Assembly (NCBI GenBank): GCA_902583685.1
Contig: CACHWO010000001.1
Coordinates: forward strand, 4,833 to 68,832
Direction: 5' to 3'
DNA: 64,000 nt
Source: an uncultured Pelagibacteraceae bacterium
Lineage (GTDB): Bacteria > Pseudomonadota > Alphaproteobacteria > Pelagibacterales > Pelagibacteraceae
In this document: piece by piece, positions 1 to 64,000 of the stretch
How positions within the stretch are numbered: the first letter of the stretch is position 1
Layout of the letters: every line of letters begins with the position of its first letter
The notes under the pieces: model-generated
Told to the model about the DNA's origin: nothing
The model's input: only the letters and a program-made list of their open reading frames with translations
Database searches by the model: none
Made by a program: the position numbers and the translations under genes

Positions 1-491
1 TTCGGAAAGGTTGCACAAAATTGAAGTAGTTGCATTCCGCCCATAGACCCCCCCATCGCACATAGAAGCTTTTCAATTCCTAAATGATCTAAAAGTGTTT
101 CTTGAGCTTTTACCATATCCCTAATTGTTATAACTGGAAAATTTAATCCATACGGTTCATTAGTTTTTTTGTTTATTTCTTTAGGACCCCACGAACCCAT
201 GCAACCGCCTATAACGTTCGCACAAATTACAAAGTATTTGTTTGTGTCAACAGCCATTCCAGGTCCTACAGCTGTTATCCACCATCCCTCTTTATTTGTT
301 ATTGGATTAATACCACTCACAAATTGATCACCAGTAAGTGCATGAAATACTAAAATAGCATTATCTTTAGACTTATTTAATTTTCCATAAGTTTCATATG
401 CTAAAGGAAAATCTTTAATAGTTTGCTTACAATCAAGCAATAGAGGTTTTGAAATGTTTAATTTTTTAATATTTTCCATTCTTTCACTCAT
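1..491 (-). CDS. metX: homoserine O-acetyltransferase, N-terminal part (gene continues beyond window start)
   Basis: Manual reverse-strand translation from the ATG at complement 489-491 gives MSERMENIKKLNISKPLLLDCKQTIKDFPLAYETYGKLN..NAILVFHALTGDQ..GWW..GPG..DTNKYFVICANVIGGCMGSWGP..GGSMGGMQ. This is the conserved MetX alpha/beta-hydrolase N-terminal pattern. It is absent from the supplied ORF track because it is truncated. Confidence 0.8.
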   Translation of the reverse strand, partial: MSERMENIKKLNISKPLLLDCKQTIKDFPLAYETYGKLNKSKDNAILVFHALTGDQFVSGINPITNKEGWWITAVGPGMAVDTNKYFVICANVIGGCMGSWGPKEINKKTNEPYGLNFPVITIRDMVKAQETLLDHLGIEKLLCAMGGSMGGMQLLQFCATFP

Positions 492-493
492 AT

Positions 494-519
494 AAAAAAA
501 AAGCCCAGCTAGACTGGGC
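494..519 (-). terminator. intrinsic terminator hairpin inside the metX 5' leader (attenuator)
   Basis: The minus-strand RNA reads GCCCAG-UCUAG-CUGGGC followed by nine U, ending 2 nt before the metX AUG. No minus-strand gene lies upstream, because hisC diverges on the + strand. The hairpin must therefore act on the metX leader. Confidence 0.6.
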
Positions 520-530
520 AAAAAATCCCT

Positions 531-585
531 GTTTAGCTGCATTTACTTGGCGCTCGCAATTCGGTTAAATCAGCGCTAGGCGAAT
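531..585 (-). promoter_or_regulatory. candidate SAM-II/SAM-V-like pseudoknot riboswitch aptamer in the metX leader
   Basis: The minus-strand RNA is CCUAGCGCUGAUUUAACCGAAUUGCGAGCGCCAAGUAAAUGCAGCUAAAC. It has a GC-rich 5-bp stem (GCGCU/AGCGC). The loop segment AUUUA can pair with the 3' tail UAAAU, giving an H-type pseudoknot. The tail CAGCUA is also complementary to UAGCUG in the downstream terminator arm, a possible antiterminator. The position upstream of metX is the classic SAM-II context. Confidence 0.45.
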
Positions 586-681
586 ATATACTAAATAGCC
601 ACAAACATGTCAATTTATTCAAATAAATTTATTATCATTATACAAATGAAGTGTCTTTTATTATAAGACATTAAAAATAAT

Positions 682-1764
682 ATGAAATTACCAAAACCTA
701 GAAAAATTATTGCAGAAAAATATGTAGCAGGATTAAGCTTGTTTAAAAGCAAAAGAAGTCCAATCAAACTCTCTGCAAACGAGTCTGCATTAGGACCAAG
801 TCCTAAAGCTGTAAAGTCTTATACATCAATTGGAAAAGGTTTTGTTCGATACCCCGACTCTGATGGAACTTTTTTTAGAAAGGTTCTTGCTAAAAAATTT
901 AATCTAAAACGTAACAGAATTATTCTTGGGTCAGGTTCTGACCAAATTTTTGAATTAGTATGTAAACTTTTTTTGAGGAAAGGAGACGAGGTTATAGTAC
1001 CTGAATTTAGCTTTATAATTTATAGAATTTATAGCAGAATGTTTGGCGCAAAAGTAATATATGCAAAAGAGGATAATTTTAAGGTTTCTATTGAATCTAT
1101 ACTAAATTGCGTAAATAGAAAAACTAAAATAGTTTTTTTAGCTAATCCAAATAATCCAACAGGCACTTATTTGGATAAGTTTGAATTACTTAAACTAAGA
1201 AAAAAATTAAGAAGTGATATTTTATTAGTTTTGGATGATGCATACTATGAATATATAGATGATCCAAACTATTCTTCTGGTATAGAATTATTCCTAAAAT
1301 CAAAAAATGTTTTAGTAACAAGAACATTTTCAAAAATTTATGGTCTGGCAGGATTAAGAATAGGTTGGTGTTATGGACCTAGAGAAATTATTAAAAAATT
1401 ATATGAAATAAAACCACCTTTTAATGTTAGTAGACCAGCTTTATTTGCTGCCACTCAGGCTATAAAAGATACCGATTGGTTAAATAAAGCTATTAGACAT
1501 AACAATTTTTGGGCAGATAAAATTTATGAAATTCTAGATGAAATTGGTATTGCAACTAATAGAACAAATGTAAATTTTTTTCTTTTAAATTTTGACCATG
1601 TTAAACTTTCAGCATCTCAAGTATTTAACAGATTAGCAAACTCAGGAATACTAGTTAGACAAATGGATGTATATAATATTAAGAATTCATTAAGGGTAAC
1701 TATTGGAAATAGTGTGGAGAACAAAAAATTTATTTCAACAATGAGGAAAATTTTTAATGTTTAA
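682..1764 (+). CDS. hisC: histidinol-phosphate / aromatic aminotransferase (class II PLP aminotransferase)
   Basis: 360 aa ORF with SANESALGPSP, LANPNNPTG and a TFSKIYGLAGLRIGW (PLP lysine) motif. It overlaps the following tyrA-like gene by 8 nt. Confidence 0.8.
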   Translation: MKLPKPRKIIAEKYVAGLSLFKSKRSPIKLSANESALGPSPKAVKSYTSIGKGFVRYPDSDGTFFRKVLAKKFNLKRNRIILGSGSDQIFELVCKLFLRKGDEVIVPEFSFIIYRIYSRMFGAKVIYAKEDNFKVSIESILNCVNRKTKIVFLANPNNPTGTYLDKFELLKLRKKLRSDILLVLDDAYYEYIDDPNYSSGIELFLKSKNVLVTRTFSKIYGLAGLRIGWCYGPREIIKKLYEIKPPFNVSRPALFAATQAIKDTDWLNKAIRHNNFWADKIYEILDEIGIATNRTNVNFFLLNFDHVKLSASQVFNRLANSGILVRQMDVYNIKNSLRVTIGNSVENKKFISTMRKIFNV

Positions 1765-2656
1765 TCAAGTATCTATAATTGGTTGTGGATTAATAGGTTC
1801 TTCAGTTTTAAGATGTCTCAAAAAAAATAAATCTGTAAAGAAAATTGTCAGTTTTGATAAAAATAAATCTGTTAATGATTTGATTAAGAAAAATAATTTA
1901 TCCGACCAAGTTGCAGCAAATTTAAGAGATGCCGTTACAAATTCGGACTTAGTATTAATAGCTACTCCTTTAAGTAGTTTTGAAAGTGTTATTGACTCTA
2001 TAAAAGATAACCTGAAACAAGGATCTATTTTAACAGATACATGTTCGGTAAAAAAAGGTATTAATAAAATCATCATTAATAAAAAAATTAAAAGATCTAC
2101 TTGGATTCCAGGACACCCCGTTGCAGGAACAGAAAATAGTGGACCAGATGCAGGCTTTGCTGATTTATTTAAAGATAGATGGACCATACTTTCTCCAGAA
2201 AAAAATATTAAAGATTCAGAAATTAAAAAAGTTTCTCTTTTTTGGGAGTCAATGGGAAGTAAGGTTAAAATAATGAAGTCAGAGGACCATGATAAGATTA
2301 TTTCTCTAACGAGTCACCTTCCGCACGTAATTGCATATAATATTGTAAAAACAGTAATGGAGACTGATGAGAAAACTAAAAATGATATAATAAGATATAG
2401 TGCTGGTGGATTAAGAGATTTCACAAGGATAGCTGCATCAGACCCAATAATGTGGAGAGATATATTTATAGATAATAGTAATTTAATTATCGAGGCAATT
2501 GATAATTTTAGTAAAAATTTGGATGAATTTAAAAAAGCTATTAATGATAAAGATGAAGAAAAATTATTAGAAATTTTTGAGAAATCAAAAGAGTTTAGAA
2601 AATCAATTATAAAAGCCGGCCAAGATACTGACAAACCAGACTTTGGTAGAAAATAA
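1757..2656 (+). CDS. tyrA: prephenate/arogenate (cyclohexadienyl) dehydrogenase
   Basis: 299 aa ORF with an N-terminal Rossmann motif IIGCGLIGSS and the HPVAGTE motif. It is translationally coupled to hisC. Confidence 0.75.
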   Translation: MFNQVSIIGCGLIGSSVLRCLKKNKSVKKIVSFDKNKSVNDLIKKNNLSDQVAANLRDAVTNSDLVLIATPLSSFESVIDSIKDNLKQGSILTDTCSVKKGINKIIINKKIKRSTWIPGHPVAGTENSGPDAGFADLFKDRWTILSPEKNIKDSEIKKVSLFWESMGSKVKIMKSEDHDKIISLTSHLPHVIAYNIVKTVMETDEKTKNDIIRYSAGGLRDFTRIAASDPIMWRDIFIDNSNLIIEAIDNFSKNLDEFKKAINDKDEEKLLEIFEKSKEFRKSIIKAGQDTDKPDFGRK

Positions 2657-3364
2657 TTAATCGATCAAATCAATTTCTTTATAAATATCTGATTGAAGTT
2701 TGGATAAAAATTTTTCTTTCTCCAACCCAGGTTCTATAGGAGTAAGAAAGGATATTATTATTTTACCAGGATACTTATTAAAACTATTTTTTGGCCAAAT
2801 TTTTCCAGTATTTAATGCAACAGGAACACATGGCAATTTTAAAGCTTCATAAATTCTGCTGACACCTTTTTTAAAAGGTGGACGTTCTTTATAAGCAACT
2901 CTTGTTCCCTGAGGAAATATTAACAAAGGTCTGTCAGTATCTTTAATTTTATTTAAAATTTTATCAAAAAAATTTAAATTTTCTTTTGTTGCAGTCTCTC
3001 TAACAATAGCTATCGCACCTATTTTTTTTAGACACCAACCAAAAATTGGAATTTTAACTAATTCTTTTTTTAAAATAAAAATGGGTCCTGGCAAAACTGT
3101 TTGTAAAGCAAACGTCTCAAACATAGATTGATGTGCAGATGCTACAAAGTATTTTTCATACTTTTTTAAATTTTGAAGGCCTCTAAATTCTATTTCAGTT
3201 TTGAAGAAAATTTTTAATAAATAAAAAATATAATATGAGAGAAATTTTCCGGCACATATCATATATTTATCTTTAACGAATAAAAAAGGAATTGAGATAA
3301 TACATGCCGAAGCTATCCCAGCAAACAAAAATATATTAAAAAAAAATGATCTTAAAAATATCAT
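2657..3364 (-). CDS. plsC: 1-acyl-sn-glycerol-3-phosphate acyltransferase
   Basis: 235 aa ORF with an N-terminal TM segment, an AHQSMFE (HX4D/E-type) block and an FPQGTR block. Its stop directly abuts the tyrA stop (0 bp). Confidence 0.75.
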   Translation of the reverse strand: MIFLRSFFFNIFLFAGIASACIISIPFLFVKDKYMICAGKFLSYYIFYLLKIFFKTEIEFRGLQNLKKYEKYFVASAHQSMFETFALQTVLPGPIFILKKELVKIPIFGWCLKKIGAIAIVRETATKENLNFFDKILNKIKDTDRPLLIFPQGTRVAYKERPPFKKGVSRIYEALKLPCVPVALNTGKIWPKNSFNKYPGKIIISFLTPIEPGLEKEKFLSKLQSDIYKEIDLID

Positions 3365-3367
3365 TAA

Positions 3368-4588
3368 TTAAATTATTTCAGAGATTTTTTGTCTTTTTCT
3401 GATAACTTTAATTTTTCCTTTTTTTATTAAAATTTCTGAAACTAATGGTCTTGTATTATAATTTGAAGATAATGAAGAACCATAAGCCCCAACATTTGTG
3501 ATAGCTACAAAACTATTTTCATCTATGTAAGAATAATTCTTATATTTTATAAAAGTGTCTGTACTTTCACAAATTGGACCAACAAATTCAACATTGCTGA
3601 TTACTTTTTTTCTTAATTTTATAACAGGAACTATATCATGTTTTGCATTATACAGTGCTGGCCTCATAAAATCATTCATACCTGCATCAATAATAATAAA
3701 ACTTGTATTACCATTTTTTTTAATAAATATAATTTTTGAAATCAAAGTTCCCGCATTTCCAACGATAAATCTACCTGGTTCAAAAATTATTTTACAATTA
3801 ATTTTCTTTTTGAATTCGTTTACTAATTTTGAATAATTTCTAATATTGATTTTTCTATCCCTATCTTTATAAGAGATTCCAAATCCTCCTCCCAAGTCAA
3901 CATATTCAAAATTTATTTTACTTAAATTGATTATTTTGAGTAAAACGTTTAAAGTTTTTCTATATGGCTCAATAGAGGTAATTTGGCTACCAATGTGTAC
4001 ACTTAATGCTTTAATTTTAAGGTTTTTAAAACTTTTCAATTCTTTGCAAAAATTTAAAAAGTTTGATTTTGGAAGCCCAAACTTACTATCTATTTTGCCA
4101 GTACTAATTTTTGAAAGCGTATTTGCATCAACGCCTGGGTTAATTCTTATACCTATAGAAGTAATTTGCCCCATTTTTTTTGATATCTTGTTAATCAATC
4201 TGGCCTCACTTTCCGACTCAATATTGATCAAAAAGACTTTTTTTCTAATCGCGGTTCGAAGTTCATTCTCAGTTTTTCCAACTCCAGAAAAAACAATTTT
4301 ACTAGGTTTAACTTTTGCCTTAAGTGCTTTCAAAAGTTCACCTTCTGAAACAACATCCGCACCTGACCCTAGTTTTGCTAATTCTGAAATGATGGAAACA
4401 TTTGAATTAGATTTTACAGAAAAACAAATTAACGGTTTTACGCTTTTGAAATAATTTGAGAAAGATTGATAATTTTCTTTAATTTTTTTTAAAGAGTAAA
4501 CATAAAATGGTGTAATATTTTTTTTTGCAATACTATTTATTTTCGTATTGTCTATATATAGGTTTTGACCTTTATAAGTTAAACTCAT
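3368..4588 (-). CDS. lysA: diaminopimelate decarboxylase
   Basis: 406 aa ORF with the fold-III PLP decarboxylase pattern: FSVKSN (PLP Lys), DLGGGFGI, and GPICESTD near the C-terminus. Confidence 0.85.
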   Translation of the reverse strand: MSLTYKGQNLYIDNTKINSIAKKNITPFYVYSLKKIKENYQSFSNYFKSVKPLICFSVKSNSNVSIISELAKLGSGADVVSEGELLKALKAKVKPSKIVFSGVGKTENELRTAIRKKVFLINIESESEARLINKISKKMGQITSIGIRINPGVDANTLSKISTGKIDSKFGLPKSNFLNFCKELKSFKNLKIKALSVHIGSQITSIEPYRKTLNVLLKIINLSKINFEYVDLGGGFGISYKDRDRKINIRNYSKLVNEFKKKINCKIIFEPGRFIVGNAGTLISKIIFIKKNGNTSFIIIDAGMNDFMRPALYNAKHDIVPVIKLRKKVISNVEFVGPICESTDTFIKYKNYSYIDENSFVAITNVGAYGSSLSSNYNTRPLVSEILIKKGKIKVIRKRQKISEII

Positions 4589-4592
4589 AGTC

Positions 4593-4706
4593 CTAAGATA
4601 TTATAATATTATGGGTCAGTTTATCTGATTTATAAACAGGAGCTGATTTTTTCCCACAAGAAGTTAAAAATAAACACAATAATGAAATAAGGAATATTTT
4701 TTTCAT
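4593..4706 (-). CDS. small lipoprotein (37 aa), LptM/YifL-like
   Basis: Manual translation gives MKKIFLISLLCLFLTSCGKKSAPVYKSDKLTHNIIIS. It has a signal peptide and the lipobox L-T-S-C. The ATG overlaps the argH stop (ATGA), and the ORF ends 4 nt before the lysA start. It is too short for the ORF track. Confidence 0.55.
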   Translation of the reverse strand: MKKIFLISLLCLFLTSCGKKSAPVYKSDKLTHNIIIS

Positions 4707-6085
4707 TTAATTTCTTTCTTATATTTAAAAATCATTTTTTTCACATTTTTAGCAGATGTTCCACCATAAGATGTTTTAGAATTCATAGAATTAACTACGT
4801 CAAATATTTTAGGTATGTTGACATCAACTTCTTTCACAAATTTATTTATTTCACCATTTGAAAGTTGATCTAATCTAATTTTCTTTTTTTCAGCATAATT
4901 CACTAATTTTGAGGAAATATTATAACCTTTCCTAAAAGGTAACTTCTTTTTTATTGAAAGAAAATCTGCAAAATCTGTTGCTGTAGTATATCCTTTCTGT
5001 GCCATATTTTTCATATTATTTTTTTTGGTATTTAAGTTCTGCATTAATTCAATAGCCATCATTAAACTATCTTTTAGAGTATCGTAACTATCAAAAACTA
5101 ATTCTTTATCATCCTGAAGATCTTTATAATAAGAAATTGGTAAACCTTTCATAATAGTTAACATAGAATTTAAATTACCATAGTTTATTGCGGTTCTTCC
5201 CCTTATTAGCTCTGCAGGATCAGGATTTTTTTTTTGAGGCATAATAGAAGAGCCTGTTAAAACTTTATCTTTGAATTCCACAAAACCAAATGCCTCTGAA
5301 TTAAAAATGATTAAATCTTCGGCTAATCTTGAAAGATGCATGGCACATGTAGCTGCTGTAGATAAAAAATCAATTGCAAAATCTCTATCTGAGACTGAGT
5401 CAATTGAGTTATTTGTTGGTTTTTTAAATCCAAGTTTTTTTGCAGTAAAACTTCTGTCTATTTTAAATGAAGTTCCTGCGAGTGCCGCTGATCCAAGTGG
5501 GCACTCGTCAATTAATAAAATATTATTAAAGAATCTTTTTTTATCCCTTGAAAACATTTCTACATATGCAAGTAAATAATGCGCAAAAGATACAGGTTGA
5601 GCATTTTTGAGATGTGTAAAACCTGGCATAACAGTATTAATATTTTTTTCAGCTTTATCTAAAATAAATTTTTTAAGAGTATTTAAGATTTCAATAATAT
5701 CATAGGTAGAATTTTTTACCCAAATTTTAAAATCAGTTACAACCTGATCATTTCTAGATCTTGCAGTATGTAAATAACCAGCCGACTCACCAATTATTTG
5801 AAATAATCTTTTTTCGATATTAAGGTGAATATCTTCAAATTGTTCCTTAAATTTAAATTTATTTTTATTTATTTCTTTTTCAATTTTTTTAAGGCCTTTT
5901 ATTATTTTTAATCCATCTTTTTTGGGTATAATTTTTTGCTTCACGAGCATTTTGGTATGAATTATTGATGCAAAAATATCCTCTTTATACAGTCTTTTAT
6001 CAACATGTATAGAAGATCCTATTCTTTGGAAATTTTTAGAATTTCCTTTTAATCTATTTGACCAAATTGTTCTATTTTTTTTCAT
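4703..6085 (-). CDS. argH: argininosuccinate lyase
   Basis: 460 aa ORF of the fumarate-lyase superfamily. It has the GSSIMPQKKNPD signature loop and TARSRNDQV. Confidence 0.9.
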   Translation of the reverse strand: MKKNRTIWSNRLKGNSKNFQRIGSSIHVDKRLYKEDIFASIIHTKMLVKQKIIPKKDGLKIIKGLKKIEKEINKNKFKFKEQFEDIHLNIEKRLFQIIGESAGYLHTARSRNDQVVTDFKIWVKNSTYDIIEILNTLKKFILDKAEKNINTVMPGFTHLKNAQPVSFAHYLLAYVEMFSRDKKRFFNNILLIDECPLGSAALAGTSFKIDRSFTAKKLGFKKPTNNSIDSVSDRDFAIDFLSTAATCAMHLSRLAEDLIIFNSEAFGFVEFKDKVLTGSSIMPQKKNPDPAELIRGRTAINYGNLNSMLTIMKGLPISYYKDLQDDKELVFDSYDTLKDSLMMAIELMQNLNTKKNNMKNMAQKGYTTATDFADFLSIKKKLPFRKGYNISSKLVNYAEKKKIRLDQLSNGEINKFVKEVDVNIPKIFDVVNSMNSKTSYGGTSAKNVKKMIFKYKKEIK

Positions 6086-6110
6086 TTTTTTCTATGTTAA
6101 ATCTATTTAT

Positions 6111-6767
6111 GTGACTTACTCTTTAAATACAACCCTAATAAATCCAAACTCAAACTCAGCTCCAAAAAATATTGTAATACTTTGTCATGGTTATGGTGGT
6201 GATGGTAAGGATATTTCAGTTTTAGCTAATTATTGGAAAAATTTTTTACCAGAAACGTTATTTCTTTGCCCAAATGCTCCGGAGATATGTAAATTAAATC
6301 CTGATGGTTTTCAATGGTTTGATCTTATGGACCAAACCGATGATGAAATATTATCTAAATCACTAATAGCAGAAAAAAAACTTAATCTTTTTATAAGTGA
6401 AGTTTCAGATGCAAATAATATAAATTTAAATAAGATTGCTTTAATAGGTTTTAGCCAGGGAGGTATGATTTCAATACAAACTGCTATTAAAAGAAAAGAT
6501 TCTATCAAATGTTTAATTAGTTATTCAGGTAAGGTGCTTAATCAAGATCATCTTAAAAAAAATATTAATTCAAGACCAGAAATTTATTTAATGCATGGAG
6601 ACATAGATCAAGTAGTGCCAATAAACTCTTTTCTTGAGGCTAAATACTTTTTCGAACAAAGTAATTATAAAATATTCACTAAAATATTTGAAAAATGTGA
6701 ACATAGAATCCCCAATGAGGGTATTAGTTTGGGATTAGAATTTTTAAAAAGAAATTTATATAAATAA
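6111..6767 (+). CDS. phospholipase/carboxylesterase family alpha/beta hydrolase
   Basis: 218 aa ORF with VILCHGYGGDG, the nucleophile elbow GFSQGG, MHGDIDQVVP and a C-terminal His. The start is a GTG, as called by the ORF track. Confidence 0.65.
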   Translation: MTYSLNTTLINPNSNSAPKNIVILCHGYGGDGKDISVLANYWKNFLPETLFLCPNAPEICKLNPDGFQWFDLMDQTDDEILSKSLIAEKKLNLFISEVSDANNINLNKIALIGFSQGGMISIQTAIKRKDSIKCLISYSGKVLNQDHLKKNINSRPEIYLMHGDIDQVVPINSFLEAKYFFEQSNYKIFTKIFEKCEHRIPNEGISLGLEFLKRNLYK

Positions 6768-6838
6768 TAAGTTTATTTATTATACCCTGTAACAAAATTA
6801 TAACTTGATATTTTTTTTTTAACAAGTTAGCATTAAGA

Positions 6839-7408
6839 ATGATTATTTCTTCCACAGAAAAAGTACCTTTGGAAAAATGCCCTGCATTAGTTTTAAACGC
6901 AGATTTTAGACCTTTGAGTTACTACCCTTTATCATTGTGGTGTTGGCAAGATGCAGTCAAATCAGTTTTTTTAAATAGGGTTAGTATAGTTTCAACGTAT
7001 GAAAGAAAAATTCGTAGTCCATCATTTGAAATGAGTTTACCAAGTGTAATTGCATTAAAAAGTTTTATAAAACCTTCAGAGCACCCAAATTTTACAAGGT
7101 TCAATGTCTTTCTTAGAGATAAGTTTGCATGTCAATACTGTGGTGCAAAAAAAGACCTAACTTTTGACCATCTTCTTCCTAAATCCAAAGGAGGTATAAC
7201 GGACTGGGAAAACGTTGTAACCGCCTGCTCAACTTGTAATGTAAAAAAGGGTGGTAAATTATACAATAATTGTGATCTTAAATTAAAAAGAAAGCCTTTT
7301 GTTCCGACTGTAGACGATCTTCATAAAAACGGAAGAAATTTTCCTCCAAACTTTTTACATGAAAGTTGGATGGATTATCTGTATTGGGATATCGAGTTAG
7401 AACCTTAA
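6839..7408 (+). CDS. HNH endonuclease-domain protein
   Basis: 189 aa ORF with CQYCG..DHLLPKSKGG..WENVVTACSTCNVKKG, a zinc-binding HNH motif. Confidence 0.7.
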   Translation: MIISSTEKVPLEKCPALVLNADFRPLSYYPLSLWCWQDAVKSVFLNRVSIVSTYERKIRSPSFEMSLPSVIALKSFIKPSEHPNFTRFNVFLRDKFACQYCGAKKDLTFDHLLPKSKGGITDWENVVTACSTCNVKKGGKLYNNCDLKLKRKPFVPTVDDLHKNGRNFPPNFLHESWMDYLYWDIELEP

Positions 7409-7942
7409 TTAAATTTTTTCTGAAACTTTAATAGCTACTTTAGATGTTGTTTGTATAATTTTGTCTAAAACAGAGTACAATCCACTTTTAGTTGCTCCTT
7501 TATCATAAGCAATATTTTTGTGATCAATTTCATCTTGTCTAAACTTTGTAATAGATTTTTTTAACTTTTCTTCATCATCACCAAGTTTATCTAATTGGTT
7601 TTTATAATGATCATCTATAACTTCCTCTACAGATGCAGTACATAACATAGCTGCTTTTTCGCCTAAAATTGTAGTTCCAAAACCAAGAGTCACTCCGAGT
7701 AAATCCCAAATTGGAAGGAAAACTGTAGGTTTAATTTTTCTTCTCTGAATTTCCTTGTCAAAATATTCGAAATGTTCTCTCTCATGTTCTTTCATATCTT
7801 CAATCAGTTTTTTTAATTTTTCGTTTTTTTTAAAAGTATTTAATGCCAATAATTGACCTTCATAAATTTTGATTGCGCCTCTTTCTCCAGCGTGATCAAC
7901 TCTTATAATTTCTTCTAATGTTCTTTTATTTGTTGTTTTCAT
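7409..7942 (-). CDS. coq7: demethoxyubiquinone hydroxylase (COQ7 family di-iron protein)
   Basis: The ORF shows RVDHAGERGA and EHEREH..., with EExDH repeats typical of COQ7. I chose the internal Met (MKTTNK...), which reduces the overlap with dsbB. The track ORF extends to 7981. Confidence 0.7.
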   Translation of the reverse strand: MKTTNKRTLEEIIRVDHAGERGAIKIYEGQLLALNTFKKNEKLKKLIEDMKEHEREHFEYFDKEIQRRKIKPTVFLPIWDLLGVTLGFGTTILGEKAAMLCTASVEEVIDDHYKNQLDKLGDDEEKLKKSITKFRQDEIDHKNIAYDKGATKSGLYSVLDKIIQTTSKVAIKVSEKI

Positions 7943-8408
7943 ATTTTTTAAACATATTGAAGAATATACAGAATAATACAAATGAAAAAATGGTATTTAT
8001 TGAAGCAAGAGAAACACCAAAAATAGAAAAAGTCACCTCTTTACAACTAATAGTATTTTTTTTTAATTGTTTCAAAATATCCTCCTTAGATAATTCAGTA
8101 TTAAAACTTTTTGTTTCACATACGAAAGACTCATTAAAAAAACCTTGCTCAATACCAAAATGATAAAAAGCAATAATAGAACCACAAATTGATACTAAAG
8201 ATAGAATTAACAATGTAAGTCTTATGTATTTTTTTAAAAGAAAAATATTTAAAAGTAATATAAGTGAAATATAGTATGGATATCTTTGATAAATACAAAG
8301 TTTACATGGTTCATGACCTAAAGCGTATTCAATTATATAAGCAGAAAATAGTGAGAGTAGTAATAAAAAAAATATTATAAAAAGAGTTTTATTTCGCGTA
8401 CTACTCAT
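7926..8408 (-). CDS. dsbB: disulfide bond formation protein B family
   Basis: 160 aa ORF with about 4 TM segments. It has a CKLC redox pair in the first periplasmic loop and a second Cys pair (C..C) in the later loop. Confidence 0.6.
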   Translation of the reverse strand: MSSTRNKTLFIIFFLLLLSLFSAYIIEYALGHEPCKLCIYQRYPYYISLILLLNIFLLKKYIRLTLLILSLVSICGSIIAFYHFGIEQGFFNESFVCETKSFNTELSKEDILKQLKKNTISCKEVTFSIFGVSLASINTIFSFVLFCIFFNMFKKYENNK

Positions 8409-9005
8409 TTACTTTACCAAATAAAAAGTTAATGCTAAAATAATTAATATAAGAATAGTTATAATTACTGACCATTTTGTACCATGTTTTTCTAGAAAAG
8501 GCCCAAATTTGTCACCAAATTTGTAAGTTAAAAAAGCAACAACAAAGAATCTCGATCCACGAGTTATTAAACAAATAATTATAAAAAAAATCAGATTAAA
8601 ATTTATGAAACCACTTGATATAGTTAATAGTTTAAAAGGTAATGGTGTAAAACCGGCGGTAACAAGTATTCCAAGCCAAGAAAAAAAACCGCCTTTTGTA
8701 GAAAATTTTTCTTTAAGGAAATTTGGATCTTCATACCCGTATAGTTCAAATATTTTTATTCCAATCTCGTTAAAAAAAACATACCCAATTAAATATCCAA
8801 ATAATGCACCAAGCACTGAAAAAATTGTAGCAATTATTGCTATACGCAAAAATTCTCTTTTTTTTGCCACTACCATTGGAATAATCATTACATCGGGGGG
8901 AATTGGAAAAAAGGAACTTTCTATGAAAGACTCGAATGCCAAAATAGGTTTAGCATATTTATGACCAGCCCAAGAAACACATTTATCATATAATTTTTTA
9001 ATCAT
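8409..9005 (-). CDS. DedA/YqaA family inner membrane protein
   Basis: 198 aa multi-TM ORF with the ESSFFPIPPDVMIIPM motif typical of YqaA/DedA. The spacer to dsbB is 0 bp. Confidence 0.6.
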   Translation of the reverse strand: MIKKLYDKCVSWAGHKYAKPILAFESFIESSFFPIPPDVMIIPMVVAKKREFLRIAIIATIFSVLGALFGYLIGYVFFNEIGIKIFELYGYEDPNFLKEKFSTKGGFFSWLGILVTAGFTPLPFKLLTISSGFINFNLIFFIIICLITRGSRFFVVAFLTYKFGDKFGPFLEKHGTKWSVIITILILIILALTFYLVK

Positions 9006-9073
9006 TTTTTTTGTTGCGTCTTAAATTAATTCAAAACATAATGTTTGTAAAAATATAAATTATGATAGAAAAG

Positions 9074-9160
9074 GGGCGAATGGTGGAACTGGTAGACGCG
9101 TTGGATTCAAAATCCAATAGTAGCAATACTTTGAGAGTTCGAGTCTCTCTTCGCCCACCA
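9074..9160 (+). tRNA. tRNA-Leu (anticodon CAA)
   Basis: Folded by hand. The acceptor is GGGCGAA/TTCGCCC, the anticodon stem is TTGGA/TCCAA and the loop is TTCAAAA. It has a long variable arm, a T arm GAGAG-TTCGAGT-CTCTC, discriminator A and an encoded CCA. Confidence 0.85.
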
Positions 9161-9165
9161 AAAAA

Positions 9166-10848
9166 ATGAAATTGTCCGAAATAAATAGCTTGGTTGAACT
9201 GTATTTTAAAAAATCTGTCGAAGAGGATAAAAAAAAACCTTTTTTAAGATGGTTAAAGCCTGACAAACCCACTTATAATTGGCAACAAATAACAGATAGT
9301 ATTTATAAACTATCAAATAAAATTAAATCTTTAATAAACAAAGGTGACAGATGTTTGATCTTATCTGAGAACAGACCCTACTGGCTAATATCTGATATAT
9401 CTATAATGAATGCAGGGGGCATATCTGTTCCGATATTTACAACATACTCAGCTGACGACTACGAATATATTATTAAAGATTGTAAACCATCATTGATTAT
9501 TGTTTCAAATAACAATCAATTTAAAAAAGTAAAAAATTTTATTAATCACAATGAACAAAAAATAATATCATTCGAAAAAATTGAAGTAAAAAGTTTATTA
9601 ATAAAAGATATTTTAAATGAAAGACATTTTAAAAAGGAAATAAATACTAATTTGAAAAGAAATATGCCTGCATGCATAATTTATACCTCAGGCACCTCAG
9701 GTAATCCTAAAGGAGTTATTTTAAGTCACGGGGGAATTCTTGCAAATTGTGAAGGAGCTTTAGAAATATTAGATCCTTTAATAAAAAAAAAACAACCAGT
9801 ATTTTTAACATGGCTACCTCTTTCTCACTCATATGAACACGCTGTGCAGTTTATTCAAATTTTACTTGGGGCAAAAGTTTTTTATGCTGAAAACTTGGAG
9901 AAACTTTTATCAAATATGTCTATTGCTAAACCTACAATCATGACAGCTGTTCCAAGATTTTATCAAAATTTATATAATAAAATAAATTCAAATTTTAAAA
10001 AACAATTAGGTTTTAAAAAAAAACTAATTGATAAAACATTATATCTGGGAAAAAAGGTTTTAAAAAATGAACCACTAAAACCAGGTGAAAGAATATTAAA
10101 TTTTTTATGTCAAATTCTTGTAAGGAGAAAAATTCAAAAGCAATTTGGTGGAAATCTTCAGGCCTTTGTTTCAGGCGGAGGTGCACTTGATAAAAATGTT
10201 GGAGAGTTTTTAAATGCTGTTGGTTTGCCAACATTACAAGGGTATGGGTTAACAGAAACATCACCTGTAGTGAGTTGTAATATTCCTGGAAATATCAAAG
10301 TTGATACAGTTGGGCCACCTTTTAAAACAAATCAAGTTAAAATAGCAGATGATGGTGAAATATTAGTTAAAGGAGAAAATGTGATGTTAGGTTATTTAAA
10401 TAAAGAAAAAGAGACAAATGAAGTTATAAAAAATGGATGGTTACATACTGGTGATATAGGAGAAATAGACACAAATGGATATTTAAAAATTACCGACAGA
10501 AAAAAAGATATAATCGTTAATCATGGTGGAGATAATATTTCTCCAAGCAAAATTGAAAATATTATTTGTAATAACGAAAAAATAAAACAATGTTTAGTTT
10601 ATGGAGATAAAAAAAATTATTTAGTTGCATTAATTGTTGTAGATCAGAAAGATAAAAATTATACAACTATAGGAAGTATTATAGAAAGTTTTAACAAAAG
10701 TTTATCAATTATAGAAAAAATTAAAAAATTTAAAATAATTCATGACGAATTTACAATTGATAACGGTTTAATGACACCAACATTAAAACTGAAACGAAAA
10801 AAAATAATAGAAAAATATAAACAAGATTTAGAAAAACTTTATTTTTAA
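9166..10848 (+). CDS. long-chain acyl-CoA synthetase (AMP-forming)
   Basis: 560 aa ORF with the AMP-binding signature IIYTSGTSGNPKGV, plus GYGLTET and LHTGDIG..GYLKITDRKKD. Confidence 0.8.
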   Translation: MKLSEINSLVELYFKKSVEEDKKKPFLRWLKPDKPTYNWQQITDSIYKLSNKIKSLINKGDRCLILSENRPYWLISDISIMNAGGISVPIFTTYSADDYEYIIKDCKPSLIIVSNNNQFKKVKNFINHNEQKIISFEKIEVKSLLIKDILNERHFKKEINTNLKRNMPACIIYTSGTSGNPKGVILSHGGILANCEGALEILDPLIKKKQPVFLTWLPLSHSYEHAVQFIQILLGAKVFYAENLEKLLSNMSIAKPTIMTAVPRFYQNLYNKINSNFKKQLGFKKKLIDKTLYLGKKVLKNEPLKPGERILNFLCQILVRRKIQKQFGGNLQAFVSGGGALDKNVGEFLNAVGLPTLQGYGLTETSPVVSCNIPGNIKVDTVGPPFKTNQVKIADDGEILVKGENVMLGYLNKEKETNEVIKNGWLHTGDIGEIDTNGYLKITDRKKDIIVNHGGDNISPSKIENIICNNEKIKQCLVYGDKKNYLVALIVVDQKDKNYTTIGSIIESFNKSLSIIEKIKKFKIIHDEFTIDNGLMTPTLKLKRKKIIEKYKQDLEKLYF

Positions 10849-11053
10849 TGAATATTTTTTTATTTTATATCATTAATAAAAGTGTTGGTATTGCTCGTTA
10901 ATTTAATAACTTTTTCATTAAATGAATCTGAATAAATAAAATAAGTTTTTACAAAATTTTACAACAAATTTATGTTTGACATCTTTGTTAAAAAACTTAA
11001 ATATAAAATTATCAAACGAATCATTAAGATTTGTTATAAAAAGGGAGATAAAG

Positions 11054-11116
11054 ATGGCTAAAAGAAGAAAAAAGAAAAAGAAAAAAGCTAAGAAAAAAAG
11101 AAGAAGAAGAAGATAA
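11054..11116 (+). CDS. 20-aa polybasic micro-ORF (MAKRRKKKKKKAKKKRRRRR)
   Basis: A GGGAG Shine-Dalgarno at 11043-11047 lies 6 nt before the ATG. The ORF has 20 sense codons, 17 of them Lys/Arg, then TAA. A strong bidirectional hairpin terminator follows 9 nt downstream. No other + strand gene lies nearby. Confidence 0.45.
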   Translation: MAKRRKKKKKKAKKKRRRRR

Positions 11117-11124
11117 GTATATTT

Positions 11125-11164
11125 AAAAATCGCCCTTTCTATTTATTTGGAAAGGGCGATTTTT
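11125..11164. terminator. bidirectional intrinsic terminator shared by the micro-ORF (+) and carD (-)
   Basis: The sequence AAAAATCGCCCTTTC-(loop)-GAAAGGGCGATTTTT forms a stem of about 15 bp flanked by A5 and T5. It therefore reads as hairpin plus U-tract on both strands. Confidence 0.75.
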
Positions 11165-11810
11165 ATTCTACCTCTATATTTTGATTTCTACCTAATGCCT
11201 TATCCATTTTTTTTCCAGCATCGTCTGTAGACAATTTTAATACAACTTGAAATTCACTTTTTAGTCTATCATAAGCTTTCTCAAATAGTTGTCTCTCACT
11301 ATAAGACTGATCTGCAATAGCATTAGAATTTTTATTAAGATCTTTAACTACCTCTGCTAATTCATATATTTTTCCTGAATTTATCTTTTGCTCATATTCT
11401 TGAGAACGCCTACTCCACATTGTACGTTTTATTTTTGGCTTAGTTTTCAAAATTGAAAGACATTTATTAATTTGATTTGTAGAAGAAATATGTCTTAAAC
11501 TAGATTGCTGGTTTATCGGAATCGTTAAAGTTAACTTATCTTTTTCAATAAAAACTTTATAAAAATTAATATTAATATCTCCAATAACAGCTTTTTCAAT
11601 TGAGACTATTTTTCCTACCCCATGCTTTGGATAAACTACATACTCATTAACATTATAAATCCTTTTTTCAGAAGGTTGTTTCTTTATTTTTTTTATTATG
11701 ATTTTTTCATCCTGAGGGCTTTTCGATGTAAAGCTTTGTTTTTTTATAGGTTTGGATAGAATCTTTTTTTTATTTTTTTTTACTTTAGTTTTTTTAGTCT
11801 TTTTTCTCAT
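11163..11810 (-). CDS. carD: CarD/CdnL family RNA-polymerase-binding regulator with a polybasic N-terminal extension
   Basis: 215 aa ORF. The CarD core (YVVYPKHGVGKIVSIE...FYKV...) starts near residue 55. Residues 1-50 contain 22 Lys/Arg. Confidence 0.75.
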   Translation of the reverse strand: MRKKTKKTKVKKNKKKILSKPIKKQSFTSKSPQDEKIIIKKIKKQPSEKRIYNVNEYVVYPKHGVGKIVSIEKAVIGDININFYKVFIEKDKLTLTIPINQQSSLRHISSTNQINKCLSILKTKPKIKRTMWSRRSQEYEQKINSGKIYELAEVVKDLNKNSNAIADQSYSERQLFEKAYDRLKSEFQVVLKLSTDDAGKKMDKALGRNQNIEVE

Positions 11811-11816
11811 ATCAAA

Positions 11817-12158
11817 TTATTTTGCTCCGTTTTTAGAAAAATGTTTTTCAAATTTATCTTTTATATTTTTGTATTTATCATTTTCAGGATAAGGATCTTT
11901 TTTTTTAGTAATGTTTGGCCATATCTTAGAATATTTATCATTTACTTCTAACCATTTATTTTTATCTTCTTTATTATAATCTACATCTGATACAATTGCA
12001 TCAATCGGACATTCAGGTTCACAAACACCGCAATCTATACATTCGTCAGGATTAATTACAAGCATATTTTCACCTTCGTAAAAACAATTAACGGGACAAA
12101 CTTCAACACAATCAGTTAATTTGCATTTGATACATTCATCTTTAACAATATAGGTCAT
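11817..12158 (-). CDS. fdxA: 7Fe ferredoxin (3Fe-4S plus 4Fe-4S)
   Basis: 113 aa ORF with the CxxC..C..CP and [12 protein letters not shown] cluster motifs. Confidence 0.85.
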
Positions 12159-12162
12159 ATAT

Positions 12163-12582
12163 TTATTTATTTTTTAAAACTTTTAATTTTATTTCACCAA
12201 TTAATTTATCGGGAAGATAAAGTAAACCGCTAATTCGTCTCATTAAAGTAGCTTCATACATATCTGCTTTTTCATCTGATAAAATTATTTGCCATAATGT
12301 CTCGATTATTTTTTTTTTAAAATCTAAAGAATTTTTTTTTATTTCTTTTGTAAAATTTAAGATTTGATTTGAGTTTTGCTCTTCCTTCTCTGCTAGTTTT
12401 ATTATTTCATCTGAATTGATATTGGCATTTATTGAATTAAGAAAATTTTTTATTATATTCTTTTCCTTGTCAGAGTAATTTTCATCAATTTTTGCAGCGT
12501 ATATAAGTAAAGATGAAATTTTTATTAGGTCATCTTTTTTATTATTACTATCTTCAGTTTTATTGAAAATATCTTTTATCAT
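12163..12582 (-). CDS. TerB-family (tellurite-resistance-like) small protein
   Basis: 139 aa ORF with two helical repeats. It has D-x-x-Y-S-D-K-E and a C-terminal ..[21 protein letters not shown].. pattern, as in alphaproteobacterial TerB-family proteins. It has an ATGA overlap with the upstream helicase. Confidence 0.5.
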
Positions 12583-15050
12583 TTTAAACTTAAAGACTCC
12601 AATTTTTTAAAAGGGTTACGGTCACTTTTTAAAACTTTCTTAATTTTTTTAGTTTTTCTTTCTCCAATATAAACAAATGAATTTTCGACATTTTTTTTAT
12701 CCCTTTTATAATTCATAAGCAACATTAATTGAAAGAAATTTTCTTTTGTACATCCTAATAAATTTATCATGCTGGAATCTGTCTCAAATTTTCCATTTTT
12801 ACTCTTTTCTATTATTTTGATAAAAAGTTTTTCTAAAATATCCACTCTTATATAAAAATTCTTAAATTTTTCAAAACCACATAAAAGTAAGAAATTTCTG
12901 TCAAAATTACTTTTATCATCTTTCAAAAAGTTTAAGCCAGATTTAGGAATCTCACTATTTAATGAAATTCGATTAAAAAATTTCCAAAGTAAAATTCTTA
13001 ATTCAACAGCTTTTGGTTTAAGCATTTTTGGTAAGAAAACATGGTATCTGCCTACCTTTATTCCTAAAGATCTAAATTGTTTTCTTTCATCTTTTAAAAT
13101 ATTTTTAAGTATATCTTCAACCTGAAATCTTTTTAAAATACCGTTATTTTCGTAAAGCCTGAATGCAATAGCTCTTACATATCTATTTTTATTATCTTTA
13201 TTGGTTAAGTTAATTAAATCTTTCAATTCCTCAGATATATATGAGTTTAGCCACTCATTTAAATAAACAAAAAGATCTTTTTTTGCATTTTCTTCTAAAG
13301 CTTCATCGCTAATAATTTCTATTTCAGGACATAAGTAATTTTTACCTTTTTTTATTCTAGCAATGGGATTGTTATTCCACTCTATTTTAAATTCTTTATT
13401 AAGTTTAAGGTCTTCTGATTCTATAATAATTTTTACTCTTTTTTTTAACTCATCCTCAATACCTTGCTTAGCAGCTTTTTTCAGAGATTTTATGTCTGTT
13501 TCTAATGTCCCTTGCGTAAACTCTAAATTAAGTTTTAGACCCTTTAGTTTTCCAATTAGTTGATTATCAATAATTACCTCATCATTTTCATTAATATCTG
13601 TTCTTAGCTTAACATCTTGCTTGAGACCTCTAGACAAAACACTAATTCTTTTATCGATAAAACTCTTTGTCAATTCAATGTGTAACTTATCTGATAAACT
13701 ATCCTCAATATTTTTACTCGTTTGAATCCAATAATCTGCATTTTCTACCCAATTTTTTTTATTTGCTACATAAGACCATGTTCTAACATTTGAAATTTTA
13801 TTCGAGATCATATCTATATTACCTTTGTATTTATCCAAGCCTTTGAGCTGATTTTTCATATAATCGTTTGGAATTTTACTTTTTTTTGAATTTAGAAAAT
13901 TAAAAACTTTTGTGACTATTTCAATGTGAGTAAATGCTTTTTTTTGAAAATCTGGTATCTGACAACATTCCCATAATAAATTTAGTTTATTATTAGAAAA
14001 TTTTAGCTTTTGGTCACGAATTAAGTATTTTAATACATTTTCGTCTATTGAGTCGGACATTCTTAAAAATTTATTATTTGTTGTTTTCATTTCTAAAGAT
14101 TTAATCAATGTATCAGCGTTATTAAAATTGAGATCTGAATTTCTCCAGAACAAAAATTTAATATCATCAAGGTTATGACTTTCTATTCTTTCAATTTCGT
14201 CTGGAAGCAAATTTTCACAACCACCCGTAACACCAAAATATCCATCTGTCTTATATCTCCCAGCTCTACCCGCAATTTGTGAAATTTCCGTTGTCCTTAA
14301 TTTTCTTGTTTTTTTTCCGTCAAACTTTTTTAAACTAGAAAAACTAATTTGTTCAATATCCATATTTAAACCCATACCAATTGCGTCGGTAGCAACTAAA
14401 TAATCAACATCACCTGATTGATAAACTTCTACTTGAGAGTTTCTTGTTTTAGGACTCAATGATCCCATTATAACAGCAGCACCACCTTTTTGTCGTCTAA
14501 CCAGTTCAGCAATGGCGTAAATTTCTTCTACAGAAAATGCAATGAGTGCACTTTTTCTTTCTAATCTAGAAATTTTTTTATGCCCATTATACGAAAGTTT
14601 TGAAAATCTATTTTGCTCAACAAATTGAGTTTCTGGGATTATTTCAGATATTATATTTTTCATTATCTGAGATCCTAGAAACATTGTTAACGCTTCTCCC
14701 CTTGAATTTAAAAGTCTATCAGTAAATATATGCCCTCGCTCTCTGTCACCGCACATTTGTATTTCATCAATAGCAATAAAATCTACAACCATATCTTTTG
14801 GCATAGCTTCAACAGTACAAATGTAATATTGAGATGTATGTGGAATAATTTTTTCTTCACCAGTTATTAAAGCTACTTTTTCTGCACCAACTTTGCTAAC
14901 ACATTTATCGTATACTTCTCTAGCTAAAAGTCTTAGGGGAAAGCCAAATATTCCAGAATTAAACTCCATCATCTTTTCAATCGCAGTAAAGGTTTTTCCT
15001 GTGTTTGTAGGACCCAACACAGCAATTATTTTATTTTGAGAAGTATTCAT
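12579..15050 (-). CDS. Suv3-like superfamily 2 ATP-dependent RNA/DNA helicase
   Basis: 823 aa ORF with Walker A GPTNTGKT, Walker B DEIQM, a helicase C-terminal domain (TDAIGMGLN, QIAGRAGR) and a long C-terminal extension. Confidence 0.65.
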   Translation of the reverse strand: MNTSQNKIIAVLGPTNTGKTFTAIEKMMEFNSGIFGFPLRLLAREVYDKCVSKVGAEKVALITGEEKIIPHTSQYYICTVEAMPKDMVVDFIAIDEIQMCGDRERGHIFTDRLLNSRGEALTMFLGSQIMKNIISEIIPETQFVEQNRFSKLSYNGHKKISRLERKSALIAFSVEEIYAIAELVRRQKGGAAVIMGSLSPKTRNSQVEVYQSGDVDYLVATDAIGMGLNMDIEQISFSSLKKFDGKKTRKLRTTEISQIAGRAGRYKTDGYFGVTGGCENLLPDEIERIESHNLDDIKFLFWRNSDLNFNNADTLIKSLEMKTTNNKFLRMSDSIDENVLKYLIRDQKLKFSNNKLNLLWECCQIPDFQKKAFTHIEIVTKVFNFLNSKKSKIPNDYMKNQLKGLDKYKGNIDMISNKISNVRTWSYVANKKNWVENADYWIQTSKNIEDSLSDKLHIELTKSFIDKRISVLSRGLKQDVKLRTDINENDEVIIDNQLIGKLKGLKLNLEFTQGTLETDIKSLKKAAKQGIEDELKKRVKIIIESEDLKLNKEFKIEWNNNPIARIKKGKNYLCPEIEIISDEALEENAKKDLFVYLNEWLNSYISEELKDLINLTNKDNKNRYVRAIAFRLYENNGILKRFQVEDILKNILKDERKQFRSLGIKVGRYHVFLPKMLKPKAVELRILLWKFFNRISLNSEIPKSGLNFLKDDKSNFDRNFLLLCGFEKFKNFYIRVDILEKLFIKIIEKSKNGKFETDSSMINLLGCTKENFFQLMLLMNYKRDKKNVENSFVYIGERKTKKIKKVLKSDRNPFKKLESLSLK

Positions 15051-15198
15051 TTATTTGTGCTATATTTTTTTTTAAATACTATATATTGATTGCCATTGAG
15101 AACAAAAGAAGATTAAATCATGACCGAATCACTTTGTCAAACGTTCTATTTTGGCCATATATCTTTAGTTAAATTATTTTTGTTTTACTATAAATAAA

Positions 15199-16434
15199 AT
15201 GAAAGATTACACAAAAAAAAATATTCAATCTTTAAAACCATCAGCCACTTTGGCGATAAATGAAAAATCAAAAGAATTAATTTTAAATGGAAAAAAAGTC
15301 TATAGATTTGGTTTTGGACAGTCACCATTTCCAGTGCCAGAAAAAGTTGTAAGTGCTTTAAAAAAAAATGCTCACAAAAAAGATTATTTACCAATTCAAG
15401 GTTCTTTAAAACTTAGAAAGTCTATTGCAAAATATATTAGTGATAGAACAAAAACCTCTTTTGAATCAGAGGATATAATTATAAGTCCAGGATCTAAACA
15501 AATGATGTTTTTAATACATCTTGGTTTTGATGGAGATATTATACTGCCTGCACCAAGTTGGGTATCTTATGAACCACATGCTATTATTGGCAAAAATAAA
15601 TTCCATTGGATAGAAACATCAAGAGAAAATAACTGGTTTCCAACTGGAAAACAAATTGAGGAAAAAGCTAAAAACATAAAAAATAAAAATATTATTTTAA
15701 TTTTAAACTCTCCAAATAATCCAGCTGGATCAAATTGTTTAAATTTTGAAGAAATTGCAAGTGTAGCAAGAAAATTTGGAATCGTAATACTTTCCGATGA
15801 GATATACACTGAAATTTCTTTTAATAGAGAATATAAATCTATTTCACAAAATTACCCTGAGGGCACAATAATAAGTAGCGGTTTGAGTAAATGGTGCGGA
15901 GCTGGAGGTTGGAGACTAGGATTTTTTGCTATTCCAGAAAAATTAAAACCAATCTTAAAAATGTTAAAGGTTTTATCAAGCGAGTCCTTTACTGCTGTGA
16001 GTACTCCAATACAATATGCAGCCATAGAAGCTTTTGAAGGTAATCATACTGAATACTTAAAAAAAACAACTACAATATTAAATGCTGTTGGAAATTTTGT
16101 TTATGAAAATTTGAAATCAAATAAAGTTCTTATTCAGAAACCAGAAGGTGGTTTCTATCTTATGCCAGAGTTTTTGAATTCTAGATTTAAAACATCTGAG
16201 GAAATGTGTAATAATATTTTAGATAAATCAGGTGTTGCATTGTTGCCTGGTTCTGACTTTGGTTTTAAACCAAATAAAATGTTAGCACGGTTAAGCTTTA
16301 CAGATTTTGATGGTGAAAATTTTTTAAGAAATTTAAAGAATGGAAAAAAACCAGATACTGAAACAATTAAAAAGTATGCACCGAATATCGTTGAAGGAAC
16401 AACCAAATTAGTTGAGTGGTCTAAAAACCTCTAA
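15199..16434 (+). CDS. class I/II PLP-dependent aminotransferase (aspartate/alanine aminotransferase-like)
   Basis: 411 aa ORF with NSPNNPAG and SGLSKWCGAGGWRLGF (PLP Lys) motifs. Confidence 0.7.
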   Translation: MKDYTKKNIQSLKPSATLAINEKSKELILNGKKVYRFGFGQSPFPVPEKVVSALKKNAHKKDYLPIQGSLKLRKSIAKYISDRTKTSFESEDIIISPGSKQMMFLIHLGFDGDIILPAPSWVSYEPHAIIGKNKFHWIETSRENNWFPTGKQIEEKAKNIKNKNIILILNSPNNPAGSNCLNFEEIASVARKFGIVILSDEIYTEISFNREYKSISQNYPEGTIISSGLSKWCGAGGWRLGFFAIPEKLKPILKMLKVLSSESFTAVSTPIQYAAIEAFEGNHTEYLKKTTTILNAVGNFVYENLKSNKVLIQKPEGGFYLMPEFLNSRFKTSEEMCNNILDKSGVALLPGSDFGFKPNKMLARLSFTDFDGENFLRNLKNGKKPDTETIKKYAPNIVEGTTKLVEWSKNL

Positions 16435-16536
16435 TTAGACTCATAACTAATAGTCCAATTTAAGTTATTTGCCTTTACATAACCTTAGATGAATTGATAC
16501 GATTTGCACATTAATTATAATTAAGGAGGAAAGGTT

Positions 16537-17532
16537 ATGAAAAAAATAATCTCAACAATATCTGGAGCGTTGTTTTTATTTGCGATCAGTTTGCCTACTT
16601 CTATAGCTAAATCTGCTGAATTCTTTTCAATAGGAACAGGTGGACCAACTGGTGTTTATTTTCAAGTTGGAAATGCTATATGCAAAATGGTAGCAAAAAT
16701 ACAATCTGCAGAACACGGTAGAAAAAAAGGAACAGCTAAAGCTTTACGTTGTTCAGCTCCGTCTACAGGTGGTTCGACTTATAATATAGGTCAAATCATG
16801 CAAGGTGAGTTACAATTTGGTGTTGCCCAGTCTGACTGGCAATATCATGCTTATAATGGAACTAGACCAGACAAAGTAAAACCTTTTAACGGCCTAAGAG
16901 CAGTTTTTTCAGCACATCCTGAACCATTTCAAATTATTACGAGAAAAGGTTCAAAGATAAAGGACTGGAACAGCTTAAAAGGAAAAAAAGTTAATATAGG
17001 TAATCCTGGTTCAGGACAAAGAGGAACTTTCGAAGTTCTTATGGAAGCTCATGGAGTAGACACTGGTTATTTTGGTTCTACGTCTGAATTAACTTCTTCA
17101 GAACAATCAGGCGCTCTTTGTGATAAAAAAATAGATGCATTTGGTTACACAGTTGGTGTTCCAAACGCAGGTGTTGCACAATCAACTGATGGATGTGGCG
17201 CAAGCATAATTAATTTAAATACAGATGCTGTAAAAAAATTAGTTGCAGACAATCCATTTTATGCATTTGCAACAATTCCAAAAGGTACTTACAAAACTTC
17301 TAAAAAGGATGTAACTACTTTTGGTGTTATGGCTTCAGTAGTAACAAGTGAAGCAGTGTCAGAAGAACTAGTATATTCTGTGGTAAAAGCGGTTTTTGAA
17401 AACTTAGATGATTTCAAAAAACAACACCCAGCATTTGCAAATCTAGATCCAAAAAAAATGATCGTAGATGGTTTATCTGCACCATTGCACCCAGGAGCAG
17501 TTAAATATTATAAAGAAAAAGGCTTAATGTAA
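16537..17532 (+). CDS. TRAP transporter solute receptor, TAXI family
   Basis: 331 aa ORF with a signal peptide, then IGTGGPTGVYFQVGNAIC and a C-terminal HPGAVKYYKE typical of TAXI receptors. The strong SD AAGGAGG at 16523-16529 suggests high expression. Confidence 0.8.
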   Translation: MKKIISTISGALFLFAISLPTSIAKSAEFFSIGTGGPTGVYFQVGNAICKMVAKIQSAEHGRKKGTAKALRCSAPSTGGSTYNIGQIMQGELQFGVAQSDWQYHAYNGTRPDKVKPFNGLRAVFSAHPEPFQIITRKGSKIKDWNSLKGKKVNIGNPGSGQRGTFEVLMEAHGVDTGYFGSTSELTSSEQSGALCDKKIDAFGYTVGVPNAGVAQSTDGCGASIINLNTDAVKKLVADNPFYAFATIPKGTYKTSKKDVTTFGVMASVVTSEAVSEELVYSVVKAVFENLDDFKKQHPAFANLDPKKMIVDGLSAPLHPGAVKYYKEKGLM

Positions 17533-17542
17533 GCTATTTATT

Positions 17543-17578
17543 AAAAAGGCCCAGTTGATTAACTGGGCCTTTTTTTTT
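17543..17578 (+). terminator. intrinsic terminator / attenuator between TAXI receptor and permease genes
   Basis: The sequence AAAAAGGCCCAGTT-gat-AACTGGGCCTTTTTTTTT is a GC-rich stem followed by a T-run. Confidence 0.7.
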
Positions 17579-17589
17579 ATTCTCTTAAA

Positions 17590-19950
17590 ATGAGTTCAGT
17601 ACCAGACCCAAACAAACCAAATTTCTTTGAGAGATTCGATGAAGAAGGTGGTTCTAGAAGAAAATTAAAAAGTTGGAATTTAAAACTCGTAGCAGCAATT
17701 GCAATTTCATGGTCATTATTTCAGCTTTGGTACGCTTCTCCATTACCATTCATATTAGATTTTGGAAAAATAATTGATGTTCCGGCTAGATCATTACATC
17801 TTGCATTTGGATTAGCGTTATGTTTTTTAGCGTATCCAGGTCTAAAGAAAAGCAGAGATAAACCAATATCTATATTTGATACTTTCCTAGTAATTATAAG
17901 TTTAGCAGCAACATTATATATATTCTTTGATTATGAAGGCTTAGTTTATCGCCAAGGAATAATGGCCAAAACAAATTTATTTGGTTTTGCTATACCTTAT
18001 GAAGTTATACTTGGATCTTTAGGAATAATTCTTTTGTTAGAGGCCACACGAAGAGCTATTGGAATTCCATTAGTAGTTATTGCATTAATTTTTTTACTTT
18101 TTTCAGTATTTGGACAATCAATGCCAGATCTAATTTCGCATCAAGGATTATCTTTGACAAGATTAGTGGGTTATCATTGGTTTGGTGGAGAGGCAATATT
18201 TGGGATACCAATAAGTGTCTCAGTCAGTTTTATATTTCTTTTTGTATTATTTGGTGCAATTTTAGATGTTGCCGGAGGAGGAAAATATTTTTTAAATCTT
18301 GCATTTGCTTTAGTTGGAAAAATGAGAGGCGGTCCAGCAAAAGCTGCAATTTTAGCTTCAGGATTAACCGGTTTGATATCTGGTTCGTCTGTTGCAAATA
18401 CTGTAACTACAGGGACATTTACAATACCAATTATGAAAAAAACTGGCTTACCGTCAGTGAAGGCGGGAGCTGTTGAAGTAGCTGCTTCTGTAAACGGACA
18501 GATTATGCCACCAATTATGGGGGCCGCAGCTTTTGTTATGGCAGAACTTTTAGGCATATCATATTTTACTGTTATTACTCATGCGTTTTTACCAGCAGTT
18601 ATTTCTTACATTGCTTTATTTTATATTTCACATTTAGAATCCGTGAAATTAAATATTAAAGGATTACCTGAAAAGGAAATTCCCAAATTAGGAAAAACAT
18701 TTTTAGGAGGAATTCACTTTCTTATCCCAATTTTTATTCTTATTTATTTGCTTTTAGTTGAAAGATGGACAGCTGCTTCATCTGTGTTTTATTCAATATT
18801 ATCATTAATAATAATAATTTTTGCAAAAGAATTATTAGACGCAAAGAAAAATAATCTTACTTTGTCCAATGCACTTAAATTGGGCTTTAACAGAGTTATT
18901 GGTGGCCTTGAAAAAGGAGCAATCAATATGATCAGCGTTGCGATCGCGATAGCAACCGCAGGAATAATAGTCGGTGCAGTAGCTTCAACCGGTTTAAGCA
19001 ACAACTTAATAGTTATTGTAGAAGCAATATCTGGCGGGAATATAATAACTTTATTAATACTTACTGCCTTACTTTGTATTATATTGGGAATGGGTTTACC
19101 AACAACTGCAAATTATTTAGTTGTTGCCGCTTTGATGGCACAAGTAGTTGTGGAGGTAGGAAATGCTTCTGGTTATATTTTTCCACTAATTGCAATTCAT
19201 TTATATGTTTTTTATTATGGATTAATGGCTGATGTAACACCTCCCGTTGGTTTGGCATCTTATGCAGCAGCAGCAATTTCAAGGGCAGACCCAATTAAAA
19301 CAGGGATACAAGCTTTTTGGTATAGTTTAAGAACTGGAATACTTCCAATTGTTTTTATTTTTAATAATGAATTATTATTAATTGGTATAGAGAGTTTGTG
19401 GCATGGATTTTTAGTTGTTACAACCTCTCTAATTGCAATTTTGGTATTCACCTCAGCAACACAGGGATGGTTTATAAATAAACTTAGATGGTATGAAATT
19501 GTTATTTTTATTGTAATAGCTATGTCCTTATTTAGACCAGGATATATTTTGGATAAATTTTCTCCAAAATTTGAAAATAAACAACTCAATGCTGAACAAA
19601 TTAATTTGATTGAGTTTGAACCGAATAGGGATGTACATATTAAAGTAACAAGGAGAACAGAGTACGGTGATCGATATAGACTTTTTGTTATAGATAAAAA
19701 AAGTTTTGAAAATCAGTACTTTTTAGAAGATGTAGGTATAACCTTAAAAAATATCGATGGTAGAATTACAGTTGATAATTTGAAATGGAACGGAATAGCA
19801 AAAAAAATAGGAATGGAAACAGGAGATGTAATTAGTGAATTTAAAATCGAAAACTTAGACAGACCTAATAAAGCAATTATTTATCCATTTTCGTTAATAA
19901 CTCTTTTTATTTTTGGATATTTTAATTATAGAAGAACCAAAACGAATTGA
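17590..19950 (+). CDS. TRAP transporter fused 4TM/12TM permease (TAXI-associated) with extra C-terminal soluble domain
   Basis: 786 aa polytopic membrane ORF located downstream of the TAXI receptor. The last 126 aa or so form a non-membrane domain plus a terminal TM. Confidence 0.8.
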   Translation: MSSVPDPNKPNFFERFDEEGGSRRKLKSWNLKLVAAIAISWSLFQLWYASPLPFILDFGKIIDVPARSLHLAFGLALCFLAYPGLKKSRDKPISIFDTFLVIISLAATLYIFFDYEGLVYRQGIMAKTNLFGFAIPYEVILGSLGIILLLEATRRAIGIPLVVIALIFLLFSVFGQSMPDLISHQGLSLTRLVGYHWFGGEAIFGIPISVSVSFIFLFVLFGAILDVAGGGKYFLNLAFALVGKMRGGPAKAAILASGLTGLISGSSVANTVTTGTFTIPIMKKTGLPSVKAGAVEVAASVNGQIMPPIMGAAAFVMAELLGISYFTVITHAFLPAVISYIALFYISHLESVKLNIKGLPEKEIPKLGKTFLGGIHFLIPIFILIYLLLVERWTAASSVFYSILSLIIIIFAKELLDAKKNNLTLSNALKLGFNRVIGGLEKGAINMISVAIAIATAGIIVGAVASTGLSNNLIVIVEAISGGNIITLLILTALLCIILGMGLPTTANYLVVAALMAQVVVEVGNASGYIFPLIAIHLYVFYYGLMADVTPPVGLASYAAAAISRADPIKTGIQAFWYSLRTGILPIVFIFNNELLLIGIESLWHGFLVVTTSLIAILVFTSATQGWFINKLRWYEIVIFIVIAMSLFRPGYILDKFSPKFENKQLNAEQINLIEFEPNRDVHIKVTRRTEYGDRYRLFVIDKKSFENQYFLEDVGITLKNIDGRITVDNLKWNGIAKKIGMETGDVISEFKIENLDRPNKAIIYPFSLITLFIFGYFNYRRTKTN

Positions 19951-19951
19951 T

Positions 19952-20353
19952 TTATTTATCGACTTTCAAAATTTTCCATACCCCCGAGGTAACAGCTACT
20001 ACTCCTTGCGAATTAATAATCTCGCAGGTTAAGAATACTAAAGTATTAGTTTTCTTTTGAACTTTTACTTTAGCAATAAGTTTGTCGCCTAATTTACCCG
20101 CAGATATAAATTTCATTTCTAAAGAAATTGTTACACATCTTTTATTACCAGCTACTTGATGCGCTGCATTACCCATACCAGTGTCAGCTATAAAAGTAAG
20201 GAACCCACCATGCGCCATACCAGCAGTATTTAGGTGAATTTCCTTTACCTCGGTTTCGTATTTAAAAAGAGCACTATCAATTTTTTTACCCTTAAGTCCC
20301 CCAACATGTTTTGAGTAACCTGAATTAGTTTCATCCATATTTTCTTTTACCAT
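19952..20353 (-). CDS. PaaI-family hotdog-fold thioesterase
   Basis: 133 aa ORF with the GMAHGGFLTFIADTGMGNAA motif. The start could instead be the Met at 20338. Confidence 0.65.
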   Translation of the reverse strand: MVKENMDETNSGYSKHVGGLKGKKIDSALFKYETEVKEIHLNTAGMAHGGFLTFIADTGMGNAAHQVAGNKRCVTISLEMKFISAGKLGDKLIAKVKVQKKTNTLVFLTCEIINSQGVVAVTSGVWKILKVDK

Positions 20354-21227
20354 ACATTGGAGCTAGTTGTGAGAAAATAACTGCTGATAAAATTATTATT
20401 ATTCCAAATATTTTAAATTCATTTAAATATTGATCTAAGACTATCCAAGCTGCAATGGATCCAAAAACACCCTCTAAAGAAAAAATAATAGCGACAGGTG
20501 CAGGGGAAAGATTTTGCTGCCCAAAAACCTGTAACATAAAAGCTATTCCACTTGATAATACTCCCGCATAAATTAATTCGGCAGTCTCCATTGATATAAG
20601 TTTTAGTGAAATAAATTCAAAGGAGAAAGCTGGTATAAAAGAAATTAAAGAAGCACTTAAACATTGAAAAGTTGCAATTGTGATGGGGTAATTAAAAATC
20701 TTTAGAAATTTAGATATAAATACTATGTGAAAGGCCCAAAAAAAAGCACCGACTACAACTAAAGAGTCACCAAATCTCACACGTAGATTTCCAAGTTCGC
20801 TTAAAAACAAACCTCCGACTAAACACATCAAAACTGAAGGCCATACAGAATTATGAATTTTTTTTGAGAAAAGAAAGTAAGCTATTATAGGAACTATCAC
20901 GACATACAAAACTGTAAAAACTGCTGAATTAGCAACATCAGTATACAAAAGAGAAACTTGTTGAAAAATATTTCCACCTGCTAAGAAAAAACCAAGAAAA
21001 AAAAGATAGATAAATATTTTTTCAAAACTTAATTTTGTCTCTTTAATTTTTTTGAATTCAAAAATAAAAAAAAAAGGTAATAAGGTGAAAAATCCTAGCA
21101 ATAATCTGACAGCAGAAAATGTATAAGGTCCTATATAGTCCATACCCATATCCTGAGCAACAAATGCTGTTCCCCAAATTAATGAACAAGAGACTGCACA
21201 AATTAGTGAAAATATTTTTTTATTCAT
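20331..21227 (-). CDS. EamA/DMT superfamily transporter
   Basis: 298 aa ORF with about 10 TM segments and a duplicated EamA architecture. The spacer to the upstream E2 gene is 0 bp. Confidence 0.7.
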   Translation of the reverse strand: MNKKIFSLICAVSCSLIWGTAFVAQDMGMDYIGPYTFSAVRLLLGFFTLLPFFFIFEFKKIKETKLSFEKIFIYLFFLGFFLAGGNIFQQVSLLYTDVANSAVFTVLYVVIVPIIAYFLFSKKIHNSVWPSVLMCLVGGLFLSELGNLRVRFGDSLVVVGAFFWAFHIVFISKFLKIFNYPITIATFQCLSASLISFIPAFSFEFISLKLISMETAELIYAGVLSSGIAFMLQVFGQQNLSPAPVAIIFSLEGVFGSIAAWIVLDQYLNEFKIFGIIIILSAVIFSQLAPMYGKRKYG

Positions 21228-22481
21228 TTAGACAGCTAACTTGAATGCAAAATCTTTACCTAAGCTTTTAGATAAGTGGACACAAAATCTTGCGCCTTCA
21301 GCACCATCTATAACTCTGTGGTCATATGACAAAGAGATTGGTAATATTTTTCTTTCAATAAACTGACCATTTATTTTCTTCACTTTTTCAAATGTTTTTC
21401 CCACCCCTAGTATTGCTACTTCAGGAGGATTTATAATTGGTGTAAAAAAATTACCTCCAATACCTCCAAGACTTGATATTGTCATAGAACCGCCAAAGAA
21501 TTCTTTTTTGTCAATTTTAAGCTCCTTGCATAATTTGCTTACTCTTTTTAGTTCTTCATAAATTTCTTTTAAACCCATTTGATCAACATTTCTCATTTTT
21601 GGAACCATCAAACCATGTGGTGTATCTACTGCAAAACCAATATGATAATATTTTTTAAATATTAATTTGTTATTTACGGTATCTATAGATGAATTAAAAT
21701 TAGGATATTCTTTTAATGCATTAACTACAGCTCTAGTTATAAATGCTAATGGACTTATCCTTATTCTATCACCAGAATAATTATCGATTAAGGTTGTTCT
21801 AAACTGTTCCATTTCAGTTATATCTATCTCATCATGTTGAGTAACATGAGGAATCTCAGTCCAAGACCTAACAAGTTGAGGTCCAGATAATTTTTTCACT
21901 CTGGGAAGATCTTTTTTTTCTACTTCTCCGAATGCTTCGTGAGGATAATCATCCTTGTAAACTTTTTTTTCAACCTTTCCTTCATTAACTGAAACCTGGG
22001 ATCTTACAAATTTTTTTACATCATCTTCGCTAACTCTGCCAGCTCTCTGTGATCCAGGTATCTGAACGATATCAGCACCTAATTCTCTCGCAAATTTTCT
22101 TACCTTTGGACTTGCAGATGATATGCCATCTTTACTCAACTTTTTTACTACAGGGGCTATTTCTTTTGTAGTTTCAGTTACTATTTTCTTTTCAGGAATA
22201 TTTTCTTTTGCCTTAACTGTTTTTTTACTTTCTTCTTTTTTACTAGTAGAGTCTAATGATAATATTTCACTTCCTTCTGAGACTTTGTCACCAACTTTAA
22301 CAATAATCTTATTGATTTTTCCTTCACTAGTTGCAGGAACTTCTACACTTGATTTATCACTTTCTAATGTTATTAAGGGATCATTTTTTTTGATCTGTTG
22401 TCCTGACTTAACTAATACTTCAATCACTTCGACATTTTTAAAATCTCCGATATTTGGAACTAATAATTTTTTTTCAGACAT
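21228..22481 (-). CDS. aceF: pyruvate dehydrogenase E2, dihydrolipoamide acetyltransferase (single lipoyl domain)
   Basis: 417 aa ORF with a lipoyl domain (LESDKSSVEV), a peripheral subunit-binding domain (ASPKVRKFARELG) and a catalytic domain with DHRVIDGA. Confidence 0.85.
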   Translation of the reverse strand: MSEKKLLVPNIGDFKNVEVIEVLVKSGQQIKKNDPLITLESDKSSVEVPATSEGKINKIIVKVGDKVSEGSEILSLDSTSKKEESKKTVKAKENIPEKKIVTETTKEIAPVVKKLSKDGISSASPKVRKFARELGADIVQIPGSQRAGRVSEDDVKKFVRSQVSVNEGKVEKKVYKDDYPHEAFGEVEKKDLPRVKKLSGPQLVRSWTEIPHVTQHDEIDITEMEQFRTTLIDNYSGDRIRISPLAFITRAVVNALKEYPNFNSSIDTVNNKLIFKKYYHIGFAVDTPHGLMVPKMRNVDQMGLKEIYEELKRVSKLCKELKIDKKEFFGGSMTISSLGGIGGNFFTPIINPPEVAILGVGKTFEKVKKINGQFIERKILPISLSYDHRVIDGAEGARFCVHLSKSLGKDFAFKLAV

Positions 22482-22487
22482 TAAGTT

Positions 22488-25400
22488 TTATAATTTTGTT
22501 GGAAATACCTTTTCTTGATCTATATCGTATTCCTTAATCGCTTTTTCTGCATGTTTACTTTCTAGTAATTGCTCTTTTGCCAAAGCGCTTAAAGTGTATG
22601 TAACAATATGTTTTTTATCAACCTCAAAAAATTTTCTTAATTCTTTTCTCGTATCACTTCTTCCAAAACCATCAGTTCCTAATGTGTAAAAAGGTTTGTT
22701 AGTATAAGGTCTAATTTGATCAGCATGGGATCTAATATAGTCGGATGCTGCAAATATAATACCTTCTTGTGAGTCTAAACATTTTTGTACATAACTTTTT
22801 TTAGGCTTCTCTTTTGGATTTAATAAATTTCTTCTTTCAACTTCCATACCATCTTTCTTTAATTCATTAAAACTAGTAGCACTCCAAACATTACAATCTA
22901 TACCGTAATCTTTTGATAAAGTCTTAGCAGCTTTAATGACTTCTCTTAAAATTGATCCTGAGCCGAGCATTTGAACTTTAGCTTTACCTTTTCCTTTATA
23001 GTTTTTAAATAAATACATTCCTTTTAAAATTCCCTGATCTGAACCAGCAGGTTTTTCTGGATGAGTATAATTTTCGTTCATTGCAGTTATATAGTAGTAA
23101 ATATTTTCTTTTTTCTCATGCATTCTTTTTAATCCATCTCTAAAAATAACTGCCATCTCATACGAAAAAGTAGGGTCATAACTTACGCAGTTAGGTATTG
23201 CGGATGCCATGAGAAGACTATGTCCATCTTGGTGTTGTAAACCTTCTCCTGCTAAAGTTGTTTTTCCAGATGTTGCCCCAATCAAAAAACCTCTGGTCTG
23301 AGAGTCTGCAGCAGCCCATGCTAAATCTCCAATTCTTTGAAAACCAAACATTGAATAAAATAAATAAATTGGGACCATTTCTAAATCATGATTAGTGTAA
23401 GAAGTTCCAGCAGCAATCCAAGATGACATTGCCCCGGCCTCTGTAATACCCTCTTGCAAAACTTGACCACTTTTATCTTCTCTGTAAGAACTTAACTGTT
23501 CAGAGTCAACAGGCTCATATTTTTGTCCCTCATGAGCATAGATACCAATTTTTTGAAAAAAACCCTCCATACCAAAAGTTCTAGCTTCATCGGCGATTAT
23601 AGGCACTAATCTTGGTGCAACATTTTTATCTCTGAGTAAATTCGCAAGCATTCTTACAAGAGCCATGGTTGTGGACATTTCTTTTTCACCTGTTGATTTC
23701 ATAAAACTTTCAAATATGTTTTGTGGAGGCGTTTTAACTGGTTTTGCAAAAGTAGTTCTCTCAGGAATATTTCCTCCAAGTTTAAGTCTACAATTTTTCA
23801 AATACTTAATTTCAGGTGAATTTTCAGCAGGTTTATAATATTCAATATTTTTTACCTGTTTATCAGTAAGAGGTACATTAAATCTATCTCTGTAAAATAA
23901 TAAATCTTCCTCATCTAATTTCTTTTGTTGGTGTGTTGTGTTTATGCTTTCACCAGATTTACCCATCCCGTAACCTTTAATTGTTTTAGCTATTATGACT
24001 GTTGGTTTACCTTTGCTACGAACAGCGGCATGATAAGCTGAATAAACCTTGTGTGGATCATGTCCGCCTCTATTTAATTTCCAAATATCAGCATCAGTCA
24101 TATTTGCAACTAATTCCTTTAACTCAGGATATTTACCAAAAAATTTTTCTCTTACGTAGGCTCCACCTTTCGCCTTGAACGCCTGATATTCGCCATCAAC
24201 AGCTTCATTCATTCTTTTGATAAGTAAACCAGTTTTGTCTTTTAATAAAAGCTGATCCCAGTAAGAACCCCAAATGACTTTTATTACATTCCATCCAGCA
24301 CCTCTAAATCTACCTTCAAGTTCCTGAATTATTTTACCATTTCCTCTTACAGGACCGTCTAATCTTTGTAGATTACAATTGATCACAAAAATCAAATTAT
24401 CTAGTTTCTCTCTTGCGGCTAAACCCACAGCACCGAAACTTTCTGGCTCATCCATCTCACCATCTCCTAGGTGACACCATATTTTTCGATCTTGATCTTT
24501 TAGAAGACCTCTGTTTATCATATATTTAGTGAAACGAGCTTGGTAAATAGCCATCATTGGCCCAAGACCCATTGATACAGTTGGGAACTGCCAAAACTTT
24601 GGCATTAACCAAGGGTGCGGATATGAAGACAATCCACCTTTTCCAACTTCCTGTCTAAATTTATCTAATTGTTTTTCTGATATTCTTCCTTCTAAAAACG
24701 CTCTTGCGTACATACCTGGTGCACTATGACCTTGAAAATAAACTAAATCACCACCAAATTTATTGTTTTTTGCTCTCCAAAAATGATTCATACCTACGTC
24801 ATAAAGCGTTGCTGCGGATGCAAAAGTACCTATATGACCACCTAACTCTGGATTTTTTTTATTTGCTTTAACAACCATTGCAGCTGCATTCCACCTTATG
24901 TAGGCTCTAATATTTCTTTCTATATTTTGATCCCCAGGTGACCTGACATCAGCAGTAGATGGTATAGTATTAATATAAGGCGTAGTTCTCGTATCAGGTA
25001 AAATTAATCCTTGAGTGTAAGCTTCATCAATTACTTTTTTTAACAAAAATCCCGCTCGAGATGATCCATCCGTTTTAATAATAGCTTTAAGTGAGTCTAG
25101 CCATTCTTGTGTCTCTGCAGGATCTATATCGTCTTTTGAAATTGGATGAGCATAAATTTTTTGGTTACCATTTTTTAAGCCATTTGATGGTTTTTTTTCT
25201 TCTTTTATATCTTTTTTAATAATTTCTTTTACTTCAGGTTTTATTTCTTTTGGTCCCTCACCATCTAAGATAGCCAAGATACTACCTTCAGATACTCTAT
25301 CTCCAATTTTTACTTTCAATTCAGAAATTTTTCCTTCAAAGGGCGATGGGACTTCAACGCTTGATTTATCACTCTCCAAAGTAACAATTGGATCGTTCTT

Positions 25401-25490
25401 TTTAATTTGGTCTCCTGGTTTTACTAAAACTTCTATAATTTCTACGTCTTTAAAATCACCAATATCTGGTACAGGAATATTCTTTGCCAT
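22488..25490 (-). CDS. aceE: pyruvate dehydrogenase E1 (homodimeric AceE type) fused to an N-terminal lipoyl domain
   Basis: 1000 aa ORF. Residues 1-78 or so form a lipoyl domain (TLESDKSSVEVPSP) and residues 80-115 or so a charged linker. From DIDPAETQEWLDSL onward it is colinear with AceE-type E1, including the GDGEMDEPES ThDP motif. Confidence 0.85.
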   Translation of the reverse strand: MAKNIPVPDIGDFKDVEIIEVLVKPGDQIKKNDPIVTLESDKSSVEVPSPFEGKISELKVKIGDRVSEGSILAILDGEGPKEIKPEVKEIIKKDIKEEKKPSNGLKNGNQKIYAHPISKDDIDPAETQEWLDSLKAIIKTDGSSRAGFLLKKVIDEAYTQGLILPDTRTTPYINTIPSTADVRSPGDQNIERNIRAYIRWNAAAMVVKANKKNPELGGHIGTFASAATLYDVGMNHFWRAKNNKFGGDLVYFQGHSAPGMYARAFLEGRISEKQLDKFRQEVGKGGLSSYPHPWLMPKFWQFPTVSMGLGPMMAIYQARFTKYMINRGLLKDQDRKIWCHLGDGEMDEPESFGAVGLAAREKLDNLIFVINCNLQRLDGPVRGNGKIIQELEGRFRGAGWNVIKVIWGSYWDQLLLKDKTGLLIKRMNEAVDGEYQAFKAKGGAYVREKFFGKYPELKELVANMTDADIWKLNRGGHDPHKVYSAYHAAVRSKGKPTVIIAKTIKGYGMGKSGESINTTHQQKKLDEEDLLFYRDRFNVPLTDKQVKNIEYYKPAENSPEIKYLKNCRLKLGGNIPERTTFAKPVKTPPQNIFESFMKSTGEKEMSTTMALVRMLANLLRDKNVAPRLVPIIADEARTFGMEGFFQKIGIYAHEGQKYEPVDSEQLSSYREDKSGQVLQEGITEAGAMSSWIAAGTSYTNHDLEMVPIYLFYSMFGFQRIGDLAWAAADSQTRGFLIGATSGKTTLAGEGLQHQDGHSLLMASAIPNCVSYDPTFSYEMAVIFRDGLKRMHEKKENIYYYITAMNENYTHPEKPAGSDQGILKGMYLFKNYKGKGKAKVQMLGSGSILREVIKAAKTLSKDYGIDCNVWSATSFNELKKDGMEVERRNLLNPKEKPKKSYVQKCLDSQEGIIFAASDYIRSHADQIRPYTNKPFYTLGTDGFGRSDTRKELRKFFEVDKKHIVTYTLSALAKEQLLESKHAEKAIKEYDIDQEKVFPTKL

Positions 25491-25506
25491 AATTTATTAT
25501 ACACAA

Positions 25507-25575
25507 TTTTTGACACATTTTATCCGCTTTTTTGACACTTCGATTTAGCAATATAAAATATGCAATTTTTGAGAC
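25507..25575. promoter_or_regulatory. three direct copies of TTTTTGA(C/G)AC in the aceE upstream region (candidate operator/promoter elements)
   Basis: TTTTTGACAC occurs at 25507-25516 and 25529-25538. TTTTTGAGAC occurs at 25566-25575. The first copy lies 17 nt from the aceE start codon. Confidence 0.25.
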
Positions 25576-25634
25576 TATTTTTTAAAAAAAAAAGAGCTCA
25601 AGTAGACTCTAACGTGTTGATACAAAAAATTTTA

Positions 25635-25775
25635 CTAAGAAAATACTTGGCTAAAACCAATTAATAGCACAAGTAGGATTATAGCGCCGTAATAATATTG
25701 ATATCCTCTTACAGTGAAGGGCATTTTTTTAATAGCTCTATTTTTTAAATTTTTTCTAGGTTTACTTAGTTTCAT
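25635..25775 (-). CDS. 46-aa small membrane protein candidate, translationally coupled to the thiolase gene
   Basis: Manual translation gives MKLSKPRKNLKNRAIKKMPFTVRGYQYYYGAIILLVLLIGFSQVFS. It has a basic N-terminus and one C-terminal TM. Its ATG overlaps the thiolase TGA (ATGA). Confidence 0.35.
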   Translation of the reverse strand: MKLSKPRKNLKNRAIKKMPFTVRGYQYYYGAIILLVLLIGFSQVFS

Positions 25776-26956
25776 TTTCTTTCAACGCACATTGCTACAC
25801 CCATTCCACCACCTATACAAAGTGTTGCAAGCCCTTTCTTTGAATCTCTTTTAATCATTTCGTGAAGCAGAGTAACAAAAACTCTCGTTCCAGAGGCCCC
25901 AATAGGATGTCCCAAAGCTATTGCGCCTCCATTAACATTTACTTTTTCTAGAGGTAAAGACAACTCTTTTATTACCGCACAGCTTTGTGCTGCAAAAGCT
26001 TCATTAGCTTCAATTAAATCTAACTCTTTTGAGCTCCATCCTGCAATTTTAAGTGCTTTGTTAGATGAAGGTATTGGTCCTGTGCCCATTATTGAGGGAT
26101 CAACCCCACAAGAGGCCCAAGATTTTATTTCAGCGATAGGTTTTATACCTCTTTTTTCTGACTCAGCTTTTGACATTAAAATAACTGCAGCAGCACCATC
26201 ATTAATTCCAGAAGCGTTACCTGCCGTTACTGTACCATCCTTTTGGAAAACTGTCTTAAGTCTTTGTAAAGCCTCTAGCGAAATAGTATCTCTTGGATGC
26301 TCATCTTTTTTAAAAATGGAACTTCCTTTTTTAGATTGAATAGTAAAGGGTATTATCTCTTCGTCAAATTTATTTTCTTTTTGAGCTTTTAAAGCTTTTG
26401 ATTGAGACTCAAAAGCAAACTTATCTTGATCTTTCCTTGTGATTTGAAATTTTTGTGCAACATTTTCTGCAGTATTTCCCATATGATAACCATTGAATGC
26501 ATCCCAAAGCCCGTCTTTAATCATAGAGTCAATTAGTTCTGTATCTCCAAGTTTTTTTCCATTTCTAAGATGTATAACATGAGGAGCCATAGACATACTT
26601 TCCTGCCCCCCAGCAACTACAATCTCCGAATGATTTGATATTATAGATTGAAAACCTGATGCAATAGATCTTAATCCCGATCCACAAACTTGATTTACGA
26701 TGTAAGAGGGGATTTCTTTTGGAATTCCAGACTCTATTGCTGCCTGTCTCGCAGGATTTTGTCCTGCCCCTCCAGTTAAAACTTGACCCATTATCACCTC
26801 ATTAATATCAGAAGTTTTCAAATTTGATTTCTTAATAGCATTTGAAATAACAGCTGAACCCAATTTATAAGCAGGAATATTTTTAAGAGAACCACCTAGC
26901 GAACCAATTGCTGTTCTAACAGCTGATGTAATAACTACTGTTCTTTCTTTATTCAT
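25772..26956 (-). CDS. acetyl-CoA C-acetyltransferase (thiolase II)
   Basis: 394 aa ORF with the active-site pattern NQVCGSGLRS (Cys), a C-terminal NVNGGAIALGHPIGASG and CIGGGMG. Confidence 0.9.
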   Translation of the reverse strand: MNKERTVVITSAVRTAIGSLGGSLKNIPAYKLGSAVISNAIKKSNLKTSDINEVIMGQVLTGGAGQNPARQAAIESGIPKEIPSYIVNQVCGSGLRSIASGFQSIISNHSEIVVAGGQESMSMAPHVIHLRNGKKLGDTELIDSMIKDGLWDAFNGYHMGNTAENVAQKFQITRKDQDKFAFESQSKALKAQKENKFDEEIIPFTIQSKKGSSIFKKDEHPRDTISLEALQRLKTVFQKDGTVTAGNASGINDGAAAVILMSKAESEKRGIKPIAEIKSWASCGVDPSIMGTGPIPSSNKALKIAGWSSKELDLIEANEAFAAQSCAVIKELSLPLEKVNVNGGAIALGHPIGASGTRVFVTLLHEMIKRDSKKGLATLCIGGGMGVAMCVERK

Positions 26957-27046
26957 AATACCTTTTAATTATATTCTTATTCAATGAATGGCAATAAGCA
27001 TAAATAACTTTATTATACCTATTTTCTTTGATATTTTAACCATATG

Positions 27047-27124
27047 GGTCCCATAGCTCAATTGGATTAGAGCGTCTCGCTACGGACGAGAAGGTTGAGG
27101 GTTCAAATCCTTCTGGGACCTCCA
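27047..27124 (+). tRNA. tRNA-Arg (anticodon ACG)
   Basis: Folded by hand. The acceptor is GGTCCCA/TGGGACC, with U8 and a D stem GCTC/GAGC. The anticodon stem is TCTCG/CGAGA and the loop is CTACGGA. The T arm is GAGGG-TTCAAAT-CCTTC and CCA is encoded. Confidence 0.85.
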
Positions 27125-27220
27125 TTAAAAAAGGATTTTATAAGATATATGTCTTTAAAGAATGCAGTTGTAGCTTTTTTTATAATAGTTTTATTTATAA
27201 TAATAATTTTGTCTTATTTA

Positions 27221-27988
27221 TTATAAATAAATTAGGGATATTATAACTAATCCAATAAAAGTCCTGTATACCACAATCAAATTAAAATTAAATTTTTTCA
27301 AATAAACCAATAAATATTTAATCGTTAAATATGAAAATAAAAAAGATAAAAAAATTGTTAAAATTGAGCTTAAAGTAATCAAGGAATTATTCTGAGTAAA
27401 AAGTGCATAAATTCCGAAAAACCCAGTTCCAGCTAATGCAGGAATAGACATAAAGAAAGATATTTTAGCTGCATCTATCCTGTTAAATTTTAATATTCTT
27501 GCAGCAGTCATTACAATTCCCGATCTACTTACCCCTGGAATTAAAGCTAATGATTGAAAAAAACCAATAATAACAACATTTTTTATCGTAAAATTTTTTT
27601 GAATGTTAAGATTAGTCTTGAATCTATCAGCAAAATAAAGGATTAGTCCAAAAACCAAAGTTGACCAACCAATAACTTTATAAAGATCTATATTTGCCAT
27701 TAAATTGTAATAAATAATAAAATATCCGAATAAAAATAAAGGCATTGATCCTAATAAGATTTTAAAAAATAATTTTTGGTTTTTTCCAAAATTTAATATT
27801 TCTTTTTTAAAATAAAAAACGACAGCTAATAAAGAGCCAATGTGAGCGCTTATATTTAGTAGCAACCCTTCTTCCTCTAAACCAAATAAATTAGACAACA
27901 GGTACAAATGGGCTGATGAGCTGATTGGCAGAAACTCAGTTACACCCTGGACAACTGATATAATAATTACATGAAAAATATTTTCCAT
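27221..27988 (-). CDS. uppP: undecaprenyl-diphosphate phosphatase
   Basis: 255 aa polytopic ORF with the N-terminal QGVTEFLPISSSAHL and the PGVSRSG motif. Confidence 0.85.
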   Translation of the reverse strand: MENIFHVIIISVVQGVTEFLPISSSAHLYLLSNLFGLEEEGLLLNISAHIGSLLAVVFYFKKEILNFGKNQKLFFKILLGSMPLFLFGYFIIYYNLMANIDLYKVIGWSTLVFGLILYFADRFKTNLNIQKNFTIKNVVIIGFFQSLALIPGVSRSGIVMTAARILKFNRIDAAKISFFMSIPALAGTGFFGIYALFTQNNSLITLSSILTIFLSFLFSYLTIKYLLVYLKKFNFNLIVVYRTFIGLVIISLIYL

Positions 27989-28158
27989 TTTGACAAATTA
28001 CTTATATTTAATTCAACTATTGAGTTCATCCTAAATTTAGCATAGCTGATATGCATATTAAAAAATCAAGTAAAAACATGATTTTTATCAATAAAGGTAA
28101 GTATATATGACATAAATTTACTTCAAATTTACTAATTTATATCTTATCTATACCAAAT

Positions 28159-29604
28159 ATGTCAGAAAAAATGCTTAAATTTGTAGATTTAGGTAAGCAG
28201 AACCCACCTAAAAGATCTGTTGAAAACAGAAATAAAGATTTCAGAGAAATATATGACGATTTCATCAGTAACAAAGCCAAAGAGCAATCGAGCAGATGTT
28301 CACAGTGCGGAGTACCATTTTGTCAGGTTCATTGTCCTCTTCATAATAATATTCCAGATTGGTTAAAACTTACCGCCGAAGGAAGACTTCAAGAAGCATA
28401 TGAGTTATCCCAAAGCACAAATAATATGCCTGAAGTTTGCGGAAGAATTTGCCCTCAGGATAGATTGTGTGAAGGTAATTGTGTAATAGAACAATCAGGT
28501 CATGGTACTGTAACAATAGGCTCAGTAGAGAAATATATAACAGATACTGCTTGGGAAAAAGGCTGGGTTAAACCGATAAAAGTAAAAAAACAACTTAATC
28601 AATCAATTGGGATCATCGGAGCTGGACCAGCAGGATTAGCTTGTGCAGAAGAATTAAGAAAATCCGGTTATCAAATAACTGTATATGACAGATATGATAG
28701 ACCCGGAGGTCTTTTAATTTATGGGATACCAAATTTTAAATTAGAAAAATTCGTAGTCGAAAGAAGAACCAAACTATTAAAAGAAAGCGGGATAAAGTTC
28801 ATACAAAATTTTGAAGTTGGAAGAGACAGAACTTTATTTGAATTAAAAGAGAAACATGATGCAATTTTAATAGCTACTGGAGTTTATAAAGCTAGGGAAA
28901 TAGATATACCTGGTAAAAACCTTCAAAATATCTTTCCAGCAATGGATTTTTTAACCGCATCAAACAGAAAAGGTCTGGGTGATAAAGTAAAACTATTCGA
29001 TAATGGTATACTTAATGCTGAGGGTAAAAATGTTGTTGTAATAGGTGGAGGAGATACCGCAATGGATTGTGTTAGAACCTCAGTGAGACAAAAAGCTAAA
29101 TCAGTTAAATGTTTATACCGTAGAGACAAAGAAAACATGCCAGGCTCGGCGAGAGAAGTAGGTAATGCAATAGAAGAAGGTGTTGAGTTTATATGGTTAA
29201 CTAGTCCAAAGAGGTTTATCGGTGATGCTCAAGTCAATGCTGTCGAAGTAAACAAAATGAAATTAGGACAGCCTGATGATAGCGGAAGAAGAAAACCAGA
29301 AATTGAAAAAGATTCCGAGTACAAAATTCCTGCAGACTTAGTAATAAAATCTTTAGGATTTGACCCCGAAAATATTCCAAAATTATTTAATGCAGAAGAG
29401 TTAGTTATCTCAAAATGGGGTACAATTAAAATAGATTTAAAGTCAATGCAAACGAACCTAGATGGGGTGTTTGCTGCAGGTGACATAGTTAGAGGCGCAT
29501 CATTAGTTGTTTGGGCAATAAGAGATGGAAGAGATGCAGCGCAACAAATAGAGAAGTATTTACAAAAAAAGATTAACAAAAACAAATCTACAGAAGCAGC
29601 TTAA
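28159..29604 (+). CDS. gltD: glutamate synthase (NADPH) small subunit
   Basis: 481 aa ORF with N-terminal Cys clusters (CSQCGVPFC, CPLHNNIP), FAD/NADPH Rossmann motifs IIGAGPAGL and VIGGGDTAMD, and AAGD. Confidence 0.9.
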   Translation: MSEKMLKFVDLGKQNPPKRSVENRNKDFREIYDDFISNKAKEQSSRCSQCGVPFCQVHCPLHNNIPDWLKLTAEGRLQEAYELSQSTNNMPEVCGRICPQDRLCEGNCVIEQSGHGTVTIGSVEKYITDTAWEKGWVKPIKVKKQLNQSIGIIGAGPAGLACAEELRKSGYQITVYDRYDRPGGLLIYGIPNFKLEKFVVERRTKLLKESGIKFIQNFEVGRDRTLFELKEKHDAILIATGVYKAREIDIPGKNLQNIFPAMDFLTASNRKGLGDKVKLFDNGILNAEGKNVVVIGGGDTAMDCVRTSVRQKAKSVKCLYRRDKENMPGSAREVGNAIEEGVEFIWLTSPKRFIGDAQVNAVEVNKMKLGQPDDSGRRKPEIEKDSEYKIPADLVIKSLGFDPENIPKLFNAEELVISKWGTIKIDLKSMQTNLDGVFAAGDIVRGASLVVWAIRDGRDAAQQIEKYLQKKINKNKSTEAA

Positions 29605-32600
29605 ATGAAAAATTACAAAAAAAATAAATTACTTTTAGAGCGAACTTATAATTACACTCCTGAAATGGAGCACGATGCTTGTGGTGTTGGACTTGTAACT
29701 TCGTTAGATGGAAAAAAAAGAAGAGATGTTGTTGAATACGGAATAGAATCATTAAAGGCAGTTTGGCACCGTGGTGCAGTAGATGCTGATGGAAAATCAG
29801 GAGATGGAGCTGGTATATGCATTGAAATACCTAGAGATTTTTTTATAGAAAAAATAAAAGATACAGGTCACGAACATAAAGGAGACGAAGAAATTTGTGT
29901 AGGAATGATTTTTCTTCCAAGGACTGAGTATTCCGATCAAGAAAAATCAAAAACCATTGTAGAACAAGTTTTACTTGAAAATAATTTTTATATTTACGGC
30001 TGGAGACAAGTCCCGGTTAACGCGTCAATTTTAGGAAGAACTGCAGACTCTAATAGGCCTGAAATTACACAGGTAATTTTTAGAAGTAATAAAAAAATAG
30101 AGAGAAATGACCTAGAACGTGCTTTATTTATTGCAAGAAAAAAAATATTAAAAATCACACGTAAACAACAAATCAATGACTTCTATATATGTTCTTTAAG
30201 CTCGAGATCTATAATTTATAAAGGAATGTTTTTAGCCGAAGCTCTGTCTGATTTTTATCCAGATTTAAATGACCATAGATTTATATCAAGATTTGCTATA
30301 TTCCATCAAAGATTTTCAACAAATACTTTTCCAAGCTGGAAATTAGCCCAACCCTTTAGATGTTTAGCACATAATGGAGAAATAAATACTTTAAAAGGAA
30401 ACATTAATTGGATGAAAATTCATGAACAAGATATGTCCAGTGACTTATTTGATAATGTTGAAGATTTGAAACCAGTTATTACCCCAGGAAATTCAGACTC
30501 GGCCGCCTTAGACAATGTTTTTGAGCTGCTAATTCATTCAGGAAAACCAGTCCCATTAATTAAATTAATGATGATGCCTGACGCCTGGTCAAAAAGAAAC
30601 AAAATATTACCTAAGGCCCATCAACAACTTTTTGATGTTTTAAACAGCACTATAGAACCATGGGACGGACCAGCAGCTATTTGCGCAACAGATAGTAAAT
30701 GGGCTATTGCAGCTACTGACAGAAATGGCTTGAGACCTTTGAGATACTCTGTAACTTCTGACAAAATTCTTTGTGCCGGTTCAGAGACTGGCATGGTTAA
30801 AATTCCAGAAAATAAAATTATTTCTAAAGGTAGACTTGGTCCTGGACAATTAATTGCTGTAAATTTAAAAAATGGTAAAATTTTTAAAGATAAAGAAATT
30901 AAAGATTATCTTTCAAAAGATTACAAAAAATTTCATAAACAAATAATTCACTTTGATAAAAAACTTACGTCAGATAAAGAGATTGTAAATTTTTCAAAAG
31001 AGGATTTACGAAGAAGGCAATATCTGTCAGGCTATAGTATAGAGGATCTAGAATTAATACTTCATCCGATGGTTGAAGATGCAAAAGAGGCAACAGGATC
31101 AATGGGTGATGATACACCAGTCGCTGTATTATCAAATCATTACAGACCTATCTCACATTACTTTAGGCAAAATTTTAGCCAAGTTACAAATCCTCCTATC
31201 GACTCTTTAAGAGAAAATAAAGTTATGAGCTTGAAGACAAGATTTGGAAATCTTGGCAATATTTTGCACTTCGAAAATCTTACAAAAGAAAATATTTATG
31301 TTTTAGACAGCCCTATATTAACGAATACTCAAATTAAAAAATTTAAAAACATGTTTTCAAAAAATGTAAAAGTTATAGATTGTACATTTAATTTAAAAGA
31401 TAATCTAAGATATAGAATTGATAAAATAAAAGAAGAAGCTGAAGTAGCTGTTCGTGGAGGTGCTAATCATTTAATTCTCTCAGATCAAAATATTTCTGAA
31501 GAAAGAGCAATTGTTCCTATGATTTTAGCTGTTGGAGCTGTTCACTCACATTTGGTCAAACAAAGTTTAAGGGGTTATGCTTCGATAAACGTACAAACCG
31601 CTGAAGCCATGGATACCCATTCTTTTGCAGTTTTAATTGGTGTTGGTGCTACAACAATTAATCCTTATCTTTCAATAGATAGTATACACCAAAGATTTGA
31701 AAAAAAACTTTTTGGTAATTTAGATTTTGAAAGTTGTGTTGAACGTTTTAAAAAATCTATTAATGCAGGACTATTAAAAATAATGTCAAAAATGGGAATC
31801 TCAGTTTTAAGTTCTTATAGGGGAGGCTGTAATTTTGAAGCAGTAGGTTTAAGCAGAGGTTTAGTAGCAGATTATTTTCCAGGTATGATATCAAGAATTT
31901 CTGGGATTGGAATTTCTGGAATAGAAAAAAAAATTCGTGAACTTCACATAAAAGCTTTTCAAAAAAATGTGATTATGTTGCCTATAGGTGGTTTGTACAA
32001 GTATAGAAAATCCGGAGAGAGTCATCAGTTTAAAGGAAACTTAATACATCTTTTACAACATTCTGTTGGTAAAAATTCGTATGAAATTTTTAAAAAGTAT
32101 TCAGAGGGAATAAACAATTCACAACCAACAAACTTAAGAGATCTTCTTGAATTCAGAAAAACTAATAAACCAATCGATTTAAAAGATGTAGAGCCAATTG
32201 AAAAAATTACACCAAGATTCGGAAGCGGAAGTATGTCACACGGTGCTTTGTCCTCAGAAGCACACGAAACTTTAGCAATTGGTATGAATAGAATCAAAGG
32301 TTCATCTTGCAGCGGTGAGGGCGGTGAAGATGAAAAAAGATTTAAAATTCTCGAAAATGGTGACTCCTCAAATTCAAAAGTTAAACAAGTTGCTTCTGCA
32401 AGATTTGGAGTGACAATAAAATATCTAAACAATTGTAAAGAAATTGAAATTAAGATTGCTCAAGGTGCAAAACCAGGAGAGGGAGGTCAGCTTCCAGGTT
32501 TTAAAGTTACAAAAGAAATTGCTGAATTAAGACATTCTACACCTGGTGTTACGTTAATTTCACCTCCACCTCACCATGATATTTATTCGATAGAGGATTT

Positions 32601-34104
32601 AGCTCAGTTAATTTACGATTTAAAACAGGTCAACCCAAAAGCCAGAATTGGAGTGAAGCTTGTAGCGTCTACTGGTATAGGTACAATCGCTGCAGGTGTT
32701 GCAAAAGCTAAGGCAGATCTTATTTTGATTTCAGGACACTCAGGGGGCACTGGAGCAAGCCCACAAACAAGCGTCAAGTATGCAGGCATACCGTGGGAGA
32801 TGGGATTAACAGAGGCAAATCAAATTTTAACTTTAAACCAACTTAGACACCAAGTAACTCTAAGAACTGACGGAGGTATTAAAACAGGAAAAGATGTTGT
32901 CATGGCAGCCATGATGGGTGCAGAAGAATTTGGTATGGGCACCTCATCTTTAATAGCAATGGGGTGTATTATGGTAAGACAGTGTCATTCTAATACTTGT
33001 CCAGTTGGGGTTTGTACTCAGGACGAAAAACTAAGAGAAAAATTTTCTGGTACACCAGAAAAGGTAGCAAATTTTTTCACTTTTGTGGCAATGGAAGTAA
33101 GAGAAATTTTAGCTTCCTTGGGATTTAGATCTTTAGAGGAAATTATTGGAAGAACTGATTTGCTTCACCAAGTGAGTAGAGGATCACCAAATCTTGACGA
33201 TTTAGATTTAAACCCATTACTAGTTCAAACAGATCCAGGTAGTAACAAACGTTTTTCAAAAAATGATCATATAAACAAAGTTCCAGACAATAGTATAGAT
33301 GAAACAGTATGGAACAAAATAAAAAATAATTTAGACAAAAATAAAAATTTTTCTGAAAATTTAAATATCAAAAATACAGATCGGACTGTAGGAACAAAAC
33401 TATCACATTATATTTTCGAAAAATTTGGAGACAATCTTCCTTCAAACATTATAAATTTAAATTTAAAGGGATCCGCTGGTCAATCATTGGGAGCGTTTTT
33501 ATCTAAAAGTATAAAAATCAACTTGTATGGTGATGCTAATGATTATGTAGCGAAAGGCTTATCAGGAGGTACTATCGTTGTAAAACCTTCGGAACAAAAT
33601 AATTTTAAAACTAATGAAAATACTATTATTGGTAATACAGTGTTATATGGAGCCACTTCAGGAAAATTATTTGCTGCTGGAAAAGCAGGAGAAAGATTTG
33701 CAGTCAGAAACTCAGGAGGAATATCAGTTGTAGAGGGATGTGATGCAAACGGATGCGAATACATGACAGGTGGTGAAATTGTAATATTGGGCAATGTGGG
33801 AGATAATTTTGGTGCGGGGATGACAGGAGGGATGGCTTTTATCTATGATCCAGAAAATAATTTTGAAAATTATGTAAACCCTACTTCTATTGTTTGGCAA
33901 AAACTAGAAACAAACTTTTGGAAAGATAGATTAAAAAATTTGTTGGAGGAATATACTTTAGAAACAGACTCTGAAATATCAAAAAGTATTCTAGATAATT
34001 TCTCTAATGAAATTAAAAATTTCAAACAAGTTTGTCCAATAGAAATGTTAGATAAGCTAGAGCATCCAATAAGTTTAAAAAAAGGAGTTTCTAAAGCTAT
34101 CTAA
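29605..34104 (+). CDS. gltB: glutamate synthase large subunit
   Basis: 1499 aa ORF. It has an Ntn amidotransferase domain starting at the CGVG Cys after a short propeptide, an FMN/3Fe-4S domain and a C-terminal GXGXG beta-helix domain. Its start directly abuts the gltD stop. Confidence 0.95.
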   Translation: MKNYKKNKLLLERTYNYTPEMEHDACGVGLVTSLDGKKRRDVVEYGIESLKAVWHRGAVDADGKSGDGAGICIEIPRDFFIEKIKDTGHEHKGDEEICVGMIFLPRTEYSDQEKSKTIVEQVLLENNFYIYGWRQVPVNASILGRTADSNRPEITQVIFRSNKKIERNDLERALFIARKKILKITRKQQINDFYICSLSSRSIIYKGMFLAEALSDFYPDLNDHRFISRFAIFHQRFSTNTFPSWKLAQPFRCLAHNGEINTLKGNINWMKIHEQDMSSDLFDNVEDLKPVITPGNSDSAALDNVFELLIHSGKPVPLIKLMMMPDAWSKRNKILPKAHQQLFDVLNSTIEPWDGPAAICATDSKWAIAATDRNGLRPLRYSVTSDKILCAGSETGMVKIPENKIISKGRLGPGQLIAVNLKNGKIFKDKEIKDYLSKDYKKFHKQIIHFDKKLTSDKEIVNFSKEDLRRRQYLSGYSIEDLELILHPMVEDAKEATGSMGDDTPVAVLSNHYRPISHYFRQNFSQVTNPPIDSLRENKVMSLKTRFGNLGNILHFENLTKENIYVLDSPILTNTQIKKFKNMFSKNVKVIDCTFNLKDNLRYRIDKIKEEAEVAVRGGANHLILSDQNISEERAIVPMILAVGAVHSHLVKQSLRGYASINVQTAEAMDTHSFAVLIGVGATTINPYLSIDSIHQRFEKKLFGNLDFESCVERFKKSINAGLLKIMSKMGISVLSSYRGGCNFEAVGLSRGLVADYFPGMISRISGIGISGIEKKIRELHIKAFQKNVIMLPIGGLYKYRKSGESHQFKGNLIHLLQHSVGKNSYEIFKKYSEGINNSQPTNLRDLLEFRKTNKPIDLKDVEPIEKITPRFGSGSMSHGALSSEAHETLAIGMNRIKGSSCSGEGGEDEKRFKILENGDSSNSKVKQVASARFGVTIKYLNNCKEIEIKIAQGAKPGEGGQLPGFKVTKEIAELRHSTPGVTLISPPPHHDIYSIEDLAQLIYDLKQVNPKARIGVKLVASTGIGTIAAGVAKAKADLILISGHSGGTGASPQTSVKYAGIPWEMGLTEANQILTLNQLRHQVTLRTDGGIKTGKDVVMAAMMGAEEFGMGTSSLIAMGCIMVRQCHSNTCPVGVCTQDEKLREKFSGTPEKVANFFTFVAMEVREILASLGFRSLEEIIGRTDLLHQVSRGSPNLDDLDLNPLLVQTDPGSNKRFSKNDHINKVPDNSIDETVWNKIKNNLDKNKNFSENLNIKNTDRTVGTKLSHYIFEKFGDNLPSNIINLNLKGSAGQSLGAFLSKSIKINLYGDANDYVAKGLSGGTIVVKPSEQNNFKTNENTIIGNTVLYGATSGKLFAAGKAGERFAVRNSGGISVVEGCDANGCEYMTGGEIVILGNVGDNFGAGMTGGMAFIYDPENNFENYVNPTSIVWQKLETNFWKDRLKNLLEEYTLETDSEISKSILDNFSNEIKNFKQVCPIEMLDKLEHPISLKKGVSKAI

Positions 34105-34851
34105 TTCTCTAAGAATTTTATTTAAATTTTTTTTTTGTGACAAGCTGTGATCACCATTTTTAATAATAACCATTCTTTTCTTTGCTTTTGTGAACAAAAA
34201 TAAAATTTTTTTTGAAAATGAAACTGGAACTACTTCATCCTTTTGACCATGAAACATAGTCACATTTATTTTAAGATTTATTTTTTTTGATAAGACTTTA
34301 TTTTTCCTGCCATCTTTTATTAATTGATAAGTTACAGGATATTCATATTGTTTTTGTTTTAATTTTGAATCTCCATGCTTAATTATACTTATTCCTTTCT
34401 CTTTTATTTCTTTCTTTATTTTTTTAGAAAATTTATTCCACATTAGCCTTTCAAGAAATTCTGGCGCAGATCCAATTCCAATAAAGCCTTTAATTTGTTT
34501 ATGGAAAAATTTAAATTGTTTTAAAGAAATCCAAGCTCCCATACTTGAACCAATTAAAATAAAATTATTTTTTTTAACAATCTTTTTTATTATTTTTTTT
34601 GTATCACTAGACCATTCACTTATGTTTCCTTTGGTAAATTCCCCCGATGATCTGCCATGACCAGAATATTCTAAGGCAAGAAAACCTAACTTTTTTCTAA
34701 CCGCATATTTTTTAAACGCAGTGGGTTTTTCGCCATCAATATCTGACATAAAACCTGGTAAGAAAACTATGTACAGTTTTTTTTTGTAATAATTGTCTAT
34801 ATATCTAAGTTTTTTGGTCTTTGAGATTTTAAGATATTTGAATTTTTTCAT
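34075..34851 (-). CDS. alpha/beta hydrolase (unknown substrate)
   Basis: 258 aa ORF with the GSSMG nucleophile elbow and KDEVVP and GDHSL triad candidates. Its 3' end overlaps the 3' end of gltB by 30 nt. Confidence 0.6.
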   Translation of the reverse strand: MKKFKYLKISKTKKLRYIDNYYKKKLYIVFLPGFMSDIDGEKPTAFKKYAVRKKLGFLALEYSGHGRSSGEFTKGNISEWSSDTKKIIKKIVKKNNFILIGSSMGAWISLKQFKFFHKQIKGFIGIGSAPEFLERLMWNKFSKKIKKEIKEKGISIIKHGDSKLKQKQYEYPVTYQLIKDGRKNKVLSKKINLKINVTMFHGQKDEVVPVSFSKKILFLFTKAKKRMVIIKNGDHSLSQKKNLNKILRELDSFRNSFF

Positions 34852-34894
34852 ATAAAGTTTATCAAACTAATCTGTTATTATATATCTTTATCAT

Positions 34895-36052
34895 ATGTCG
34901 TCTAAAATTAAAGTTTTACAAGTAATACCAAAATTAGGTTATGGCGGTGCAGAGACAGGCTGCTATGATTTAGCCCATTTCTTATTTGAAAAGGACTCCA
35001 AGTCGTATATCGTTACAAGCGGTGGACCACTTTTAAAATTTATTAAAAAGGATAAAGTTAAGGTAATAAGATTACCTGTACATTCAAAAAATCCTATTTT
35101 AATTTTAATAAATACCATTTTATTGACACTTTTAATATTTTTTTTAAAAATTAATATTGTTCATGCGAGAAGTAGAGCACCTGCGTGGTCATGCTTATTT
35201 TCTTGTTTTCTTACAAGAACTAAATTTGTAACAACTTTTCATGGAACTTACAATTATAGCAATATATTTAAAAAGTTTTATAATTCTGTAATGGTAAGAT
35301 CAGACCTAGTTATAGCAGGATCGAATTTTATTTTTGATCACATAAATAAAAATTATAATGACTTTTTAAAAAAAAACAGAAGGGTCCTTGTTATTTTTAG
35401 AGGAATAAACACTGAATATTTCAGTAATTCTTCCATAACTAATGAAAAAATTACTAAATTATTTACAGAATTAAATTTAAACACAGAAACTTTTAAAATT
35501 CTTTTGCCTGGAAGACTTACAAAATGGAAAGGCCAGGAAATGTTTTTGGAGTCATTAAATTTACTAAAAAACAAATATTTAAAAAAAAATTTTCATTGTA
35601 TTATTGTTGGTAGTCATCAAGGTAGGAAAGTTTACTTTAAAAAGTTAATTTCTCTTGTTGAAAAATACCAGTTAAAAAATAATGTTACTTTTTTATCCAA
35701 TTTTAATGAAATGCCAGTAATTTATTATATATCAGATGTAATTGTATCCTCCTCTATTCAACCAGAAGCCTTTGGAAGAGTTTCGGTTGAAGCACAATCT
35801 ATGCAAAAGCCAATCATAGCTAGTGATTTTGGTGGGTCCAGAGAGACTATTATTGATGGTAAGACAGGGTTTTTGTTTAAAAATGGTAATCCCAACTCAT
35901 TATCTGAGTATTTAAAAAATGTTATTGAGATGGATAAAGACAAGTTGCAATCGATAGGAAATGAAGGTAGGAAAAACGTATTAAATAGGTTTGACGTAGA
36001 AAAAATGTGCCAAAGTACTTTTGCAGAATATAAAAAATTGTTAAAAATTTAA
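34895..36052 (+). CDS. glycosyltransferase family 4 (GT-B fold)
   Basis: 385 aa ORF with N-terminal GGAETG and a C-terminal E..FGRVSVEAQSMQKPIIASDFGGSRE (EX7E-type) motif. Confidence 0.7.
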   Translation: MSSKIKVLQVIPKLGYGGAETGCYDLAHFLFEKDSKSYIVTSGGPLLKFIKKDKVKVIRLPVHSKNPILILINTILLTLLIFFLKINIVHARSRAPAWSCLFSCFLTRTKFVTTFHGTYNYSNIFKKFYNSVMVRSDLVIAGSNFIFDHINKNYNDFLKKNRRVLVIFRGINTEYFSNSSITNEKITKLFTELNLNTETFKILLPGRLTKWKGQEMFLESLNLLKNKYLKKNFHCIIVGSHQGRKVYFKKLISLVEKYQLKNNVTFLSNFNEMPVIYYISDVIVSSSIQPEAFGRVSVEAQSMQKPIIASDFGGSRETIIDGKTGFLFKNGNPNSLSEYLKNVIEMDKDKLQSIGNEGRKNVLNRFDVEKMCQSTFAEYKKLLKI

Positions 36053-37969
36053 ATGCCACAAATACAACTACTAGATGGAAAAAAAATTTCTTTTACAAAA
36101 TCTATTAATGGTTTCGATATAACAAAAAAAATTAGTAAATCTCTTGAAAAATCCGCTTTGATAATGGAAGTAAATGGTCAACTAAAAGATTTAAGTTTTG
36201 AGATCAAAAGCGACTCTGAAGTAAAAATTATTACTAATAAAGACAAAGTAGGCTTAGAGGTTATAAGACATGATGCTGCACATATAATGGCGATGTCTGT
36301 TCAAGAGTTATTTCCAGGCACACAGGTTACCATTGGTCCAGTAATTGAAAATGGTTTTTATTATGATTTTGCAAGAAAAGAACCATTCACAAATGATGAT
36401 TTAAAAAAAATTGAAAAAAAAATGGAAGAAATAATAGATAGAGACGTAAAAACGAGAAGAGAAGTTTGGGAAAGAAGTAAAGCAATAGACCATTTCAAAA
36501 ACATAGGCGAGAACTATAAAGCTGAAATTATTGAGAGTATCCCAACCAATGAGGAATTATCCATCTATCATCATGGAGAAACTTGGCATGATTTGTGCAG
36601 GGGTCCACATCTGGTATCATCCGGAAAAATTGGAAAAGCATTTAAATTGACAAAAGTCTCAGGTGCATATTGGAGAGGAGACTCGAAAAATGAAATGCTA
36701 CAAAGAATTTATGGAACATGCTGGAGTTCAAAAAAAGAATTAGATGATTACTTAAATAGATTAGCCGAAGCTGAAAAAAGAGATCACAGAAAGTTGGGTA
36801 AAGAAATGAATCTATATCATTTTAGAGAAGAAAGCCCAGGATCAGTTTTCTGGCATGAAAAAGGATGGAATTTGTTTCAAAAGCTTATCGAGTATATGCG
36901 ATTAAAGCAAAGAAATGCTGGATACAGAGAAATCAACACTCCTGAATTGTTAGATAAGAATCTTTGGGAAAAATCAGGGCATTGGGAAAAATTTGGTGAA
37001 ATGATGTTCACATCCGAAACCCCCGACGAAAAAATATTTGCTGTTAAACCGATGAATTGCCCAGGATGTGTCCAAGTATTTAATCAAGGTCTCAAAAGTT
37101 ATAGAGATTTACCCTTAAAGCTCTCTGAATTTGGAAAAGTACATCGTTATGAACCCTCGGGCGCTTTACATGGTCTTTTAAGAGTTAGAGCTTTTACACA
37201 AGATGATGCACATATTTTTTGTACCGAAGACCAGATTACAGAAGAATGTATTGAAGTTACAAAATTAATTTTAGAAATTTATAAAGATTTAGGTTTCAAA
37301 AAAGTATTTTTAAAATATTCAGATAGACCCAAGAAAAGAGTTGGAGATGACTCTGTTTGGGATAAATCAGAAAAAGCATTACTAGCAACAATAAAAAAAA
37401 CAAAATTAGAATTTGAAATAAATAAGGGAGAAGGTGCTTTTTATGGACCAAAAATTGAGTTTGTCCTCCGAGATGCTATTGGTAGGGACTGGCAGTGTGG
37501 GACACTTCAAGTAGATTTAAATTTGCCTGGTAGGTTAGGCGCAACCTATATTGACAAAGATGGACAAAAAAAAACTCCTGTCATGCTTCATAGAGCTTTA
37601 TTTGGATCATTAGAGAGATTTATCGGAATAATTATAGAAAACTATGCAGGTAAGTTGCCATTTTGGCTAAGTCCAACACAACTAGTTGTGTTGCCCATAT
37701 CAGAAGAACACAATAAATATGCAAAAAAAATATTTGAAGAGGCATTTAAAGAGGGTATAAATTGTGAAGTGGATTTAAGAAATCAAAAAATAAATTACAA
37801 AATAAGAGAACATTCTCTTGCAAAAGTACCTATGCTCTTTATCTGTGGCGACAAAGAGATAAAAGAGAAAAAAGTTACAATAAGAAAATTAGGATCCGAG
37901 AAGCAAGAAAAAATTAGTTATAAAAAAGCTGTAGATAAAATCAAATCTTTAAACAAAATACCCATTTAA
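36053..37969 (+). CDS. thrS: threonyl-tRNA synthetase
   Basis: 638 aa ORF with TGS, editing, class II catalytic and anticodon-binding domains. Motifs include RDHRKLG and HRALFGSLERF. Confidence 0.95.
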   Translation: MPQIQLLDGKKISFTKSINGFDITKKISKSLEKSALIMEVNGQLKDLSFEIKSDSEVKIITNKDKVGLEVIRHDAAHIMAMSVQELFPGTQVTIGPVIENGFYYDFARKEPFTNDDLKKIEKKMEEIIDRDVKTRREVWERSKAIDHFKNIGENYKAEIIESIPTNEELSIYHHGETWHDLCRGPHLVSSGKIGKAFKLTKVSGAYWRGDSKNEMLQRIYGTCWSSKKELDDYLNRLAEAEKRDHRKLGKEMNLYHFREESPGSVFWHEKGWNLFQKLIEYMRLKQRNAGYREINTPELLDKNLWEKSGHWEKFGEMMFTSETPDEKIFAVKPMNCPGCVQVFNQGLKSYRDLPLKLSEFGKVHRYEPSGALHGLLRVRAFTQDDAHIFCTEDQITEECIEVTKLILEIYKDLGFKKVFLKYSDRPKKRVGDDSVWDKSEKALLATIKKTKLEFEINKGEGAFYGPKIEFVLRDAIGRDWQCGTLQVDLNLPGRLGATYIDKDGQKKTPVMLHRALFGSLERFIGIIIENYAGKLPFWLSPTQLVVLPISEEHNKYAKKIFEEAFKEGINCEVDLRNQKINYKIREHSLAKVPMLFICGDKEIKEKKVTIRKLGSEKQEKISYKKAVDKIKSLNKIPI

Positions 37970-37972
37970 TAA

Positions 37973-38515
37973 GTGCAAAAAAAATCAAATTATTTTTATA
38001 GAAAACCCAAAATATCTTTACCAAGAACAAATCACCGAATTAAAAGTTTAGATGTCCAAGTTATAGATAGTAATGGAGAAAACCTTGGAGTTCTTCCTAT
38101 AAAAAAAGCAATTGATATAGCAAAACAGGATAATTTAGATTTAATAGAAATTTCTCCAAACGCCAACCCCCCTGTTTGTAAAATTATGGATATGGGAAAA
38201 TATAAATATGATATGCAAAAAAAAGCTAGCAAAGCAAAAAAAAATCAAAAAACTGTATCTTTGAAAGAGCTTAAACTCAGACCAGTAACTGAAATTCATG
38301 ATTATAATTTTAAAATCAAAAATGCGAAAAAATTTTTAACCAAAGGAGACAAAGTAAAGTTTACAGTTAAATTTAAAGGTAGAGAAATGCAATTTACCGA
38401 CCAAGGTAAAAATTTGATGGATAGAATTATAGAAGATACAAAAGAGTTAGGAAAAGTTGAAGTTAGCCCTAAATTTGAGGGCAAACAGATGATTATGATA
38501 ATTCAGCCTAACTAA
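37973..38515 (+). CDS. infC: translation initiation factor IF-3 (GTG start)
   Basis: 180 aa ORF with the IF-3 N and C domains (LDLIEISPNANPPVCKIMD, KELKLRP). The first codon after two in-frame stops (TAA TAA) is GTG. Confidence 0.85.
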   Translation: MQKKSNYFYRKPKISLPRTNHRIKSLDVQVIDSNGENLGVLPIKKAIDIAKQDNLDLIEISPNANPPVCKIMDMGKYKYDMQKKASKAKKNQKTVSLKELKLRPVTEIHDYNFKIKNAKKFLTKGDKVKFTVKFKGREMQFTDQGKNLMDRIIEDTKELGKVEVSPKFEGKQMIMIIQPN

Positions 38516-38571
38516 TTTTGTTTTGTTTAAACTTGTAAACTAAAAGCAAAGATTATATAAAACCTACACTT

Positions 38572-38778
38572 ATGCCAAAACTAAAAACAAAAAGTTCAGC
38601 AAAAAAACGATTTAGAATTACAAAGTCTGGAAAAGTAAAAATGCCCCAGGCTAATAAACGTCACGGAATGATTAAAAGAACTAATTCACAAATCAGAAAA
38701 CAAAGAGGCACGACAATAATGTCGAAACAAGACTCAAAAATAGTTAAGTCTTATATGCCATACAGCTTGAGAGGTTAA
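38572..38778 (+). CDS. rpmI: 50S ribosomal protein L35
   Basis: 68 aa ORF starting [14 protein letters not shown]. It sits in the canonical infC-rpmI-rplT order. Confidence 0.9.
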
Positions 38779-38780
38779 AA

Positions 38781-39137
38781 ATGTCTAGAACTAAACGAGG
38801 TGTAACGAGTAGAGCGAGGCATAAAAAAGTTTTTAAAGCCGTAAAAGGTCAATTTGGAAGAAGAAAAAATACAATCCGTATAGCCCGTCAGGCTATGGAA
38901 AAGGCTTTACAGTATGCTTATAGAGATAGGCGAAATAAAAAAAGGGAATTCAGGTCGTTGTGGATACAAAGAATTAATGCAGGAGTAAGATCTGAAGGTT
39001 TAACATACTCTAAGTTTATCAACGGATTAAATAAGTCTAAAATTAAATTGGATAGAAAAGTATTAGCTGATTTAGCTTACAATAATCCAGAAGCTTTCAA
39101 ATCGCTTGTCAAAAAAGTTCAGTTATCAATAAAATAA
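38781..39137 (+). CDS. rplT: 50S ribosomal protein L20
   Basis: 118 aa ORF with [23 protein letters not shown]. Confidence 0.95.
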
Positions 39138-39178
39138 ACTTGTTTTTTCTTTTTCAAAGTTAGAGTAAAAACTAACAA

Positions 39179-40234
39179 ATGGCAGATATACGAGAATTAA
39201 TTCAAAAAGTTTCATTGGCAAAAAACAAGTTAGAATTGCAAAATTTAAAAACTCAATTTTTAGGTAAGAATAGTCAAATTAATCAAGAATTCAAAAAGCT
39301 TGGATCACTCAACGAAGATGAAAGAAAAGTCAAAGCAACTTCATTAAATAATGAAAAACAAAAAATTAGTGAGGCAATCAATATTAGACTGAAAGAGTTA
39401 GAAAAGTTAGAAATAAACGAAAAACTTCAAAAAGATAAAGTCGATGTAACTCTTCCAGCTAGAGAGAGACCTAACGGAAAAATCCATCCAGTTTCGCAGG
39501 TAATTGATGAAATATCATCAATATTTTCTGAGATAGGTTTTTCAGTTGAAGAAGGTCCGGACGTAGAAAGTGAATATAATAATTTTACTGCTTTAAATAC
39601 TCCGGAAGATCATCCAGCAAGAGATATGCATGATACATTTTATTTAGATAAAAATAAAAAAATTTTATTAAGAACACATACTTCTCCAGTTCAAATTAGA
39701 ACAATGTTAAGTGGTAATCCCCCATTCAAAATTATTGTGCCAGGTAGAACTTATCGTTGTGATAGTGATCAAACGCATTCACCGATGTTTCACCAATTAG
39801 AGGGTTTACATATTGATAAAAATATTACTATGGGTCATCTTAAAGGCTGTTTAGATTATTTCATAAAAGAATTTTTTGAGGTAAAAAAAATTCGTATGCG
39901 ATTTAGACCCAGTCACTTCCCTTTTACAGAACCATCCGCAGAAGTTGATATTGGTTACAAATTAGAAAATGGACGAATAATTGTTGGAGAAGGTGATAAG
40001 TGGCTTGAAGTATTAGGATGTGGAATGGTTCATCCAAATGTTTTAAAAAATGCTAAGATCAATACAAAAATATTTCAAGGATTTGCGTTTGGGATGGGAA
40101 TAGATAGGCTTGCTATGTTAAAATACGGAATAAATGATTTAAGATCTTTCTTCGAAACAGATTATCGATGGTTGAATTATTTTGGTTTCGATCCACTAGA
40201 TGTCCCAACAAACTACAGAGGCTTAAGTAGATGA
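39179..40234 (+). CDS. pheS: phenylalanyl-tRNA synthetase alpha subunit
   Basis: 351 aa ORF with class II motifs, including [23 protein letters not shown] and [13 protein letters not shown]. Confidence 0.95.
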
Positions 40235-42636
40235 TAATTACTTTATCTTGGCTAAAAGATCATTTAAATACAAATGCAAACTTAGGAAAAATAGTTGATA
40301 AGCTTACAAATATAGGTCTTGAAGTAGAGCAAATACATGAAAACCAAAATGATTTATCTAATTTTAAAATTGTTAAAATTTTAAATACAGAAAAACATCC
40401 TAATGCCGACAAACTTAAACTTTGCGAAGTGAGTTTGGGTAATAGTAAAAAAAGTATAAAAGTTGTATGTGGAGCTTCCAATGCCAGGAGTGGACTTATA
40501 AGCGTTTATGCACCGCCAGGGTCAATAATTCCAAAAACTAAAATGAAATTGAAGGTCGCAAAAATTAGAGGTATCGAGTCACATGGAATGCTTTGTTCTG
40601 AAAGTGAATTAAATATTTCTAATGAAAGTGATGGAATTATCGAATTAAATAATAGTGAGAAAGAAATAGGTAAAAAATATTTTTCAAAAGGAGGGGAGAA
40701 ATCAATTGATATTTCAATCACACCAAACAGACCAGATTGTTTAGGTGTAAGAGGCATAGCTCGAGATTTAGCATCTACAGGGATTGGGAAACTTGTAAAT
40801 TTAAAAAAAATAAATATTAAACAAAAAAAACCACAACCCATTAAAATTTCAATTACAAAAGAAAAAAACCAAGGATGTATGTCATTTGGTGCATGTTATA
40901 TTAAAAATATAAAAAATAAAGAGAGCCCAAAGTGGTTAAAAGATAAAATTGTTTCACTTGGATTAAAACCAATATCTGCAGTTGTTGATATTACAAATTA
41001 CGTAATGTTAGATTTGAATAGACCACTACACGCTTACGATGCTAACAAAATAGATAAAGAAATCATTGTGCGAAATTCAAAACAAGGTGAGACTATAGAA
41101 GCGCTAGACGGTAAAAATTATAAGCTAGGAAATAATATGTGTGTAATTTCTGACAAAACGGGACCGTTAGGACTTGGAGGTATTATAGGGGGAACTCGCT
41201 CAGGCACAGAATTTGAAACCTCAAATATTTTACTAGAATCTGCTTATTTTCACCCAAAATCGGTTAGAAAAACTGCAAAAATTTTAGATATAGAAACCGA
41301 TGCAAAATATAGATTCGAAAGAGGAATCGATCCAAATTCAATTAAAGAGGGCCTTGAATTAGCAACCTACCTTATACTCAAAATTTGTGGCGGCGAGGCA
41401 AGTAAATTTTCTATAATAGGTAAGAACAGTATTAAAAAAAAAATAATAGAAGTAGATAACGATAAATTTAAAAAAGTAATTGGTATCCAAATTTCATCTA
41501 ATGAAATAAAAAAAATTCTTAATTCTTTAGGTTTTAAAACTAAAGTTTCAAAAAAAAATCTAAAAATTGAAATTCCAACATGGAGACCAGATGTGAAGTA
41601 CGATATCGATATTATTGAAGAACTCATAAGAATAAAAGGATTTGATAAAATCCAACTTGTCCAACCTGAAAGAAAAAGGTCGGAGGATACTTTAAATTTT
41701 GAACAAAAATTATTTCATCTATCGCAAAGAGCAATCGCATCTAAAGGTTATTTAGAAACGGTAACATGGTCATTTACAGATTCTCAAATAGATAAATTTT
41801 TTTCACAAGGAAAAAAAGAAATCGAAATTATGAACCCTATTTCAAGAGATTTAAATGTTTTAAGAAGATCGATATTTTCAAATTTAATTCTTTATATTAA
41901 AAAAAATCAAGATAGAGGTTATTTGGATCTATCATTATTTGAGATCGGACCAATTTTTTTTGGGAATCAACCAGGTGAACAACAAGTTGTTTTGGGTGGT
42001 TTAAAGTCAGGTGTCTTAAACAGAAAAAGTTGGGATACCAAACCTAGAAATATAGATGTTTTTGATGTTAAGGCTGATCTTATCAAAACATTAATCGAAC
42101 TTGGTTTAAAAGAGAGAGACCTCTACATTTCAAACAAAGCTCCAGATTATTACAATCCGGTAAGAGCTGGTTTAATTAATTATAGATCAAATAATGGACC
42201 ACAACTAGCTTTTTTTGGAGAAGTACATCCTGCCATTATTTCTAGCATTGATTTAAAAGAGAAAAATGTTTGTGGTTTTGAAATTTTTCTAAAAAATATT
42301 CCAGAGCCAGATAAAAAATTTAGATTATTAAGAAAAAATTATTTAGTTTCTGAATATCAAAAATCAGAAAGAGATTTTGCATTTATTATTGATAAAAATT
42401 ATAAAGCTGGAGATGTAGAAAAATTAATAGAAACAGTAGATAATAATTTAATAAAGAAAGTTACTATTTTTGATATTTTCGAAGGTGGAAATATGCCAGA
42501 TGGAAAAAAATCTATCGCTGTAAACGTGGTAATTCAATCAATGGAGAAAACACTTTCAGAAAAAGATTTAAACGAAGTAAGTCAAAAAATAATTAAAATT
42601 GTCGAAACCAAAATTGGTGGAACAATTAGATCCTAA
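40231..42636 (+). CDS. pheT: phenylalanyl-tRNA synthetase beta subunit
   Basis: 801 aa ORF with tRNA-binding, B3/4, B5 and FDX-ACB domains. It overlaps pheS by 4 nt. Confidence 0.9.
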
Positions 42637-44444
42637 TGTCAGATATCAACAAAGTAAGAAATTTTGCGATTATCGCACATATTGATCATGGTAAATCGAC
42701 AATTGCTGATAGGATGATACAAATATGCGGAGGCTTGTCAGCAAGAGAGATGAAAGAGCAGGTTCTCGATTCAATGGAAATTGAAAGAGAAAGAGGGATT
42801 ACAATCAAAGCACAAACAGTAAAATTAAATTATAAATCTAAAGATGGGAAAGATTATATTCTAAATATAATAGACACTCCGGGCCATGTTGATTTTAGCT
42901 ATGAAGTAAGCCGTTCTCTTTTAGCTTGTGAAGGATCCGTTCTAATAGTTGATAGTTCACAAGGTGTTGAAGCTCAAACTTTAGCAAATGTATACCAGGC
43001 TATTGACTCAAATCACCAAATTATACCTGTTCTTAATAAAATTGATCTACCTGCATCTGATACAGAAAAGGTAAAAAAACAAATAGAGGATGTAATTGGT
43101 ATTGATACATCAAAAGCTATTTCGTGTTCTGGAAAAACTGGAGATGGTATTGATAGAATTCTTGAGTCAATCGTAAGTGATTTACCTGCTCCAGAAGGGA
43201 ATATAAATTCAAAGCTTAAAGCTCTATTAGTTGATAGCTGGTATGATAGCTACTTGGGTGTTGTAATCTTGGTAAGAATTATTGATGGAAAGATTAAAAA
43301 AGGAATGAAAATAAAATTAATGTCTACAAATCAAGATTATGATATTGAAAAAGTTGGTATTTTTACTCCAAAAGCTAAAGACATTGATGAATTGCGTGCA
43401 GGAGAAATAGGTTTCATTATAACAGGTATTAAAAGTTTGTCTGAAACAAAAGTTGGAGACACAATTTGTGACCCAAACAATACTTTAGAAAAACCACTAC
43501 CAGGATTTAAGCCCAGCAAACCAGTAGTATTTTGTGGTTTATTTCCTGTAGATAGTTCTGAATATCAAAAGCTTAAAGACGGTCTAGCTAAACTAAAGTT
43601 AAACGACTCAAGCTTTTCTTTTGAGCCAGAGTCATCTAGTGCGCTCGGATTAGGTTTTAGATGTGGATTTTTAGGTCTTTTGCATCTAGAAATTATAACG
43701 CAAAGACTTGAAAGAGAATTCGATATTAATTTAATCACAACAACTCCTGGTGTTGTTTATAAAGTTAATAAAATAAATAATGAGGTTGTTGATCTTCAAA
43801 ACCCAACAACAATGCCAGATCCGTCACAAATAAAATTTATTGAAGAACCATGGATAAAAGCAACAATTATTACCCCTGACGAGTTTCTTGGATCAATTAT
43901 AAAAATCTGTCAGGATAAAAGAGGTATCCAAAAAGATTTATCATATTCAGGTAATAGAGCCGTATTAGTTTACGAACTACCTTTAAATGAAGTAGTCTTC
44001 GATTTTTATGATAGACTAAAATCGATTACAAGTGGATATGCAAGTTTTGATTACGAGATAACAGGCTATAAAGAGGGTAATTTAGTTAAACTTGGTATTC
44101 TGGTTAATAATGAGTCAGTCGATGCATTATCAATGATTATTCACAAAGACTTTGCACAACAACAAGGAAGATTAGTTTGTGAGAAATTGAAGGATTTAAT
44201 TCCAAGACATAACTTCATGATTCCTATTCAAGCCGCAATTGGTGGAAAAATTATTGCTAGAGAGAGTATCAAGGGCTTTAAAAAAGATGTCTTGACTAAA
44301 ATACATGGCGGTGGTGCTCGTGACCGTAAAAGAAAATTATTAGAAAAGCAAAAAAAAGGTAAAGCTCGATCAAAACAGTTTGGAAGAGTTGAAATACCAC
44401 AAGAAGCTTTTATAGGTGTACTAAAAATAAACAAAGAAACATAA
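42636..44444 (+). CDS. lepA: elongation factor 4
   Basis: 602 aa ORF with GTPase motifs [14 protein letters not shown] and NKID, plus the LepA C-terminal domain. It has a TAATG overlap with pheT. Confidence 0.95.
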
Positions 44445-45469
44445 TGCAAAACAAACTTTTCATAATATCTAACGAGAAGATTTTTGGATCAGATGGAAAT
44501 TTTTTTTGTGATAATCTTGATATGAAATCAACCCCAGAGGGGCTAAAAAAAAATTTTGATATTCATATTTTAGGCAGGAACTCTAGAAAAACTAGATCAC
44601 ACAAAATAAATATAAAAAAAGTTACTTTAAGTAAAACATTTTTTAGTTATATGTATTCAATTTTTAAATCCTTTAAAGAAAAGGAAATGAAATATTTAAT
44701 AATTTCAATATCTCCATTTACATTCTTTGCATGTATTTTACTCGCTATTTTTAAAAAGAAATCAATGACTTATTTAAGAAGTGATGGATATAATGAATAC
44801 AAAAATATCTTAGGTTTTGTTGGTCCTACTATCTACCATATTATGTTTTCTATTGTTTCAAAAACCTCAATCTTTATTGGTTGCAATAAAGAAGTTCTAA
44901 AAGGACGAAAGGGAAAAATAATTTATCCATCACAATTAACTGATAAATGGTTTTTAAATCAATCATCTCCAGAGTTTAATAAAATTAAATTGTTGTATGT
45001 TGGTAGAGTAAAAGTAGAAAAAGGGGTTTATTCTTTACTAAAAATAATTAAAAATTTTAAAATAGATATTTCATTATCGATTGTTGGTGCAGAAAAAGAT
45101 AGTATAAACAGTATTAAACAAGAAAATGTAAATATTTATGGAATTGAGACGTCAGAAAATAAATTAATTGAACTTTATGATACCCACAATATATTTATTC
45201 TTCCCTCATTAACTGAAGGACACCCTATGGTTATACTAGAGTCTTTAGCGCGTTTTAGACCAGTAATTATATTCGAGGAAATCAGTCATGTTGTAGGAAA
45301 TAAAAAAGGCATTTTTATAGCCAAAAGAAATTCAGTAAGTCTCCAAGACAAGATTGAATATATAATGATCAATTACAGCAAAATAAAAGAGGATATGAAA
45401 AAAAATAATTTATCCTTAAAAAAGGATTTTTTAAAAGAATTTGAGAATTCAATTCTAAATTTTAATTAG
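44444..45469 (+). CDS. glycosyltransferase (GT4-like, GT-B fold)
   Basis: 341 aa ORF with C-terminal [23 protein letters not shown]. It has a TAATG overlap with lepA, and the last base of its stop codon is base 1 of tRNA-Ser. Confidence 0.55.
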
Positions 45470-45558
45470 GAGAGGTGGCCGAGTGGTTGAAGGCGCACGC
45501 TTGGAAAGTGTGTAAACGGGAAACCGTTTCGTGGGTTCGAATCCCACTCTCTCCGCCA
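45469..45558 (+). tRNA. tRNA-Ser (anticodon GGA)
   Basis: Folded by hand. The acceptor is GGAGAGG/TCTCTCC (one G-U). The anticodon stem is CACGC/GTGTG and the loop is TTGGAAA. The long variable arm is AAACGG-GAAA-CCGTTT, the T arm is GTGGG-TTCGAAT-CCCAC, the discriminator is G and CCA is encoded. Confidence 0.9.
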
Positions 45559-45571
45559 TTTTAAAAAATGA

Positions 45572-46492
45572 TTACTTTGTTACCACTAGTCGATTGATTG
45601 GTATTGAAAAACGTCCTTGTCTCTGGAGATCTCGACTCTCTTTTGATATTGCTAGAAGATTAGATAGCTCAGAAAGCATTATCCTGCGAGCCTCTGTTGG
45701 TAAGATGAACGAAGCATAAAAAAAACCTGCAGCAGTCTCGGCCACTTCAGTAACTGGTCCTTCCATAGATACCACGCTAGTTTCTATATTCACTTTAGCA
45801 TCTGGAAAAGCCTCATGTAAAAGATTTTTTGATGTATCTGTGCTACGTATTCTTGGATCACCTAAATCAATCTCACCATATTTAGGTATTTTTGCTTGCG
45901 CAAATCGATAGATTAAATTGTGTACATCGCTATATTTCGGCGCTGCTTTCATTGGTCCATCGACCAATGCTGCAAATCTACCACCTGAGGAAAGTACACG
46001 ATTGACTTCATCTAAAACTGGAGTAATTGGGTTCATAAGAGTTAAAGCCCAATGGCAAAGAACAACATCTATTGAATTATCATCGACTGCTGTTAAATTT
46101 TGTGCTTTTAATTCAAATAGATCAACTACACCGTCTGGTAAACGAGCTTTAGCAAGAGCTAATTCTTCAGGACACATATCAACTCCTTTTAATATAAAGT
46201 TTTTATTACGGTCGCATAAAATTTTTAATAACGGTCCGGATCCACAAGCGAGATCAAGCACACGGATACCGTTAGTGTTAGGCACAATTTCAGCTAACCA
46301 TTCATAACTATTACGTCCAGCCTTATCACGACAGATACTTGGGCACTTTTCAGTGAAACCTGCATAATTTTTATGCACACTTCTTAGATGAGCAAGAAGT
46401 GCTTTCCCATCCGGCTGTTGATTTCTAGCAAGATTTTCAGTCCAGGTAGAGTTAATAACCAACTGATTATTTATATTTTTATTTGTCATCAA
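45572..46492 (-). CDS. class I SAM-dependent methyltransferase (substrate unknown)
   Basis: 306 aa ORF with motif I VLDLACGSGPL, the post-I acidic residue in GVDMC, and SGGRFAALV (motif III-like). It overlaps the upstream PhyH gene by 14 nt. Confidence 0.7.
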   Translation of the reverse strand: MMTNKNINNQLVINSTWTENLARNQQPDGKALLAHLRSVHKNYAGFTEKCPSICRDKAGRNSYEWLAEIVPNTNGIRVLDLACGSGPLLKILCDRNKNFILKGVDMCPEELALAKARLPDGVVDLFELKAQNLTAVDDNSIDVVLCHWALTLMNPITPVLDEVNRVLSSGGRFAALVDGPMKAAPKYSDVHNLIYRFAQAKIPKYGEIDLGDPRIRSTDTSKNLLHEAFPDAKVNIETSVVSMEGPVTEVAETAAGFFYASFILPTEARRIMLSELSNLLAISKESRDLQRQGRFSIPINRLVVTK

Positions 46493-47474
46493 CTGGCCAA
46501 CAAATTGGATTTAGTGGACTGGCAGCAACATCACCAGGTTTTATATTTGGCATGAATTTTTGCCAGTCACCAGAAACCATTGTAGGATTGTTTATCACCC
46601 GTGCTCCATCTCTAAAATAAGTATTAGCTAAAGCTACTCGGCTACGATTAGTTCGATTCCTTGATGCAGTATGAAAATTTAAATTGTGATGAAAGCTAAC
46701 TTCACCCAACTCGAATGCAGTTTCATTTACTGTGACACTATTTTTTTTAAAAATTTCAGACACACCACGGTCATAGCCAGTACCGGTTTTTTCAAAAGTA
46801 ACAGCGTTAACTAATTTATGAACGTCTAATGGGTAAGCGAAAGATAGCGGCCCCATCTCAATTGGGGTTGGTTGTGCTGGCACCCAAGCAGTAACTACAT
46901 CATTAGTGTCTAATGGAAAATGATGGTCGTCAAAATGCCATGGCGTTCTACCACATCCAGATTGTTTTGCTAAAACATTGTCATGGTAAAGTCTAACTGC
47001 TGACACTCCAAGTAGATCTGCAGAAATTTGTCCAAGACGTGGTGACAATACGTATGCACGTAGAATCGTGTTTTTAGGCCAGATCATTTCAAGACTAAGG
47101 AACCGGTCATGTGCTTCTTTATCAGGATTAACATCAAATTCTTTTTTTAAAAGGTTGATTAACTCAGTTCTTAGTTTAAGTACTGCCCCTGGAGAGAAAA
47201 CTTTTTTAAGTTTAATAAAACCATTTTTTCTAAAAAAATTAATTTGGTCATTTTTCAAAGGATAAGTCTCAGCCAGTTCAGAGACAACCTCATCATCAGT
47301 CGGGATTACAACATCTGGTAAAGGTTCAGCAGTTATTATTGGATCCTTTTTATTTTCATTATCTGCTAGACCAACATACCAGTCCCACCATGCTTGATTA
47401 TCTTTATCCCAAGGCTTACTGATATCGGTGGGATCAGATTTCTTAGAATTTAATTTATCTCGAGACGCTCTCAT
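46479..47474 (-). CDS. phytanoyl-CoA dioxygenase (PhyH) family Fe(II)/2-oxoglutarate oxygenase
   Basis: 331 aa ORF with a PhyH-like start of domain (QINFFRKNGFIKLKKVFSP), an HxD facial-triad candidate WHFDDHH and a distal His in FHHNLNFH, then R..S. An N-terminal extension of about 70 aa has no recognisable motif. Confidence 0.65.
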   Translation of the reverse strand: MRASRDKLNSKKSDPTDISKPWDKDNQAWWDWYVGLADNENKKDPIITAEPLPDVVIPTDDEVVSELAETYPLKNDQINFFRKNGFIKLKKVFSPGAVLKLRTELINLLKKEFDVNPDKEAHDRFLSLEMIWPKNTILRAYVLSPRLGQISADLLGVSAVRLYHDNVLAKQSGCGRTPWHFDDHHFPLDTNDVVTAWVPAQPTPIEMGPLSFAYPLDVHKLVNAVTFEKTGTGYDRGVSEIFKKNSVTVNETAFELGEVSFHHNLNFHTASRNRTNRSRVALANTYFRDGARVINNPTMVSGDWQKFMPNIKPGDVAASPLNPICWPVDDK

Positions 47475-47592
47475 GAAAAAATTATACTATTTTTTTTGCT
47501 ATTAGTAAGTGCGCATTTTTAAGCATCGAAACAAGACCGTTTGTGGACAAAGTACTTCTATAAAACTGGTTTTTACCTTATTATTTGTAATA

Positions 47593-47682
47593 TTTGAGAT
47601 GGCCGAGTGGTTGAAGGTGCACACTTGTAAAGTGTGTAAACGGGGAACCGTTTCGTGGGTTCGAATCCCACTCTCTCCGCCA
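47593..47682 (+). pseudogene. degenerate tRNA-Ser-derived copy (anticodon position reads GTA; acceptor 5' strand destroyed)
   Basis: It is colinear with 45469-45558 and has the same 90-nt length, with 8 substitutions. Positions 1-3 are TTT instead of GGA, so 3 acceptor pairs are lost. The last 37 nt, including CCA, are identical. Confidence 0.7.
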
Positions 47683-47747
47683 TTATCAAGGATTTTATTA
47701 GCTTTTTTAAAATTGATATTAATTTTATCTTTAATAAATTACTTAAA

Positions 47748-49484
47748 ATGTATTTAAAGCTAGTTTTATTTTTTTTTAGTTTTTTATTATCTTCCCAAAT
47801 TGTCTTAGCTGATAGTGCAACACTCAATAATGGTGGCACATACACTAGTCAACAAGATATTGATGATGACAATGAATTTTTAACTGTTACAAATAATTCA
47901 ACCTTAAATACTAGCGCAACAAAACCTGCAAACATTACGGGAGACACTGTAAGTGTTACTGTTGACTCTGGTTCCACAATAACATCAAATACAGTCAGTA
48001 TTTTCGCAGACGATACTTCTGATTTAACAATTTCAAATTCTGGCACAATCAACTCAAGTGGAATAGTAGCAATTGATGTTAAAGGAACAACCGATGCAAG
48101 CATCACAAATAACTCTGGTGGTAAGATTTCTGCAACCAGAAATACATTAAGAATTAGTAAATCGGATAGTAACAGTACTACAGGCTTGACAATTACCAAC
48201 TCTGGAACAATTGAAGCAACAGACGCTGGTTCTGCAATTTTTGCAGCTGATTCTAATACTGCAGCTACAGTAACAAATAATTCAAGTGGTATTATGACAA
48301 ATTCTGATAGTAGTAACGCAACCATAAGAGTTGGCGCAAGTTCTTCAGTTACCAATAGCGGAACAATAAAAAATGATGTTGGAAACGATGCTATCAAATT
48401 GTACGGAAACAATTCTACAATTACTTTAAAAGATAAAGGTATAATAGTTGGAAAATTAGACGCTCTTTTAAGAACTGGAAGCACCTTAAAAATTAATCAT
48501 GGAGCTGGTCAATCTTATTTTTATGAAACTGAAGGTGATTTCACGTTAAAAGATCTTGATGGTAACCAAGTTGTCAAAGGATCGGCGGGATCAGCAGGTC
48601 AAGGAGGAAGTGAGACGTTAGATGAACTTTTAAGTTATAAATCTCTAAACATAAGACAATTTTTAAAAAGGTACAAAGACTCAGAAAATTTATATGATGG
48701 TAATGGTTGGGGAGAAACTTATTCCACTCTTTTAAATCGAAAAGGACATGCTGCAAATTTGGCTTTAGAGTACGATTTATTAAATGTGGGAGCTAATTTA
48801 ATTTCACCTTTAGAAAATTCAGATTTTATTCTTGCTTTTGAAACTGGAATTCAAGATTTTGATGCAGATCATAAAATAACATATCAAAATGTTTCTAGTG
48901 GATTGTATCTTCCAAGCAATAAATATCTTTTAAACTTAGACTCTTTTATTTTGGGTGGAATTACTTTAAAAAATGGAGAGAGAACTATACTAACGAATAC
49001 CACGTCTTCAGGTAAGTTAGACTTAGACAGTAATTATCAAACCTTTGAAGTACATTCCGGTATTACTAAAACTAACACTAAACTTTTGCCAAATTTAGGT
49101 TTAACTGGAAGTTTTTCTATCACCCCAAGCTATGATGAGAGCAAATATTATTCTTGGAGAAATAGAAAAGTAGGTAATGTTTCTATGTTTTTTAGTGATA
49201 AGTATAATATTATAAGTAATGACAATAATAATTTTAATCTAGGCTGGTTGTTAGATTTTAGAAATTTGGTAGGAGACAAATCACAAGTTTATTCAATTAA
49301 TGGCACAAGCGCTACGTACAAACAAGATAATGCTCTTACAAGAGAGATTTCATTAGTTGCTAATTTAGGTTACGAAAAGAAGATTACAGATAATGGAAAA
49401 TTTACAGCTGGCATTTCTGCAAAAAATACTAATCAGGATGTTAAAAGCTTTATTGGAAATTTAGGATTTAAACTAAACTTTTAG
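47748..49484 (+). CDS. autotransporter-like outer membrane protein (signal peptide, repeat passenger, C-terminal beta-barrel)
   Basis: I set the start at the internal Met (MYLKLVLFFFSFLLSSQIVLA/DS signal peptide), because the first 31 codons of the track ORF are tRNA-derived. The passenger has about 8 repeats of x-(V/I)-T-N-(N)-S-G-x-I. The C-terminal half shows an alternating beta-strand pattern and ends in GFKLNF, a terminal aromatic. Confidence 0.6.
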   Translation: MYLKLVLFFFSFLLSSQIVLADSATLNNGGTYTSQQDIDDDNEFLTVTNNSTLNTSATKPANITGDTVSVTVDSGSTITSNTVSIFADDTSDLTISNSGTINSSGIVAIDVKGTTDASITNNSGGKISATRNTLRISKSDSNSTTGLTITNSGTIEATDAGSAIFAADSNTAATVTNNSSGIMTNSDSSNATIRVGASSSVTNSGTIKNDVGNDAIKLYGNNSTITLKDKGIIVGKLDALLRTGSTLKINHGAGQSYFYETEGDFTLKDLDGNQVVKGSAGSAGQGGSETLDELLSYKSLNIRQFLKRYKDSENLYDGNGWGETYSTLLNRKGHAANLALEYDLLNVGANLISPLENSDFILAFETGIQDFDADHKITYQNVSSGLYLPSNKYLLNLDSFILGGITLKNGERTILTNTTSSGKLDLDSNYQTFEVHSGITKTNTKLLPNLGLTGSFSITPSYDESKYYSWRNRKVGNVSMFFSDKYNIISNDNNNFNLGWLLDFRNLVGDKSQVYSINGTSATYKQDNALTREISLVANLGYEKKITDNGKFTAGISAKNTNQDVKSFIGNLGFKLNF

Positions 49485-49508
49485 TTTAGATTGGTCGCCA
49501 TTGTTTGT

Positions 49509-50300
49509 TTAATGATTTTTTTTGAAAAGAGTACTTAAAATATTAATATTGTTTATAATTCTGTTCTTTTTAATAAATATTTTTTTACTTTTGAAAATAT
49601 AATTTAAAATTTTTAATACAGTCCACATTTTACTTTTATTAAAAAATATATTTTCTGAATAGAAATTTTGAAAAAGACCAGTTTCTCTTAATGGTTTAAA
49701 TATATCGGTAGTTTTGTTATATTCAAAAAATAAAAATTTTCCCCGTGTTTTTTTTTGAAATGTTCTAATTAACTTTTTATGAGATGTAAAAAAAAAAATT
49801 TTATATTTTGAACTATACAAATTATATTTGATTTTTCCGTAAAATTTGAGTTTAAAAAAGTCAATTAATGTTCCAATGTATCTAGATCTTTTCTGGGCTT
49901 TGTAGTGTTTTTTAAATTCATTTGGTAATACTATGTCTCTATCGCCCATATTTCTGAAGAAAATGATGTAAAAAATTTCATATTCATGCAAAATTTTTTC
50001 AAACATGCTTTTTGTTTCTTGATTAGATAGTACTAGGCTAAAGTCTTCAGAACTTAATAAAATTATTTTTTTATTTTTTATTTCAGCTTTAAATTCTTCA
50101 ATTTTATTATTTAAATTTTGTCTTGCATCACCATAAATATACCATGCTAACTCAGCATGATTAATTAAAGTGTTATCATTAATTCTGAAAGTCTCTGGTA
50201 TGTATGCTAAAGCGTTTTTTTCGTTTTTTTTTAAGGCCCCTTGTATAGAAGTTGAGCCGGTTTTGTGCAAACCAACATGAACTAAAGCAATTTTTTTCAT
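49509..50300 (-). CDS. sulfotransferase-like P-loop protein (hypothetical)
   Basis: 263 aa ORF. The N-terminal VGLHKTGSTSIQ resembles the 5'-PSB loop of sulfotransferase-family proteins. The rest is low-complexity, Lys/Phe-rich. Confidence 0.35.
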   Translation of the reverse strand: MKKIALVHVGLHKTGSTSIQGALKKNEKNALAYIPETFRINDNTLINHAELAWYIYGDARQNLNNKIEEFKAEIKNKKIILLSSEDFSLVLSNQETKSMFEKILHEYEIFYIIFFRNMGDRDIVLPNEFKKHYKAQKRSRYIGTLIDFFKLKFYGKIKYNLYSSKYKIFFFTSHKKLIRTFQKKTRGKFLFFEYNKTTDIFKPLRETGLFQNFYSENIFFNKSKMWTVLKILNYIFKSKKIFIKKNRIINNINILSTLFKKNH

Positions 50301-50371
50301 TTTAAAAAAGGTATTTATCCCCTAAATAAAATATAAAACCTATTGCTATACCCAATAATATCCAATACATA

Positions 50372-51115
50372 CTAAAATCTCCTGATACTAGTTATATCTA
50401 AATTAGCAGTTCTTTTAATTCTTTCAATTGTATATTTAATATTCATAATCACAACTTTTTTCATAGGACCATATGCATGAATAAGTTTATATCTTGATAA
50501 TGCAATAGCTACGTGTCCTTTCCAAAATATTATATCATTTTTTTTTATATTTTTAAGTTTAACTTTTTTTTTAAAATATTTTTCTTGATCTTTGGAGTCT
50601 CTCGGACAAAATTTATTATTATAATTAAAGAAAATTTGAACTAATGCAGAACAATCAATACCTTGAAAACTTTTTCCACCCCACAAATACTTTATATTTT
50701 TAAAAAACATTACGTCTTTGAAAATATTTTTATTTTTAAATTGTATTTTTTTGATATCTGAAATTTTTATCCAATATTTATTTAATTTTGCAAATTTCCC
50801 TTTTTTTAAAGTCACTTTAAGTCTGGACTCATAAGGTAGAAATTTTTTTGTTTTTTTTCTGTAATCAGGTCCCTTATAAAGCCTTGCTTTAAGAACAGAA
50901 ACTTTAAAGTTTGTTTTTCTAAAATTATAAAATTTATCATTTTTAATATAACCAACATAACCATCTTTACTTATCTTAATTTTGCTCCAAAATTTATTTT
51001 TTTTTAAAATTTTAAATTTATCACCATAAAGTAATTGTGTATCAATTGGAGATTTTAAACTCTTTTTTTTATAAAGATTTAAAATAGCTAAATTATTTAT
51101 AAAATTATTTTTCAC
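50372..51115 (-). CDS. NlpC/P60 (C40) peptidoglycan peptidase with N-terminal SH3-like region
   Basis: 247 aa ORF with YLWGGKSFQGIDCSALVQ (catalytic Cys) and GHVAIAL (His). Confidence 0.7.
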   Translation of the reverse strand: MKNNFINNLAILNLYKKKSLKSPIDTQLLYGDKFKILKKNKFWSKIKISKDGYVGYIKNDKFYNFRKTNFKVSVLKARLYKGPDYRKKTKKFLPYESRLKVTLKKGKFAKLNKYWIKISDIKKIQFKNKNIFKDVMFFKNIKYLWGGKSFQGIDCSALVQIFFNYNNKFCPRDSKDQEKYFKKKVKLKNIKKNDIIFWKGHVAIALSRYKLIHAYGPMKKVVIMNIKYTIERIKRTANLDITSIRRF

Positions 51116-52481
51116 TTAATTTTATACTATTTTTGATAATATATAGAAAAATTAATGAGGGAATAACCATAATAGCTGTAATTAAAAAAAATATTCCCCA
51201 GTCCCCATTGAGCCAATCCACCATGGCACCAGATGAGGCAGCCAATGTAGTTCTTCCAGCCGTTCCAATAGAAGCAAGCAAAGCATATTGAGTCGCCGTG
51301 TAGGTTCTATCTACAAGCATTGATATAAAAGCTACAAATGCAACCGTTGCAAATGCTGCTGCCATATCATCAAAAATTACAGCAATAGCAAATAACCATT
51401 CAGATTTTCCTGACCAAGCTAGCAAAGAAAATAAAAGATTCGTTGATGCCATAAGTATTCCAGAAATAAACATAGCCTTTATTACACCAGATCTTATCGC
51501 AAAAAGTCCTCCTAAAAGTGTAAATACAACAGTTGTAATCCAGCCAAGACCCTTTGAGTAAACCGCAATATCAGATTTTGAGAAACCTATTTCTTTATAA
51601 AAAATGATAGACATTCTACCTAAAAAAGCCTCACCAATTTTAAAAAGAAAAACAAATCCCAAGATACCTAGAGCAATTTTAAATCCATTTTTTTTAAAAA
51701 AACTGACCACTGGACCCGCAATTGTTCCACTAACCCAAGCTGTTATTTTTGTGAAAAAATTATAACTTCCTAATTTTCTTTGAATTAACTCGTCGGTTTC
51801 CTTTTGAGAATTCTCTCTCTCTATTGGTTGATTTTCATGGACAAACATTAGGGCTATATTGCAAGCAATGATTATAATTCCAAGAACTAAAAATGTTATC
51901 TGCCAATAATTTTCAAACCCCACTTTTTGAAAATATTCAGCGGTATTCAAAGCAACTACTCCACCAATTTTATATCCTGTCCACCAACCAACAACAGCCA
52001 TTGCTGCACCAGCCTGCATAGACTTTCCTTCATATTGTCCAATTTGTTCAATTCTTAATGCATCTACAGTTATATCTTGAGTAGCCGAAGCTATCGCAAT
52101 AATTAAACCAATAGTTATTACCATCGCCAAATTTGTTTTAGGATCAACAAAACTCCAACTAATTAAGCTGAGTAAAATAATCAACTGCATAAGTATGATC
52201 CAACCACGACGATGGCCAACTCTGTTAGTTAACCAAGGGATACGTATTCTATCAATTAGAGGAGCCCACAAATAATTAAAAGCATATACAGCAAATATTA
52301 AACCAGCCCACCCAACTGTAGTCCGACTAAGACCATCTTCTTTTAGCCAAAGGCTCAAACTACTTCCAATTATGACCCAAGGAAAACCACTAATTACACC
52401 CAATAATAAAATTCTTAGCATTCGATAGTCTAAGTAAACTTTAAAAGAGTCTTTGAACGATTGTTTTTGATAAATTTCCAT
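51105..52481 (-). CDS. ampG: AmpG-family muropeptide MFS permease
   Basis: 458 aa, 12-14 TM ORF with N-terminal GFPWVIIGSSLSLWLKEDG..YLWAPLIDR typical of AmpG. It overlaps the downstream NlpC/P60 gene by 11 nt. Confidence 0.75.
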   Translation of the reverse strand: MEIYQKQSFKDSFKVYLDYRMLRILLLGVISGFPWVIIGSSLSLWLKEDGLSRTTVGWAGLIFAVYAFNYLWAPLIDRIRIPWLTNRVGHRRGWIILMQLIILLSLISWSFVDPKTNLAMVITIGLIIAIASATQDITVDALRIEQIGQYEGKSMQAGAAMAVVGWWTGYKIGGVVALNTAEYFQKVGFENYWQITFLVLGIIIIACNIALMFVHENQPIERENSQKETDELIQRKLGSYNFFTKITAWVSGTIAGPVVSFFKKNGFKIALGILGFVFLFKIGEAFLGRMSIIFYKEIGFSKSDIAVYSKGLGWITTVVFTLLGGLFAIRSGVIKAMFISGILMASTNLLFSLLAWSGKSEWLFAIAVIFDDMAAAFATVAFVAFISMLVDRTYTATQYALLASIGTAGRTTLAASSGAMVDWLNGDWGIFFLITAIMVIPSLIFLYIIKNSIKLSEK

Positions 52482-52501
52482 TAAGTTAATTATAGATTAA
52501 T

Positions 52502-53947
52502 TTAAGTTCTCCAGAAAGAAGGTAAAAACAACACTAGTACTGCAAAAATTTCCAAACGTCCTAGTAACATTGCAAAAGAAAGTATCCATTTTGAAATATT
52601 AGATACTTCACTAAAATTACCATTTGGACCAATCATATCACCAAGACCAGGCCCAACATTTGATATAGATGTAGCAGCACCTGATATAGCTGATAAAAAG
52701 TCAAGACCAGTCATTGATAAAAGCATTGCAATTATTAAAAATAAAAATAAATAAGAAAAAATAAAAATTATTACTGAATTTACAAAACTATCTTCTATTT
52801 TTTCTTTATTATAGTTCAGAATAATTATTCTATTAGGATATATTAATTTTTTTATTTGATTTTTGACAAAAAGAACCAAAATTTGTAATCTAAAAACTTT
52901 TATTCCACAAGTTGTTGAACCAGCACATCCTCCAACAAACATTAAAAACAGAAAAAATATTAATGGAAACTCCCCCCATAACCCAAAATCATCTGTTACA
53001 TAACCTGTTCCGGAAAGTATAGAAATTACATTGAATGATGAAATTCTTAAATTATCAAAAAAAGAATGTTGAGTATTATTTATAAATAAATATAAAAACA
53101 TTATTAATATAGAAGTTACAAGCAGGTAAACAAACCCTTTAATTTGTACATCCTCCAAAAAAATTTTTTTATTACCTTTTATAAATTTTAAATAAGATAT
53201 AAATGGTATACTTCCTAAAATAATAAATATTGTTGCTGAGATTTCAATACCCGGATTTTTATAAAAACCTATAGACTCATTATGAGTTGAAAAACCTCCT
53301 GTTGCTAACGTTGTAAAGGAATGTGCAATGCTATCAAAAATATTCATTCCTTGGGACCAATAAGTTATACTACAAATTAAAGTTAAGATCGTATAAATAG
53401 AGATTATCGTCGTAGCCACTTCAATTGTTTTAGGTAATATTTTTTCAGTACCAGATGCATCAGTCTTAAAAAGTTGCATTCCCCCAACTTTTAATAGAGG
53501 AAGAACAGTTGTTGCCATCACAATTATTCCAATGCCACCAAGCCATTGCATAATAGATCTCCAGATTAAAATACTCTTTGGTGATGTATCTAAATTTGAA
53601 ATTACTGTTGAGCCGGTTGTTGTTATACCTGACATACTTTCAAAAAAAGCATCACTAAAGGTAAGCTTTAAATTTGAAAGCATGAAGGGCAAGCTCCCAA
53701 ATAAAGCTATACTAGTCCACGCAAGAACGGAAAATAGAAAAGCCTGTTGTAAGTTTAGTTGATTATCTTTTTTTAAATTTACTAATATAATTAAAATTCC
53801 TATAAAAACTGTTATAATTGACGAAGATAGGAAACTATTGTTATCCTCATTATATAAAAGTTGAATTCCATAAGGTATTATCATGAAAACACCTAGAATT
53901 ACCAAAAGAATACCAGTGATAAAAAAAACAGTTTTATTTGATCCCAT
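52502..53947 (-). CDS. trkH: Trk-type potassium uptake protein TrkH
   Basis: 481 aa polytopic ORF with repeated selectivity-filter-like TTTG/TGGF/GTGY/GPGLG motifs. Confidence 0.8.
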   Translation of the reverse strand: MGSNKTVFFITGILLVILGVFMIIPYGIQLLYNEDNNSFLSSSIITVFIGILIILVNLKKDNQLNLQQAFLFSVLAWTSIALFGSLPFMLSNLKLTFSDAFFESMSGITTTGSTVISNLDTSPKSILIWRSIMQWLGGIGIIVMATTVLPLLKVGGMQLFKTDASGTEKILPKTIEVATTIISIYTILTLICSITYWSQGMNIFDSIAHSFTTLATGGFSTHNESIGFYKNPGIEISATIFIILGSIPFISYLKFIKGNKKIFLEDVQIKGFVYLLVTSILIMFLYLFINNTQHSFFDNLRISSFNVISILSGTGYVTDDFGLWGEFPLIFFLFLMFVGGCAGSTTCGIKVFRLQILVLFVKNQIKKLIYPNRIIILNYNKEKIEDSFVNSVIIFIFSYLFLFLIIAMLLSMTGLDFLSAISGAATSISNVGPGLGDMIGPNGNFSEVSNISKWILSFAMLLGRLEIFAVLVLFLPSFWRT

Positions 53948-54042
53948 TAAAATTAAGACAATATTTAAATTGCCGAAAAATTCAACTTTTTCTAATGTAT
54001 TTATAACTGTATTTTGTATGAAAAATTTTATAAACCTTAATT

Positions 54043-55614
54043 ATGTTAGATTCTAGCCTAATCCAATCCACCTCATCTTGGCCTTTTGTTGAGATTAGAA
54101 AGCTCCTAAAGGATAGAAAATCTATAATAGAAAAAAAAAATAAAATAACTTTTCAAACAGGATACGGGCCCAGTGGATTACCGCATATAGGAACATTTGG
54201 AGAAGTATCAAGGACTTGTATGATGATTAACGCTTTAAATCATATTAGAAAAATAAATACTGAACTCATCACTTTTTCAGATGATATGGATGGTTTAAGA
54301 AAAGTTCCTGACAATATTCCAAATTCAAAAATATTACACGAAAATCTTGGAAAACCTCTTACAGATATACCTGATCCATTTAAAAAATATAAAAGTTTTG
54401 GAGAGCATAATAATAAATTATTAATAGAGTTTTTAAACAGATTTAAATTTGATTTTATTTTTAAAAGCTCTACTGAAAATTATAAAAAGGGCATTTTCAA
54501 TAACGGCATTCAAAGAGTTTTGGATAAGTATGATGATGTAATGAATATTATTTTACCCACACTGAGAAGTGAAAGAAGAAAAACTTATAGTCCTTTATTA
54601 CCTATATGTCCTGAAACTGGAAAAGTTCTAGAAATCCCAATTTTGGAAATTGATAAAAAAAATAGCAAAGTATTATTTAATAATAACGGAAAAAAAATTC
54701 TTATAGATGTTTTAAATGGTGGTTGTAAACTTCAGTGGAAAGTTGATTGGGCGATGAGATGGTTTACTTTTGATGTTGATTTTGAAATGTACGGTAAAGA
54801 TTTAATTGAAAGTGCAATTATATCAAGCAAAGTTTGTAAAGCTTTAGGAAAAACTCCCCCAAACGGATTTGCTTACGAATTATTTCTAGACGAAAGAGGT
54901 GAGAAAATATCCAAGTCTAAAGGCAATGGTATAACAATAGATCAATGGCTTAGGTATGCTTCACCAGAAAGTTTATCGTTATACATGTACCAGAATCCTA
55001 AAAGAGCAAAAAAACTTTACCCAGATGTAGTTCCAAAAGCTGTTGACGAGTACCTACTAAATATAGAGAAATTTTCAAATCAAAAACCTAGAGAAAAAAT
55101 ATCAAATCCGGTTTGGCATGTACATAATGGTTTTCCACCTGATGAAAAAATTGTAATGCCATTTTCAATGCTTCTAAATATTGTTGGATCTAGTAATGCA
55201 AAGACAAAAGATATTTTGTGGAAATTTATCAAAAAGTTTCATAAAGAAATTGATCCAAATAAATATAAGATACTTGATGAATTAACCAATTATGCAATAA
55301 ATTATTTCAAGGACGAAGTTGAACCGAAGAAAAAATTTAAAAAACCAAATGAGGAAGAAAAAAAAGCTTTGGGAAATCTTGTTTCACAATTAAAAAAAGT
55401 TTCACAATCTACTCCTGCAGAGGAAATACAAACAGTCATTTATTCAATCGGTAAAGAAAATGGATACAAAGATAACCTAAGAGATTGGTTTAAATTAATA
55501 TATCAAGTAACATTTGGGGAAGAAAATGGTCCTAGAATGGGTTTCTTTATAAGTTTTTTTGGCGTCAAAGAGACAATTGATTTAATGGAAAAAAAGTTGA
55601 AAATAGAGTCTTAA
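54043..55614 (+). CDS. lysK: lysyl-tRNA synthetase, class I
   Basis: 523 aa ORF with the class I motifs PHIGTFGE (HIGH) and KISKSKG (KMSKS). Class I LysRS is typical of many alphaproteobacteria. Confidence 0.85.
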   Translation: MLDSSLIQSTSSWPFVEIRKLLKDRKSIIEKKNKITFQTGYGPSGLPHIGTFGEVSRTCMMINALNHIRKINTELITFSDDMDGLRKVPDNIPNSKILHENLGKPLTDIPDPFKKYKSFGEHNNKLLIEFLNRFKFDFIFKSSTENYKKGIFNNGIQRVLDKYDDVMNIILPTLRSERRKTYSPLLPICPETGKVLEIPILEIDKKNSKVLFNNNGKKILIDVLNGGCKLQWKVDWAMRWFTFDVDFEMYGKDLIESAIISSKVCKALGKTPPNGFAYELFLDERGEKISKSKGNGITIDQWLRYASPESLSLYMYQNPKRAKKLYPDVVPKAVDEYLLNIEKFSNQKPREKISNPVWHVHNGFPPDEKIVMPFSMLLNIVGSSNAKTKDILWKFIKKFHKEIDPNKYKILDELTNYAINYFKDEVEPKKKFKKPNEEEKKALGNLVSQLKKVSQSTPAEEIQTVIYSIGKENGYKDNLRDWFKLIYQVTFGEENGPRMGFFISFFGVKETIDLMEKKLKIES

Positions 55615-56660
55615 TGTTTTCATTAGTAAGACCCTATATATTTAAAGTAAATCCGGAAACAGCACATAATTTAGCAATTAAATCTTTAAAATACAATTTT
55701 TTACCAGAAAGTTTATTTACAGTTGAAAACGAAGAAATATTAAATTCAAGATTGTTTGGTAAATCAATTAAAAATCCAATTGGTCTTGCTGCTGGTTTTG
55801 ATAAAAGTGCAGAAGTTTATAATCAATTATTTAAAATAGGTTTTGGTTTTGTAGAAATAGGCACTGTAACACCAAAAAAACAATACGGTAACCCAAAACC
55901 AAGGATTTTTAGATTAGAGAAAGATACAGCACTTATAAATAGATTAGGGTTCAATAATGATGGATCAGATATTGTAAAAAAAAGAATTGAAAACAATCTT
56001 CCAAAAAGTCTCTTAGGTATAAATATTGGTCCAAACAAAGGTGTAAAAGATATGACAGAGGATTTCTTAAGTTGTGCAGAAACTTTTTTTCCTCTTGGTG
56101 ATTATATTACTATAAATATATCTTCGCCTAATACAGAAGGTTTAAGAGATTTCCACAAAAAAGAAAATCTAAAAAATTTATTATCAAAAATTAATGAAAT
56201 CAGAGAAAAAAGTAGTTTTAGAAAAGCTTTTTTACTAAAAGTTTCTCCAGATTTAGATGAGCAAAGCGTTAATGAAGTTATAAGTTTAATATTAGATTAT
56301 AAAATTGATGGAGTAATACTTACAAATACTACAGATACTAATAGAAATAATTTAAAAAGTGACAATAAATTAGAAAAAGGTGGTTTATCAGGAAAACCAC
56401 TACAAAATATTTCAACAAAATTAATTAAACGGTTTTATAAAGATTTAAAAGGTAGAGCTTCAATTATAGGTGTAGGTGGAATTGACTCTGGAAATTCAGC
56501 ATTTGAAAAAATAGCTGCAGGGGCATCTGCGTTGCAATTATACACAAGTATGATTTATGAGGGTCCTCTAGTAGTCAAAAAAATTAAAAGAGATTTGATA
56601 AAAATACTTAATGAACAAGGTTTTAAAAATATTAAAGAAGCAATTGGATCATACTCTTAA
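55614..56660 (+). CDS. pyrD: dihydroorotate dehydrogenase (quinone), class 2
   Basis: 348 aa ORF with GFGFVEIGTVTP, NISSPNT and IGVGGI motifs. It overlaps lysK by 1 nt. Confidence 0.9.
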   Translation: MFSLVRPYIFKVNPETAHNLAIKSLKYNFLPESLFTVENEEILNSRLFGKSIKNPIGLAAGFDKSAEVYNQLFKIGFGFVEIGTVTPKKQYGNPKPRIFRLEKDTALINRLGFNNDGSDIVKKRIENNLPKSLLGINIGPNKGVKDMTEDFLSCAETFFPLGDYITINISSPNTEGLRDFHKKENLKNLLSKINEIREKSSFRKAFLLKVSPDLDEQSVNEVISLILDYKIDGVILTNTTDTNRNNLKSDNKLEKGGLSGKPLQNISTKLIKRFYKDLKGRASIIGVGGIDSGNSAFEKIAAGASALQLYTSMIYEGPLVVKKIKRDLIKILNEQGFKNIKEAIGSYS

Positions 56661-56662
56661 AA

Positions 56663-57754
56663 TTATTTAAAGAATTTATAATTTTTTTCATCCATATCGT
56701 ATCTTATATAGTGAATAAATTCTCTTATATAAGAAAAGCTAATACCTACTAAAACAACAGTCATTATTGAAATTGAACCATAAACAAAAGGATGGTTAGT
56801 TGACATATTTAGAACAATTTCAGTTAATCTGTTTGTTTTTGGATCAACAATTTCACTTAAGAATAAACTTTCATTTAATACGAAACTTTCTAAACCCATA
56901 ATTATACCAACTGCTAAAAGTAAAATTGCTAGTAAAGTTTTATATTCAGATGGATTTAATTTTTCACTCACTTTAAGACCAATATGTAAACCAATTATTG
57001 AACCAAAAATTAAAGTTAAAACCAAAACAAAATCTATAGTTTGAAATTTAAAAGCATGACCAATCACAACAAACGCTGTTATAAAAATGGTGACAAACAA
57101 AGATGTTCCTGGTACAAGTTTAGTTGGCATACCAATTATATAAATCATAGCAGGAACCATTAAAAAAGCCCCACCAACTCCCATGATAGAGGCAAAAATA
57201 CCAACAATAAAGCCTAACATAGTTGGTACGATTGCACTTTCATAAAGTCTTGATTTATGAAATTTCATTCTAAATGGTAATCCATGTATCCAATAATGAT
57301 CGTGAACTTTCCTTTTTGCTACAATTTTTTTTCTAATATTAATTAATTCTTTTGCTCCTCTTGCAAACATTAATGTTCCTACTATTACAAGCATGTATAT
57401 ATATGATAGTGCTATAATATCGTTTATTATGCCCAATTCTTTAAGATATTGAAAAATTATCATTCCAATAATAGTACCAAACATACCTCCACAAACTATT
57501 ACAACGCCCATCTTGTAATCTAATGTTTTTCTAAACCAATGCGTTAATGCACCTGAGACAGATGACCCTAAAATATTATTTGCCTCATTTGCTACAGCAA
57601 AAGCTGGAGGAATTCCCAAGAATATTAAAACAGGGGTCATCAAAAAACCACCACCAATACCAAATAAACCAGATATAAATCCCACACAAAAACTTAAAAT
57701 AATTATTATTATTAAGTTTATTTGTACCTGGGCTACCGGAAGGAAAAAATCCAT
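56663..57754 (-). CDS. TauE/SafE family anion exporter-like membrane protein
   Basis: 363 aa ORF with duplicated GIGGGFLMTP / GVGGAFLMVP motifs and an extra C-terminal segment with further TM helices. Confidence 0.6.
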   Translation of the reverse strand: MDFFLPVAQVQINLIIIIILSFCVGFISGLFGIGGGFLMTPVLIFLGIPPAFAVANEANNILGSSVSGALTHWFRKTLDYKMGVVIVCGGMFGTIIGMIIFQYLKELGIINDIIALSYIYMLVIVGTLMFARGAKELINIRKKIVAKRKVHDHYWIHGLPFRMKFHKSRLYESAIVPTMLGFIVGIFASIMGVGGAFLMVPAMIYIIGMPTKLVPGTSLFVTIFITAFVVIGHAFKFQTIDFVLVLTLIFGSIIGLHIGLKVSEKLNPSEYKTLLAILLLAVGIIMGLESFVLNESLFLSEIVDPKTNRLTEIVLNMSTNHPFVYGSISIMTVVLVGISFSYIREFIHYIRYDMDEKNYKFFK

Positions 57755-57845
57755 TAATTTTAAATTTAAATCTTTTTTACGTTAAAATATAGAATATTAT
57801 CTTGATTAAAGAGTTGTCAAGGATTATACAGCAAACATATATTTT

Positions 57846-58124
57846 ATGACAAGAATTTGCGAACTTTCTGGAAAAAAACCACTTAAAGGTCATAAGGTGA
57901 GTCACGCTAATAATAAGACAAAAAGAAGATTCCTTCCTGGAATTAAGAAAGTAAAATTTAAAAGTGAACTTCTTAAAAGAAATATTAATTTTAATGTTTC
58001 AAATTCAGCTCTTAGGACAGTAGATTATAAAGGAGGAATAGACAAATTCCTAAAAAGTGCAAAATCATACCAACTTTCAAAAAAAGCAAAAAAATTAAAA
58101 AATAAAATCTTAATAAGCAAATAG
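57846..58124 (+). CDS. rpmB: 50S ribosomal protein L28
   Basis: 92 aa ORF starting MTRICELSGKKPLKGHKVSHANNKTKRRF. Confidence 0.9.
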   Translation: MTRICELSGKKPLKGHKVSHANNKTKRRFLPGIKKVKFKSELLKRNINFNVSNSALRTVDYKGGIDKFLKSAKSYQLSKKAKKLKNKILISK

Positions 58125-58127
58125 TAC

Positions 58128-58712
58128 ATGGTAAAAAATCTTTTTAGCTTGTATTTCAAACTCGCTTTTTTTATGGCCTTGATGGTCACAATTTCTAACT
58201 ATTTGGTACAATATCCAGTAAATTATTTTGGTCTAAGTGAAGTTTTGACATATGGAGCATTTAGTTATCCAGTTACGTTTTTAATAACAGATTTGGCAAA
58301 CAGAAGTTATGGGAAACAAGTAGCAAGGAAAATTGTTTATTTAGGTTTTTTTTTAGGAATAGCTCTAACATTATTTTTTTCTACAAATTTTGAAGACCTA
58401 ATTTCAATAAGAATAGCTATAGGATCAGGAACAGCTTTTTTATTTGCTCAACTTATTGATGTACAAGTATTTGATAAATTAAGGGAGAAAATATGGTTTG
58501 TAGCACCATTTATATCTTCTTTATTTGGATCTTTTTTTGATACTTTAATATTTTTTTTCATAGCCTTTTTTAAAACCGGGGTACCTTGGATAACTCTTGC
58601 TCTCGGTGATTTTTCAGTAAAAATGTTAATTGCTTTAATAATGTTAATACCATTTAGACTTTTATTAAAAAGGATAAAGGTAAATGCTAACAAAAGTTAT
58701 AAGACCACATAA
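58128..58712 (+). CDS. queuosine-precursor transporter family (YhhQ/Vut_1) membrane protein
   Basis: 194 aa ORF with YPVTFLITDLANRSYGKQVARK and a Q.IDV..F pattern typical of the YhhQ family. Confidence 0.6.
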   Translation: MVKNLFSLYFKLAFFMALMVTISNYLVQYPVNYFGLSEVLTYGAFSYPVTFLITDLANRSYGKQVARKIVYLGFFLGIALTLFFSTNFEDLISIRIAIGSGTAFLFAQLIDVQVFDKLREKIWFVAPFISSLFGSFFDTLIFFFIAFFKTGVPWITLALGDFSVKMLIALIMLIPFRLLLKRIKVNANKSYKTT

Positions 58713-58718
58713 TTTTTT

Positions 58719-60530
58719 TCAATGAAAAATTTTGTCTTCCGAAAAAAGATCACTCAACTGGTTTATCATAACGTCTCCTAAATCCTGTACATCAGTAATT
58801 TTCACTGCTCTGTTATAATACCTCGTTACGTCATGACCTATACCAATTGCAACAAGCTCAACATCAGAAAAATTTTCAATAGATTTTACTGTATTCTTTA
58901 AATCATTTTCTAAATAATCACTTGAATTAGAAGATAGGGTCGAGTCATCGACTGGAGCACCATCAGATATTACCATCAATATTTTTCTATCTTCTTTTCT
59001 TTTTTTTATTTTACTAAAGGCCCACCTTAAAGCTTCTCCATCAATGTTTTCTTTCAACAGACCTTCTTTGAGCATTAGTCCCATATTTTTTTTTATTTGT
59101 CGCCACGGCACATCTGCTGATTTATAAATTATATGTCTTAAGTCATTAAGCCTTCCGGGATTTTTTGGTTTGCCATCACTTGCCCATTTTTCTCTTGAGG
59201 ATCCACCCTTCCAATGTTTAGTAGTAAATCCAAGTATTTCAACTTTGACAGAACATTTTTCTAAGGTTCTGGACAAAATATCTGCACATATCGCCGCTAC
59301 AGTAATTGGCTTTCCTCTCATAGATCCAGAATTATCAATTAATATAGTCACCAAAGTATCTTTAAAATCTATTTGTTTTTCTTTTTTAAAAGATAAAGAA
59401 TTAAATGGATCAATTATTACTCTTGTCAATTTCGACGAATCTAATGTTCCTTCCTCTAAATCAAATTCCCATGATCTGTTTTGTTTTGCTAAAAGTTTTC
59501 TTTGTAGTTTGTTGGCTAATTTAGAAATAAAACTTTTAAGCTGTAAAAGCTGTTGATCTAAAGATACTCTTAGTTTAGTGAGTTCTTCAGTTGTCTCTAA
59601 ATCCTCAGCTTTACTATATTCATCAAATTTATTTGTGTAAACGCCGTATCTCTGGTTATTTTTACCAAAAATTTTTGCAAATTGTTTTTTATGAACACCA
59701 CTCTCTTCCTCTATTTCTTCAAAATCTATTTCCTCATTAATTTTTTTACTTAAATCATTAATTTCTGGCATATCAGCTGATGAAGCAAGCTCTTGATCTT
59801 TTTTTTCTTTATCAGATCTACCCTCTTTTTTTTCATTATCTTGTTTTTTTTCTAGATTCTCGTACCTTTCCTTTTCGGAAGAATCTTCAGAATTATTTTT
59901 TTGTTCCTCTAAATTTATGTTTGATATAATTTTTGATATTACTTTATTGAAAACTTGTTGATTCTTTAAGTTTTTTTTTAATAAGATAAGATCATTTTTA
60001 AAACTTTTATCCCATTCTTTTTTAACTCTTTTAAAGCTTGGATGAATTTTATCATTTTCAATTTTAAAAAAAAAATTCCGTAAATAACTATTAAACTTTT
60101 CAACAATCAAATCTTCTTTTTTAATATTATCTTTATCTTTTTTTGTATCAAATTTTTTATTTAAATCATTAAATGCAATTGAAATATTTTTTTCTACACC
60201 TAGGAACTCCTCACTCCCTATTTTTTCATATCTAATTTTTTCTGCTATTTTATATAGTTTTTCAGCAGTTTCTCCTTTAGGTTTGTTTAAATCCAACAAT
60301 TTTTGGTCACTATATTTGAGTCTCAAAGCTTCTGAGTCTGCCAACGCACGAATATTCACTAAATGATTTAAATTTTTTATTTTTTTTATTTCAGGTAAAT
60401 TTATATTTGTCTTTGAAGAAAGATTATTATTTCCAAATTTAATTTCACAATTTTTTTTTTGTGAAATTGATTTTATAGTTGAAACCAGAGCGCGCTTGAA
60501 CTCTTCTAAAAAGTTTTCCTCTCTTTTCAT
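58719..60530 (-). CDS. cobT: CobT-like vWA-domain protein
   Basis: 603 aa ORF with a CobT-like N-terminal region, a central Lys/Glu-rich low-complexity segment and a C-terminal vWA domain with MIDAS DNSGSM. Confidence 0.75.
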
Positions 60531-60538
60531 TTTTTAAA

Positions 60539-61519
60539 TTAGGTGATTTTTACATTTACTGATGACTCTGGAAGCTCTTCACCAAAACATCTTTGATAAT
60601 ATTCTGCTATAATTTTTTTTTCTATATCATCGCATTTATTTAGAAATGTAACTCTAAAAGCAAATCCTACATCCCTAAATATTTCTGAATTCTCAGCCCA
60701 ATGAATAACTGTTCTAGGACTCATCACAGTTGAAATATCTCCGTTGATAAAACCATTCCTTGTAAGATCTGCTACTTTTATCATATTTGATATTTTTTCT
60801 TTTCCTTCTTTATTGTTTAATTTTTTGTTTTTAGCTATTACAATTTCTAACTCTTTTTCAAATTTTAAATAATTTAATGTTGCAACAATATTCCACCTAT
60901 CCATTTGTCCTTGATTTATTTGTTGAGTACCATGATAAAGTCCTGTTGTATCTCCTAGGCCAATTGTATTTGTTGTTGCAAACATTCTAAAAAATTTATT
61001 TTGCTCAAGAACTTTATTTTTATCCAATAACGTAAATTTTCCATCGCTTTCTAAAACCCTTTGAATTACAAACATCACATCTGGTCTACCTGCATCATAT
61101 TCATCAAAAACTAAAGCAATAGGATTTTGAATTGACCATGGTAAAATTCCTTCTTTAAATTCTGTTACTTGCTTTCCTTCTTTTATAACTATTGAATCTT
61201 TTCCAATTAAATCTATTCTACTAATATGACTATCAAGATTAATTCTTATACAGGGCCAATTTAATCTTGCTGCAACTTGTTCTATGTGAGTAGACTTACC
61301 AGTACCGTGATAACCTTGAACGAGAACTCTTTTATTGAAAGCGAAACCAGATAAAACTGCAAGAGTTGTATCTTTATCAAATTTATAATCAGGATCTATT
61401 TTGGGAACATGTTGATTTTTATTTGAAAATGCGTCAACTTCCATTTCCGTATCAATACCAAATGTTTGTCTTACTGATATTTTCATGTCAGGTTTAGTAT
61501 TTTCTAAATTTGGGTTCAT
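60539..61519 (-). CDS. cobS: CobS-like MoxR-type AAA+ ATPase
   Basis: 326 aa ORF with Walker [10 protein letters not shown] and Walker B LVFDEYD. It sits immediately upstream of the cobT-like gene. Confidence 0.8.
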
Positions 61520-62034
61520 TTGGTTTTTTCCATATTAATTCTTAATTGACTATAAGCTAAAGTTATCTTTTTTAATAAATCTTCGTATTTCTTATTGCCA
61601 TGATTTTTATCAGGATGGTATTTCTTTACAAGTGTTTTAAATTTTTTTTGAATATCTGGCCATTTTGTATCATTCTTAAGCCCCAAAACCTCTAAAGCTT
61701 GTTTATCTTTTTCAGATAACTTAGATTTTTTAAAAATTTTATATGAATAGCTATCAAAAAAATTGGTCTTATCATCTAGTGTGTTTCTCCATAGAATTTT
61801 AAAAAAATTCTCAGATGAGCCAAAACTTTTAGTTGGTTTGTGCCAAGTCAAATCAGATTTAATAAAATATTCAATTTCGGTTTCGCTCATATTTGAAAAG
61901 TAATTCCAATTTTTATTAAACTCTTTTATGTGTGTGAGACACAATAATCTAAATTTTTTGCTATTATCTCTTTCTACCGGTGCTTTATAAAGCCCTATTT
62001 CTTTACATTTATCCCAATCACAAATATTTTTCAT
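61516..62034 (-). CDS. J-domain protein with N-terminal Cys/His-rich region
   Basis: 172 aa ORF with a C-terminal J domain ([10 protein letters not shown]) and an N-terminal C..W..C...C..H pattern. It overlaps the cobS-like start by 4 nt. Confidence 0.7.
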
Positions 62035-62068
62035 ATAAACAAACTATTATATAATAGTATTTAATTTT

Positions 62069-62323
62069 ATGGAAAATTTTTTTGAAAGTATAAAGAAAAA
62101 GATTAAAAAAAATATTCAGGATAGTAAAATTGAAATTATAGATAATACTGATAAACACGTAAATCACAAAAGCTTTCAAAAGAATAAGTTACATTTATCA
62201 TTAATAATTGTTTCTAATGAACTTAAGGTTTTAAATAAAATTGACGCACATAAAAAAATTATGGGTATTTTATCAGAGGAACTAAAAAGTAAAATTCATG
62301 CTTTAGAAATAAAAATTAAATAA
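62069..62323 (+). CDS. bolA: BolA family protein
   Basis: 84 aa ORF with ...H.NHK....HL.L.IVS..F......AHK.I...L, the BolA fold signature. Confidence 0.65.
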   Translation: MENFFESIKKKIKKNIQDSKIEIIDNTDKHVNHKSFQKNKLHLSLIIVSNELKVLNKIDAHKKIMGILSEELKSKIHALEIKIK

Positions 62324-63443
62324 CTTTTCTAATTAAGCTATTAATTTTTTTAGTACTCATCTTTATTGTACCTGGTTTTGTAGTTTTTCCTATATTCTTT
62401 AATAATATAAGACTTATTTTTGAGTCTGTATTTTTTTTATCCTGTCTCATGTATCCAGTAATTTTATTTATTTTGTTATTTAATGAATATTTTTTTAAGC
62501 TACTAGGTAAATTATTTTTTTTGTACAAATTTTCAATTTTGTTTAATGTTGATGAGGAACATAATTTTTTCAATTTCGATATTTTAGTTGCTAAAAACAT
62601 ACCTACAAGAACAGCCTCTCCATGATTAATTTTATTTGAGAAATTTGTTGTTGCTTCAATTCCATGGGCAAAAGTATGTCCAAAGTTTAATATTGCTCTT
62701 TTACCTTTTTCTTTCTCATCATCTATTACAAAAGAAATTTTAATTTTGCAACTTTTAGATATAGCAAAATTTATAGCTGAAGGATCTTTATCAATAATAA
62801 TTTTTTTAATATTCTTTTCTATCCAGAAAAAAAATTTTTTATCAAATATTAATGAATGTTTAAGTATTTCTGCAAAACCACAAATAATTTCTCTTTCAGG
62901 TAAACTTTTTAAAAAATCAGTATCACTTAAAACAAGTTTAGGTTGATAAAAAGTACCAATAAGATTTTTTCCTTCTCTAGAATTAATTCCAGTTTTGCCC
63001 CCAACAGATGCATCTACTTGAGATAGTAATGTAGAAGGCAAATTAATAAAATTAATTCCTCTTTTTAAGATACTCGCAACAAAGCCGGTAAAATCACCTA
63101 TAACTCCTCCACCTACTGCAATTATCGTATCATTTCTATTAAAATTTTTTTTAAGCAAATCTTCATTTAATCTGTACACGTTCTTAAATGATTTTAATTT
63201 CTCACTAACTTCGAACTGATAGATATATAATTTATAATTTGCTAATTGATTTTTAATTTTATTTTTTAATTTTAATGGAATTTTCCTATCAAAAATAATA
63301 GCAATTTTTTTTGTATTTGGGCAAATAGTATAAATTTGTTTTTTTAAAAGTTTTATTGCTCCAGATCCAATTAATATTGCATAGTCTGCAGAATTATTTT
63401 TAAATTTAATTTTTGATATTTTCATAGATATTTTCAATTTCAC
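62316..63443 (-). CDS. aroB: 3-dehydroquinate synthase
   Basis: 375 aa ORF with GGGVIGDFTGF and LPSTLLSQVDASVGGKTGIN. The start may be the internal Met at 63425. It overlaps the aroK 3' end. Confidence 0.85.
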   Translation of the reverse strand: MKLKISMKISKIKFKNNSADYAILIGSGAIKLLKKQIYTICPNTKKIAIIFDRKIPLKLKNKIKNQLANYKLYIYQFEVSEKLKSFKNVYRLNEDLLKKNFNRNDTIIAVGGGVIGDFTGFVASILKRGINFINLPSTLLSQVDASVGGKTGINSREGKNLIGTFYQPKLVLSDTDFLKSLPEREIICGFAEILKHSLIFDKKFFFWIEKNIKKIIIDKDPSAINFAISKSCKIKISFVIDDEKEKGKRAILNFGHTFAHGIEATTNFSNKINHGEAVLVGMFLATKISKLKKLCSSSTLNKIENLYKKNNLPSSLKKYSLNNKINKITGYMRQDKKNTDSKISLILLKNIGKTTKPGTIKMSTKKINSLIRKVI

Positions 63444-63921
63444 TAATTATAATTTCTTTAGTTTTAGACGAACAATCTATTTTATAATTTGCTAATGAAT
63501 ATATTTTTTTTCTTCTTAAGTATATATCATCAACCTCCTCAATTGTCTTAACATTAGATAATAAGGGTCTATCTTTGTTAGATTTAATTCTGTCAAAAAT
63601 TTTTTTAGGAGAGAGGTCAAGCCAAATGGTAAAACATGTATTTTTCATTTTGTTCCTGACGGTTTCATTCATAAAAGTGCCTCCTCCAAAAGCTATAATT
63701 TTACCAGTATCTTGAATTATCTTTAAACACTCAATCTCTTCAATTTTTCTAAAATAATCCTCACCTTTAAAACTAAAAATGTCTTTAATTGATAATGATT
63801 CCTTGTTTTTAATTTTCTCGTCCAAGTCCTCAAATGGCAAATTCAGTTTTTTGGATAAAAGTCTACCTATAGTGGATTTCCCCACAGCCATCATTCCAAT
63901 CAAAACAAGGTTTTTTTTCAA
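63406..63921 (-). CDS. aroK: shikimate kinase
   Basis: 171 aa ORF with the P-loop GMMAVGKST and GGG motifs. It shows the aroK-aroB operon order. Confidence 0.85.
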   Translation of the reverse strand: MKKNLVLIGMMAVGKSTIGRLLSKKLNLPFEDLDEKIKNKESLSIKDIFSFKGEDYFRKIEEIECLKIIQDTGKIIAFGGGTFMNETVRNKMKNTCFTIWLDLSPKKIFDRIKSNKDRPLLSNVKTIEEVDDIYLRRKKIYSLANYKIDCSSKTKEIIISEIENIYENIKN

Positions 63922-64000
63922 TTTATGCCAAAAATTTTAATTTGATTAATCACAAATTTGTCTTAATTTCTGAGTTTAAATATATTTTTCAACTATGCAA

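Follow-up and report, generated by a model that had tools for sequence, protein, structure and literature searches.

Additive flexible genomic islands of SAR11 bacteria occupy equivalent positions adjoining tRNA genes and carry no canonical mobile-element genes, and partial tRNA repeats bounding integrase-less cassettes are already known from them, according to a study that covers one Mediterranean genomospecies and four islands (Molina-Pardines et al., Microbiome 2025, PMC11796062). Temperate HTVC019P-type pelagiphages integrate in SAR11 tRNA genes and can rebuild the tRNA with a phage-derived part; their attachment sites, mapped by experiment, lie in tRNA-Cys, tRNA-Leu, and tRNA-Arg rather than tRNA-Ser and have cores of 11 to 46 bp (bioRxiv 10.1101/410191). 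Tycheposons of Prochlorococcus, like related elements, are tRNA-targeted, cargo-carrying integrative elements of streamlined marine bacteria (PMC10872708 and PMC11876622), and the latter source also reports 585 recombinase-associated mobilized regions in Pelagibacter. In the light of PMC11876622 and PMC11796062, the premise of a first-pass annotation of this DNA, namely, that the lineage has almost no mobile DNA, is outdated.

The islet described here lies in a 64-kb window (the whole stretch of DNA that was analyzed) and belongs to the type of SAR11 island with partial tRNA repeats already reported in PMC11796062. It resembles those islands in that, over 87 nt, its bracketing repeat shows 94% identity (i.e., >90%), the cassettes at the site differ by strain, and no integrase is present. 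It is unlike them in that the repeat is near full length (tRNA positions 4 to 90) and the cassette occurs in every sampled contig of the lineage rather than being variable. We consider it likely that the islet is an old, resident cassette of a tRNA-Ser(GGA) hotspot that arrived by Campbell-type insertion, the recombinase probably having been supplied in trans. The features of the locus are given in Table 1; contigs and loci used for comparison carry L numbers.

Table 1. Features of the tRNA-Ser(GGA) islet and its neighborhood (window coordinates)
Feature	Position	Strand	Evidence or remark
Group-1 glycosyltransferase in the variable lepA-tRNA-Ser slot, outside the bracketed islet	44444..45469	+	Pfam Glycos_transf_1, E=2.4e-17; GC 0.249
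tRNA-Ser(GGA), functional; recombination target, attL-type islet end	45469..45558	+	ARAGORN; Rfam tRNA 55.7 bits, full length; fold
MT, class I SAM-dependent methyltransferase, 305 aa; second operon gene	45572..46489	-	Pfam Methyltransf_11, E=2.5e-15; also Methyltransf_25/31
PhyH-family Fe(II)/2-oxoglutarate dioxygenase, 331 aa; first operon gene	46479..47474	-	Pfam PF05721, E=9.5e-13
Promoter-like block of the PhyH-MT operon (-10 TATAAT, -35 TTACTA)	47478..47520	-	Conservation upstream of PhyH
Possible older tRNA-Ser remnant (ACCGTTT-GTGG, tRNA positions 54-66)	47536..47546	+	Local alignment score 17, shuffle p=0.038; marginal
Pseudo-tRNA-Ser (copy B), attR-type end	47593..47682	+	Alignment, Rfam, fold; homology 47596-47682 = tRNA positions 4-90
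orf609, 578 aa from ATG, signal-peptide-like N terminus; neighboring module	47748..49484	+	No Pfam/NCBIfam match
orf263, variable gene separating the islet from the conserved NlpC-MFS-TrkH block	49509..50300	-	No family match (Pfam, NCBIfam); GC 0.225

The cloverleaf is the minimum-energy fold of the tRNA-Ser(GGA) gene (-37.6 kcal/mol), whose sequence is 100% identical to the tRNA of L302 to L311, L095, and L122. Copy B is colinear with it and in the same orientation, with identity at 82 of 90 positions; the eight differences fall at tRNA positions 1 to 3, 7, 26, 31, 36, and 53, and the last 37 nt (positions 54 to 90, CCA included) match the functional gene exactly. When the tRNA was aligned locally against the whole window, copy B scored 149 against a background maximum of 21 to 25, and the 25-nt 3' end of the tRNA occurs exactly twice, with 0 occurrences expected from shuffles. 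The repeats are direct, and the copy, truncated on its 5' side so that it starts at position 4, continues as far as CCA; the tRNA and its direct repeat form a genuine insertion scar. ARAGORN, Rfam, and alignment thus uphold the pair of tRNA copies reported in the first-pass annotation, as well as its reading of the pair as an integration scar with a decaying distal copy.

Copy B itself is a dead pseudo-tRNA. The first three pairs of its acceptor stem are destroyed (TTT for GGA, opposite CCT), leaving 4 of 7 pairs; its minimum-energy fold lacks the acceptor stem; and its Rfam tRNA match is local only (model positions 4 to 67, 41.9 bits). Beyond position 3, the substitutions relative to the functional tRNA are G7A, C26T, G31A, G36T, and A53G, with G36T converting the anticodon from GGA to GTA. 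A7 is a natural allele, present in L091, L110, and L111, while T26 and A31 are common to the decayed remnant of L140. Copy B is present in the same-species contigs L293 and L294; in L292, also of the same species, a deletion has cut it to about positions 4 to 60. ARAGORN labels copy B as tRNA-Tyr(GTA) at 47595 to 47682, a call that is an artefact, given the broken acceptor stem, the local Rfam match, and the fold.

The pheS-pheT-lepA-tRNA-Ser synteny is kept in about 45 loci, among which gene content differs both downstream of tRNA-Ser and between lepA and tRNA-Ser. The latter gap spans 0 to 8 kb in other SAR11, and the sister groups, which lack the glycosyltransferase, have tRNA-Ser 3 to 4 nt after lepA. 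Downstream, orf609 is polymorphic within the species: positions 47653 to 49497 are missing in L292, which is otherwise 99.83% identical and has CCGTT/CCATT microhomology at the deletion junction. An orf609 homologue lies between tRNA and MT in L102 to L104 and L107, and orf263 is missing in L294, L302, and L089/L090, which have other genes or nothing there instead. The tRNA-Ser(GGA) gene after pheST-lepA is a SAR11 genomic-island hotspot where, in sister strains, small new cassettes continue to be inserted.

Insertions at this hotspot could be examined in near-isogenic pairs of contigs. Relative to L313, to which they are 98.7 to 99.9% identical, L312 and L316 carry an extra 465-bp single-ORF cassette at the same tRNA together with a 70-nt duplication of tRNA positions 22 to 90. 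The distal partial copy is ancestral in both its variable-arm allele and its flank, whereas the functional tRNA combines the host 5' part with a different variable-arm allele, i.e., an allele exchange has occurred. L307 likewise carries an extra 818-bp cassette and a 68-nt tRNA duplication relative to L302 (99.6 to 99.8% identical). These L312/L316 and L307 insertions are Campbell-type. Partial tRNA-Ser copies also accompany islets in L037, L043, and L045, and the partial copies begin at varied tRNA positions (4, 10, 11, 17, 22, 25, 57, and 62).

Such occupied/empty pairs with target duplication were seen for other cassettes but not for MT-PhyH. When contigs were selected on lepA only (100% or 93% identity), all 23 informative ones had tRNA-Ser-MT-PhyH: 4/4 from the same species, 10/10 from a first sister group, and 9/9 from a second (lepA 93%). 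Since an empty site was found in none of the close relatives (lepA 93 to 100%), the insertion of MT-PhyH itself was not directly observed. MT-PhyH was absent from tRNA-Ser(GGA) in all 31 distant SAR11 species representatives (lepA 76 to 84%). At least 14 loci (L090, L092 to L095, L097, L102, L113, L136, L140, L144, L166, L168, and L170) have decayed tRNA-Ser remnants upstream of PhyH, at a score reached by 0 of 200 shuffles and with PhyH identities of 79 to 92%; across the many lineages with remnants, PhyH identity goes down to 78%. The remnant of L302 has a variable-arm allele unlike that of the adjacent functional tRNA, which argues against simple local duplication. These results show the MT-PhyH insertion to be old, not recent, and shared by all contigs sampled from the window's lineage.

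The most probable course of events is that a circular DNA carrying the MT-PhyH operon and a stretch of tRNA-Ser recombined with the chromosomal tRNA-Ser in a Campbell-type insertion. The upstream tRNA copy would have remained functional, with a host 5' part and an element-derived 3' part. Copy B would be the displaced hybrid, starting where the tRNA homology of the element starts (position 4), terminating in the 3' end and flank that the host originally had, and surviving as a pseudo-tRNA. The catalyst would most likely be a tyrosine recombinase acting in trans, from an integrase-bearing element that has since departed. As in classical tyrosine-integrase insertion at tRNA genes, the window has an intact tRNA at one end and a CCA-reaching direct repeat at the other, and in L312 and L307 the target is duplicated and an incoming allele has replaced the 3' part of the tRNA. 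In contrast to the classical case, no integrase or element backbone was found, the inserts are 0.47 to 2 kb long with one or two genes, and the duplicated length is heterogeneous, reaching 87 of 90 nt.

Several observations sit less easily with this explanation. The start positions of the partial copies vary more than expected from a single integrase family, the marginal remnant at 47536 to 47546 (p=0.04) is left over, and no integrase or element backbone was found in the window or in ~170 SAR11 loci. In addition, accretion puts the newest cassette beside the tRNA, whereas here the best-kept repeat brackets the universal cassette and the polymorphic orf609 lies beyond it; this arrangement requires cassette reshuffling, gene conversion refreshing copy B, or a second event.

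A phmmer screen of the window and ~170 related SAR11 loci, with five tyrosine recombinases and one primase as queries, found no tyrosine recombinase or element backbone; the positive control worked. The earlier statement that the window has no integrase holds for tyrosine recombinases. A circular 14-kb element (L331; GC 0.31) combines integrase and primase-helicase genes with a tRNA gene and many small cargo ORFs in an array; its integrase and primase matched nothing in any SAR11 locus examined. This layout is generally that of tycheposons. After tycheposon activity, islands retain cargo along with partial repeats of the tRNA. The tie between L331 and the tRNA-Ser islets is one cargo homologue, an ORF 39% identical to the L312 islet cargo ORF; by this sequence comparison, L331 would favor delivery in trans. 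The locus itself is unlike tycheposons in having no tycheposon-type recombinase or replication module, and membership in that group cannot be claimed.

The SAR11 hotspot may also be viewed, tentatively, as an integron-like system in which the tRNA is the attachment site for cassettes of one or two genes (0.5 to 2 kb), each carrying a piece of tRNA-Ser. By analogy with integron cassettes, single promoter-less or self-promoted genes would enter one by one at a fixed chromosomal site, and the array would be reshuffled and trimmed with the recombinase located outside the cassette; the analogy would not extend to IntI, attI, or attC, none of which is present, or to the repeat unit, which is a tRNA fragment. 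If this possibility were true, cassettes would enter at tRNA-Ser(GGA), move to the first position, and be trimmed by deletion on population time scales, with exchange between lineages and between tRNA-Ser isoacceptors. The recombinase would act in trans, or there would be none and host homologous recombination would use the tRNA as an anchor. Under this view, copy B, well kept beside a universally conserved cassette, would be the trace of an old cassette that was recently excised and put back.

Exchange could also proceed without any integrase, with cassettes looping out by homologous recombination between tRNA repeats and being reinserted by host machinery after uptake or transduction. The tRNA would serve as a portable homology anchor, and gene conversion would keep copy B similar to it. 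The lack of a recombinase in ~170 loci and the many tRNA positions at which duplications start are compatible with this scheme, as are the placement of the L312 crossover somewhere inside a 25-nt identity block (positions 22 to 46) and the contrast within copy B between the identical 3' 37 nt and the 5' 50 nt, which have 4 to 5 changes. Moreover, MT alleles at the same site are 69 to 97% identical, whereas PhyH is 86 to 93% identical; this combination of a varied MT and a steady PhyH points to replacement by homologous recombination, with the tRNA and PhyH as anchors. Nevertheless, 66 to 87 nt is short for efficient RecA-dependent insertion, and the L312 and L307 duplications begin just 5' of the anticodon stem, the classical place of integrase identity blocks in tRNA genes. 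Given also that circular elements encoding an integrase, tRNA genes, and related cargo exist in low-GC marine bacteria (L331) and that recombinase-associated mobilized regions number 585 in Pelagibacter (PMC11876622), we judge an integrase-free route unlikely.

The first-pass annotation had instead proposed a recent island of foreign DNA, now decaying, that a temperate pelagiphage or a similar integrase-bearing element had inserted. The scar on which this proposal was based is real, SAR11 tRNA genes are pelagiphage integration targets (bioRxiv 10.1101/410191), and the G+C contents of MT (0.378) and PhyH (0.376) are, as had been observed, above those of their surroundings, being the highest of the 44 window genes (mean, 0.294; sd, 0.038; window mean, 0.297). 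The islet ranks 2/125 in tetranucleotide distance, and its synonymous-codon z scores are -2.9 for MT (the least typical gene) and -1.9 for PhyH. The claim of a deviant composition is correct to this extent, as the moderate k-mer and codon-usage deviation of the islet is real. The claim of foreignness is not supported: GC3 is 0.225 and 0.235 for MT and PhyH, within the native range (0.184; sd, 0.030), and the excess lies at codon positions 1 and 2. The raised GC1 (0.51) is due to the amino acid composition of strongly conserved protein sequences. The pair has the same G+C excess in three other SAR11 contexts. By its GC3, the cassette appears adapted to SAR11 at synonymous sites and is probably not foreign in the usual sense.

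The link to pelagiphages also failed to find support. PhyH had no match in IMG/VR, and neither a copy-B-specific 31-mer nor a 35-mer from the 3' half of SAR11 tRNA-Ser matched any viral contig. GenBank phage matches to copy B were generic full tRNA-Ser genes (≤81% identity), and low-GC viral matches were tRNA arrays of large phages. HTVC019P-type integrases had no match in any related locus. Unlike those ~40-kb phages of tRNA-Cys, -Leu, and -Arg, the islet has nothing phage-like, with no phage genes between tRNA-Ser and copy B. Given these results, the occupancy of all 23 lepA-selected relatives (including those with lepA 93% identical), and the decayed remnants in diverse lineages, a recent foreign origin is very unlikely. 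What was found is largely the pattern that the annotation had set against its own reading of a recent acquisition, with the same genes beside a duplicated tRNA in essentially all relatives. Overall, its interpretation is partly supported.

The idea that copy B is no scar but a functional or regulatory RNA (a divergent tRNA or a tRNA-like processing or terminator element under selection) is extremely improbable, since the ARAGORN call, an Rfam score above the gathering score, four of five substitutions after position 3 that keep or improve pairing or fall in a loop, and the lack of change in copy B between same-species contigs 97% identical overall are outweighed by the defective acceptor stem, local Rfam match, and fold, by the loss of its 3' part (about positions 59 to 90) in L292, by the heavy decay of orthologous copies elsewhere, and by the mistranslation that would presumably result if a serine-type body bearing a tyrosine anticodon were charged.

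As the first-pass annotation stated and Pfam confirms, the interval between tRNA-Ser and copy B holds only MT and PhyH, both on the minus strand and overlapping by 11 nt. The MT stop codon lies 13 nt from the tRNA-Ser 3' end, and this tail-to-tail junction is the same in all relatives. The MT-PhyH cassette was found in at least three SAR11 contexts, in one of which it is likewise placed tail to tail against the 3' end of tRNA-Ser(GCT). In other bacteria the pair belongs to a larger methyltransferase-rich cluster. PhyH shares 75 to 77% identity with homologues from GC-rich Alphaproteobacteria, compared with just 64 to 67% for lepA; in one of these (L328/L329), the cluster is bordered at one end by an integrase gene (DUF6538 plus Phage_integrase) and at the opposite end by transposase genes and a tRNA-Ala gene. 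The several SAR11 contexts and this identity contrast show that the cassette is mobile.

The 47478 to 47520 block is a putative promoter of the PhyH-MT operon, as suggested by its conservation upstream of PhyH in L081, L083, L089 to L091, and 13 further loci; it did not stand out in a consensus promoter scan. MT has 1,688 homologues (identity up to 97%) and no specific NCBIfam equivalog above the cutoff. The operon is predicted to encode a dioxygenase and methyltransferase pair that would tailor a small molecule. The 47536 to 47546 fragment occupies, in a multiple alignment, the same position as the remnants of L092, L095, and L097. PhyH has 4,398 homologues, and its best solved relatives are SnoK (E=3e-12) and SnoN (E=5e-9).

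Realignment of the functional tRNA-Ser(GGA) gene with copy B, the degenerate direct repeat that closes the two-gene islet, recovered 82 identities over 90 nt, with no difference across tRNA positions 54 to 90, i.e., the last 37 nt including CCA, just as the first-pass annotation had claimed. The differences fall at tRNA positions 1 to 3 (GGA to TTT), 7, 26, 31, 36 (second anticodon base), and 53. The repeat is far above chance; when the tRNA was aligned locally with all 64 kb of the window, the score was 149 at copy B and at most 21 to 25 elsewhere. MT and PhyH are the only genes between the two copies, and the reading of these repeats as an insertion scar proved right.

ARAGORN predicted four tRNA genes in the window, including tRNA-Ser(GGA) and a "tRNA-Tyr(GTA)" at 47595 to 47682. 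Since the Rfam tRNA model matched copy B locally (model positions 4 to 67, 41.9 bits, versus an end-to-end match of 55.7 bits for the functional copy), since 4 of 7 acceptor pairs are kept, and since the minimum-energy fold contains no acceptor stem, copy B is a pseudo-tRNA derived from tRNA-Ser and not a tyrosine tRNA; its reading as a functional tRNA was rejected on these counts. The ARAGORN call does not merit annotation as a gene, and automated annotation would probably introduce a spurious tRNA gene at this position. Partial copies of the window's tRNA-Leu(CAA) and tRNA-Arg(ACG) were not found, nor did the window contain further partial tRNA-Ser repeats after orf609 or orf263, the variable genes beyond copy B, that would mark extra cassette boundaries. 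A short tRNA-Ser-like stretch at 47536 to 47546 (P = 0.04) may derive from an even older, as yet unproven, remnant.

Coordinates of the tRNA copies, cassette genes, and related islets
Feature	Contig	Coordinates	Strand	Remark
tRNA-Ser(GGA), functional	window	45469-45558	+	
Copy B, pseudo-tRNA	window	47593-47682	+	
MT, class I SAM methyltransferase	window	45572-46489	-	overlaps PhyH
PhyH-family dioxygenase	window	46479-47474	-	overlaps MT
Fresh tRNA-Ser(GGA) insertion	L312	8899-9433		
Fresh tRNA-Ser(GGA) insertion	L316	4041-4575		
Fresh tRNA-Ser(GGA) insertion	L307	8264-9149		
tRNA-Met(CAT) islet	L115	6520-7737		
tRNA-Met(CAT) islet	L116	4800-6053		
tRNA-Met(CAT) islet	L118	7150-8367		

Insertions of this kind were caught in sister genomes. 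L312 and L316 are 98.7 to 99.9% identical to L313 apart from a 465-bp insert (one 102-aa ORF) located right after the tRNA, with tRNA positions 22 to 90 repeated behind it. The variable arm and downstream flank of this distal partial copy are those of the uninserted genome, and the functional tRNA has kept the host 5' part with its variable-arm allele swapped. This pattern is the one predicted if a circular DNA that bore a segment of tRNA-Ser recombined with the chromosomal tRNA by a single crossover, and the L312 crossover was placed within tRNA positions 22 to 46. A second pair, L307 and L302 (99.6 to 99.8% identical), differs by an 818-bp insert with one 194-aa ORF and a duplicate of positions 25 to 90, and three more distant genomes contain islets of 0.4 to 1.6 kb with partial tRNA-Ser copies that start at positions 11, 17, and 62. 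Given these insertions and further islets, tRNA-Ser(GGA) is a hotspot of ongoing insertion in the SAR11 populations of today, where newcomer cassettes enter beside the tRNA and displace older ones outward. The before-and-after pairs, which come from natural populations, display target duplication and, in one pair, tRNA-allele exchange as well; they concern other cassettes (465 bp and 818 bp), not MT-PhyH.

We consider it likely that the MT-PhyH islet, present in every sampled contig of the window's lineage, is an old Campbell-type insertion into a tRNA-Ser(GGA) hotspot that is still active. In such a step, a circular DNA with a tRNA-Ser segment would cross with the chromosomal tRNA-Ser(GGA), the reaction probably being catalyzed in trans. 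The signature of an excised cassette would be the PhyH promoter/spacer (47475 to 47595) running into a single tRNA-like copy and then into TTTTAAAAAATGATTAC-MT. That the locus amounts to an integron-like cassette system anchored on the tRNA is a tentative and rather doubtful proposition.

The earlier statement that the window contains no integrase stands. Integrase matches were absent from 1947 ORFs of the window and ~170 SAR11 loci, which were screened with a motif regular expression and then by phmmer/hmmsearch with the HTVC019P, HTVC011P, and lambda Int proteins, E. coli XerC, and two proteins of the marine element L331, a viral-collection contig (its integrase and its primase), as queries. 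Since XerC detected the L331 integrase (E = 2e-6) as a positive control, the screen works. The main rival explanation dispenses with an integrase altogether and has host homologous recombination exchange the cassettes with the tRNA as an anchor; we regard it as improbable, and the L312/L313 and L307/L302 pairs make it testable which enzyme, if any, moves these integrase-less cassettes. For insertion catalyzed in trans, L331 (IMGVR_UViG_3300025769_000061, 1 to 14158) points to one possible means of delivery. It is a circular 14-kb contig (31% G+C, 127-nt terminal overlap) that encodes a tyrosine integrase, an AEP primase with DUF5906, tRNA-Arg(ACG), and a row of small secreted proteins. One of its cargo ORFs shares 39% identity with that carried by the L312 islet. 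L331 has a conserved 38-nt motif (TAGACTCAACGTTCAGGATTTG...) ahead of four of the small secreted-protein genes, and its last cargo gene lies between two 62-nt repeats.

A phage origin, at which the first-pass annotation had hinted by noting that temperate pelagiphages target SAR11 tRNA genes, was rejected because the viral collections contained no match to copy B, to the SAR11-type tRNA-Ser 3' half, or to PhyH. In scans of IMG/VR, which for tRNA-Ser were exact-match only, a copy-B-specific 31-mer and a 35-mer from the 3' end of SAR11 tRNA-Ser found no match; patterns for the 28-nt 3' end and the anticodon arm found full tRNA genes only, either in tRNA arrays of large phages or on contigs from GC-rich, non-SAR11 hosts. 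Two low-GC viral tRNA-Ser(GGA) matches were just 66 to 67/90 identical, relatives of PhyH and of the L307 cargo ORF were absent from IMG/VR, and a BLAST search of GenBank phages with copy B returned generic tRNA-Ser genes only. The islet likewise did not qualify as a prophage remnant. The experimentally mapped att sites of pelagiphages lie in other tRNAs, namely, tRNA-Cys, tRNA-Leu, and tRNA-Arg, with cores of 11 to 46 bp (bioRxiv 10.1101/410191).

The distribution of the cassette does not support its earlier description as recently acquired. A LepA search of species-representative genomes yielded ~45 Pelagibacteraceae loci (LepA 76 to 84% identical), in all of which pheS-pheT-lepA is followed by tRNA-Ser(GGA) after 0 to 8 kb; 0 of the 31 with enough downstream sequence had MT/PhyH at this tRNA, which taken alone would suggest an island specific to one lineage. 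Close relatives were picked solely on the basis of a LepA 100% or 93% identical to the window's, and, in comparisons limited by the fact that metagenome contigs can be chimeric, tRNA-Ser, MT, and PhyH occurred together in 4/4 same-species contigs extending past the tRNA (L292, L293, L294, and L296, a set that may include the window's own source, with L293 99.99% identical), in 10/10 of the first sister group, and in 9/9 of the second. The empty site that the first-pass annotation had suggested seeking was found in none of these LepA-chosen relatives; in the window's species, it would read as tRNA-Ser joined directly to TTATCAAGG...orf609. The other 6 of 10 same-species contigs (L295 and L297 to L301) end in or just past tRNA-Ser, at window positions 45508 to 45578, which fits a failure of short-read assembly over the 87-nt repeat (the probable reason) and over the strain variation downstream of it.

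Decayed copies of the tRNA provide further evidence of age. In 80 other loci, the 300-nt stretch preceding PhyH was aligned with the tRNA, with shuffled controls; significant direct-orientation tRNA-Ser remnants were detected in at least 14 (PhyH identity 79 to 92%), ranging from 10 to 30 nt of the 3' end up to near-full-length, heavily mutated copies. Long remnants were seen in L113 (positions 10 to 90), L170 (positions 30 to 90), L144, and L140, the last sharing T26 and A31 with copy B; A7 of copy B is a natural allele in close relatives. Given the remnants upstream of PhyH across these loci, the tRNA bracket is old and widely inherited, with the window's copy B the best preserved. In the first sister group, the remnant measures 34 nt (positions 57 to 90), and its variable-arm end is unlike that of the adjacent functional tRNA. 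A simple local duplication of the tRNA was rejected since the L302 remnant and the L312 partial copy carry a variable-arm allele unlike that of the adjacent functional tRNA.

The surroundings of the islet also vary. L292, which is 99.83% identical to the window, lacks 47653 to 49497 (1845 bp), comprising the last 30 nt of copy B and the whole of orf609, with microhomology (CCGTT/CCATT) at its junction (14961 to 15030). Since the absent segment starts where the tRNA homology would be completed, this difference reflects a deletion in L292, not an insertion in the window. The orf609 product is a secreted 578-aa protein of no known family, with presence/absence polymorphism within the species; a GTG-start ORF (47655 to 49484) overlaps the pseudo-tRNA, but translation of orf609 more likely starts from the ATG at 47748. 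Because L102 to L104 and L107 have orf609 homologues (38 to 90% identity) at the opposite end of the cassette, in the interval from the tRNA to MT, the modules exist in both orders, which is awkward for simple accretion and suggests reshuffling (excision and reentry at the tRNA) or gene conversion of copy B. In a comparison addressing an ancestral tRNA-orf609 adjacency, the flank 3' of copy B and that 3' of the functional tRNA in L104 were strongly diverged. Across L091, L094, L099, L110, L122, and L302 to L320, MT at the tRNA-Ser(GGA) site is 69 to 97% identical to the window's, and the adjoining PhyH is steady at 86 to 93%; this mosaic suggests repeated replacement of the tRNA-proximal half of the cassette.

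A second variable slot separates lepA from tRNA-Ser. It is empty (3 to 10 nt) in many SAR11 genomes, including both sister groups, and holds a low-GC (0.249) glycosyltransferase gene (44444 to 45469) in the window's species, a carbamoyltransferase gene and a 75-aa ORF in L091, and up to 8 kb of other genes elsewhere. No repeats were seen around this slot in the window, L001 to L047, L091, L094, or L302 to L321.

The "foreign composition" assigned to the islet was not supported. A moderate compositional deviation is nonetheless real: at 0.378 and 0.376, the G+C contents of MT and PhyH are the highest of 44 window genes of at least 150 aa (mean, 0.294; standard deviation [SD], 0.038), the 2-kb window at 45501 to 47500 ranks 2/125 in tetranucleotide distance (z = 2.65), and synonymous-codon likelihood is low (z = -2.9 for MT and -1.9 for PhyH). 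However, the excess sits in codon positions 1 and 2, with GC1 (0.516 and 0.512) at the top of the window, whereas GC3 (0.225 and 0.235; window mean, 0.184; SD, 0.030) is equaled or exceeded by several core genes. Since the pair has a G+C content of 0.34 to 0.41 against surroundings of 0.29 to 0.33 in three other SAR11 contexts, the raised G+C belongs to the gene family and is no mark of this insertion. For homologues in GC-rich Alphaproteobacteria (GC3, 0.80 to 0.83), amino acid identity is 75 to 77%, versus 64 to 67% for LepA of comparable taxa, which implies a transfer of the pair between orders at some point in the past; at synonymous sites, the SAR11 copies show full adaptation. Raised G+C and a tRNA repeat thus do not signify recent foreign DNA here, which corrects an attractive inference.

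SAR11 is the most abundant bacterial lineage of the surface ocean and was long believed to lack mobile DNA. The locus offers a well-resolved example of how its flexible genome is assembled, with a tRNA gene receiving very small cassettes, and the islet is a well-documented new case of tRNA-bordered cassette islands that have already been described. One study reports that seven islands of a Mediterranean SAR11 genomospecies border a tRNA and lack canonical mobile elements (Molina-Pardines et al., Microbiome 2025, PMC11796062), and another reports hundreds of recombinase-associated mobilized Pelagibacter regions, often near tRNAs (Biller et al., Nat Commun 2025, PMC11876622). For other streamlined plankton, tycheposons are on record, as are additive islands in which repeated tRNA ends serve as markers (PMC10872708). 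A tycheposon is expected to have a recombinase, whereas none was found at the window locus, and the islet was not assigned to that class.

The function of the cassette can be narrowed only broadly. No NCBIfam equivalog covers MT or PhyH, and their PDB relatives are distant; PhyH comes closest to SnoK and SnoN, which tailor anthracyclines, and MT is of a generic class I type. A putative pathway for small-molecule hydroxylation and methylation is the most that can be inferred.

The pair is abundant in marine data, with 4398 homologues for PhyH and 1688 for MT, and occurs in at least three SAR11 contexts. One is the tRNA-Ser(GGA) site. In another, it lies beside tRNA-Ser(GCT) in the same tail-to-tail geometry, with the MT stop 15 nt from the CCA end. 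This arrangement, found in another SAR11 lineage (L083 to L088 and L112; e.g., L083 6063 to 8072) between a lytic transglycosylase gene and matE-gatCAB, has no detectable distal tRNA remnant. Other contexts are remote from tRNA genes, at times with an EgtD-like Methyltransf_33 gene after the pair, and no partial repeats of tRNA-Ser(GCT) or tRNA-Met were found around PhyH-MT in its other contexts. On three SAR11 contigs, 37 nt from the 3' part of tRNA-Met(CAT) (positions 41 to 77) recur as a direct repeat ~1.1 kb downstream; this small tRNA-bracketed islet is unrelated to the PhyH-MT pair located ~1 kb upstream of tRNA-Met on the same contigs. In GC-rich Alphaproteobacteria (L326 to L330, 62 to 67% G+C; L326 and L327 are labeled Salibaculum), PhyH belongs to a cluster with EgtD-like Methyltransf_33, Methyltransf_23, and UbiE-type MT genes, which neighbors a homocysteine S-methyltransferase gene in L326/L327 and an SSF transporter gene in L328 to L330. 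In L328/L329, a DUF6538/Phage_integrase gene adjoins one end of the cluster, and the opposite flank carries two transposase genes plus a gene for tRNA-Ala.
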